Positions 1-64,000 of a DNA stretch of 64,000 nt are shown in pieces. Each line of letters opens with the position of its first letter. Position 1 is the first letter of the stretch. The translations under genes were made by a program, and so were the position numbers. The notes under the pieces were generated by a model that ran no database searches, was not told the origin of the DNA, and saw only the letters and a program-made list of their open reading frames with translations. The stretch is from Tubiluchus corallicola (lineage: Eukaryota; Animalia; Priapulida): contig JAQGDQ010000109.1 of NCBI GenBank assembly GCA_030141605.1, positions 186,001-250,000 on the forward strand, given 5' to 3'.

Positions 1-596
1 TTAATTCGAAATTTGCTTTAGAAACATTATAACGCTGCTTTTAGAAATAATGAACAATCTTCTTGTAAAGAGATTATACATTAAATATAATAGCGCAAGA
101 AGATGTTTATAAAGAGATTATACACGAGCCTTGTAGACACCACGTTGAATTAATCCACGTCACGTCCGCGACAGTGGCGCTTCACAGGCTTTTACATATA
201 ACACTGTCACCCCACACATTCAAGAACAGCAAAAAAGAATAAAAAAAACAGAAAATAAGTGCCTGTGACATACACCAACTTAAGACGTCGTGTGGACTAA
301 GTTTTGCTATCACAAAAATATACTTGAAAGGCTCATAAACTCACAAAAAGCGAAAATGTCCAAAGATAACGCAGTGATGGATGAGCGCAAGTCAAGTACT
401 GAGTCGCTGAATGACGCTTCGTTTCGGTTCAGAAAATACTTGCATCGAATCTCAAGAGGAAGCAAAAAAGTTTTTCCGAATCTTTCTTCTACGCTCTAAT
501 CTGTTTGTTTTATTCACCAACAATTATTTATTGAAGTTGGAGCGCCTTGTGCCTCTGCATATTCACTTCATAAATCAGGATGAGTTTAACTCCAAG

Positions 597-663
597 CCCT
601 AAACCTATCCCTAAAATTGGTCTAACCCTAGTCCCTAGTTCTAATCCTAACCTTTATCCTAAC
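597..663. repeat. Degenerate interstitial (CCCTAA)n-like tract
   Basis: CCCTAAACCTATCCCTAA...CTAACCCTAGTCCCTAGTTCTAATCCTAACC. Confidence 0.6.
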
Positions 664-2756
664 GCACCGCAACGTTTTTCTCAATCCACGATATTCGCAT
701 TCACGTTGCATTTGAGCGTGGAATCTTGTTGAACTGAATTTTATCAATAACTGAAATTCTTATTGTCAATTTACCAATATTATTGTCATAAATTGTAACA
801 GCTGCTCCTGCATAATGTTTAATGAGACTGTTATATTGCATGGCAATTAAACTTGGTTGATTTAAAAGAGATCATACTGAGATCAAGATGACAACTAGTG
901 AGAATTAAAGTGGAAACTAAAATTAACATCTATTTAAATCTGGTAAGCATTTCCGCCATTGTGGCAGTCATTCTTGAAGGGATTACCTTAAAGGGATTAA
1001 TTTTCAAAGGGTTTAATTCAGGATTTGTTTGATTAATGCTGCTTTATTTACCTTTTTATCTATTCGAATATAATGCCTAACTTAATTATTTTCTAGTTTT
1101 AACAAAAAATGGTAAATTTTAGATTCGTATCATTTCAGCTTAAACATAAAATGTTTGCAACCGCTTAAAAACAAAAGCACGAGCTATTCCATAACACATT
1201 ATATTAATTTTCTACTACCGCTTTAGTGTTGTCAGTGTTCAGCGTTCCAGTAAAAGTTGCGTATTCAAGTTTAGGGTGCGCGTGATTTCTGAGAAGCACA
1301 CCAGCTTGAGGTAGATGCTTCATCATACAAGCTTTTCTAGTGCTTCTATGATTTTGACGACAAACGAGTATCTATATTCCCTGAGACAAAACTGACAACA
1401 CGTGTTTGATCATCTGCAGGCAATGTTGACAGACATGCTTCGGAATGCGCCTCACCACTGTTTGTCATCTCGCTAGTTAACGTCATCGGAGACCATTAAT
1501 CAGGTATGACGTCATATATACAGTTTCAATAAACGGAGTTTTACAGAATTACAAGCTGAAGCTGATGCTTTCCTTTCTTTTTTGTGTCTTTTTTTCTGAA
1601 TTTCTTATATTTGGTGTCCATGTTTTCTTTTCTAATATTTGCAGTTAAAAATGTAACATACCAGAGCGGATTACATTGTCCTGCTACCGAAACACTTGAC
1701 TAGGAGGTTTTGACCTTTCAATGGGCGAAGCTCAACAGTTTTGTCGTCAAGATATTGGTGGTGCTGTGGTAGTGCCATTTTAAAACCGCCTTTTTGTGTG
1801 AATAGAGCAATTTACTTTTACAAGGTTTGCCGAGCGAATTTCAATGGCTGAACTATTGAGATGCTTTACGTAAATTGACGATGTCTAGCACACTTATCTT
1901 CTCAATATGTGATTTGAAAGATGATTGGTATAAAATTATGCTTGTCGTATGCTGCTTAATAGTACAAGATTCTGAATCACGAGTAATGCCCTTAATGCTT
2001 CAATAGGGTGTTGATTCATACGATAAAAAACGTCAGATAACTGTACTGCCATGGTCAAGCATGGGTGGCGGTTCATATATAAAATATAATAAATCAGAAT
2101 TGTTGACCTCTTTGCTAATCTGGACGGAAATAGTTTTTTAAGTACAGCTTTCCATTGTTTTATCACAGACTTTCATTGTAATTAAGCCTAATGGAATTTT
2201 ATTATTTATTTCGTTTGTTTTTACTGAGTTGCCCAGGAATTGTGTCTTTTCTCTTAGTGCTCCAAAAGCCATGGATAAGAAAAGCTGAAAATGGACATGG
2301 GTCAACTTGTGTTTTTGTGTTTCCTTTCAGCTTAGCCATACTGAAATACAAAAACTGACATTTCGCAATAGTGCTTTTGTAGAAGAGTAGGACAGTGTTA
2401 CAGCTGTACCTGTTTCATTACTTCCACTGGTCCTAGTGACTGTTTTTTCTGATCACCAGTGATCATCTACTAAAGTAACTAATCCATGTTCTGTAAATTC
2501 ACTATGTATGTTAATGACTACTGTATCTTAAATCCGCCTATTATTCTACATTGTGGATCTGCCTGTAACCTGACAAACCTTCATCCTGATCAGTAATATT
2601 TCTTTATTTTTATTGTATTTTTGTTTGTTTTGTTTATTTTTCCTTTTCAAGCTTTATTTTAATGTCCATGGTTTTGGATTGTTGCTGAACCATGGACGTG
2701 TGTTTTATACTTATTATAATTCAATGAATTTGTAGAAACATGTTGTAACAAATTAG

Positions 2757-2821
2757 ATAATGATAACGATGATGATGATGATGATAACGATGACGACGAC
2801 GACGACGATGATGGTGATGAT
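2757..2821. repeat. Imperfect (GAT/GAC)n microsatellite
   Basis: Run of GAT, GAC and AAT triplets. Confidence 0.9.
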
Positions 2822-2963
2822 AGCATACAATAAAGTAAATTATTCGAGTGCAGGTTCTGCATGAGCGAAATATGTAACTATATCATGGCTCTAAATGTTG
2901 TTATGGGCAATATCCGAGTTACGTTAAAATAGGAAATCGACATTAGCAAATGGGGAGTAATGT

Positions 2964-3374
2964 CAGTGGCGGATTATGATTTTATGGGCCTTAGGCTTGA
3001 GCTTGGAACGGGCCTTTTAAATGTTGCTACACTGCTGAGCTGACGTGTTTTTGTGGAGCTCTCGTCGTTTGTAAGTTTGTTTAATTTTGTGAATTTTTGC
3101 CCACCCATTGTGATAAAAATTATATCTTCGTGATCCTTGAGTTGTGGACTAGGACTATATAAACACGATTACAGCTTGGTGAATTTCTGGGTTAGATGTC
3201 AACTAAAATAAGCCAATCAGAAACTCTGAAACTCAGAAACTCGGGTCCCTTGCTCTTTTGTCAATTTATTATTTTTTTTACAAAAAAAATTTTTTTCGTT
3301 TTATTTTGCCGGGCCCTTTTTGATCCCGGGCCTTAGGCTTCAGCCTATTCAGCCTATAGGGTTATCCGCTACAG
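2964..3374. mobile_element. hAT-type MITE (411 bp) in KCNK intron 1
   Basis: Ends CAGTGGCGGAT and ATCCGCTACAG (9/11 inverted match). Perfect 8-bp target-site duplication AGTAATGT at 2956-2963 and 3375-3382. Subterminal repeat GGGCCTTAGGCTT near both ends. Confidence 0.85.
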
Positions 3375-3654
3375 AGTAATGTATTAGGGATTATTACTTT
3401 TATTTGGCCAAGCTTCTATTGTTACTCCAGATAATTCGACAAACAGCTATATAAGAGCTATCATCATCGGTTGGCTTTGTGTAGTTTCGGCAATTAAAAA
3501 TAACGTTTTAGTTAACTTAAAAATGTGATTTCGTAAACGCAAGATGCGAAAAGGTCCATCTTTAAAGCGAAAGACAACATTATAAGAAATGTAGGTGTAG
3601 GAGCGAAGAAGTGTGTTTATAATATAGGAGATGCGGGTAGAAAAGTTGAAATTA

Positions 3655-3975
<321 letters not shown>

Positions 3976-4779
3976 TCATGTCTCTCGCTGGGAATGCTGG
4001 CCATCTGGACACGTACACTGCCATGCGAGTCAATGTCTCACAACGTATAGTAATAAACAACGCGCACTTGAAGGCCTATAATCTATTGTGCCAGCAAATG
4101 TATTGTTCTTTGTCTGGTTGGTAAGCAATGGGCTTCATTTGACAACTCGGCTTGCTGTATAATACTGAAGTTAGAGGTCGCCGTAAGCATGCGCAACGGA
4201 TTTGTCAACTGCGTTTGCCGTTAATCAATAACCTGTTGGAAAACCGTAACGTCATTATTTTCTTAGCGATTAGTAATGCGTTAAGAACCACAAATGAACC
4301 GGACATGTAAGCTGTGTCTATTGTATAATAGCTCTGAAGGACATTTTCGCGCGTCTTTCAAATTTCGAGCGTCTGCCTAGCCGCACAACAAAACAGCCTG
4401 CGATTGCTTTTATTTGTTGCAGAACAACTGTTTAAACACCATTGACGTAATTTGTATCTCTTCCCGTCCCTCTCTCTCTGTCCTACCTATGTGGCTACTA
4501 GAATCTACTTACCTACCTACCAGATTACTTATCTATGTACCATTCCATCTGTAGCTTTGGCTGTCTGATTACCTCTGGCTGTCTGTTTTAGAAGGAGTTT
4601 AGCGTTCAAGTTGATAATCCGTTCTTTAAAAAGCAATCTCATAAAAGCATTTGCTGCACCCCATAAAAATGTTTTCCAGCTTTTATTCTGCAGTAGTTCC
4701 TGCCCAAGTGCCACTGTTTATATGACTTGAGACGTAACAGATACAAGGCAACATACACCATTCCACTCTGTCCTGTACT

Positions 4780-4895
4780 CCCCGACACTGCCCTGCACTG
4801 TTCCGTTCTGTCCCGTCTTGTCTCGTCTCGTCCCATCCCATCCCATCCTATCCCATCGTATCCCATCCCATCCCATCCCATCCCATCTCATCCAC
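4780..4895. repeat. Pentanucleotide microsatellite, (ATCCC)n with a degenerate lead-in
   Basis: TCCCA repeats at 4831-4887, preceded by degenerate 5-mers. Confidence 0.85.
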
Positions 4896-6769
4896 TCATC
4901 TTCTGTTTTGTTTTGATCCTTTCCACCTACTTTGTATTTTTTATTTCATTTTATTCTCTTGCAAGGAAGGTCATTTTGAAGTTCACGTAACATTTTAGCA
5001 AAGCTGTGTACATATTTCCAGATACTGTACGCAATCCAAGTGTACGCAGTCCAATTTGCAATATTCAGTAATCGTTGCACAAGGATTTTATTTACAGTCG
5101 ATCCTTTACATGAGCTGAGAGCTGTTAGCTCTTTGTCGACTGTATATCGGTTATACACACGCAGACTGACAGCGTAAATTGTTTCTTGTCCATGTGGGGA
5201 AATGAAACTCCCAAGGGTTGGACAGAGAACGAGTCAGAAACTTTGAAAGAGTCAGAAAAATAACAAAATCTAAATGCTAAAAAACAAATGAAAAATGTTT
5301 CTAAAACCGAATAGTCCAACAGAACATGTGACCTAGTGTACTAGAAAAATTAATAGATTACGGAATAGAATAATTTATGTCGAAATGTGAACTTCTTTTA
5401 TACGTTTTCATGGCACGTAATTTTGCATGTTATAGGAAAAAGAATATGAAATTATTAATTTATAATAGTTGGACTCTGAAGTGTCAGGTACAGTATTTTC
5501 TAATTTAGAATCTGGAGACCAAATAACAAATAGAGACTTCCGCTGCTCTTAGTTCACGAACTCTAAGGGGTGCGAACTTTTATGTTATGTCGTATGAACA
5601 TTTTTTAGCATTGTACCAGTATTACATGTTTACAAAATCAACAACGGAATGTAGATTACATACGTTTGCTATCCCCAATGAAATCATTTATTAGGCCTAT
5701 ACTCTATTACAAACACAGTAAAAGAATAACTGTCAGTATTAATATTTTACCAAGCCAAAACACAGAAAGAATTTTAGAGAGAAAACATCTGACTCAGTAC
5801 GCTAACTCGCAGATGTTCTCTTTCATGCCGGATCTCAGCTCAGTTTGTCTCACACAAAAATTCTTTGTGGAGCCTTGAGAGTCAGACGTTTCTCCACATT
5901 GTTTTTGTCCTTCATTTTCCGATATTACAATATAAAATGAGTATTTACAGCGTGGCTCCATCTCTTGGTACCAGCTTTGAATCTCCTTAAATATGCCAGG
6001 TAAAAAATTAACGTGACCTAGAAGCCTGTTTTACATAGCCTACACAGATAGTTGTGACTTTTCTGTTAAAAACTTCTTGAGGTTTTTATACTGTGAAACA
6101 TGTAACTGTTAGTATTAATGGTCTGAGCCAGATAAAGAGGCAAAATGTTTGTATATACAATTCCTGTTTGCTTATCTGAGAGATAAGAGATTAATAGGTG
6201 CCTGGTAAAAGGCAATTACAAATTAACATATTATTTGCTTTCACGAACAAAATGGACAAAATATAAAGCAATTTCCAATGGTTTAATGTACTCTGGATAA
6301 ATAGTCAAGAACAAAGTGGAAAGCCAAACAGGTTCTTAGGATACGTCTCACATCTCATAGTTAGGATAGATATTCACAGTGTACATGCAAAATGAAACTG
6401 ATACCAAAAGTAAAAAAGGAAAAGAAGAACGCAAGTACAACCAAGATGTTGGCAGCACTGAAGCCTTAGTTTTCACAAAACTGCAGCTATCTCTGGACAG
6501 TCTGAGTACGTTCTTGCAGAATGTTTGCACTTTGAATTGCACCAATCAAAAATCGAAGAAAAAAAATGTATGCAGTGTAATTTTGAAGAACACAACACAC
6601 TAAAAACCTGCCAACAGCTCTGGAAGAATGGAACGTTTCAAGGTTGAAAAAGCAGGAATGTGCTGCAGAAGCTGTGAATTGGGTTCATACTAGCAGAAGT
6701 GATATAAAGAAAATTGTGAGGTGCGTTAGAGGAGGTTAGTGAAAACGCTCCAATCAAAAGTCTCCATTA

Positions 6770-7163
6770 GCTCTCCTCGACTCAGGCTCTTCCAACACGT
6801 TTTTGCAAGGCATCGTATGAGAGGTTGGGTGCCAGTGGTTTAAACAACTTGTCTTTGACCACGTTGGAAAGTAGCAGGAAAATAATTAATGCCTGAAAGT
6901 GTCTGACTTTGATAGCAAGAACGCTCACTTTTCCTTATGTTTGTTAAAGCCTCTGTGACAATGGCAGGGATTTTCTTGCAAACAAAGCAAGGCTGACACT
7001 GCGGCCTGAGCCACAGGTTGATGCAAGAAACTTCTAACTTAGATACTTAATTGACCGAGATGTGACGGGTGCGCTAATTCCACTGGAGGTGAGACCGGGT
7101 CGAAGAGGAGTTCTGTACGCAATAAAAACAAAGCTCGGGTGGAGCCTAAATGGGCCCATAGCA
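6770..7163 (+). mobile_element. Degenerate BEL/Pao LTR-retrotransposon pol fragment (aspartic protease region)
   Basis: ALLDSGSSNTF protease motif at 6770; RLGASG..LSLTTL; LIDRDVTGALIPLEVRPG...YAIKTKLGWSLNGP at 7047-7157, typical of BEL/Pao pol. Broken by frameshifts and stops. Confidence 0.75.
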
Positions 7164-9671
7164 GGCGGTACCACGAATAACGTTATTGTCGGCACAAATT
7201 TCGTCAAACTTACATGATCACAATTACGTGAAGCAAGGCCGACATGAGATCACCTTTAGAAGACGGCAGTCGGGCAAACGGGGAATAGTTTGGCTCGTGG
7301 CTTGAATCGCTAGAATCCTATGGCCTTCAAAACTGGCTGCACGTGACGATAAGAGTGATGTTCACTGTTCGGACAAGAGTGTGCACATGTAATTTTCAAA
7401 GTTTTAATGAATGTTTTCTTTGTGGAATAAACGTTTTGTTTTGAAGGAGAGATATTCACACTTTTGATTCATATTGTTTGCACAAAAATTTGGTGGCTAT
7501 TTTGTTTTTCCGTATGACCTTTCCTCGATAGTTTTTCAAGTCAACCACAGTTTTTTCGGATTCAGCATAGTAACTTGATACGACTGGCTATGTTGCCGCC
7601 TTTTAGGAAAAACGCCGCCAGGGTTCCGCTTTTTGAAAACTCGTCTAGTCTATATATAACGTAATTTAGAGTAATAATCTATAGGTATGCTAGGGGCACA
7701 TCCCTTGATGAAGAAAGGTCTAATTTTGTTAGCAAATGAAAGAGCTCACTTTGCTTTTTTTAAGAAGCAAGCTTATGTTTATCTTTAACTTGTAGGAATT
7801 CGAGGCAATCTACTTAAAATTAGTTTTCTAAGAAGAACTTTTTACTTTCTTAGTTAGCAAATGCTAGTGAAAACATGGTGTAATATGATATTAGCGTTTA
7901 CATCGTGGTTCCATACCAAATGATAATGACGGACTAACATGGTAACTGATTTCAAATTAAGTGGACAAAATGTTTCAATGTTTTCAAATGTTTTAGTTAT
8001 TCGGGATAAATAGTCAAGAATAAATTGGAAAGCCAGCCAATAATTGTCTCATCAGAGCATAACCTTTTCGTTTCTCTTCGTGTGAAATGTGAATCACCCA
8101 CTTCCTTTATTGTAGCAGCCTTGTTTTGGCATAATTATCTCATTATTACCGTGATAACATCATCTCAATTAAGTGGAACCTGGGATAGATCTGCAGCAGC
8201 TACATTGACATTTTTCCTCCTTGTCATAAACTAGCGCTCTGTAGATCACCACACCAGCCTACATGAACTGAATTAAGAACGTCATCAGACCTGATGATAA
8301 AAAATCCATGATCTGCGCCGTTTCTATGATCTGCTGCTTTACTTTGTTTTGGACTAAAAAATATAGTGAACACATTTGATTTCACAGAATATCAATACCA
8401 GGTACGTTATAAAGACAGCTCTCCTTTCTCCTGTAAAAGTACGTGCCCCCTGAATATGATGGCTTTGAAAATTTGAAGTATCTGTTCTCACGCTGGTTTA
8501 AGAAATGGCGGCCAGGTACACGTTGATGTGGTGTTCTATTTCTGACTAGAATGTGCAGATATTACTATTAGATTCTTAATTGTCCCATTAACTTCTATTT
8601 CTCTAAAACGGTTATGTATTACATACACTGTAATCGCACGTAAAAGTCCACGGAATGTCTAATTTTACTTACAAACGATGACGACAAAATCTTTGGCCAT
8701 CATATAAAAGGGCAAGTTTTAAAATAAAGTGCCAGGATTTGTTAAAAAGCCATTGATCTTACAACTGAGGCAAGAACTATAACAATAATTATAATATCGG
8801 GTTATGATGTGTGGTGCTTAAACTGCACATTTTATGTTGGTATTAGGATTTCAGAATCCAGCTTTTTCTGTCAATTTAAGTTACTAACGTATAAGGTGCG
8901 ACATAATCTTTTTCTAGGGTGTATAGAAATAACGTGTGCAGAAGAATTTATTACATCACAGTATTGCTGAAAAAAGAGAGAATCTACCAATCTGTCTTCA
9001 GTATTTAGTGTGAAACCCTCGCCGTGTATCTCATGCTGCAGTCTTGAGGCAGATCAAACTGAAAGATCTGGAACTCACATACAATTCGTGCTGTCCCAAA
9101 GAACAAAATGGAGGCTTATATGATCATCCACGAACTTACTTTAATACTACAAGCTTCTGAAATATCAGCAAGACGTGTTGGAGGATCCTGATTTTGATGT
9201 TGATTTCTTCAAATCTCTGATCATACCCCTGAAAACTGCATGCAGTGCAAGATGCATGAGGCTCGCACACTAAGTATTGATTCAGCAATACTTTGATGTA
9301 ATAAATTGTTCTGTGCTCCCAATTGTCCCCCACACCAGCAAAAAGTTGTCATATCATGATGCTATATTTGGGACAATGCGTAAACCACTTTATACTCTCT
9401 AGCCAACACTAACATGCATTGCACTGCTAATATTTTATCGTATTCTGGGTTTTTTACTGTAAGCGAGCAAAATTAATGATGCAAAGTAAAACGACAGATA
9501 ACTACATATCAAATTATCTATGGTCACGGTGGCGGCGTGATCGTGCGATGTGTAATATGTGGATGTGAAGGAAATAACGCGTGTCACGAGACGACACTAA
9601 CGTGAATTCTCGAGATAGAATTATTTGGAAAGCGAAAACGAGGCTTGTGTAATTGGAAGGGAAAGGGTATC

Positions 9672-12600
9672 ATGTCAGACCGGGAGAGTGGAGATGAACA
9701 GTCTCAGCAGCCGGGCAGAGGAGGTATATTCTGTTTTGATCGGTTGCATATCAATCTGTTGTTATTGTACTAATAAACTGCCAAAAATTAAATCTGTAGG
9801 TGGACGTTCAGTTCCGTTTTGGGGCATTGAAATCGAAGTATGTTTGTAGATTACTTAGGTAGTCGTACCTTGATACTGATAATTCAGCGTAAATATTCTC
9901 TTAAAATTCAACATGATAATTTTTTATCAGTAAAGTTTTAAGCGTAAAACATTTCTCTGATTTAGCTACTTGACATAAGACAGATCGCCTAGTTTGTAAT
10001 AGTTATTGTCAGCGTGATGGCGAAAATCCTATGCATTGTCTTGCAGTTCATTCGTTTATTGGCATTGCAAACAGTTCTGAGCCACCTTTGGCATCTTACT
10101 TCCTAATTTAAGTAAATATGTATTTAGTATTGCATGCTGTTGTATGCAGTTAAACAATGTGGAGCGTGGCCATTTTTACTGCCTCTTCTTTTAGTAACTT
10201 ATGTATGCCAATTATGTGCTCATTTCATGTTTAAGTAAGCGTCTGCTACTTAAAACAAATAATATTCTGCGAAGTTTTGCTAATAACATATTGTGCCTTT
10301 TCCAATACTGGGGCTTTCCAAATAGAAAAATTCATGTTTTGACAATTGGATGTGTCTCACTATGCAGCCTTTATCCAACAATGCCTCATTACATGCAAAT
10401 TTTAGAATGCGAGGTACAAGAGTAAATTACCTGCCCTACTCCGTATAGACTATTTGTCGGAGGTTTTGTTTTGTAAAAAAGAAAATGAAATGTGTTTTGT
10501 TTGTGACTTATAAGTCCAGCCAGCAGGCATACCATGATAAGCAAACATTGATTACTGTCCAATTTATGCTGCTGTGTTAATATATATTTGATCAGCCAAT
10601 ATTCCACATCAGGTAAAGTTTTTCTTAAAGCAACACTGTGCTATAGCTTGTAGGTTTGTTTTATTCTGTTCAGTTTTTTCAGTTTAGGTAAAGCAGTGTA
10701 TAATTGTAATGCTAAAATACATCATTTAGTGTCAGTACTGTAAATTAAAGAAATAACTCCTATAAAACAGTGAAATGTACAAACTTTTAGTTCACCATTG
10801 GTACTAGAAAAATTGCATAGCAGTTAAAGCAACAAAACTAAAAACTTTTTCTACTGGTGATTGTTTCTAGATGGCTTTGGTGGTCAGCAAAATGAGGTGG
10901 AGCTGGCTACAAAAATGCTGCAGATTCAGTCCAAGAGGTTTTACTTGGATGTAAAGCAGAACAAGCGAGGTCGCTTCATCAAGGTGGCCGAGGTGAGGCA
11001 ATCTTGAGTCTCTTTGTTTGTTTATCTTAGAAGTATTTGTATACCTTGTAGTAAATCTTAGTGGTGTTTGCTCAAGTTTGATTGCCCAGCTCCTTGCACT
11101 TTTTAAGCAGTACAGTTGAGCCATTCCGAATATATTTGACAAGAAAAACTGAAAGTGGTGTTTTTTAACAAATTCAGTTTTTTAATAAAGCTTACCATTT
11201 TATTGGTGCTCATCTATCAGTTCTTTTAAGCAACCTTTATAGACCCTTTTGTGTTTTCTAACATGCATTTCATCTAGAAAATCTAGACTTAATTCTAGGA
11301 CTATTGTCTGTTTGAACTTTAACCAAAATTGTCTGCTGCCATGGCTTCTTTGTCTGGTTTGTGCATTTTTCAAGTTGTCGAATTCTAAATGCACCACTAC
11401 TGCAAAATGCATCACCCTAAGGTTGCTGATCAGTGTAACATACTGGCAGCATAAATACTGCCCACATTTACTTATTTTTTTTTTATAAAACAGAAGTTGT
11501 TGCTGGGCTGCAATTTATATGGAACGTCATGTTGGTTGGGCTTCTTTTATCTCTAACCATTTATCTGAAGTTACCTCTTCAGCTATCAACAGTTTTTATT
11601 TTTTATCACCTACTATTCTTCTTTAATAATTACTTCAGCACCAGTATTGGGTTTTTACAATAGTTATCAGCAGTTTTTAATTCTTGGCCCCTGTTATCCC
11701 CAACAGTTCAACTGAAGTATCTATTTCAGTGCTATGCATTAGATCACTATGCCAGTTATTTGCAGTATTCATTATAAAAACACCTTGTCAAAACCTTAAG
11801 AGGAAATTGAATGCCAGGGTTTTAGAAAAACTTACCTTTGACCTTGAGTGGTTCACCTGAAGACACCAAACATTGGCCAAAATCTGTTTGATTGTCCAGA
11901 TGCTTGTGAATTTGTCACAGCTGTCTCTCTTCTGCTACAGAGTATCAGCTACAAATTTATATCAACAGATATGTTTAATAATTATTTTGTGATTTTGGTT
12001 TATAAAACTTGTGCACATTTGCAGGTTACTATTACAAGAGTATTTGTTATATACTTTATGTGCATTGTTCTGAGCATTTCGCTAAAAATTATTTTAATTT
12101 TTTTAAAATCTGGAATTTTCTAGGAGCCTTATTAGCTCATAAGTGGTCAAATGATAATATTATTAGTTAATATTATTTACCAGTGTGTGCTTTGGATTGT
12201 ATGAAACTTTACATTGCACTTAATTTACTTGTTTACAAAGTCCAACTAACTGAAAAAAGGTCACTAAATTTCAGTAATTTGCTGAGGGTGATAAAGAGAC
12301 AGAACTTCAGTTAGTGTTATTATTTCTGCTACTTTTGTCTTTCGCATAGTTGTCTAAAACTTCAATAATTAGGCAACTGTAAAAAACAGAAAAATTTGAT
12401 GTCGTAGAGTCACCCTTATAGCAATTAATACTAATAATTATATGACCTATATATTTAAAATAAACATTTCATTCAGTTAACTAGATTTACCTACAGGTGT
12501 TAAGATCTCATTATGTCATTCTTTTGCTTAATTGTTTTCTAGTATTTTAAGAGATTGTGATGTCACCCATTGTTGCATTGTCAACTACAGAGTACAGATT

Positions 12601-15600
12601 CGATCTTTAATATAGTAGTTTAACTAATGTAAACAATCAGTTTTTAATATTAGTTTTTTTTTGAAATAGTATAATTATTGTTTTATAAAACTAACAATAA
12701 AGTAAATAATTCTGTGATGTAGGTCTTTCATTTTAGACCTGTGCGCATCTTCTGCCTAGTTTGATTGTTAAAAAGTTAGGAGTTTCTTGCACCCTAAAGA
12801 ATGCGAAATCATAAGACAATAATTATTAACACATCAAGTATCGCCTTTTGTGTAAATCTGAAAAATTTCTTTTTGCTATTTTTATTCCACTAGATGAGTA
12901 AAGATAATTAAATTATAATGCTATGTAACAGTTTTCATGAAAATAATCATCAGGGTACTTAGTAACTTGTAAAAGTTCAAGGTGCACGGTAAATCTCTAC
13001 TTCTAAAATGCATAATACATGAGTGGCAACTTGCAAGCACATATTGCATTTTAAAGGTCATCCAATGTCATGATGAAGGGCAGACACAAGCTAAAGAAAT
13101 CTTTTAAAATCTAGACAAATTTGTTAACTGTTGCTTAAAATTACTCATTTTATGCAAAATTAAATAATTTTTAGTTACTTGACCAATGCATGCAAAATTG
13201 ATTCTTCTTTACTTTTACTGATATCAAGTCACTAGCTTAGTTTTAGTCTGGTTTATATGTAGCATGTTTTTTATTTTGATCATAGCAAATTAAGCACATT
13301 AATTTGGCAATTGTCACACAAGTGCCTGATCTCTACAAATCTTGATTTTCTGCACTTAATCATGGTGTATACTTATTTTGTTTGGTTTTCCATCTACCTG
13401 TTATTCAGCTAGAACAAGCCATGTGACAGTGACATTCAAATTAATGTTCAATTCTTCCTGTTAAGATTTTAGATTTTCTTTTAGAATTTTAGCCATATTG
13501 GTGCATCTTTAAAGGAACTTTAGACTGAAAGGAACTACTCCTTTTGTTACATATTTGTGATCAGCCTAGTTTGCTTTTAACTTATGTTTCTGTCAATTAT
13601 TATGAAAGCAATTAAAGTTCTCTATGTGCTCTCACACACATTGACCAAACAAAGTTACTTGATGTACGTTAATCAGATTGCGACTGTGAATGCCAGAATA
13701 TTCAGGCATTCACAGTTACAATCTAATTAATGATGTCGTTAATTGCCAGTTGATTTAAAAAAAGTTGATACTTGGTCTTGATGTACATCACTGAGACTAG
13801 AGTTCTTAGACTATTCATGAGTTACGACTGCAAAAATGCTTCTAATGCTAACACATAACATGGTTGTTAGGTCTACTAAAATTTTTAGTTGACTAGTTGA
13901 CTAATGTGAACAGTTGCTATTATTAGAAGTACTCCTTGTGTTACAATTGTTGCAAGATTCTCCGTTGTTTAGTTTTACATTAAAAGTCAAAACTGTGATA
14001 TGAACAGGAATGTACAATCCTTAACTGATTTTAACTATTTCCACAGGTTGGAGCAGGTGGAAAGAAAAGCAGATTATTATTATCTATGTCAACTGCAGCT
14101 GAATTTAGGGATCACCTAACAGATTTTAGTGATCATTATGCCTCCCTTGGTACGTTCTCATCTACATATACTTTGTTTTTGAATTCTTTAAAGAGGGTGG
14201 TAATTGTCTGAAATTTCACCCAAAAGTTAAAAGGTACTTTTTAATACATGTTTACACAGCTTTTATTTCAAGGTTTCATATGCCTCAAGTTTTAATTTAT
14301 TGATGTTCCTAACATTGCAGATTTTATTATAAAGATTTGTTAAATTCTTTTTTATCCTTAATATGTTGAATAGAAATGCTTCTTAAATAATTTCCTCAAA
14401 TACCAACCTGGTCTCCTACATTAAATTTTAAACTCTTCTTCTTGGATATTCATTTTTTAGATTTGTCATTATAGTAGCTGGCGTTCACTTATAAAGGAGT
14501 TTACATAAAAAAATTGAACTTGTTGTCAAACTTGTTGTTTCCTTGGCTGTGAGGCCTTTGTGCTCAGCCCTTGGAATCATTCAGATGGTTGCAGCTGAAA
14601 GAACAACTTGAATATGAAATATGAAAATGTCCACAACAAGTATGGAGACTCTGAGAGGGGTAGAGCTTTTCTATTTTTGTATGGAGATCCGGTGTCGTCT
14701 TTCGTATAAAATGCATCGTACGTGATTTCATGTTGTAGTATGGATACATTGTTTGAGTAAAGCATTTTTGTGAAGGCATACTGTTACAAAAGGAACCGAT
14801 ACTTATGTAAACAAATTTTTTTTGGAATTACTAAATTACCCAGTGATTTTATTGAATGCAGTTAGTGCAACGTCAAGATTGAATTAACTATAAATAATGT
14901 GGTTGTTTATAATGATTTACTCATGCTTCAGGTCCTCCCAATCCGGACAATGTACCCGATGATGGAAAACTAAAAAGTGAGACAATGGTTAAAGAAAATC
15001 GTCGATATTATTTGGATTTGAAAGAAAATGCAAGGGGCAGATTTCTACGAGTAAGTTAATTCTGAGGAATATTCTTTTTCAACTGTGTCAAAATCTGCCG
15101 AGTGTCTCCGTCTAGAGGAAATAAATGTATAATCATTTCTAATGCTTTGTCATTTATCGGGGCAAAAGAACTTAAGTGAATTTTTGGGTTTTGTGAAACT
15201 GGCTGCAAAGGGTGTTTAGGACCTTGTACTGTTCGAAAAGTAGTGAAACTCAAAATTTTTTGAGATCTGGGAAAATTTCTAGGCTACCAAGAAAAATTAA
15301 TTTTGTCCATTTTTGGCACCCACCATCAACTAGACCTCAGTGTGGCTACTTCTCTTGATCTCCATCCTGCCCCGTATTTGCAGTAAGAGTAATGACTGAA
15401 TGAGTATTTTAAATAGTAGTAAGCTGCAGCGGTTTAGTCGTAGTCACCTACAGTCAGTTTTTCAAATCAAATCTTTTTTCTTAATGAGTACAACTGTAAT
15501 GTAGCTCATAGCTCTGGCGTGTATAAAACATACAATCTAAATGGGTTGCAAGATATCTATATTCATACAAAAAATGTTAGTTTAAATGCAGGTGCCTCAC

Positions 15601-18600
15601 CTTTTTAAGACTATATACAGCTTGATATAGATCAGCTGACTAGTAAGAAATGCTGGAAATATTGATCAATACTTGCTGGACTACCAGGTTGCTGCTGTAA
15701 AGCTAGGTTACACTCCACAGACAGACAGTCTCTGTTGCAGTATGTAATCAATAGTGTCCAGGCATTTTTCCATTTTTAATTAAATGTCCAATAATGTGCA
15801 CAGATCTCATCTTGTTAAGTTACTGCATTAAAATTTTATAATAAAGTTGCATGTGCTAAGAGTTGTGCGTGGATAGTTTTTATGGGAGGGTAACTAATAA
15901 TAGGCTGTCGACATACCATAGGCTTTTTTCTTGCTAACTTTGTATGGTAACTATATAAATAATTCTTCTTTTTATACTTGGTTTATTGGTACTCTATTTG
16001 TGGATCTTTGCAATCTTTTATAGCTCATTTTACTGTAGCATGGACATTTTATTGTTGCATTTTACTGTAGCACTCACTTTTATCTTTTTCTTTCAATTTT
16101 ATCTTTAAAAGCATTTAAGACCTCAACAGTTCTCGGCATATGATCTTCTGTACTGTGAAAGGTCCCTCAAAGAAATGCCTATTGTTTTTGCTTGATTTAT
16201 TTTGTCTGTAGTGTATTACAGGAAGTTATTATTTTCTCTCTAATTTTTGTCTGCTGTGAACAGGTTTTGGGTTTTCAACTTTCATTACCTTTGTGAAATG
16301 CCTCTGGCATTTGTGAGTTTGTACGAAGAGCTGCTTGTAACATTTTCTGGTAAATTATACTAGAAATTAGTGGGGTCAGGGGTATGGTAATTTTGGGATT
16401 TATGCTTTGAATGCGTGTTTTGTTTGAGACATTGAAAATTTCTCTCATGTTTCATTTGAAACACTGCAAATTTCTCTCACGTGGTTCACAGCCGGTCTTT
16501 TGTTTTAGATGGATTTGTACCCTGAATTAATACAGAAATGTGAAATTAACTTTGAACATATTGAAATGACCAGACAGTTAATCTTCGGTTGATAGAAACC
16601 AACCATAGCAGACTGCAAAATTGAATACTATGAAATCAGTTGTATTTATAGAAATCAAAAACAGTGTACTTTGTGCCTAACTCATGAGTTGAAAATTCAC
16701 ACTGCAGCTGAAATTCATGAAAATACGCAAACTTTTTGACGTTGCTTTGATGTATTTTTTGTTTTCACCATTTAATAGAATTTAATTTTGACTGATAGTT
16801 ATATAAATCCAATGAATTACATTTTGTTAAACGCATTTTCTTGAAATTAGTTAACATTGTTAACACATCTTAACATTACCATTTTTCACCATATGGAAAA
16901 TATTATCTATATGCAGCAGGCTGCCGAGAGAATTTTTATGTGCACAAAACAAATTTTGGGCCCCTTCCTCACCTGTACAAGGACATGAAGACTGTAATGC
17001 ACAAAAAAGTTCCATAATATTTGTTTGCTAATAACTGTAATATGTTTATTCACAGTGAAGCATAATACGTCCCAGTTCATTCTCTGCTAATGGAGACTGC
17101 CCAACTTGTAGAAAAATGTTAAGTCGAGCTTTGGCACAAAATTGACATTAGGTTTAGAAAATTAGAATTATCTTGTGGCGGGACCTGCACAAATTGTTAG
17201 ACCTAACATGCACAGACCAAGTTGAAGCTTCATATGTTTTACAGTACTAGGTCTTCATTGTTTAACATATGAAGTAATGATGAATGTAGGTGAGAAACCA
17301 ATACAAATATTGTCCAGCTATGCAAAATTTAGTGTTTCTAATTTTACCATTGCATAGCCACAGTAGGGCATCTAATTGGGATCGACACCAACACAAATAC
17401 TGGTCATGCTGACATACAAAATTTAATATTTGTTGCACCCCCTATCCTTGGGCCTGTCTAAATAGAGTAGACTGTCATTTAATTTTTTGATCGTTCACAT
17501 CAGGTATTTTGGACGTATAGTCGTATACCAGTTTGTTAAAGGTTGCTCAATTGTCCAATTTTTTTGCAATTTCGTTACTATGCAGATTTTGTTATGAAAT
17601 GTATCAAGTGAAAGTACATTTATATTTTGATGTTAGTGATTCAGTAGTGGATCAATTTCAGTGATTCTCTTTCAACTTTTAGCGAGATCTAAGTGTGGGT
17701 GTTTTTAGATAGTATTCTAAACATTTTTAGAACCATACTATGTTTTCATTCTGCATTTTAACAAAAACGACTGAAATCTCTTATAGCTATTTTTTAAAAT
17801 TTGATGGTGTGTTGGACTACGATTTTGACCTATCTTGATAAGCTTCTTTGATTTTTTTCATTAGACGGAGTTACATTGATTTGTTAATAGTAGTTTATTT
17901 TTTGATTGCCAGATGGAGAAGCACAGCAAAATGTTTTCGTATTTTTTCTGTGATGTATTTTGTACATTAATGGAAATAAATTCGTGTTCGTAACAAACAA
18001 AGTTGAATTAAATGTAGATTTTCAGCTAAAATATTTATATCCATTTTTTAACTAGAAATTGTGGAAAATATAATTTTCTTGTTGGTTATATAATGTTTGT
18101 GCATATTGAGCCTTACTATAGTAACTTTAATAGCAGGTTGTGACTTTTCAGGCTGAAAAATGTATAACTGGATTTGAGAATTATAATATCAGTGTTTTCT
18201 TTTCATTATCTACTGTAACTGCATTACTGTGATGCATACGCTTAGGTGTCACAGACGATACCACGTGGAGGTCCACGCTCACAGATCGCCATCCCAGCAC
18301 AAGGAATTATAGAGTTCCGTGATGCGCTAACTGAATTACTGGACGAATTTGGAACTGATGATGGTGGTAAGATGAAGACTGAATTTAATTAGCTGGTACC
18401 CTGCATTGCATAACCATCTGGCGATGGATATTAGACACTGTGGAAAGTGTTAATAGTGACTGTAGTGATTGCTGTGATTAATTTAGGTTGAGCATAAAAT
18501 GCCAAGAGTAATAATATTTCAGTAAATTGATATGTTCAGTTCATGATCTTAAATTTCTTTTATCGCATTCTGGTTATTATTAAATGGGCGGCTACAGATG

Positions 18601-19835
18601 TTTTTTTCTTGATTAGCCAAATTTTAAGCATTTTGGTGGAAGTTTTTGTTGTCCAGTGTTAAAGGGCATTAAAGTGTTCTATCTTACTTCACTAAACTCC
18701 TCTATGGTGAAATTCGTCTGGTCGAGGAGTGCAGGAATGAACGCCACTAAAAAGAATTACTCTAAATGTTACACTGTAAGTCACTTGAAAGCCTTAAAAT
18801 AAAAAACGAAAATATAACACATAAAATGGCAGTGGGCAGTAAAGAACTAATAACATTGAGATTCATGTTGAGAATCTATAGCAATCAAATCAGTATGCTT
18901 TTCATACACGTTTGTAAAGCGCGTATTGCTTAAAAACTTGACGAAAATTTTGTTGTGTTGCGCTAAAGCATAGCCGTAACTCAAGTACTGTTGAGAGCCA
19001 AGTCCCAGTTACATTTATTTATGGTACATCATGATGGTGAGTTTTTTTTCAATTGGGACATGTCACTTCAAAGGAATTGTCTCATTGAGGAGATCAAAAT
19101 ATGAAGTTATTTTTGTTGCCCATGCATACATGTATATATGCAGACATAAAAAATTTAATGTTACATTTGTGGAACTACAATTAAAATTGACAGTGCTTGA
19201 TCCTGAACCGGACAAACCATGGCAGGAATTACTGGAAAATTCTATAATACTATTATGCTAGCTTTTGTGACAGTTATCTGTTTGGTCTCTTCAAAAACTG
19301 CTTAACTTATTGCATTGACAATTCATTTCCAGGTTTTCAAGGAGAATTACCTGATGGACGACATATGCGTGTAGAAAATAAAAACTTCTACTTTGATATA
19401 GGATCAAATCATCGAGGAGTATACATGCGTATCTCAGAGGTAATTTATCTAAATATATTACTTTTCTACGAACACGTTTTTTGTGTTTATAACATTGGTA
19501 AATTTATAAAAAAATTCTTAATCTGCACTATTATTTGTTTTTTAAGCCTTGAGAAGAGTTTTAGAATGTACTCATATATATTTTCACAATTTTATTAACA
19601 AAGACTCTGGGGTGAATACGAAATTGTTAAACATTGTTGCTTTCACAACATTTTCTTTTTTTAGGTGAAAAATAACTTTCGCACTGCCATCACCATTCCG
19701 GAAAAGTCCTGGTCGCGATTTCGTGACATATTTGCGGATTATGTAGAGAAAATGGAAGAACAGCAAGATCAACAGGGCAAGCCCGAAGCTACGGCTGCAT
19801 CTGCAACATCCAATGGTGATGACCAACGCGAGTGA
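9672..19835 (+). CDS. PURA: Pur-alpha family ssDNA/RNA-binding protein (three PUR repeats), 264 aa, 7 exons
   Basis: Exons 9672-9723, 10871-10992, 14047-14149, 14932-15050, 18246-18366, 19333-19439, 19665-19835; all GT-AG and frame-consistent, 795 nt. [10 protein letters not shown] start, [100 protein letters not shown]. Confidence 0.95.
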
Positions 19836-22800
19836 GAGCGCGTCGAACAGCGGCGACAGAGAGTTGTCTCCCTCTAAGTTAACGCCAAGAGTTGTTGCAT
19901 GATGTGGTGTTTTCTGGTTGATTGTGTGGTGAACGGTGCAGTTGAGGTCGGGTGTACAAATTCCATCCAGTCATAATTTATACTCTCAGGCATGCAGCCC
20001 TTTAGCAGCAGTCGCTGCACAAGTTTATTTAACATAATTCATTTGCAGGACAAAGTTATTGCAAATGTGTCGGGGACTGTTGGTACAGGTACTGTTGTAG
20101 ATCCCTGACCTCAACTACACCGCACTACACTAGCAAGCTACATAGTAAGACTTCATATACTGACTGGGATATATTAGATAAGGAGTTCAGTTTTAATTCT
20201 GTGATGGTATTACTTCAAGAAGTTTAACGGTTTGTATTTAATAAATAGATGAATGCCTTTGAATGGTTTGGTTGCAAATTTGCACTCCAACTTTTAGAAA
20301 CATCTGTTATGGTGGCTCACTATACTGCAGAATCTATCATTTTGAATTATGTAATACTAACTGTTGATGACTGCATTGACTATATTTTGATTTGCAAAAT
20401 TTGATAAATCACAACGAGATGTACAATATAGTTTAGATTTTTTCATTCGACAAGTTATTTCATCATAAGTCTATTTACATTTATATCATACAACAACTCG
20501 TAAAACTAACTCTTGGTCGTTATTAAGTTCGTTGGCTCCTGAAGATGGTGTCACTAAACAGGCAACATCATAATAATAGTTGTCTTTTGCATTTTGCACA
20601 TAGTGATGATTCTGCTGATGATGTTTAGAGTATATTATAATATTACGTGAGATGTAAAGGCTGGAGTATATAGCTGCGGTATGGTTGTCGTTACTGTGGT
20701 TACGTACGATGCAGATTTTCATATTGTATCGAAACGCCAAGCTTTGTAACGTGTTACTGTTAGGTATACTTCTGATCTGTATATATAATAGCACTAGTGG
20801 GTGTGTCTGGGACAAACCTGCAGTGCTTTTACTTGCCTAGCAGTTGTAATTACTACATGCTGCTGTTAGCAAGAATCATATTGCTTCATGCTACTACGGA
20901 GTTACTAACGTCATAATAACACTACTAAGGCATTTTTGTCATTGGCAGTTTTGGTGTTTATTATCTGCAATGCATGTTCGAAAACTGCATGTAAAATAAA
21001 TTCAAATTTGTTTGCAATAATTATTGGTAACTTTATAAACGTCTGTTAAATAGTTCAAATTTCACTTTGAAAACTTTGGATCTCAACTGCTTATGTTTCA
21101 TGCAAGAGTAGCATATCTTCTGCTATCTACTTTAGCCTTGGCATGTTTGTCGTGTTTTTGTTTGATTACTAAACTTTGTTCTAGTTTGGATTCTTCGAGT
21201 CGGGTTGATTTTGCATTCAGATTGATGGAAGTTCTTTAAAAGCCGGTGGTTTTTGCATTATCCCCATGTTTGGTGGCCTCCATGAACTGTTTATCTTGTT
21301 TATTCATGTTATTAAATAAATATATCTTTTATCTAAGTGAAGGTTAGACTTTTCACTATTTGATAAGTGAGAAGTGTTGGTTACTGCATTTAGTATTCAA
21401 CCACCATATGTGGTATGTTATTGTGTTCATATTCTAGGTAATTGCCTGTAGTTATATTATATATATTTGCCAAATGTTGTTAGGTAGACAGTAGGCAGAG
21501 ACTCTAATGCACTGGTTATAGTTATCTTCGGACGATTTTAAGTGAACATGTTAATTTGATATATTTTAAGTATTTTTGTTTAATACTGACTTTGTTCAAG
21601 GTATTTAAATATTGTAGTTGTTATGCCATACTTTTATTTTAAGTAATAACCAGCAAGTTTTGTTTATAAATGCCTCTAGTCTTGTGTCATGCAAAACCAA
21701 TTAACTGCCTACTATACTTCTAAGTTTGCTTTGTATTTCCTTGTATTTGTTTTATATAACTTCTGTAAGGTCATGTGACCTATGGCTTTGTGTAGCCATA
21801 TGTTATGTTTTGTATGGCTCTTTGGTCATCTGTTATTGAGCTAGATAATAATATGTCATCTGTTATTAAGCTAGATAACAATAGAAGTGTTACAGGAATT
21901 ATCCATAAGTCTCCAAGGAATGTGGATTGTTTTGATGCGACAATCCCTTACATTCTATTTGCTGAATGCATTGCTTAGATTGTTTTTTGTACATTTTTGG
22001 CAATTTGTTTTAACAATTTCTGTTTTTTAAGTTCAATGTTATCGAGAAATTACAATGCAATGGAAATCTCTCGTTGTTGATAAACACATTTTTATTGTGT
22101 TTCATGGAAACTTTCCAATATTTGCATGATTTTGTTTTCAACAAGGTTAGCCATTTCCTTGCTGAGGTTCTTTTTGCCTGTCTTTAAATTTATTTATCAG
22201 CACATTGTGCTTGTCCAACCTTGGGTTTCTGGAAATGCTTTCTATCTTGTATTATATCTTCTAACAAAATGCTATATGCACTAATAGAAATAATTAATCA
22301 CCAAATTAATTTTGTTCGAAAACCTTGTTGTGAACCACAAGAAAATAAATACACAGATCTTATTGTATATTGTTCTTTATTTGTGTTCGTTCAGCATTTT
22401 TTTACTGCATTCACTGATGTCGCTATCAATAAGTTTATAGCGACACTACATTAGTAATTAACAGCATTTGTCTTCAGTTGTAAAGTATTAACTTATAACA
22501 TTATCAGTAATGTGAACAATTCAAGACTACTTTTGATGCCAATGTGCAACTGTTTAAAAACGGCGTCAAGTATTATTGCGAAACCTTTGGTGTGAAAGGT
22601 TCATGCACTTGCGCTTGACGTAGTTGAGATTGATAGTAAAGTTATTACAATTGTCTAAAAGTACTTTTATGTAGGGATGGAAAACTTAATTTGTAACCTT
22701 TAAAACGGTAAGGATTGAGGGCCAGCTTCCATTGGAGATGAACAGCTGGTGGTCAGAGCGGCAGTGAGACAGCCACTTATTATACTAGCTAGGCCTACCG

Positions 22801-23694
22801 CAATTTTGGTCACAAAGTAGCCATTGTAACCAACCAGTTATAACAGACAGCAAATTGTTATCTATGAACATAGTTTGCAAAATGAGATTCGCACCCGAGG
22901 CCTCATCGAAAGCCTTGAGTAGGAGGACTACAGCTGTAACCTAGTCTCGTTAATAAGATGCGGTCAGTAAAAAAGTTATAATGTGCATGAAACAATTATA
23001 GTAATGTTATAGTATTTTCAGTTAGCACGGCTTCAACGACTCCCGTATTTAACAGCAATGCTTGCTGTTATTGAATCTTACCGCACAGACGAGATTTGGT
23101 TGCAGTATGAAGTGTAATTCTCTATATAAGACGAGACACTTGAACTGGCCTAGTGATGTTCTGGTCCTATCGCTTCGTCAGTGAGGTAAATAACAAGGTG
23201 TTGTACGCAGATAAAATGGACAAGAAGTACGATTAGCAGATTTATTGATGACTGCTAGTCATTTTTATAATCTGCTTCGGGTTTATTTAACTATTCAAGC
23301 CAAGTTATTCACCGTGATCACTAAGCTATTACCTCTCGTCTTCATTCATTCTGTTGCTGCTATACCAATTAGTGCTTGCACGAAGAAACTATCCATGGCT
23401 ATCATAGGACTTAGTTTGCAGATATCCAAGCGGGCAGTGTACTCTATTTACTGTTTTCGTGTAGTACATATAGTTTCCATTCTTGCTTTGGACAAGGCAA
23501 GTTTTGCGTGTAAGGTTAGTACGTTGACAGTTACGCAGAATGCTGAAAATTGGTAGCAGATGAATATGGTTGTAACTCGTTCTTTTGTGTATATAGTTTA
23601 TACAAGTTTAGGTATAATCTAATGCGCAACTGTGCTAAAAACGAACACGCACATTTATATTAACTACATGTATTTATGTTATCTCTTGTCTTAG

Positions 23695-24035
23695 TATTCG
23701 TTGCTACATCACATTGTTAAATCTGTACAATCAAACCTTAATTCAACAAACGAACCATCCATTTTGTACGCTGATTTACCAGGACTATCTACCCCTCAAC
23801 AGGGCACTGTTGATCCCGAATGGGTACAAACAACACAAATCCCTGACCTTACGATTTTCTTTTCAGAAACTCGCTTCTTAATAATAGCTTAGCGTTCCAT
23901 TCTATACTCCAGAAAATATTCACAAAGCCAGAGATCGTAAAACAAACGGATATGCAGCTTTAAAATCAGATCTTGAAAAACAAAATTTTGAGGTGTTGTT
24001 TGTTCCATTTGAGATCTGCAGTCGTGTTTTTATTT
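23695..24035 (+). mobile_element. 5'-truncated non-LTR retrotransposon relic encoding a restriction-like endonuclease (R2/NeSL/Hero-type)
   Basis: LYADLPG...GTV...TTQIPDLTIF...LII [frameshift] LSVPF..ENIHKARDRKTNGYAALKSDLE....VPFEICSR matches the PD..(E)LxVPF..RKxxKY..EVGSRG pattern of RLE domains. Confidence 0.75.
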
Positions 24036-24654
24036 TTGCCGACAATTACAACATGCTTAAGATACTTGCTAAATTTTAAATAGATTTAATTATTTTATCA
24101 TAAATTTATTTAGAACTTTTACCTTTTTGATCTCACAGAATGCTAGTGTTTGTCATTTAAGCGTTTATGTAAAATTTGTAATTATAAGTTAATGTGTGTT
24201 TAATGTGTATTACTCACTGGAGGAGTATCACCTTATTGTACACTTCTGTGTGTCTTTAAATTTTGTAATAAAATTTGTTATTTTTACAGGCAAAAGAACT
24301 AAAAGTAAAATCAAATTAACAATAAAATAAGAACACAAATAGCTAGACAGCTGTAGTAAGTCCCCATACGGGAGGGTCAGAAAACCGTCTTCGGACAACA
24401 TTTTCGACTGAATGTGCAGTAATGTATTAATTTAGTTACGTGAAATTAGTTATTAAAAATGATAAGAGTGAATGCTTAATCCATTGTTACCAATATGTAG
24501 TTGCTATATATCAATAGCTTTTTATATTATCATATAGAATACTCTCCTGTGTAACCAAAAGTAGTTGATCTATATATATATAGGTCAACGGCCTGTGTGA
24601 GTGCCCTTTCATGCAGAACCGAACTCAAGCATTTCGCTTCCTTATGCCAAGCCG

Positions 24655-24662
24655 TGACGTCA
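24655..24662. promoter_or_regulatory. Perfect CRE/ATF site (TGACGTCA) about 50 bp upstream of the STELLO-like ATG
   Basis: Exact motif near the probable promoter; function untested. Confidence 0.3.
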
Positions 24663-24708
24663 TTAGGTAGTTTAGTTATTATTTCAAAGTGAAAATGTAG
24701 TGGGAAAG

Positions 24709-27700
24709 ATGAGATTTCGATTCATTTCTGTACGTTTTCTAATGACGTTTTTATCACGGCGTTTGAGTGTTGCCTCTTTGCTACTGGTGTTAGGGACACT
24801 TGCATTACTTACTCTCAACTATCATCAAACAAGAAGGGTAAGCCTACACATCTTAGTAAAATGTGCTTGCATATACTGCAAATAATGAAAATGGTGGTAT
24901 CTATAATGTTATTTTTCTCTTATTCCAGTACGTATAGTACTAATAATGAACGATGGAAAAGAATCATGTGTGGTATTGTCACCTTGATTGTAAGGGTGGC
25001 GACACAGTTTTGTTGCTGACTCGAGCCCGAAAAAATGCTAATTCATGCAATTGTTGAAGAGGGCTGTACAAAAATAGTGAAAATGCAGAGTTTACGCTGA
25101 TCTGTTTTTAAACAATCGGTTTGAACTGTTGACAATAAGCAGTAATTGTGCTTCTTTCGGCTAGTCGATCTGAAATTGTTGTGTTTAAATCAAACTGGCC
25201 ATGAAAATATTTCTGGCTATAATGGGCAATTTAAAAATTATTATCACATAACGAAAACAACCGCAGCAGTTAGTACTTCATATGTTAACAAATTAGATCC
25301 TAATGAGAAGAAAGGAAGCACACAAATTGCATTGCTTTTGCCAACAAATCTGACAATGTGTTCAGTGCCGGATTTTGCTAGCTAGTTATGGATGACCTGT
25401 TATTAGGCCTACTGGGTGACCACCGAGGGAATTGTTATAGACCACAGTCATATCTGCAGTGTTTTTACTGCACAAAAGAGTTTACAACTACAATAATTAA
25501 AGTCTAATTTATTTGTCCTACGTACTAGAATCGTTTGGTTCACACCGTTACATTAAAAAAGAATTCTTACATACCGCTGTACTTCATTTCTGTAATTGAA
25601 TTAGAAAGACCGTTTTATATAATTCGTGGTTCCTAGTTACACATTCATTAGAATTCCACTGTTCTGACGATAAACAACTGTTTAATTGATAATTATTGTG
25701 ATTTGTGTAAGTTGAGGACCTGTTTTTGCGGCTCACATAAGAAAACGAAAAAAATAGATTTGTGATAAATTTTTGCGCAGTTTACATACTAAGTTAAAAA
25801 ATTTGCAAGAGAGTTGATGTACTAATCTGTCACTTACAGATTGACAAAGTTGTAGAAGAGGCAGGAGCTGATGTAGATAGTTTTAATTACTTGGAAGCCA
25901 GGAAAAGGCAGCAGCTTGTGCAAGGTACCAAGTCAGCTGTCTCACTCGATTTACAGAAACTTGTATTTCACAATGAAGAAGACGCACCGACCATAGCTGT
26001 GGACCTCACAGAAAAAGTCAATCACAGCGGTGTGTCTAAAATAAGTCGATCAGCAAGTGATATTAGAGGCAGACTTCAAGAAGTCATAAGGAAACCGAAA
26101 CCTCACTATTTGGGACAGGACACTTCTACTTTCAAAAATAGTTATCATTATAATTACCAGAGAATTAATTATCCACAATTACAGAATACCGATGGATATC
26201 AGATCAATGTACCTAGAAACGTCCCGAGTACGACGTCGCAATTAGAAGCGTTTAAAACTTTCCAGAAGGTTGATCCAGCAGTTTACAGTGAAAAATGGAT
26301 CGTAATAACTAGTATCCATAGACCTACCGCCGATGTGAAACAACTGTCTTCTATAGCAGGTTGGAAGGTGGTAGTAGTGGGCGACAGAAAGACGCCACCA
26401 GATTGGAGGTACGTTTTAAGCCTGTATTGAAATTCTTCTTAGATGTGCCTTGACGGAACTATTAAATTATTACATTTAATTTACATTGTTACATTTATTA
26501 CATTAGTACAAATTATTGCATTTATATTACTACGTAAGACATCCGGAATGTGTTATGCGTTATGCGTATGCAAGCGCGTATAAACAATCTAAGAGGAATA
26601 GTTGTGGAAAAAATAACGCCATAACGCTGGTCTGATAAACGGATGCATCAAAAACAATACAAAGTGATTTTGCGCAATAACGCTTTCCGGATGTCTTGTA
26701 AACGCCGCTTTCATGGATCCCACAACTGTTGTGATGAAGACGTTAAAATGAATTCTAAAAGCTCACTAATCGCTCCGGCATTTCTAAGTGTCAGTAAACT
26801 GTTAAAATATTAAACTTAACATAATGAACTTAACATTGCAATTCTCTATTTAATTAGTTATTCGTTATCATTATAAAACTAAAATAAGTGTACAGCGCTT
26901 TGTAAATTTCCTTAATTTTCTTTGCAGCGTCAAGTTCGTTTTTGTACTCCATGTTTCGTGAACCTCCAAAATCTGTTATTTTGTGCAAAGAAACTTCTAA
27001 ACAAAAAATGAATTTTTTGTACACTAAACTGAATAACCTTAACCTTATTTAGTCAAAAAATTATGTCCTTTCAATGAATGTAGCAATGATGTACTAAGAG
27101 GTGTTTCATATTTTCCTTTTATCAATAATATCGCCATTGATCGCTGCTGCTACGCCTACTACTGTGTTGCTGTTGCTCACATTATTATTGAAATATTATT
27201 TTTAAAGTCACTTGTATTTTTAATTTTTCATCTTTACATTTACAGTTACCCAAACTGTGTATACCTTAGTGTTGAGAAGCAGATGAATCTTGGTTACAAC
27301 ATAATCCAGTCGTTACCTTGGAATAGTTATTCTCGAAAAAATATTGGCTACCTCTATGCCATACAGGTAAATGGAGAGTCGGCACTTTGTTAATAGGCCT
27401 TGTTGCTTAACCGTCCTTTTTTACGTTGAAGTCACTTCTTATTGAACACGCGATCTTTTGCTTGAGTTCTCCAAAAATAGCACAGCTTTGAAGATTAACA
27501 TTTTTGAAAAGCACGTTTACGTGACAAGTAGACAGTTAACGTTTTTCTTAAGTGCCAACGTACTTTAACTGAATTATATGCTTTTTTGCAGCATGGAGCC
27601 AAATATATATTTGATACTGACGATGACAATCACCCAACAGATGGTTTGCGGGGATTCGTTTACAATGATACTATGTCTGGCTTGGTTTATGCATCGAATC

Positions 27701-29472
27701 AAGGCGGGCAACCAGCTCGCGAAGTAAATCCGTATGCACATTTCGGTCAACCAAGCGTTTGGCCGCGTGGTTACCCACTGGACAAAATAGCATCTAACAT
27801 GACCAGGCTGTATCACAAGTGCCAGATGAAGACCCCGAGTATCCAGCAAGGTGTGGTCAATGGCGACCCTGACGTTGATGCCATTTTCAGATTGACAAGA
27901 AAAAACGAGCACGTCACTTTGAACTTAACGTTTGACAAAACTGCACCATCAGTAGTAATACCTTTTCAAACGTATTCACCGTTTAATTCCCAAAACACAC
28001 TGTATCATTACTCGGCATTCTGGGGTTTGTTGCTGCCTTTCACAACGCCGTTTCGAGTGTGTGACATTTGGAGAGGATACTGGGCGAAAAGACTAATGGA
28101 AGAATTAGATGATACAATAGGATTCGTGGGGCCTAACTGTTTCCAGTTCAGGAATTCGCATTCGTACTTTGATGACGCCGTGGATGAAGAAGATTTATAT
28201 TACAAGAGCACCAAACTCGTGGACCTGCTGAGGTCATTCCGGTGTGCATCCAGCAGATTCTATGATTGTGTCTTGCAGTTGACTGAGATTATGGCCAGGG
28301 CAGATATGTGGAAGGCTGGTGACGTCACGTTAGTTAAGGCCTGGCTAGCTGATCTCAATTTTGTGGGGTATGCGCCTCCACAGAAAAAACGTCGTCGTGA
28401 TTTTATTTGTGACTCAAAAGATTTAAATGGCGTAGAGGTGCAGTTTTATCCGGTGCCACAAGTGACAACTAACATAAATTCAGTGAAAGCAGTCAAAGAA
28501 CTGCAAAACTGGTTCACTGTTAAATCTGTTGAGACTCGTCTGTGCCCAGAATTTATTCCAAAAACAGCAAACTCAAAAACAGAAGTTATCTTCGATGATA
28601 TTTTGTTAATTGTTGTGTTTAATCGATATCACTTTGATGTTATACCTGTGCTGGAAACTTTGTATCGACCCCACTTCCCAAACATTCTGTACTGCGGGGA
28701 GTTTCTTCCAAACAAAACCTTCAACGGTACAGAGTTTTCATTTTATGCCGTGCCAAATATGGGCTTGTACGGACACTACGCATACGAGTGTATGATGGGA
28801 GCGGTCACCATGGGTTATGCCGTTTCTGGCTACCTCCTAATCAACGATGACGTTCGACTAAATATATGGAACCTGCATGGTTTTGATAGGACACGATTGA
28901 TGTTTGAGGATACAAGCCACCAAGTCGCGGACGTTAGCAATGGCTTCATTTGTCGCAAAGATAATATAGAAGTATGCGATGTGCCGCACAAACACAAATG
29001 GTTAAAAATTTATAAGAAACAAGTCTACTCCACTCTAGTTACGCTCAAAAATAACACGCTCAATACTTTGTACAATACGTGCTACAAAAATCTAGTCAAG
29101 TATAACAAAGGTGAATACAAAATAAATTTTAAGGTTTCTGACGTGTATTATATTCCCACTGAATTTGCTCAGAAATTTTATCAGCTTGCTACGGTCTTTC
29201 GAGAAGGACCAGTTTTTGTCGGTTTAGCCGTTCCAACGATAATCCGATGTCTGGACAATCCAGATAACGTTCAACATCTAAACCACCTTTTCTTGTGGAC
29301 AGATAGGGAGGAGGGCGCTGCATGGACACGTTGGAAAGAGAGTCAAACTTATCACTCCTTTCATCCATATAAGCTCAGTCCATTGTTAGTTGGTGAGCAA
29401 AACAATGTGAAACATTTCTGTAAAGATGTTTTGCCCATGTTTTACTCTTACAGACCATATTATTGGAGGTGA
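24709..29472 (+). CDS. STELLO/DUF288-like glycosyltransferase-like type II membrane protein, about 899 aa, 4 exons
   Basis: Exons 24709-24837 (N-terminal hydrophobic anchor), 25840-26408, 27246-27366, 27592-29472; frame-consistent, 2700 nt. STELLO-type motifs: KWIVITSI, WKVVVVGDRKTPPDW, NSYSRKNIGYLYAIQHGAKYIFDTDDDN, NPYAHFGQPSVWPRGYPL, QGVVNGDPDVDAIFRL, PFNSQNT, RVCDIWRGYW, and C-terminal GYLLINDDV. The exact start ATG is less certain. Confidence 0.88.
26536..26697. mobile_element. Small MITE (possibly PIF/Harbinger-type) in STELLO-like intron 2
   Basis: Inverted ends AAGACATCCGGAATGTGTTAT and ATAACGCTTTCCGGATGTCTT (19/21). TAA on the left and TTG on the right could be a degraded TWA target site. 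Confidence 0.65.
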
Positions 29473-30993
29473 GCTAGGTACTTGAGCAGCCCAGTGCAAC
29501 TACTGTTTCACTAGAGTTACTGCAGAAAAAAAAAGAACGAATAGATGTAATTGTTTTCAGAAATGCTATAATCTCAGTGATCCTGATAAAAAACTAAAAA
29601 TTAGAAAATGTTATATATTGCAAAAAAGTATGTGAACTTCATGTAAATAACAATCGCCTTATACTGAAATAAAAAGTAAGTTGAATGGTGCAAATGCTGC
29701 TAAATAAGTATAAATTTCGAACTCTCTCTACAGTAGTTGTTTGTATAATAAAATTGATCATTGCTTTTCTAGAGCTAAATGATATATTCTTGAATACTTG
29801 TTTACGTTTTTTGGTAAATTTAAGTGGATGATTCGAGGACAAGGACAAATGCATTTTAAAATTGCGCCTGTTATTGCATTATATGATTCAAAGTGAAAAA
29901 ATCTGTCTGTCTGGTGCATTACTGCAGATAAGCAGTCTTTTTTTAGTGTGCAGGTACGGTTTAAAACGGAGGTATTAATGTCCAAAACCAGACTACCTTA
30001 TGGATTTGCTTAAATAGTAAAGTTATTAAATTAAGCATATATTTTAACATATTGAACATTCTGACATTTCAGTGAACATATGTGCCATGTTACATAAGGA
30101 GTTGTAACATAAGTAACTTTAGAAAAATATTTGTGATAATTAGTCAGACTTCAGTCGTAACACAGTATTACAATGATCCATCGCTAGTAGTAATTAGATT
30201 CTGCTGCTTATTCCTAAATACCAAAGTGCAAAAGAAAGAATCATGCACTAATGCATGGCAAGGGAAACCCGATTATGAACATGTACGTCCATGAGAACTA
30301 GTCTTAAAGTGTGATGTATCAAATGTAACAGATCTTTTTATTGCGCAATGCAAGAGCAAGTGGTTTAACTGTTATGATGGTAACGTTCCTCTGCTGTCAC
30401 CAGACAATAGACATCCGTGACATATTGTTGTCGAATAGTAAGCCAAGAGCAGAAATGTTGTCATTGCCTAAACTTATTGGTCGTTTCTTACTTAAGGTGA
30501 CATGTGGAATGATTCGCTTTCACTTTTAGCTTTAGATTTTTAAGTGGCATTCTTGAACAATTAAGTGATCTGCTTGGTGGTCAAACTCATTGCTTGACAT
30601 AGGACATTATAATAAAAGATAGTCAAGCAACTTTCACCGTTTCCATTGAAATCGTCTAGGCTCCGGACTAATTAGACATATAAACTAGAAGAGTCTGTAG
30701 CTAAAAGTACAGTAAAACGCCGGAAATCAAATTCGTCCTACTCGGTCATTTTACTCGAAGTTTGTGCTAATTTTTCATTGATTAAGTGACTCTCATTAAT
30801 AAATATAGGCCACAACATTACAGATAATGCACAAGCAAATGAGTTAGTACAAAACTTGTGAAGTGTGACATAAATATTATTTGCACTTACATCGATAACA
30901 AAGTTCGAATTCCGTTGAATGATCGACACCTTTTGCACACTTGACCAATTATTGAGCAGAGCTCAATGATTAGGTGCATAAACGTGTTTAGAA

Positions 30994-33900
30994 ATGGCTG
31001 ACTTAAGAATTATTGGCTTGTTGTGTTTTTGTGCTTTAAGTGCTGTGGTACAAGCCGACGATCCAAATTATGTTATAGGAGCAGGAATATACGATATAAC
31101 TGGTCCTGCAGGAAGTATCCCAATGGTAACATCCGCCCAGCCATATTACCTTTTGATGTGATAATAAAAGTAGATAAGCATTAATTCAGTTTAATGATGA
31201 GTTTTGTCAGAAAGTTTAATATTATCACTTTTTTAACAAATATTCTAACATTCATCGGCATTTATGCTGTTTCTGGTTGTAAAATTAACTTTCAAAACAA
31301 TTAAAACTTGAAAATTATGTTGATGCACGTTTCTTGGTTTATAAGCTGCCTGTACGTAGACTATTTCAATACTTTCGTTTTAAGTAAAGCTCGCAGAGTT
31401 ATTGCATTATTTAATTATGCTAACGCCGCTTAAGGTTTTCTCTAAAATTCAGTTGAATATTTTTTACAAATAAATTCCTAATGTAGTCTTTTGAAAAAAC
31501 TATGCCAATTTTATTATTGCGAATTTGCATTTGCGATTCGTGTAAATGTTGGCAATATAGGTTTGATTCAATTACACCAAACCACATCTATTTTATTATA
31601 TTGCAAACAGTCCAGAATTGCAGATTTAATGCTCTAAATAATGTATACGTATAGATGGGTTTTGCTAGACTATCCATGACCACACAAGGAATACACCAGC
31701 GCCTATACGCAAGAGCATTCGTTATTGCAGAGATCACAAATCCCAGTCAGCGAGCAGTGTTTGTTAGTTGTGATATAGGCATGGCTTCGCAGCTTGTTAC
31801 TATTGAGGTAGGTCCGCATCTTGATTAAATAAATTGGTCATAAGGAACATCAGTTTTTTGAATGACTTGTGAGAAAACTAATAGTAATATGTACGATCTA
31901 TTACATACTACATGGAAAGTGGCAATTGGTAAAGCCCATAAATCAATGACTTTGTCATAGTTAGTTCATGCACCGTTTGGTAAAGTTTTCTAAGTAGTAA
32001 ACTATATTTAATTTACTGTATTTCTTTGTTTCAACGACTGTACACATGGCTGCTACTGAGCTACTACTACATCCTGCCCAACATTACTGAACAAATTATC
32101 AATTTCTGTTGACTATATATTCAGGTAATGAGTAAAATACAGAGGTAAAATATAAAGACAGTTTTGCCATACCAATAATGAACAAATCTGGTTTACCTTT
32201 AGTTTCACTTAAAGCAGGTTCATAAAGCAGCAATATCACAGTCTGTAATATTTTTCATCTTTGCAAAATAACTTAGTACTTTACGTACATGATATTGTTT
32301 TTGGTATGCTATTATTTTTCTTATTAATAAATGTATTTATGTATGATTTATATGTTTATCTGTAACCAAAACAAAACAAAACAAAACAAAATCCTTTGTT
32401 TGCTATTTTGCCCGAAAGTAACATGTTCTCTCCTACCATGCAAATTAAATTGTTCGGTTAAGTAAATTTAAGTATAAGATTAGTTCTGCAATTTTCAGTT
32501 CGTACGCACTTCATATCTGTGCAAAAAAAAAACCGAATACCCCAAACCGTCAGTTTTTGCTCTTTAGTTCTACAGAGCCAATTAACAAAATTCAATATAG
32601 GTTATTTCAGTACTTCGAAACAATGTGTCGCAAGATCAGGATAAGGCAATTCTTCTTTCCAAACTGTCAGCGACCTTACAGAAAAAGAATAAATTATAAC
32701 AAAAATGGAAAGCATAAATTGTATACGCGCATTTCCTTGTTCATTCAGGTGATGAGTAAACTGAAAGTAAGATTTGGTGGTCTTTACACGGAGAACAATG
32801 TCATAATTAGTGGCACGCATACACATTCTGGACCTGGAGGCTACCTTCAGTATGCTCTGTATGCTATATCTGTACTGGGATTTCTACCTGAATCGTTTGA
32901 TGTAATTGTTGATGGTATTGTTGAGGTACGTCTCTAATTCGCCACCTTTTAGGAAAAAAGTTGCAAAAGAAAATTTACAGAGCACAACCATTTTTAAGTA
33001 TTACTTGGTGACTCGTTTACCGACACATCATTACTGTCATCGACATCATCACGTCATCACATCGTCGTCGTCGTCGTCGTCACCATGATCAACATTCATC
33101 TTTTTACTTTTATTAATATGTATAGTCACCTTCTATTAAATTTCTTCAAGTCTGTTGCAGTATTTAGATTGGTAAACATTTAGATGGACAAATATTTAGG
33201 CAAAGCAATGGCAAAGTTTTAGGTATAATTGCTTTTCGTATCTCCCAACTTAGTGGTTCCCCTTAGAGGACTCACCTTACTAGTGACGTAGATTCTGGCC
33301 CTACCAGAGCCATCTACATCAAGTAGACCTTGCGGTGAGAGCTGCATATCGATTTGCAGGATGTCAAACGGATTACAGAATTGAAAAGATCCGATTTAAG
33401 AGTCATTTCAAAATTTGCACAAGATCAACCTTATCGTACATTTTTATTTAGCGTTTAATCATTAAATATTAAATTAAGAATGAAAATCATTGCTTGAGAA
33501 TAGTTCATTTAGTTTAGATACACAAAGGCAGAAAAGCAACGCCACAAAGAAGAAGAAACTGAAAATCTTATATTGGATCAAATAAATTACATTTTGATTT
33601 GAATTTAATTGCAAACGAAACCACTTTTTTGCAGAGCATTGCATTGGCACATAGTAACATGCAGCCTGGTTACCTTTACATAAATCAAGGAGAGTTGTAC
33701 GGCACTAATATTAATAGGAGCCCAACTTCCTACCTGCGCAATCCTCAAGAAGAAAGGGCAAGGTATTGATGCAGGAAAAATACATACGAATTGTGCTGAG
33801 ATTCTTAGTATTAAAATTCTTATTAAAAATGTTTAGTATTCGTATTAAAAATCTTTTTAGTACGACTGGATTACATCGGATGGCCAGAAAAAAACTTTCC

Positions 33901-35183
33901 TTGATATGAAGTTGAATAACTTTAGCTATTCAAATCTTGAAAGCTGTACAGTCTGCATGAAAGCAGCCGTATGTCTGTTAATGATGCAAATTTTGGAAAT
34001 CTAAGTGCCACAGTTTCATCGCAGCAAAAAATAAAGAAAAAAAAACAATTAGAAGGAGCATGTCGGAGACAAGGATGACATTTGCCAGCCAGTATGTTCG
34101 TAGGTTTGATAAAGCTGGACATTGCATTTTTTGGGCCTAGATTACTCAAGAGATTTAGAGATTTTAAGGCTTTTGTAGTCACCAAAATGATAACTGGCTA
34201 CTTTGGAATGTCCATCCAATCCATCCAAGACAAAAAGACATTTATTGTAAATAAACTCATGGAGAAAATTAAGAGAGCAAGCCGCCTCTCTTTTAGGAAG
34301 AAGTGACTGAGAATGGAAAGATGTTAAATTTGTTTAAATACACTGATTTCATATGTTTTAATAAATTTTTCCTGGCACATCATTTTTGAAACATAGTTGT
34401 TTTTTACAATTGATTCTTGAAGCGGCATTTACAAACGTGAGAAAAACTCCAGTTACTGGATATTGAATCATATAAAGTTTTTCTGGGTGTATGGTACAAA
34501 CACACAACACATACAAAACTAACGTGACATACGGTTTCATTATTTCGTTATATAATATGTATATTTTGTGCACCTCTCTCTGATAATTATTTTTAAAGAC
34601 CCGAAAGACTTAATTCATTGTACTACGACCAGCACGATCAGCAAAAATCAGACAAGCAGTCTTAGCAAATTTTTGAAGCAAACGAATATATACAGCTACA
34701 ATCAATACAGCTAGTAATCAGTGCAGATGACTAATAGGTATACAGGTATGTCAGTAAAATGTTGACGCCAAGAAAAGACCATGCATGTCTTACGTTAATT
34801 CTGTTTTTAGGTATGAATTTGACACAGACAAAACAATGTGGATCTTGAAAATGGTAGATGCGAATAATCAAGGAATTGGACTTATAACGTATGTACGGTT
34901 TTGTTGTATCTTGACCGACATTGTTTAAGACTGTGAAGAAGTTTAATGTTAATACCAGTATTAAACAAACCTGAATGAATTCAGGTATAAGTCCGCGAGC
35001 GTAACGCCGCTAGTGTGTTTACACCTGATTATACCTGGTCGAGTGTTGTTTGGTTTTTATAATTACCTCAAAGCAGACGATAAGAGGAGACCAATATCTC
35101 AAATTTCCAGCATAAATGTGGCTAAGTGCGTGCGTGCGTGCGTGCGCGTGTGTGTGTGCGCGCGCGCGCGCGTGCGTGCGTGC

Positions 35184-35225
<42 letters not shown>

Positions 35226-38200
35226 AGATTATTACGCCGAAGCACTTGACGATGCTCGTGAGTAATTTGAAATTTATTTTTGGGGTTGTATAATTTTCAC
35301 ATTTTGGCTTCTGTCTCGGATTTGTAAACAAACCTTGGGAAATTACTGATACACGCTTCAGTTAGCTGCACAATACCCCTAAATTTTTTTAATTATTTCT
35401 CATAATAGTCCAGTTGCAGAGTAACTAATAGTATTGTGACCTACTCTGTTACCATTTTTTACAAACTCCATTGATGTCTTAGTACACTTATAACATATTA
35501 CATATTACGAACTATATGTAATAGATATCTATTATCAAGATACAAACCAAAGATGTGTATCCCAAAGCCGTAAAACAATGAAATGTGGATAATAAGTAAA
35601 TTACATGCAAACCCTTTTCATTAGATGGTTTGCTGTTCATCCGGTCAGCATGAACAACACCAATCATGTAATTAGCGGCGACAACAAAGGATACGCGTCA
35701 TATCTGTTTGAAAAGAAAATGAATCCCGAAGATTTACCTGGAAAGGTAAGGAGCTCCTTGGAGCCAATAAGCAACAAATTAACTATTTTTTATACTAGTG
35801 ACATTTTAAAGATTTGAGATAGTGTTGATTTGTTGCTTAAACTTGGAGAATGATGGATGAAATATTGGCATAACTATGAAAAATAAATAATCTTTTAGGT
35901 AGCCTTTTGATAGCGATTCACTTCGTTTTACGTTACCTGATGACAGAAGTTGAAACGTCGTTTAAAAGTTATTATGAAGTTTTTTTTAAATAAATTTGTC
36001 TAGGCTGCCTGACATCATTTATTACAGTTAAGTGATAAATTTAATAAAGATCATTAATGAAGATTATTAATAAAACGTCATTTCAGGGAAAATTCGTGGC
36101 TGCTTTTGCGTCGTCTAATTTGGGTGACGTTAGTCCAAATACTCGAGGACCAAGATGTCAGGATACAGGCGAGTTTTGCGATATGTTTGAAAGCACGTGT
36201 AATGGCCGTGTAAGTGTTTACTGGAATTATATAATCATCATTATTTAAAAACGTTTTCACTAGATTTCCACGCTTCTTAACAGACGGGGGATACGCAGTC
36301 TGACGTACAAGACAGTGTGAAGACATGTAAAACATTGGCTTGCTTTTGCTTTGTTATTTGTTTCCTTCAAACTTTTATTTGCTTGCTGTAGCTTATATGA
36401 AGTACAAGAATAATACACGCGTCAAGTGAATCGTGGCAACTTAGATTTTCTCGTTTCAATTTTAGAATCAACTCTGCATTGCATCTGGACCGGGGAAAGA
36501 CATGACTGAGAGCACAGAAATTATTGGGGCTAATCAGTTTCGGAAAGCGTGGGAGTTGTGGAGTGACGCCACTCAGCGGCTGACAGGAAAAGTTGATTTC
36601 CGACATCAGTTTATCGATATGACTTCGGTTGATGTTACTTACAAAAATGGAATGCAGGTACAAATCAAAATTTAGAACTGTAGACACCCAAAAAATGAGT
36701 GGGGACCACATATTTTCCCTTACATGAAGTTAAGTAGTTCTTTTTATTCGACAGCGAGATATGTAAGCAATGAGCGACAAAATAATGGGAAGCTAAAATT
36801 CACGGCTCGCTTATTTGTCAATTTATAAATTAATTTGTTTTTACTTGTTCGTTTATCGGTTTAATTTTATTTATTTATATTCGTGCAGCACCAGTGGCGG
36901 CTCGTAGCTAAAATTAGTGAGGTGCTGCTTCAGACATTTTTAGCCATTGTTTTAATACTGTGCAAAACGAAACAAACGTGTAATTTTAATGTTGTAATTG
37001 TAATTTTAAACAAACAAACATACGAAAGTTTATACATAAATTTGATAAAATCCTAAATAATTTTTTTTTGCTTACTAGAAAACCTAAAATTGTCACAGTT
37101 TAAGCTTGATCCATTCAAGGTGAGCACGTGACAACTGACAACAAACTGTGTGTGCGACAGTACTTCCTCTACCTGGGCTCAAACATGTGCATATTGCCGT
37201 ATGCGCACAACAGCCAAACACCTCGTTGCCGGAGCGCACTGTGTTGGGCTGTGAAGCAAACAGTACAGCTCTCACGTGCTCTGGTTCCGTACAAGTAAAA
37301 AGAAAGAACTAAAGAAAAAAGACTTATTATATTGAATATTATCGATAATATTGAATGTAAATAGGGGGTTCTGCAATTCCACAATACCTATACACGAGCC
37401 GCCACTGATCAGCACACGTTTAAGGCCCATGGTTTTCCACTCATTATTTTTTCACAAAATTGTAGGGCAAAACGTGTAAACCAGCAATGGGATATAGTTT
37501 TGCTGCAGGATGTACAGATGGCGCTGGAGCGTTAAATTTTACACAAGGTTTGACGTTATAATATTAATATTTTATTGATACCTTGCCTTGAAGAGGAATT
37601 TCTTCCATATCATATTAAAATTATGCCTGCCAAAAGCTGCAATGGGTATTCGGCGATATTAAATTCCATATTGCTAGCAACTACAGGTATACCGAGTCAC
37701 AGGCAGATGAAATCTAATATCAGCACGAATCTATTGGTTTGCGTATGTAAAAATTTGATACAACAAATGTTAGGCGTTTGGGATGACGCATGATTGTATC
37801 ATGATTAAAACATAAAAAAAGTGTTTGACAAAACTAATAATTAATCGCAACTGAAGTGCACCAAACCTTGTGTAAATTTGAATTCCAGTGATCGCCTTGG
37901 AAGGGTAGATCTTGGCTTGGCCCATTTTTAAAATCAATAGATTAGTTAAAATCATGGCAATAGAACCTCATGAATATTTTTTGGAAAAAATGTTGCTTCG
38001 TCAAAGCAGATTTGCAACTGAAAAGCGAATTTAATTAAATAAACTGTTCAGTGTTTGAAGATCAATTAAAAAGCGTTTATTTGGCAGGGCAGCACATGTA
38101 AAGCTGCAATGGGGTATAGTTTCGCTGCTGGTACAACAGACGGGCCAGGAGCTTTCAATTTTTCACAAGGTTGGTCTAAATGCTCTTCGCAGCTTCTGAC

Positions 38201-41200
38201 TTCTGATGGTGACGACGATGACGTTGTGGACAATGACGATAAGAACATCGACGACGACGACGATAATTATAGCACTGACGTTGATAGCGTTCACATATAA
38301 AGTCTACTCTATGCAAGTTACTAAATCACAGTTTTTATTGATCGTTTTCCCATTTGAGCCATCTAGTCTTCTAAAGAAAGAAAGAGCTACGTTTTGCATT
38401 TAATTAGCCAAGATTAGTTGCTAAACTTCACAAATGAATTTAAAATTCATGATGATGATGACGACGACGACGACGACGACGACGAAAACGACATTCCTGA
38501 CGTTATTGGCTCGTTCTATTTAGATTAAAGCAAAACCGCACCCAATCATAAACTGTAAGTCAGAACAATCTACTCTTTAAAATATTGAAAGGAAACATAC
38601 TATTTTTTTCAAAAATGACTAACGTGAAAGAATTATTACCACACAAACACAATTTGACTGTCGCGCCACTAGTTCTTCGCTGTTACATGCATTTCGCCAT
38701 TCGCTAGTTAGACGGGCACTAGCGCCTGCATTTCGGAAACGCATTGCATAAAAAACAGATGCTGTGCCTCTCAGTTCAGATGTTAGTTTGTGACGAACTA
38801 CACACGTTCGGCAGCTCATGCGTGAGCACAGCGGTAAATTTGAAATTTGAATTTTTATTTAAAACTTGCCTAGTTTTAGTATAACACACTGAATATCTTA
38901 CAGTAGCACAGTAATTCTATTTTCTCTTTCGCGAACATCTGCAATATGCTCGTGAAAATTGTTATTTTGTGATATCATCAATAGTTGGGCCCGCCTATCG
39001 TTAATTAAGTTTTTAGTCTATTATTTAATTATCAGAAACGCTTTTGCAGTGTTAATTGTGTTAAAATGTATACTTTTTGTCGGACTTAAAAATGGGGTGG
39101 TATATGAAAAATCATCCTGTCTTTCTTTAATTAAAAAATGACCGAGAAGTGCAAAAACTGAATTAAAAGTCAGGCTGATACTATAATAGTAAGTGTAAGC
39201 GCTAATGGTTTTAAAGCTGTTGAGTTTTAAAATAGGAATGACGGAAGAAAACGAGTTTTGGTCAAACATTGTTGATACAATAAAACCTCCAACTGATGAA
39301 CTGAAGGAATGTCATGCACCCAAACCCATTTTGCTCGCAACAGGAGAGGTATGGTAAATTCTTTTTGCGATTTTTCCCCTCTCTGCTTTCCTTTCTCTTC
39401 CCTTTTTCGTTTCATTTTTCTCATCTTTGCCCACACCCAACTACCCCTTTCTTTTTTCATCTCTCATAGAAAAGTTTGCCTCCTTTTAATATTTTTACCA
39501 TAACGCTTTTTACAGGCCAACACGACTTTGAGATGGCAACCTGATATTGTAGAACTAAACATCATGAAAATTGGTCAATTAGTGATTACCGCTGTGCCCG
39601 GGGAATTTACTACGATGGCAGGAAGACGACTGCGCGAGTCAGTAACGCAGGTGACTATGGAAGTGCTGATATTGGCAGTTACAAACAAAAATAATAAATT
39701 TAACTCGCTAAAAGAAGTCAATAACAATTTTTTTCACAAAAAAGCAAAAACATTAGCCAAGATTGCTTTAAATGAGGAGTCTGTTGCCACTCTATAAAAC
39801 AAGCAAGAAGGTATGTCATTTAAAAGCATACTCGGATACATACGTTTTTTAAGATGAACGTCTATGTGCAAAGGGTAGCATTTCTGATTCAAATAGCAAC
39901 AAGTTTATTTCACATGGCTCAAGAACTGCTAATGACTGGTATCGACTAAAATATACAAACATTCATGATAACATGAAATGCACAATCGTTGGAGTTTGCT
40001 GTTAAATACATATTTTTTGTTTGTTTGATGGCTTAACCTTATCAACGGACTGACGTAGTGACATTTGGTTAATGATTTTCTTTGCTGTTACGAAAACTAG
40101 GCATATAATGACAATGCTAAGCATTGGTTTGCTTGCTTATTGAGCTTTTTCTGCCGAACTGAATGGATAGGTCATTTAGAACGCCATGTTTTGTGATTAT
40201 GGAACCCTTTTCTTCGTAAAGATGTCATTTATAACGGCTTTTATGGTCACGAAGGAATCGGTTTCATCGTTTGAATTTAGAATACGTAGTAACTTGCTTG
40301 TGTTGCCGTAAAACGTATTACATAAACAACGAGAATGGGAACAAAAATATCATTACGACGAAACAGACACCTTTATAGAGTTACTTCGCGAGCGACTAAT
40401 CCAAAAACTTTATGAGACAATATCCCAAATAAGTTTAAACCACTTTTTTATGATTATTACTTGATTATATGTTTATTTTATTTAAAAGAGCTGAATATTA
40501 TTAGTTATTTAGTAATTATTTAAATTAGCACAGAACAAAAATTATCGAAATTGTTAGGCACGGGTTTACTGGCTAGTCTCTCTTTCAATTGTCTTTCTTT
40601 CCCCCTCTCTTTCACTCTTTCTCTCTCTCTCTCGCTCGCTCGCTCACTTGTTCTTTGTGTTTCTATATACACAAGTTCTTTATTTTCTTTCACACGATAA
40701 TATTAAATACAAAAGTCTACTGTTTGTCATTTCAGACATTAATAACTCATGGTTATCCCGAGGACACGTGCGTTGTTATAGCAGGATTATCTGGCACATA
40801 TTCCAGTTACATAGTGACTTACGAAGAATACCAGGTATACATGCATGTGGATAGCTGAATGACTAGTGGACGAACGGACGAGAAGAATGATGGGAGGACG
40901 GAAGAATTAACGAATCTATACACATGATATAACGAAATTGTCAATGGTGAACTTGTATAATGAAGTACACAAGTTTAGCTTTACATTATAGCACAATAAC
41001 AGCATTAAGTTTAATTGTATTATCGAGGCAACATTTAATGCCTAAATTCCTTATTAAATAATCTGCCTATAAAAATACTGTATATAGAAACGCAAACATT
41101 ATTTCAGGCACAACGATACGAGGCTGCTTCTACCATATATGGTCCTCACACGCTGCAAGCTTACACAGAGAAGATGAATGGATTAGCTGAAGCAATGGCC

Positions 41201-43216
41201 CTAGTATGTAAATTCACTTTGTTACATTACCGATTTTCCATAACGAGTTGAGATGGTTTAGTACATTTTTTAGTACAAAGCGCTTACTTTTTTTAACTCA
41301 AAAGCGTTTAGGTAATTTCACTTAGAGTAAGCAAAATGATATCAATTTCGTAAAGTTGGGAAAACTAAATTATTGTGTTTTTTTACGTTTTTGTTAGCTA
41401 GTTGTAAGTTATACTGTATTGGTATTACGACCCAAAAATATTGCAGTAATTAGCAATAAGTACATTCTGTATTTAAGGGCGAATATGTTCCCAAAGGGCA
41501 ACTTCCACCGAATATGACCGAATATCAGCTCACAATAATCGGGCCGCCGCGGGACGATGAAGCTCCTGACGGCTTTTCTATCGGAGACGTTATATTGGAT
41601 GCAAGAGATACTTATTATCCGGTATGTTGATTATAAGTACATCGTGATTTTTTAGGTTTTTAACATTATTATCTGAATTCCTGACACATGCAGTGAAAAA
41701 ACGTGGCGTAACCGAAATTATATAAATGTAAATGTTGTCAAATTTATTTATGCAATGAGCACATATTCTTATAAAAATACATCCTACATATAAAACAATA
41801 AAATTACAATAAAAGCACTCAAGAAAAGGAGAGGATGAGGTAAAAACTTATATTTTCTTGCCCTTTTAGTTGTCATTATTTTACTCGCAAAACTAATTGT
41901 TTTTGCTCTTTTTGCATGCGTAAACGCGTGATAGATCAAAGTTTATTTAGTTTAGACCACCTCACCAAAACCAAATGCGTCTGGCAAAAGCCTGCAATTA
42001 TATTATTTTTTGTATGATTTCAGGGTGACACGATCAAAGTCAAATTTCAAGCGGGAAATCCACGGAATGACTTGATGGTAATAAAACTTTTTTCACGCAA
42101 GTTTTGTGAAATCAAGTGCATTTATAATTAAAAGCGTGTTCATGTATGATTTTTGATAGTGCTGCCCTGTACTGAGGATTAAATTTTTCAATTGCGAAAG
42201 ACGTATGAAAAGGACGAATAAACTGATCCTTCTTAATGAGATTTTTAATTTAGCACAAAACTGAGTTAAGATTAGCTAAAAATACATTTAAGTAGTTCAT
42301 CTTAGAGCAAGTAAAAAGTACTGAATTTCGGCAAGTCAGAACAACTAAAATGTAGTGATTTTTGACATCTTGTAACTATGTGTAACATTCTGTAGTAGTA
42401 CATCTTGCTGTTTGCAAATATTAGCAGGTAAAATTGTTGAATACGTTTCGTATGTAACTGGATTTTGCGGTATTATAGATCCGGATAGCACCAAAATCCA
42501 TATTCTTCCTCTATTCTTGTTTCTAGACGGAAAAGACGTTTCTTACCGTCGATTACCACCCACCAGGTAGTGCTACATCTGAAGTGGTTCTCACAGATGG
42601 TAACTGGGAAACATTGTGAGTATTTGTTTATTTTAATAATAGAATCAGTAACCAATTATAGGTAGAAATGTATATTAGTTTGCATACACAATACTTAGAT
42701 TGCAGCTGTAAAAACATTTAGCGAAATATTCAGCTTAACAGTACATTGGCTTTTCATGAAACCTGTAAAAATTGCCTTCTTAAAGATGCTTGGACCTGGA
42801 TTTTGGATTCTCTTAAAGGAACTTGGCCAAAACAAGAATATTCAATGTGGGTTCTAGCTTTTTATGATGATTTATTCAATAATTTTATTTTAGTTTACTG
42901 GGAACATACATTTGCACAGTAGCACATCAGTATAGCATTGTTAACACTTCTTTTTGTAAGGTTCGAATGGGAATTCACCACCACGCCCATCATTGGGGCA
43001 CGACAAAGTGTAGCCACAGTGACCTGGAATATACCAGAAGATGTGCAGCTAGGTGAATACTCCATCACCCACTATGGGCATCACAAATCCACCAGACTAG
43101 GACAGACAACGATAACCCCATATCAGGGGACAACGCAGAGGTTTCAAATTATAGAGCGACCAAATTATTATCTTAGATATTCGCAGTTGAAGAAGCGAGA
43201 ACTAGCGTTTATGTGA
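30994..43216 (+). CDS. ASAH2: Neutral ceramidase (ASAH2/CDase family), secreted invertebrate type, 723 aa, 17 exons with two alternative versions of exon 9
   Basis: Exons 30994-31125, 31655-31807, 32749-32925, 33635-33762, 34811-34888, 35625-35745, 36087-36209, 36466-36657, [37466-37547 or 38088-38169], 39236-39348, 39516-39650, 40736-40834, 41108-41203, 41478-41621, 42024-42077, 42527-42615, 42961-43216; 2172 nt, all GT-AG. Signal peptide and no mucin box. Motifs DITGPA, THTHSGP, NINRSP, WFAVHP, GDVSPN, PGEFTTMAGRRLR, QRYEAASTIYGPHTL, GNPRND. Confidence 0.95.
35126..35223. repeat. (GCGT)n/(GC)n/(GT)n compound microsatellite
   Basis: About 98 bp of alternating purine-pyrimidine sequence in ceramidase intron 5. 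Confidence 0.95.
36892..37407. mobile_element. hAT-type MITE (516 bp) in ceramidase intron 8
   Basis: Perfect 14-bp TIRs CAGTGGCGGCTCGT / ACGAGCCGCCACTG. Flanks TGCAGCAC and ATCAGCAC (6/8) are consistent with an 8-bp TSD. Confidence 0.8.
37466..37547 (+). CDS. ASAH2: Neutral ceramidase exon 9a (alternative copy): GKTCKPAMGYSFAAGCTDGAGALNFTQ(G)
   Basis: TGTAG acceptor, 82 nt, open frame, phase 0 to phase 1, G|GTTTGA donor. Fits in frame between exons 8 and 10. Confidence 0.85.
38088..38169 (+). CDS. ASAH2: Neutral ceramidase exon 9b (alternative copy): GSTCKAAMGYSFAAGTTDGPGAFNFSQ(G)
   Basis: GGCAG acceptor, 82 nt, same phases as exon 9a, G|GTTGGT donor. Fits in frame between exons 8 and 10. 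Confidence 0.88.
40170..40410 (+). repeat. Dispersed repeat, diverged copy 1 (copy 2 at about 57419-57680)
   Basis: Both copies share GGTCATTTAGA..., CCCTTTT..CGTAAAG, ACGAAA..A.AC..CTTT.TAGAG.TACTT.GC and an internal sub-repeat of roughly 53 bp. Confidence 0.6.
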
Positions 43217-44995
43217 ATCAATTTTTGGTAAAATGTGACGCCACGGTGACTACACTCAAAATGATGTACATTGAATCTAGTGTATGTGGTGCTACTTATA
43301 ATCAGTCTAAAAAAACTATTCCACTTAAAATCATGTAAGATAATGCAGTTGCCGCTACTGTTTTATTTAATTGCATATAAAACCATGTTCACGGAAAGAC
43401 TACCACCAGACATACAGGAACTCACAAAAATTCTTAATGGTCTACAGTAAAAATGCTTTCCAACTTTTTGTAGATCCCGACAGGCCCTAGACAAAGCAAT
43501 TTTGTTGTCACTAGAAGTTACTAATCTCTTTCTTTCTCGTTGTGTGAATGCCCTTTGTGTTTCTTTTTGCTTAGCAACCAGGTTCATGTATTAAATTTAA
43601 AGAAAAGTACCTCAATTCATGCATTACAAAAGACAATATATAATACACAGTGTGTTTAAGTATTAAAGTCCATGATAAAATGCTGTAAATATGTCAGTAT
43701 GTGGCTATTTAATTAAAAATGGACTCCAGTTATGATATGATTTCATTAAATCATCCTAATGCAAGTTACGGTGCACTACTTATCGTAATTTACAAGTGTT
43801 AAAACTCAAAATACTAACTAAAAGTTCACCAAATAAAGTTTACTTAAACAAAGCAAGTATTCTCAAAGTTAAACTTTAGTTTAAGAATGAATGTTTATTG
43901 GTCATAGTATAAGAACAAAGTTCACAATCATACTGCTTTTCAAACTGAATGCTGGTATTTTTTGCAGTGTATTTACGTGTACATTACAGTAATGTACATA
44001 GTAAGAGCAATGAAAAATAATATGATATCATTTATAAGCTCCACTATCAGAAAATTGGTTTATTTTGGTAGTTGGCTTTAAATTTAAAACAAAATGAAAA
44101 TATAATAGAATGGTGTTCCATTAGCCTACAAGTTACAATTCGTCTAACAACTTTCAATCAGATCTCAAACAAAACAATTTATTACACTAATTACACGCAA
44201 TCACAGAACAAAATGTTACAATTATTAGCACTTAATTTAGCATACTGCTAAGAATACAGTGTGCCTCAACAAAACACATATTTGGCACAAAAAATACTGA
44301 ATCAGAAAAAATCACGGTTGCATTTTGTAAAGTGAAAATCTATGACATTTGGCATTTAAAAACCACAGCTATACACAATGTAGATAAAAAACACAAGTTT
44401 CTAAACTAACAGCCAGACTGAACAAGATTCTGATGAATAATGACTCAATAACAGTAAAGTAATATGTGAAAAGTAAAGTGGAGCACCATTTTCCTCTTAA
44501 ATTCGATACAACGCCTTGCAGATCTCACATATCAACAAATAATTAGTACATAATTACAATACAGTATAAATATAATAATATATTACCTTCAAGAAACCCA
44601 AGAAACATGTAAACAATAAATAATACTTCTGAAATTATACCGGGATAGGTTTTGTAAAAAAAAATGACAGACAAAATTAGAGTAAGCATCTATTTTATTC
44701 ATAAAATGTCAATATGATCTTGCATAGTACAAAAGAAAGATGAGCTCATTGCCAAGTTTATTTAAAGATTATGAAAATTATTATCAGGCAAATATGGTAG
44801 TAATACCAATAACTGGATTAAAATCTGAAACAAAGCAAAGATTTAGCTTTACATTATTTGTATACATAAGAATGATGTTACTTCTTAAGACCAACTGATA
44901 AATGACTAATTACAGCTGTGCTACAGTAAAATAACAACAGATCAATCTTTATTCTCTCTGACAGACACAAATTTTAAATACCGGTAAAATTGATT

Positions 44996-47900
44996 TCATG
45001 AGAATACAACCTTTTTGAGATACTGAATAACAGGAGGATGAGTAAGAACACCCATATGGTCAATGCCAGCATACGTTCTTTCATACACTTTCTGCTTTTG
45101 TTTCCCTTGCCAATGAAGACACCCCTTCAAACTACGCATGTTCACCGTACCATCACCGTCGCCATATTTTGCAATTGGTTGGTGATCAGGAAAATTGCCA
45201 GGTGACCAGTAGAAACTTTCTGAAGTGTTGACCTTTGACCCATGCAAACAATGTACTTCAACACCAGGTGGATTATTAATATCTACCAGATCTTTGGTGT
45301 CCAGATGCATTTGATACCCATTTGGAAAGTCTATGTCAGTAAAAAACTGTTTGATGTCTTTCAGTGTGTAGTTTCGGTGCTCGTTGGTTGCTAGTATTTC
45401 ATTTTCATCCCAGAAGTTTTTGTTTGGAAGAAGAAAAGCGAGACTTGGAGATGTACGTTGTTGTGTTCTTAGTGTCAACGGATTTAAAAGGAACACGCCC
45501 AAATTTTCACCTGCAACAAAAATCATAAAAAGGAACAGAAAAGTAGGTAAATTACTTTAGCAGACTGACCAAGTACTAGACAAAAACAGCCCAATAATGA
45601 AAGTAACTGAATACATGCAAGTCCCTGTTTAACGTTGCCCAGTTTGCCTGCGGTTCATCTCAATGATGACAAGTTTCTTCTTCACTTTTAATAATGAACT
45701 GTTGATCTTACTTAAAGAATTTCAACTGTTGGCAACTGCAAAAATATGTTAAACACAGTTCTAAAAAATAAGTACTCTATAAAGGGTAAAAAGAAAATCA
45801 ATAACAATCTTTAATTTAAACTAAAGTTAAGTAAAGCTTGACAAGGGTGGTCAGCATACGGATGGGTGACTACTGACGTTAATGCTCCCTCTTGGAGTTT
45901 TTTGCTTATTACCTGATTGTAGCTGTTTACCTGTTTGAGAGAGTACGTAATTACGTATTCACATTGAAGCACATAAAGTATTTACAGTCTGTAAATTAGT
46001 ACTATTTACATAAAGTAAGATGTGCAACTGAGTTTTGCATTCCAGTTTGCACAGTGCTGAACTGCATAAAAAATATGAACAGGGAATTTGTGATTTTTGC
46101 TGCTGGAAAGCATTCTTATGCATTTATATCGTTAAGCAATCCTTGCAGATTTTTCAAGTACTTAATTTAACAATTGCAAGTCTTTGCATTGCTAGTGCAG
46201 TGTGTATGAACATTAATGATGAGCACAACTGCAAAGTTGCTGATGCTCCAAAATAATAACACTTGACGAGCTTCAGACCTTTTGCCAGTGAGCTGTCAAA
46301 ATTTTTGCTTTCTGAACTTAAGGTTTGCTGTATGCCTTATACAATAATTTCGACAAACAATGCATGCATTAATAGACTTAATTCATCTCAGGGCAACATA
46401 ATAGTAAAAGTGTTGTGAGTTACTAGCTGTTACTAAACAGTTTTTCCCCAAGGCAATAAAATGCAGTTTCCAGATTGATCGGCCTCCAGTGGTTTCAGTT
46501 AGATTATGGAAACAGCTGCCAACAAACTTATTTCTACAAGAAATTCCATGACACGTAAAGACATTAATATCAAGGTAAAAGATAAAAGAGGAGATCACGA
46601 ATGTCACTATACCTGAAGCAAATACACGGAGTGGTTTGACAGTACCACCCCAAACACCAGCAAGTGCAAATAAGGATTTAATAAATTTGTCTTTCCATGT
46701 AGCAGGTTGCAAGTTAAGGAATCTCCACATCATGGGATTGCCCATAGAATGGCAAATTAGAATCACTTTCTTGTTGCCATTTTCATAATACGTTTTTTCC
46801 ACTAGTTCTTTCATGCGATCAAAGTACGTGTTGTGCTCATCTGAAATAAGTTCTTATAATCTAAACATATTGCAAATTGATAAAATAATATTACATAAGG
46901 TCAACTAATAAAAGCAGTTCATTAATGCATTAGTACAAGGAAGGTGTTTTCTGAAATAATTCCAAAAGTAACGTAACAAATGAGACATGCTATTACAGTA
47001 ACATCCAGCCAAGACTAGCAAGGGATCTGCATTGAATATAAGTACCCACACATATGATTTTTAATACTGAACAATTTTAATACACGCACAATAAAAGAAA
47101 AATAACGACAAAGAAGATGATATATAAGATACGATGAATTTGCTTTTATTTTAATTTCCTTTTTGGTCATCACAAGTAGTTAAAAGTTAGGAATAGTGTG
47201 GCGTAACACGCTAACTATGTGGCAAAATAGCATCTAAACCATGAGGAATGTGACATTACTCAAACATAATGTGTAAACAAACTGAAGAAAACCTTCTTAT
47301 AGTAGTATATAAATGTTCCCAATAACTATAAGCCCGATACTTACTTGGTGCTCTACGAAAATCATAAGGGGCACCACGAATGTTGACGCCCCTAGTATAA
47401 CCCCATGAGACTAGTGCTTCCACGATTTTGATAAAATATAATCCTTAAAAAAATGTATAATGTTCAAACACAATACATATTCATAAAGATTTTTTATAGA
47501 AGTCAGTTAAGGCCTGAATTTGATTTAAAACAGCCGAATATGATCAATTTCTTTCTTGCACTAATATGGAAATTTTAGAGGTATAAATTGCACATCGAAT
47601 AATATCGGAGAATGCAAAATGTGAACTGATTATTATTATGTATTCAGAATTTCTCTTTGAGTATTTACAGGTCTATTCTAATGAACTTATCGAATGAAAG
47701 TGCTTACATTTTACTGAAAAAAATTTGGCAAGCCATTAATCAATGTTAAGCTCAGCATATCAAACAGCAATCATGAAACGTGTTACCTGGCGATGCCTGA
47801 CTAGGATCAAGCCACTCAACGGTACTGGTGTTTCCGAAACCAGGTATTCTGATATCTACACCAGAAGGCGAGTAGCTTGTGTGTGTTACATTATCATACA

Positions 47901-48978
47901 TCAACCTAGATAGAAATGACATGTACTAATGTGCAAGTTAAAATTTAAAAGGTTCTTGTGTTTAGCAAATAGTTCAAAATGAATATAGCAAATAATAATA
48001 TTTGTTATTTCCAACAATACACTAAAACAATAGAAAAATATTCTCTTAATATTAGTATTTATACCTCATGTTATCAACCCAACAGTCAAGCACTAATGGA
48101 ACAAGAAGCTCAAGATTTAACCACAAGTTAAAGTAATCATCTGTTTGCTTTTCACACCAATAGTGTGGTGTAGTGCTCTTATTCAGTCTAGCTTCTACTT
48201 GGCTTCCACCATCTCCTGGTACTGAAATGTGGAACACAAATACAAAAACAAATTGGCAGCCATACAAGCAGGACATTGTATACAGTGAATAATGGTCAAA
48301 TCGGTATCACACAACGTACCCATAACATCGTTATCAAACAGCACTAAGCTGGAATTCTTTTTTAAAGAATTTAGCATAAAGGACGCTAGTGTTAACGTGC
48401 CTGTTTTCAGCCTAGCTTTATCAGTGCTCTTGTTTAGTTTACTCCCTTTCAGTCTAGCTTCATCAGCGCTCTTGTTTAGTCCACTACAAAAACTCGGTCA
48501 AGACTTGAAGGAAAAGTAGATATCAGCATTTGCAGTACTGATGTCAAACATAAGAAAAGAAGAAATCACCAAAAACAGCTGCCAATGATACCAATTTTGA
48601 GAGAGAGCTTGCTTGTAACGTTTCCGAAAAACGAAATGTACTATTCATGTGCATAATTTTTTATAATCTTTATTTGTTAGAAGTTGGTTGGTAACAAATT
48701 ATTATTATGATTACCCCATTATTTTCAGCTAACAAAGGGCCTAGAAAACTAGGCTACCTGTTCCAGTTTATTTTCCTACTTGAAAAAAATTCATTTACAA
48801 TAAACTACATATTTCGAAATTTATGTAGCTATATGATCAAAATGTTTTAATTAAAAACCCTACCAAGAATCACAGGGTATCCCATGCCATGTTTAACTGG
48901 AAGGGATAAACTCACAAAAGACGAAATACCAAAAAAACACAGACACAAAAAACATAAATTAATAGAGGCATTCGCCAT
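44996..48978 (-). CDS. PLA2G15: Group XV lysosomal phospholipase A2 / 1-O-acylceramide synthase (LCAT family), 410 aa, 6 exons
   Basis: Exons on the minus strand: 48978-48864, 48221-48065, 47905-47787, 47443-47345, 46840-46613, 45510-44996; 1233 nt, GT-AG. Signal peptide, [43 protein letters not shown], and catalytic triad motifs CHSMG, GDGDGTV, DHMGVL. Confidence 0.93.
48405..48488. repeat. 42-bp tandem duplication in PLA2G15 intron 1; the minus strand carries hammerhead-core-like words
   Basis: TTTCAGCCTAGCTTTATCAGTGCTCTTGTTTAGT and TTTCAGTCTAGCTTCATCAGCGCTCTTGTTTAGT. Confidence 0.8.
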
Positions 48979-51900
48979 AATAACTTTCGATCACGCGATA
49001 TAAGGTGGCGCCGCAACGCGAGCAGAAACGTTATGAAATGCCCAATCATTATCTACGGTCATAGATCCACGATCTGTCCCAAGACACAGAAATGATGTTT
49101 TGAACTACCAAAGTAGAAAAACATTTCAGACTGACTATTTTATACATGTAAATTTTTAACAGTCAAGCCTAATGCACACAAAACGATCATATTTTTAATT
49201 TGTTTCTTTATGATTATGTCAAAAGTTTCTGACTGTTTTACTTGCTAGAGGCTAAATTATCCGAGTTTTCAGAAGATGAATTTAGATGAATTGCACTTTT
49301 GTTTGTATACGTCTGGAAAACATTCGCTATCCAAGTCTTATATGAAAGAAAGATCAGTACACATTTCTTTCCTAAAACTGGTGTGCCCCAAAATAATGAT
49401 TGTTCAATGTTTTTCAAGCCCTGTTTGTTCACATTTTATTATGCTGCTGGTGGTACAAAAGCTTGTTCGAAAGTATTTTAAACTCAAGTCGAAGTCGAAA
49501 TGCTGAAATTCGATGATTTTCCTGACATTTAAGAAATACAACAGAATTTGAGCAAGTCTCACAAAAATTATAGCTCGTTCGGAAAAATCCACCTAAAGAT
49601 CCATAACGCAAAGACAAAGTATTACAACTTCTGGCTGGAGATCACTACGTTCGAAAAATATAAATGTCCAGCATGAACTGTAGACTGTCAGAATCACCGG
49701 GGAATACGGCAGGTTAATGGCTTAAGACTTCTGGATTGCAAGAAGAAAGCCCTTATTCAAGTCCATGCTATATTTCAACGTTTCATATTTCCTAGCTTTT
49801 AAAAGTAGTAGGAAAATTTAATTATCATAGATTTGTATCATTATTAATAATAATCTCGACAGTAAATTACGTTACCGTGTGTCGTGTGTTTAAGCAACAT
49901 ACATAAATTTGTTCCGTCCTTAATTACAAGGCGAAACAGTCATCTCTAGATCTGCGAAAAAAATAGTGACGTAGAGCCACTAGAAGATTTTAGCGGATAT
50001 TGTCCCATATAAAAATGCTGTGAATAAGAAACAATATGATAATTGAAATAACTGAAACACCGTAGCTGCTAATATCTTACAATCATTTCAAAACGTTGGT
50101 AAATCCCATTATAGATCTACTAGAAGTTAATTTTGACAATAGTAAAACGAAAACACTATTATTTCTTTTACTGAAGCGAAAATTTGACTGAAAGGAAAGA
50201 AAATTTACGTGTGAAAAACTTGGGCTGAGATTTTTATTGTATCACGAAACTTTTATTATTACAGTTTTAATGTTTCAGATCTCTGTTAGACCAGTGTTCA
50301 ACCATTCCTTGTAATCAAGACAAACAATCATTCAATTCAAATAGCTTACCTTCGTCCAAACATTTCCAAGTGTTAACTTCTTCGAGCGAAAGTAATTAGT
50401 AACAACCTGGATTAACTTTCTAATTAACTCAAGCCTATCTTAGTCAGTTGAATTTTGCTTAAAAGGCAATAATTAGTTTGTCCTACCAGTAGTCTTGCAT
50501 TTAAGTTTTAGACTAACCTGCAAGTTGTAAACGCTCTGAAGAGACTTTTGTATAATCACGAACTGCAAATACGAGGAATTAGGACGTTCTGTTTTTCCTT
50601 CAATTTCAGTTGTAATGACTGTAATATTAATTCTCATCTTACTCGTCTTTCTTTAAATAAAAACCATTTCACCACGCACGCGAAGGAAAAAAATTTTTTA
50701 GCAGAAAACGGGGGTGTAATTGTGAATTCCCTAAAGTACTTTACAGAGAAAGGTTTTTGCGCGTCTAAAACGATGACGTACAAATGACTTAAATTGGAAG
50801 AACACAGACGACCCAGCTTTGCCCTTGCACTCACCCGTTTATTTTCTGACCAGTGCTTGGTCGTCGCCGTGGCCACTGCTTGATGGACTGCCAAATAATC
50901 TGATGTTAAACATTTGTTATTGATTCCGTAACGAGAGCAAGAACTGTTAGCGAAATATTTACGTAAACGTGGGCCACGTGTAAGTAAAGCCAGATCCTAA
51001 CCCCGGCAATCAGAGCCATGTGCCGCACTGGAAGTCCATTACCCGTCACTTTTCCGGGTTCTTCTCTTTGCTTGTGCAATCTGCTATGCATTTGGGGACT
51101 TAGCAAGGTTCACATTCTTGGTGTTATTACGAAAAGTGCGGCTGCCCAATTAGCAACTGAGAGATGGAGAGTCTTGTGCCGGCCAAATTAGCTATCAGCT
51201 GACCGCTCACTGAGATGTTTATTTTATAGGTAATCATGTCAGTTTGTTTTCGCAGAAATAGCTGCTACTGATAAATGTTTTCTAAGTATATCATCATAAA
51301 CAGCAAGTCAGGTACATCTCTAAATGCGTGTTTTCTTTTAGATAGGCAAATTCTATAGGTTAGTTACTCCTTTAGGTTAGTTATAAAACCAAATTTAAGG
51401 CACCGAATTTCTTAACGTGAGAAACTATGAAAAATAAATTTTTCAAAAACGCAAATTTTTGCTCTTTAATCTACACGTAAGGACTAAGTAATCTATAAAA
51501 TTTGCGCACCTAATTGAAAAAGCAGATTTAGGAATTTATCTGACTTAGTATTTATGATGGGTAAAACGCAATGTGCGCAGAAAGTGTCTGATGTTCTTAT
51601 CCAGCATTTTTGTGCGTTGTTTATTTTTATTTATATTATGGGAAGCATTAATACGGTTAAAGAAATGCCGGTCAGTTATATGTGTGATATTAAGCAGAGT
51701 GCTAGTGTGCTTCAATCTAGTAAGACATGAAATGTATGGTACTGAGTAGTGCCTTGGTTTCGGAACTGCAATTAATTAACTCATCATGTTTGAAGTATTT
51801 TCACTTATTTGTTTCTATCGAGGGCTTTTAAACAATTTCAGCTGAACGCCTATCGCAGATGTCTGCCCTCCAATATTCCTTATTCTAGGTACAAGAGGTT

Positions 51901-52661
51901 TAAAGTTATTCAAGGTATGATGAGTTACCCTAACCCTAACCCCAATTTTTTAAAGCCCAGGTTAGCGCTAACCCACACATAAGTACCTTAGATACTTATG
52001 AAGGAAAATAAAATTTAACTCAAATATCTAAGAGGAGCCGAATGACAATCGAAAAGCTCACCGATATCTAAGGTCCTTTACTCTTTGACCAAGATTAACG
52101 TTAACTACACCATTTTCAAGGTCCCTACCATGGCATACCTTGTGGATTTGCCACTCTGTCTGCTTCAGTTTCGAAGTTGTTCAGTGTTTTAATTTTAACT
52201 AACTTATGTCCTGTATGTTTGACCGTTTGACAAACTGTCTTACATCGGATGTCTACCTCGCAAGTTTGACGTTTTTGTACTTTGCATACTACGGTTTTGG
52301 AGTTGTGCAATGTTATTATTTGAACTGACCTATGTCCTGTGTATCCTTGACCTTTTGATCGATGTCACTGTTCACGATACCTTTGTCGGTACCTCTATAC
52401 TCCAGGGCATATCCCAGTTTTTTAAAAGGTACACAATACCCGTTTCACAATATCTAAATACTTCTGAAAAAATTTGAAAGAAAAGTCCTACGATGAGTTG
52501 AATTGCAATAAAAAACGGACCAGTGTCTAGTGTCCCTGACTCTTTGCCTGAGTTTAGCGTTCACCATATCAAGGCCCTACTCTGGGTGTCTACCTTGCAA
52601 GTTGTGACTATATCCACTTGTGAGTGGCATCTTAAGAGAACTAATTGTCTAGAAAATAATA

Positions 52662-52751
<90 letters not shown>
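52662..52751. repeat. Perfect (ATG)30 microsatellite
   Basis: Uninterrupted ATG/GAT run; accounts for the poly-D/M/S/I ORFs in the track. Confidence 0.97.
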
Positions 52752-52753
<2 letters not shown>

Positions 52754-55700
52754 ACATTCATCAGCATATGAGTTCTCGCGAATCAATTTGATGCCGCAGT
52801 CGGAAAATAAACAGTCAGAAATTAAATTTGTGATAACGGTCTTCTTTGACGGCAATTACTGTTATAGATTTAAAACTATAAGCCCGTTTTCATTTGATAT
52901 ATATGTATATAAGCGCCTTGTGTCAATGTAAGCAATTTTAGCTTGAGCTAAGAAATTGGCCTAATAATATTGCTAATTTCCCTAGTATATAATTTATTGT
53001 ATAGTATAGCACCACAATGCCTTTCAACTTAATAACGCGATAACCAAGTCACGAAGATTGTGTACCTGTAATTAACGAGAATAATCATTTTTGCTTCGTG
53101 TTCTGATTGGCTGATCGCTCGCGAGGTATACATGAATCCAGGCAAGTAATCGGCACTGATCAGAAAAACTTTCCAAACGTTTTAATGGCTCCATATTATA
53201 TAACGGCGATAAATTTGAGTAGGTCTATAACGCAGCGAAATTATTGTCGTGCAGCAAGAATGTGTGAATACGTACTTATTTTTCAGATTTCAACAATAAT
53301 ATTACCGTTTACTGTTTTGTGTAGCCAATGGTCAGTTTTGCATAATTGTAATAAATAAACAAACGGTTCTAATCAGTATGCAATATAACAAATAGAAAAA
53401 GACCTAAAATAAAGTCAATAGCTTTTCGCAAAAAAGCAATTTAATTATCTAAAGTTCCACCTAGACCATTGCATGCCTGGCCGATATTTTCTGGGTAAAT
53501 AAAGAACTCAACTTGTAAATTTATTCAGGTTCTCCTACTTATTACAGAATGATGAATAATAAATCATCAGGGCAGCGGTAGTGTTTGGAGTACTTTTGGC
53601 ATAATTACCTCGCCATGGTGACGTATTGATTAATCAAAATGACGTAAATAAATGGCTTCGCGTAAGTTTTAATAACTTTGTCCTTGGTTAGAACGGGTAG
53701 TTCAACAACGAGTATGCATTGTGTGCTACGTATTAACATAGATAACGAAGAGTTTGTGCAAGTTTGTCGATTTTTACCCAACTTTATTACTCCTTAATGA
53801 TTTCAGTAATGTAAGCTAAGCAGTAAAGTCTTCAAAGAAGTCGGTACCAAAGAATATACACTTCTCTTTTTCTCAAACAGATATATTACACTTTAAACGG
53901 AAGATTGATATATAACTTGACATTGTGTACGAAAAAAAGTGTATCCGGATGCGAATATACCATAAACTACGTATTAGTGACCGTTTTTACGTAAGCAGAC
54001 AAATAAGCAAACAAGAATTAACGATGGTAAGCAAATTACCAAGTTACAACTCTTAACAATTAACCAATGGCGGTAAGTAGCCGACTAATCATCAGCCGTC
54101 TAACCAAACAACCAACCCCAATCATTTAATCGCCCACCCAAGCAACCACAAATTGACCGCCATTTGGTTTAGCCAACCAGCCAGGAAGATAATAATTGCT
54201 GCTAATAGTTGAGCAAGCAACCGAGTAGCAAGCAAACAAACGAACGTTAACGAACAAAAAAGAAATAGGTGAGTGATTTTTAATTCTAGAGGTAATTACT
54301 ACTTTTTCTAATTTTTTATTGTTATTAATATTAAATAAGTATTGTTCATCTAGTACGTTTATTAGCGGTAACCAACTGAATTTGCCTGCGCATGCGTACA
54401 TTACAGCGAACACTTGTCAGGTAGAATATGAAATCCAAGCAGTTCAACTTGTGGTGAATAAGTGAGTTTGTTGTGTTGAAACTACAGCATCCGGAGGCGA
54501 GAACGACATAAGGTAAAATTGATACAAAACTTTTAGAAATGTTTGGGCTAAAACATAGTTTTTTGTTAAATTAATAATTTTATTTTAATTATTTTATTTG
54601 CGTAAACTTGTGCCTGGCTGACTTTACACACGGCTATAATATTATTAATAATCAGTCTGACTCAGTTGTGTCTACTATATGGATGAAGATTATTACGTTA
54701 AAAACGGCAACAGTGAAGGCTCTAAGCAGTGTTCACAATGCCACATAGAAACATATATAACTTACACATATATTTTCACAACTACAGTTACTGAAAAAAA
54801 ATTATTTAGAAAGGAGAACAAGCAAACGAATGAGTAAAGAAATAAGCGAACGTTCTGACTGAACGAACGAAAAAATATACGTAATAAACAAGAAAAAGAA
54901 CGAGGAAACAGACTTTGCCATACTTTTTATGTAAGCTCAGTTTGTTTAACATTATGCAGCTGCGGTATTGTGGTATTTACTACAGCAGCTTATAAGCACG
55001 ATGGAGCACAGCAAAACGTGATTCATGTTTTGTCTGCAACGCGCGCATTGAAAACAGCCTCTCTGATTTTTATTATTATGGAAACTCCGATTCAACTGCA
55101 ATGCAGTCGTTAGCTTTGAAGAAATGTCTAAGTTTGATTATCAAAATTAGGAGATCTGGAGTGAAATTTTCTCGTGCTCTGAGGTAAGAACCGCTTATGC
55201 AGCACATGGCCTCATCATAGGACCTTCAATTATGAGAACATCTGTTTCTATTTTAAAATTTAAACAGCTTCTGGGAAATTCAGTGTTACAGAATTATCGT
55301 AAAAACGCTTTGGCAGCTTTTTGTGTAGAGGAAGTGCTTCTGGTGACCTTTATAGGCAGCGAAAAGTGGCATTTAAGTTTGAGATTTAAGCAGTATGCAC
55401 ATTAATGTAATTAATAGACCGCTTACAAAATAAAGTTCGAAAGAGCTTACTGTATTTTAGAATATTTTAGAAATAACAAATTAGAAATTGTTAAGAAATT
55501 AGAGGAGCTAAAATAGGAAAGCTGCTTTACAAGTTATTCTTCAATACCTGGAAAACATACATTTTAGGCCACTAAAATGACATCTCTTAGTATCCAGACA
55601 GTCTAAAGTAACGATTATTATAGAATTATTAGAAATATAGAATGTATAAAGAAGTTATGGATTCCCATGCGTAAGTTCACTATTGAATGCTCATGGTTAA

Positions 55701-56377
55701 TCATGATTACCAGTTATGCATAAATTCGTGACATAATATTCATGCTAATATTAAATTTTATTTTATGCCTAAGTTCATATGCAGAAAGATTTATCGTCTG
55801 TACATAGGCTAGCGTTAAAAATAAAAACACAAATGTGAAGCCCAAGATAGCGTCACTAACAAGGCCGCAAACTTTTGCTTTATCAGTTTCTCAGTGGAAT
55901 GAATGATACCGCTAAGCAGTCAATTTGGAAACATATATTAAAACAGGAGGTGAAACAGAAAAAGAGTAAGGACTTAGTCGATAGTCCTATGTCAGTTGTC
56001 GTTAAACTATGATAGATGATAATGAAAAAGCGAATTTTAAACTTGGCATCAACAACAATAGTTTGTTTCATCCAGGATTGTGGGGCAGCAAAAACAAATG
56101 AAGTGCAAGTAAGCGTTAGGGGTTACCTTAAATGTAACGAAGATACACATGTGGATTAGTGAAATGATTATTACGCATTTCGGTATTCTGCCAGCCGAGA
56201 TGCAACATTCAAGTCTACATAATGTACCAAGGTTTGTGCAACCAGCTATTTAACAGTTGGTTGCAGGCAGTGGGACCAGCACATTCCATTACCTAAGATT
56301 GGACACTGAATTGTGTAAATGTGTCCTCCCTCACTGAAGTAAATCCGGGGCAGGACGGCAGTTGAAACCGCTCAGAA

Positions 56378-56425
56378 GTAGTTTTCCTGGTGGTCGCCCA
56401 TCCAATTATGGATCAGGATCGGCGT
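56378..56425 (-). repeat. 5S rRNA-derived fragment (SINE3-like head or pseudogene relic)
   Basis: Minus strand reads GCCGATCCTGATCCATAATTGGATGGGCGACCACCAGGAAAACTAC, resembling the 5S 3' half with its C-box (TACTTGGATGGGAGACCGCCTGGGAATAC). Confidence 0.45.
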
Positions 56426-57418
56426 TAGTGGACTGACCGCTCCGCTGTTTGTGCCCGTGTGACTGCCTTCATAGTTACGTAACTAAAAACTAGTTAAAAG
56501 GATCAGAAACTGATTTTCAATACCACGGCCCTTGGAGGCCGCTCGACAAAAAACCTGAGATAAGGAGAGCCTTTAAAAAGTAATTAATTATACAGAGAAA
56601 CTGCTACGACCCAGCCGGAATTTGAGAGTTGTCGTTTCTCGGTGCAAGTGAAATCACAGAAGAAATTCTTTATAGCGAACTTGTATCGCTGCGCGATCAC
56701 GTCATCTTGAAACATTCTTCTTGCGATTATGGATTTGTCTTGATGTTGTCGGTTTCTAGTAGCCTTCTAATACAACATCTGATCGGCTCTGACGATCGTG
56801 CAAAATTTTAACTGCTGAATATTTAATAGGGCGTTTACTCATGCATGGCTAAACCTTTCAACTAACCTCGAAGACTTTATATTATATTTCACAATTCCTC
56901 GCATGAAGGAACCGTATCAATGGAGGTTTTTGGTCAATAGTGAAGCCAAATTAGACTGAAATGAAATTTCAGAGTAAATCGTCACAAAACCTGCATATCT
57001 CCAGCGTGGTAATTCACTTTCTCGCTTGTGTATCCGGTCACATTCCATAAAATACATGACTAAATATCTTTTATGTAATCAGTTAACATAGACAGTGCAA
57101 TATGAAAAGCTCTGATAAAATAAAATTAAACTGTGTTCGTCTACGTGTTTTCTTCATCATTTTTTTCTCCATTAAGTGGGAGGGCACACATAATCATCAA
57201 GAACCAACAAGGTAGGCCAGATTAAGCAAGCTTTGTGCCAAACAAATTTTAATCTAGTACTTGTTACTTGTATCAGAAAAGCAGCACATACCTGAAATGA
57301 TCTAACAGAAAAATTGGATTACCTAAGTTATCAAAGGCTGATTGCGTAAAAATGTCTAATTGTGAGTAAAATAATACCAATGGGTTACCCGTTTATTGAA
57401 TTTTTTGCCTAATTACCT

Positions 57419-57680
57419 GGTCATTTAGACCACCATTTATTGGTGCCGTGAATGCCTTTTTTTCGTGAATACGTCATTTAGAACGCTATTTATCGTTGCC
57501 ATGTAACCCTTTTTCGTAAAGAATTAGAGTACAGAATAATTCTGTCGTGACGTTACAATATAGAAACTGGCTACAGGCTTATTACACGAAAAACAATAAG
57601 AATGAGAAGGAGATCTACTTCACAACGAAATAAACCTCTTTGTAGAGATACTTTGCAGTTTGCAAGCGAGCAACCAAAAG
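57419..57680 (+). repeat. Dispersed repeat, diverged copy 2 (copy 1 at about 40170-40410)
   Basis: Same blocks in the same order as copy 1. Confidence 0.6.
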
Positions 57681-58265
57681 AGAAAGCGTTTCGAAATTGG
57701 TTGATTTCACCTCAGTTGTAAACTATTAAAGTTTTTAAATAAATGCATTCATATTCTATATAATGAAATCCAGTTGAGAAAGAATCATTTTAGACACTAC
57801 TTTTTAACAGGTTGTGCTGTTTGTCAAAATAATGACGGAAAATAGATTGTTTTGTGTAGAATGTTGTCTTGCGCGTTGGCAATATATAAAATCAGCCAAT
57901 ATAGATGAACTTCATAGTAAACGTCAGTTTTCTAACAAATTCTGCAATTCGTCAAAACATTATCTGTCACGTGACAGAAAATAGTCGATATGATTTTCAC
58001 AGTAAGTAACTTAGACATCACGTACAGTAGGCGTATATACTGCGTCTGTGCGTATGTATGTATAAAATGTAGTTAGTAATAATTCATATAATTTGAAATT
58101 CTTGTTGGTGTGTAATAAAACGAATAGTGCCTAGTTTTTCCAAGAAACAGTGCGTTTTCTACCTCGAGATTACCTGTTCATCTTCGGATATATAACTACG
58201 TACAATGTTCATTGAACCATAATTACAAAAATTTAAAAGCACGGCAACAGCAAAAAAAAACGAAT

Positions 58266-58429
58266 CCAGGTAAAAAGTCACAGCAAAAAAGAAATAACCC
58301 TAACCCTAACCATAACCCTAACCCTAACTCCTATCCCTAACTCTGACACTGGCCAAAATTAATTGTGGCTTTTTCCTAGCCGAAATCGGGATCTTTTTCA
58401 TGACTTTTTTCTTCTGACTTTATTACCGG
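58266..58429. mobile_element. Short element with imperfect inverted ends and internal (CCCTAA)n-like repeats, possibly Helentron-associated
   Basis: GGTAAAAAGTCACAG at 58269 and CTGACTTTATTACC at 58414 are imperfect inverted repeats enclosing about 7 degenerate TAACCC units. Confidence 0.5.
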
Positions 58430-59778
58430 TCTCCAAAAACCATGACGGATTAAATCAACAGAGAAACATTTACGGGAGACAAGATCCCCTTACACAAGGG
58501 CCTAATATTATTAGGCTAGCAGCACTATTGTGTTACTAGTGATAATCCCTTTAGGTCATAGACAGCCTGTTGCTTTCAAACTAAGCATTACATGTACATG
58601 TATAAGCCTACTTAATTCAAACATTTCGAATCAACTGTTTTGCAACTGATGCTGGGATCCTCCCAGCGATCACTCATAACAATCCAGCCTGCAAATTAAA
58701 ATCATAAAAGTTATAAGGAATTTTGTAAACGTTGGTTATGACGTTGAAATGTTTGTAAGCAGTTAAAAGAATGCACAGATTTTTAATTACTATGTTCACT
58801 TATCTTCACAAGAACAATCAAAAATGTCTGGCAGCATCACATGCTTCACTAGCAGACAAACTAAATACATGATAATAAAAAATCAGCAGCTTTACAACAC
58901 CTTGAGAGTTCCAAACCTTCTGTTGATCGATGTGCTGATGATAGTGACATTATTTGACTGCACAACATCGGAAAGTTTATTTAATCTATTAAAAACCAAG
59001 TGTTGAACAAAAATATGAAATGTTATCTGTTGGAATTGTTAAATAACAATTGAGTCTTTCCCGTTTGGATTTCTTTCATTGTATCGATCTAGAATGTTTT
59101 TGGTTTAAATTTTTAATAGTTTATTAATGAGTAGACAATTGTAGGATTAAGTGTTTAGACAGAGCATAGTGGATGACGTCATAATGATCTCAAGGATCAT
59201 AATTATAGCTTTCTTAGTGTTAATCGCAAAAAAAGAATGTGGAACTTTCCTATTCTTCTGGGCTCTTGTGAAGGTGTCTATATAAAAGAAGTCCACTTCG
59301 TCTATATAACCTTGTTCTTTACAAAGAGCCATGAAATTTTTTGTAAGCCCTCTGCGAAGGACCTGTACAATGGCTTTTTTGTGTGTATAGAGTTTGACGC
59401 GTTTCTAGTCCTTCGTAATTGTCTTGGAGGGAATTCCATAGCTCTTTGGAAAAAGTAAAAATTGTGTTACAAGGAACTGTCTTGTTTAGAAATTACTTCA
59501 GCCAAGCCAGATAACTAAGACGCACATGCACTTCTGAGATTGATAAATTTGATTATTGGTTATCCTCGGTCATATCATAAGAACTTATTATGTGAATGTA
59601 AATAAGACCTGCAATGTGTGCATGAGAATGTGCGAATTATGGGATTCATATAAATTATTGGTCATATTTAAAAGAAATAGTCAATTAGCTTTGGATTTGC
59701 AAGTCTACAGTGAAAGTAAAAAGTTTCGTACCGCGTACCCAAATGAATCTAATGACTACACATTTGTTTGTGTGTGAC

Positions 59779-60741
59779 ATGTCGTTCTTGTTTCACGCAT
59801 GCCTGATTGCACGTATCCTAGCTTCTACAGTGAATATAAGTTCATTTGACAAATTTGTAAGAGTACTGACTCCTGAAAATATAAGTGAAAATGGTAAGGC
59901 AAGAATTAGTGGTGGAACAGAAGTTGCTGGAAGGGAATTTCCGTTCATAATTGGGATTCTTTTTAAACAAGGTGGGGGTTTTTGTGGAGGATCTCTCATT
60001 GATAACCTATGGGTATTAACTGCAGCTCATTGTCTTCATGATGTCGAGAAACCGGGAAAACACCTAAATATATATCTCGGAAGTAACATTAAATATGAGC
60101 CACTAGTAGCTCGTTATATTTACTGGTATAAGATTCATCCAATGTTCAACATGAGTAACAGAGAATGGTGGAACCATGACATTGCTCTTGTGCGAATGAA
60201 CGAGTCTGTAGAGTTTACCAATGAAATTAAACCTGCTACAATGCCTGCTCGTGCCAAATATACCTTCATTGATGAAGAGGTCACCATCACAGGATGGGGA
60301 CGTCGAGAGTCACCACCATTTGTCCAACGTCGTTTGATGAAGGCGTTGTTAAGAGTTTCCACTGAAGGTGATTGTTATTTGTTTAACAAGACGCTTTTTT
60401 TCTGCGCACATCATCCATTTAGGAGGAGTACTCCAGGTGATTCAGGTGGACCCATGATATTAACCAAAACAGGAGAGTTGATTGGTGTTATTAGCAGCGG
60501 CACGGGCTACTGCGATCCCTCGACAGGACATTGCTATGGTACTAATGAAACTGTGAATTCTGCTGTAAACATTTCTCATTATTTAGAGTGGATTGATTAT
60601 GAACGTTCAAAATTCGAGAACGAATCTGCATCTGTCACAGTTACATCTGTGCCTGACACTGCTCCAGTACAAGGCATGACGATGATAACTTGTATGATTA
60701 CTCTCTCTTCTGGATTGTCTTTCACTGGCGTTTACTTCTGA
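59779..60741 (+). CDS. Intronless S1A (chymotrypsin-fold) serine protease with signal peptide, R|ISGG activation site and hydrophobic C-terminal tail
   Basis: Single ORF with CGGSLI, LTAAHC, HDIALV, TGWG and GDSGGP. The ATG at 59779 precedes the hydrophobic MSFLFHACLIARILAS; in-frame ATGs at 59743 and 59752 are alternative starts. Confidence 0.9.
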   Translation: MSFLFHACLIARILASTVNISSFDKFVRVLTPENISENGKARISGGTEVAGREFPFIIGILFKQGGGFCGGSLIDNLWVLTAAHCLHDVEKPGKHLNIYLGSNIKYEPLVARYIYWYKIHPMFNMSNREWWNHDIALVRMNESVEFTNEIKPATMPARAKYTFIDEEVTITGWGRRESPPFVQRRLMKALLRVSTEGDCYLFNKTLFFCAHHPFRRSTPGDSGGPMILTKTGELIGVISSGTGYCDPSTGHCYGTNETVNSAVNISHYLEWIDYERSKFENESASVTVTSVPDTAPVQGMTMITCMITLSSGLSFTGVYF

Positions 60742-60887
60742 AATGACAGGCAAATTAAAAGAAAATATGTGCTTTGTATTACCTTCTTTATATTACCTCT
60801 TATATTTTGCTTTTAATACCAATTTGAGAAGTTTTTCACACATTTTTTTCAAGCTCACATTCACTATCGTTATCATCATCGTTTATG

Positions 60888-60905
60888 CACACACACGCAC
60901 GCACG

Positions 60906-60995
<90 letters not shown>
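60888..60995. repeat. (CA)n microsatellite
   Basis: Long CA run with a CACG lead-in, about 150 bp downstream of the protease stop codon. Confidence 0.97.
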
Positions 60996-60997
<2 letters not shown>

Positions 60998-61755
60998 GGA
61001 TTTAAACGTTTTTTTTTCAGAAAATATACTGTACATACGTTTATCAAGACTTTATCATTAGTTATTTTATCCTTGATTAGCAAAGTAAGTGTTAGAGTTG
61101 CCATTTTCAAATGATTGATAAATATGAAATGAAAAGGAAATGTGCCCACTGTGGCGAAACAGTTTATGCATTCCTACGAATACTAAAATTTTCGTGATAT
61201 AAAATGTGAACATTTCATTGTTCTGTCTTAGTTTTAAGGCTCTGAATATAATTTTGGCCGCAGATACTGCACAATTTTACGTTAGCCAATTAAATTTCTC
61301 TTATTACTGTCACGAATCGTGCTGTCCATTAAAGCTGCTTAAAGCTAATTTGGCAGAGAAAATTCTAGCAACTTACGTTTGACTGCATTCGTTTCATTTA
61401 CAATAATTTTTCGTGGATGTACGTGGCATATCAAAAGTATCTCTTAAAAATCTTTTTAAGTTTAGGTGTTGCTGATCACTTTATAAGCCTTATTACCACA
61501 AGAAGCGAAAAACTTGCATCCTTTAACAGATGCGCACTTACTAATCTTATAATCTTATCAATCCTATTTGCCTGTATGTTTGTATAACACCCTCTTGCGG
61601 CTAGAACCGCTGACTGAAGTTGAAGGTGTCTGTAAAAACCTAATTACTCTTACACAAACTGCGAGTATTAAGGCTTAATGATGGTCTAGCGTGTTCATGC
61701 TTACGTTACGTAAACTTGTATCACATTCTATAAAAATTCCTATTTTATAGAAACA

Positions 61756-61979
<224 letters not shown>

Positions 61980-64000
61980 TGAGAAATAAAGAGAAAAAGT
62001 GAAGGCGCGTGATGTGCAAATAAAACAAAAAGATTGACTAACTTATAAACATGCAGAAGTGAATTGTTTTAATGTCAGAATAAAACGTGAAATTGAATTT
62101 AGGATGAAATAAAATTTGCGAACAATGAGTATGATGCACCTTGGAGCCTGAGACTTGCACAGAACAAAACTGGTTGAAATACAAAAGCAAAAAAAGTTAT
62201 TTAAATTTTGAAGCACGCAACAACGCGTGTAACTTTAGATGCATCTAGATTATAAATGAATGCCTCCAAAAGAATAAAAGTTTGGTCAAATATTCTTGGA
62301 CAGTGTATAACGCTCTCCTAGGTACCTACTTGAAACTTCTGGCATCTGTATACTTATACTGGTCAGAGTACGTCAAATTCCACACCCTCTCCCCTTCAAA
62401 TTGGTATAGACCAACTATTACTCCTCTTTCCAGAATCCTGCTAGTACTCGTGCCTTTCTAGTCATAAAAACCGTAATTTTGAAAGCCATGAAGTTGTTGA
62501 TATGGTTTATACGTGTAAGAAAACTCTCTTACAAGGAGCCAAGTCGTTAAAGTTATTATAGGGCTGTTATCGATGTCTATAGCTCTATACAGTTAAACGT
62601 GTCCTAATATAAAATGCCGGTGCAAACTAAAAACGGGTTTTTCGGAGACTGATTTCAATTGAAGTTGGAGTCAAATATTCACCTGGGACTTTGGGAGCGG
62701 GAGCAGGTGTTGTTACAGCAGCGTATCTTTCACCTGCAGCAGCAGCAACAGCAGCAAAGTAAACCAAGCGCTTGTTAATTGATTATATTTACAAGTTGAA
62801 GCGGTTTTTGACTTTTACATCTTGACGTTTGTAATACTTTTTACTCGTTACACAACCTTTCAATTTTCTTTCTTACACTTCGGCCTTCTGTAAGTTGGAG
62901 GTAAGTACCTAATTGTGCTTCCTTTATGTAGGTATTGTATGGCGAGACCAAAACCTATTTATAATCAAAGATACGCTTTCAAGATTGCAAACTTGGCCAA
63001 CAAATGTGCCTCACCCTTTGCCTGACTTTTGGCCGAGAAGGACGCAGTTACCTCTCGGCTATTCATCACTCAGCCATACACTGTGCTATGCATTTGTTGC
63101 TGTTGTTGTCGCTGTTGCCATGCTTGTCGCGATAATGCTGGTACTGACGACACATGCAGTAACGGATGGTAGCGTTAGTTTGACCGTAATAGTGGCTGTG
63201 GTATGCCTCTTTTTAACGTTCTTGTTTTTTGTTGTAAATAAGTTTATATTACTTTTACACTGTTATTACAGACCTGTCTAATTTGGCAGCTCGCACGTTA
63301 TGTGAGAATGAAATAAATTTTGAATTATAAGCAAAACTATGGTATAGCTATAAAAAATATAAGTGGCAGTGGTAACAGTAAACGGCAACTGCATTGACCA
63401 CCATCGCCACCAACATCATTATTTAAGATTAGCAGTAAATTTGTTTTCTTGACCACAAAATAATTATCCCTTTAAAACATTCAAAAATGTCGAAAATGCA
63501 GTAAAACAATTAGTACATATTACTAGCTACCGAGTTCAAAGGGTCATGACCCAACATATGCAATGAAGCCAGGAAGTGTGTTAACAAGGCAATAGAGCAG
63601 TAAATTAGCAAAATTTTTCTATAAATTAATTGACTACAACGTTATGGAGGAACCCGTTTTAAAACATCTGAATGTCTTGGAAAACACTTGGGAATAAAGG
63701 ATTCTTAGAACATCAAAAAATGGATGCTTTTGACGTACTTTAACCTTAACCCTTTTTAGGGATCTGCGCCAGCGTTAACAGCTTTACCACTGCTTCTTCA
63801 ATACCCTTCCCGACTGGGAAAGAAGGGATTTAGTTACAGCTGCAAAAAATTGAGAACACATTGAGAAAACAAATTTATTTAGCAAACAGTATCAGTTTTA
63901 TGCAATAATGCGATGAATAACACAACTGACGCGGCCGTAAGCTGATGGGTGGGAGCACTGGGAGGTAGTTTAACGTTAGAAGTGTGAATCCCAAGAAGTA

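Follow-up and report, generated by a model that had tools for sequence, protein, structure and literature searches.

In the human ATE1 gene, the R3 element that lies between the tandem homologous exons 7a and 7b competes for the R1 and R4 elements, obstructing one or the other of two 3' splice sites; this switch is conserved across vertebrates and proven by mutagenesis (PMC7797038). In docking site/selector systems, including Dscam exon 6, 14-3-3zeta, Mhc and srp, alternative pairings also compete for one shared element; in the examples described, the dock is located upstream or downstream of the exon cluster and its pairing activates the chosen exon (PMC6071210, PMC10790352). Their origin is attributed to duplication of one arm of a hairpin (PMC6071210), a step that would by itself create competing pairings. 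A local hairpin across the 5' splice site blocks tau exon 10 and SMN2 exon 7, which are single cassette exons with no shared element that toggles two donors (PMC10790352). In tandem exon duplication-derived substitutions, homologous exons of equal length exchange a short segment of protein (PMC8373072, PMC9741552).

The stretch of Tubiluchus corallicola DNA that was analyzed, hereafter the window, is 64 kb in length and includes a neutral ceramidase gene in which two homologous exons of equal length, 9a and 9b, would likewise exchange a short protein segment. What is new at this locus is an intronic element between the copies, M, that is complementary to both donors. As in ATE1, the tandem homologous exons are accompanied by one inter-exon element that is complementary to homologous sites at both, and a single pairing at a time is predicted to hide one splice site. 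In contrast to ATE1, in which 3' splice sites are controlled via intronic R1 and R4, M is directed at the ends of the exons together with their 5' splice sites, so that its targets are partly coding; the ceramidase locus is thereby predicted from folding to be a donor-side mirror image of the ATE1 switch. Whereas the latter has been proven by mutagenesis, the ceramidase toggle is a good prediction from sequence and folding. The competition for one shared element resembles that in docking site/selector systems, but M, unlike their docks, sits between the two exons and, according to the prediction, acts as a repressor that covers a donor. The origin of the arrangement is compatible with the model of one-arm duplication (PMC6071210). 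Exons 9a and 9b each have a predicted local donor hairpin, as in tau exon 10 and SMN2 exon 7. No example of a donor-side dock was found in the literature searched, with most subscription papers outside that search. The initial annotation of this DNA knew of no mutually exclusive exon pair in neutral ceramidases and the search likewise found none in the accessible texts; in the human tandem-exon supplement of PMC8373072, ASAH2 occurs 0 times and ATE1 10 times.

The evidence moderately favors a model in which the exon pair is spliced mutually exclusively into a standard (9b) or a variant (9a) enzyme, enforced by M covering either donor. Exon anatomy, frame logic, selection and complementarity are read from the DNA, and the two states and anti-cooperative donor opening are predictions of folding.

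A duplicated exon in a neutral ceramidase gene

The ceramidase open reading frame extends from an ATG at 30994 to a stop codon at 43214-43216 and specifies 723 amino acids per isoform (Table 1), with an N-terminus that is hydrophobic and signal-peptide-like in appearance. When exons were compared individually with Pfam, PF04734 was matched by 7/7 of the N-terminal exons tested and PF17048 by the last exon; exon 9a alone scored 31.4 bits against PF04734, slightly below the whole-protein cut-off of 32.1. The protein shares its domains and catalytic residues with human ASAH2 (PDB 4WGK) and with the Pseudomonas enzyme (2ZWS/2ZXC). The catalytic and metal-site residues (H119, H121, R182, H228, S279, E463, Y503 and Y515) and the cysteine pair (C372 and C421) all are present. 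The comparison included human H194, H303 and E540, which are further catalytic or metal-site residues. Residue numbering was transferred with an offset of +98 from the 4WGK alignment and was checked on C448, C498, Y579 and Y591. The other human residues compared were H196, R257, S354, Y579, Y591 and the C448-C498 pair, as given in a review (PMC6952831). All catalytic residues are encoded by shared exons and none by exon 9. Judged by its domains and catalytic residues, the gene is a neutral/alkaline non-lysosomal ceramidase. In a tree of 55 proteins built with FastTree, its sister was XP_014661394.1 of Priapulus caudatus, with support of 100 and 58% identity. A homologue search with exon 8 retrieved 2 distant proteins only.

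Table 1. Positions of features in the 64-kb window, numbered from its first nucleotide.
Feature	Position	Strand	Remarks
Neutral ceramidase gene	30994..43216	+	17 coding exon slots, slot 9 doubled; tblastn matches and splice sites
Exon 8	36466..36657	+	Upstream of exon pair; phase-0 donor
Exon 9a	37466..37547	+	Variant copy; Cys384, Ala388, Leu391
9a 3' end and donor	37519..37557	+	Predicted partner of M, -36.9 kcal/mol
Element P	37630..37655	+	14-nt exact copy of part of 9b; predicted P:Q pairing, -21.9; weakly supported
Element M	37857..37897 (core 37862-37882)	+	Antisense to exon end and donor of both 9a and 9b; predicted competing dock
Exon 9b	38088..38169	+	Family-consensus copy; Thr384, Pro388, Phe391
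9b 3' end and donor	38141..38176	+	Second predicted partner of M, -28.3 kcal/mol
Element Q	38173..38199	+	Directly behind 9b donor; complementary to P; weakly supported
Exon 10	39236..39348	+	Downstream of exon pair
Two-pore potassium channel exon	3652..3975	-	Pfam Ion_trans_2
Pur-alpha family gene exon	19248..19598	+	PF04845
STELLO-type glycosyltransferase long exon	27532..29472	+	646-aa frame
LCAT/lysosomal phospholipase A2 family gene	44996..46853	-	Pfam; tail to tail with ceramidase
Trypsin-family protease	59689..60741	+	Apparently single-exon

Other genes in the window are included in Table 1. The best named matches of the STELLO-type exon were three Priapulus proteins at 52-53%, compared to 38% for the next named protein, and the neighborhood of the STELLO and ceramidase genes appears to be conserved, being syntenic in Priapulus. 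Some members of the LCAT/lysosomal phospholipase A2 family acylate ceramide-like lipids and two lipid enzymes therefore adjoin at the ceramidase locus. Joints that resemble introns of the LCAT/lysosomal phospholipase A2 gene were seen in a read run, X2, that is RNA by guess only. The potassium channel exon is taken to be TASK-like.

The initial annotation described two 82-nt exons flanked by AG and GT and separated by 540 nt, with identity at 63/82 nucleotides and 21/27 amino acids, eight synonymous codon differences and six substitutions between 9a and 9b (K/S, P/A, C/T, A/P, L/F and T/S). Each of these particulars was confirmed in the sequence. The one-or-other logic proposed for the pair also holds at the protein level: 9a alone or 9b alone gives the full-length product of 723 amino acids, whereas inclusion of both exons leads to a stop at amino acid 400 (TAA, 38099-38101) and skipping of both to a stop at amino acid 370 (TGA, 39239-39241). 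The reading frame thus makes the two exons mutually exclusive at the level of protein. The copies display the equal length, shared phase, homology and intact splice sites by which mutually exclusive exons are recognized.

Similarity between 9a and 9b ends at the exon edges and the flanking introns are no longer alike in blastn and repeat searches. As the introns lack similarity, the duplication is old and a duplicate arising from haplotype assembly is unlikely; an assembly duplicate was rejected on this basis. Neither a third copy of exon 9 nor any other doubled ceramidase exon was detected within the 64-kb window. A cryptic acceptor lies 5 nt inside 9b and a GT is situated 4 nt beyond its donor, which would delimit an 81-nt piece (38093-38173); both sites are weak-looking. 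The introns on either side of the pair contain high-copy interspersed repeats at 36890-37410 and 38550-39130 with deep coverage in read run X1. The 14-nt inverted ends of the first (36892-36905 and 37394-37407) suggest a MITE. Reads of X1, which are genomic-DNA-like (~99% identity), contained no spliced joints here, and X2 provided spliced-looking pieces elsewhere in the stretch with zero coverage of exons 8-10. The reads of both runs have no bearing either way on the splicing of 9a and 9b.

The initial annotation also suggested that both copies are under purifying selection. In a pairwise comparison across 27 codons, dN was 0.148 and dS was 1.0, yielding a ratio of 0.15 (Fisher p = 3.7e-4). 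Decay of a neutral copy was simulated in 20,000 runs, with an expected branch length of about 0.5 (dS/2). Splice sites, frame and 10 near-invariant residues survived jointly in 2% of runs at a branch length of 0.15, in 0.17% at 0.25 and in no more than 0.01% at lengths of at least 0.4. Both exons retain intact sites, the frame and all 10 of these residues despite a dS of 1.0. The pairwise ratio and the simulation together support purifying selection on both copies and make it unlikely that 9a is a long-dead copy. The three changes in 9a fall at sites where 118, 117 and 118 of 121 homologues agree, a pattern that could alternatively be read as decay. Overall the exon pair is real and probably functional, and exon 9a is very likely to be used.

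An intronic element complementary to two donor regions

Element M does not figure in the initial annotation and was found here by repeat search. Its core is complementary at 19/21 positions to the 9a donor and the 16 nt of exon that precede it, and at 17/19 positions to the equivalent place in 9b; G-U pairs and bulges lengthen the element beyond the core to the limits in Table 1. When exons were scored against neighboring introns for Watson-Crick complementarity, the values for 9a and 9b were 15 and 13, respectively, compared to 6-10 for the other 32 of 34 pairs. Dinucleotide shuffles equaled these scores in 1/3000 and 9/3000 cases. The donor-window duplexes of 9a (-36.9 kcal/mol) and 9b (-35.0 kcal/mol) were the strongest two of 34, and in an energy test on shorter, 28-nt windows shuffles matched 9a:M in 2/2000 cases and 9b:M in 43/2000. 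The 9b:M match is not independent of the 9a:M match because the exon ends are homologous. A search of 36400-39400 against Rfam gave 0 matches.

Short inverted repeats are commoner in the real window than in shuffles. A complement score of at least 15 occurred in 5 of 622 windows, that of M included, and a score of at least 13 in 12 of 622, two of which involve M. Duplex energies of -36.9 kcal/mol or lower were obtained in 5 of 705 windows. The prior for a chance inverted repeat is near ~0.6% per window, and lower for one that falls on a donor. The strongest short inverted repeat in the window, with a score of 27, is located near 8875-9500.

At the Leu/Phe codon M follows 9b, whereas at the Thr/Ser codon and around Ala388 it follows 9a. 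As it matches each copy at different diagnostic sites, it is an exact copy of neither present-day exon. It may have originated long ago as an inverted copy of the exon end, or may have adapted to both exons, and would have been kept while the synonymous sites diverged. Both donors of the pair read AAG|GTT, and T at donor position +3 is confined to 9a and 9b among the 17 ceramidase donors. Third codon positions are conserved at 3/3 places in the paired region compared to 9/17 outside it, a sample too small to count.

An unlikely reading of these data is that both exons are used singly and M is a chance inverted micro-duplication, with exclusivity arising from weak donors, splicing factors and nonsense-mediated decay. 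The reading frame alone already yields exclusivity at the protein level, four other windows among the 622 furnish an inverted-repeat background of the same grade, and an inverted copy of one exon end automatically pairs with its twin. However, M falls on a donor and has stayed complementary to both exon ends to the extent given above despite a dS of 1.0, its diagnostic matches are divided between the two copies, and the coupling of the donors in folding calculations is dependent on M.

Predicted folding and the proposed splicing choice

The segment at 37440-38230 folded better than all 20 shuffles (z -3.1). In the unconstrained ensemble at 37 C, the probability of the 9a:M pairing was 0.61, that of M:9b was 0.30 and that of P:Q was 0.31; the best two predicted structures were 1.4 kcal/mol apart. 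The M:9b state comes together with a P:Q helix (37634-37640 with 38189-38195) enclosing 9b. At 20 C the balance shifted to 0.84 for 9a:M versus 0.06 for M:9b. The two pairings are predicted to exclude each other, to be of similar stability and to be temperature-sensitive.

Forcing both U1 sites open cost 4.1 to 4.7 kcal/mol beyond the summed single costs in three windows. This coupling of the donors dropped to 0.0-0.3 kcal/mol in 4/4 scrambles of M, and remained at 2.0-5.9 kcal/mol in three controls in which an unrelated stretch was scrambled and at 2.3-5.8 kcal/mol when P was scrambled three times. Among other consecutive donor pairs of the gene, coupling ranged from -5.4 to +1.2 (eight computed; seven pairs skipped for length). 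The costs of opening a single donor were near-equal, 6.8-7.4 versus 8.0-8.1 kcal/mol. When free of M, the 9a donor is predicted to form a local 13-bp hairpin (37528-37557, -10.5 kcal/mol) and the 9b donor a local hairpin of -2.5 kcal/mol; the two hairpins are distinguished by an A-U to C-G exchange at donor position +4, a single case that proves little. The freed donor is still largely paired in the model, with an unpaired probability of 0.03-0.21 across all states. Because local hairpins form on donors released from M, neither donor is predicted to be open at equilibrium.

By energy, neither P nor Q stands clearly above chance, with shuffles reaching the observed values in 109/2000 and 377/2000 cases, respectively. 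Q also has weaker complementarity (-17.9) to positions 38100-38118 of exon 9b. A hairpin of Q with exon 9b was rejected as part of the 9b state at an ensemble probability of 0.0 and a cost of 7.5 kcal/mol. P also was rejected as a decayed third exon: only 14 nt of it are homologous, and tblastn found nothing there.

In the proposed mechanism, pairing of M with the 9a donor would lead to use of 9b, and pairing of M with the 9b donor would loop out 9b, with the P:Q helix closing the loop, and lead to use of 9a. M is transcribed ~310 nt after the 9a donor. If U1 snRNP were not yet bound there, M would capture the 9a donor, which makes 9b the likely default. If the 9a donor were already committed, M would be free to capture the 9b donor. 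The ratio of 9a to 9b would be set by the timing of U1 binding relative to transcription of M, together with refolding, and nonsense-mediated decay would remove transcripts with both exons or neither. If true, the locus offers a compact (800-nt) and easily tested case in which the choice of exon depends on a shared element covering either of two donors, a layout otherwise shown only for acceptors in the accessible literature.

The same predictions bear on the possibility, considered distinctly unlikely, that 9a is recently silenced or nearly silent, with M and the local hairpin shutting its donor and protein produced from 9b only. M pairs more strongly with 9a than with 9b (-36.9 versus -28.3 kcal/mol), the local hairpin is the more stable on 9a, the 9a-masked state dominates at 20 C and 9a departs from consensus at three conserved sites. 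Nevertheless, the splice sites, frame and all near-invariant residues of 9a are intact at a dS of 1.0, the single-donor opening costs are similar, and the pair of Cys and Ala residues that 9a encodes is maintained in whole genes of other organisms. Two further routes to exclusivity were rejected. Steric or distant-branch-point exclusivity of the OGDH 4a/4b type is at odds with an intron of 540 nt and an AG-free zone before 9b of only 12 nt. Incompatibility of U2 and U12 spliceosomes, assessed with the U12-type donor consensus, is at odds with the identical AAG|GTT donors, which have no U12-like run.

The variable protein segment and its Cys/Ala form

Exon 9 covers residues 445-471 of the human enzyme in the 4WGK alignment, a span that takes in Cys448 and the initial 21 residues of the eta2 loop-alpha8 element. 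Cys384, Ala388 and Leu391 of 9a correspond to human T460, V464 and L467, respectively. The initial annotation placed the segment in a conserved block that may lie near the substrate pocket. Four of the six differences are inside the eta2 loop-alpha8 element (human Ala451-Ile487), which is placed differently in the human and bacterial enzymes according to a review (PMC6952831). This element reportedly lines the pocket.

At the three conserved sites, 9b matches the consensus (Thr, Pro and Phe), in place of which 9a has Cys, Ala and Leu; the three changes particular to 9b affect more variable positions. The annotated orthologue of Priapulus caudatus, a single protein model, has Thr, Pro and Phe as in 9b. 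Among 296 motif matches in 308 proteins, Cys occupied the first site in 24 cases, none of which had Pro four residues on (22 Ala, 1 His and 1 Thr), whereas Thr at this site was accompanied by Pro in 246/269. The Cys/Ala counts are inflated, as 18/24 come from Daphnia, in two clusters, and 9a served as the query in assembling part of the set. In the tree of 55 proteins, which retains the segment columns and has a midpoint root and a weak backbone, Cys/Ala forms lie beside Thr/Pro sisters at three places with support of 99-100: the ceramidase described here, Daphnia and the ostracod Darwinula. The placement of a fourth Cys/Ala form was not resolved. In Daphnia species, one contig bears both a Thr/Pro and a Cys/Ala gene, whose accessions are adjacent, as for tandem paralogues. 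The two types exist as whole genes in Daphnia and as two exons of one gene in Tubiluchus corallicola. The recurrence of the Cys/Ala pair in other lineages argues for 9a as a functional variant.

The AlphaFold model of a Daphnia Cys/Ala protein matches 4WGK with TM values of 0.91-0.92, and its confidence is 72-78 at residues 381-410 compared to a mean of 93. In this lower-confidence loop, the Cys and Ala residues lie in short bridges on either side of a two-residue turn. Bridges that flank one turn fit a coupled change of the two residues. The Cys, Ala and Leu residues of 9a would reshape the eta2 loop-alpha8 element and are likely to modulate access of the substrate, or the rate, rather than catalysis as such.

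From these comparisons, a functional difference between the 9a and 9b enzymes is likely, and altered substrate access is the best guess for its nature; a distinct lipid preference of the isoforms is less sure than either the exon pair or the toggle. It is very improbable that both isoforms are made, are enzymatically near-equivalent and form a pair that serves dosage control, for example with double inclusion or skipping coupled to decay: the out-of-frame products do end mid-gene, the catalytic residues all lie outside exon 9, and vertebrate enzymes have a non-Pro residue and often a Leu at two of the differing sites, but the Cys and Ala changes have appeared jointly in separate lineages, which in Daphnia also retain a paralogue of the consensus type, and M is predicted to oppose double inclusion. 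The mutually exclusive model extends to a broader and tentative proposal, itself somewhat doubtful, that a single antisense element toggles two donors so that one gene makes both of the Daphnia ceramidase types, with repeatedly evolved tuning of a pocket loop and different lipid preference. If this were true, the substitution pair at human T460/V464 would have been made several times by evolution, in one case through duplication of an exon and in another through duplication of a gene, and would offer a ready experiment on the determinants of substrate preference in neutral ceramidases.

A metagenome scan for the Cys/Ala pattern recovered 17 loci, of which 14 were without a ceramidase match and 3 were ceramidases that are Daphnia-like by sequence, with one segment copy each in 1.3-2.8 kb. 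Three proteins with two segment copies (P0188, P0189 and P0051) were rejected as single-exon pairs, as larger blocks are repeated; P0188 and P0051 are named plant proteins. In Daphnia, the Cys/Ala paralogue departs from its counterpart near other conserved motifs as well. Examples are His-Leu in place of His-Cys, and Ala-Gly-Ser in place of Gly-Ala-Ser after the catalytic Tyr. The paralogue is a candidate for a ceramidase of shifted specificity.
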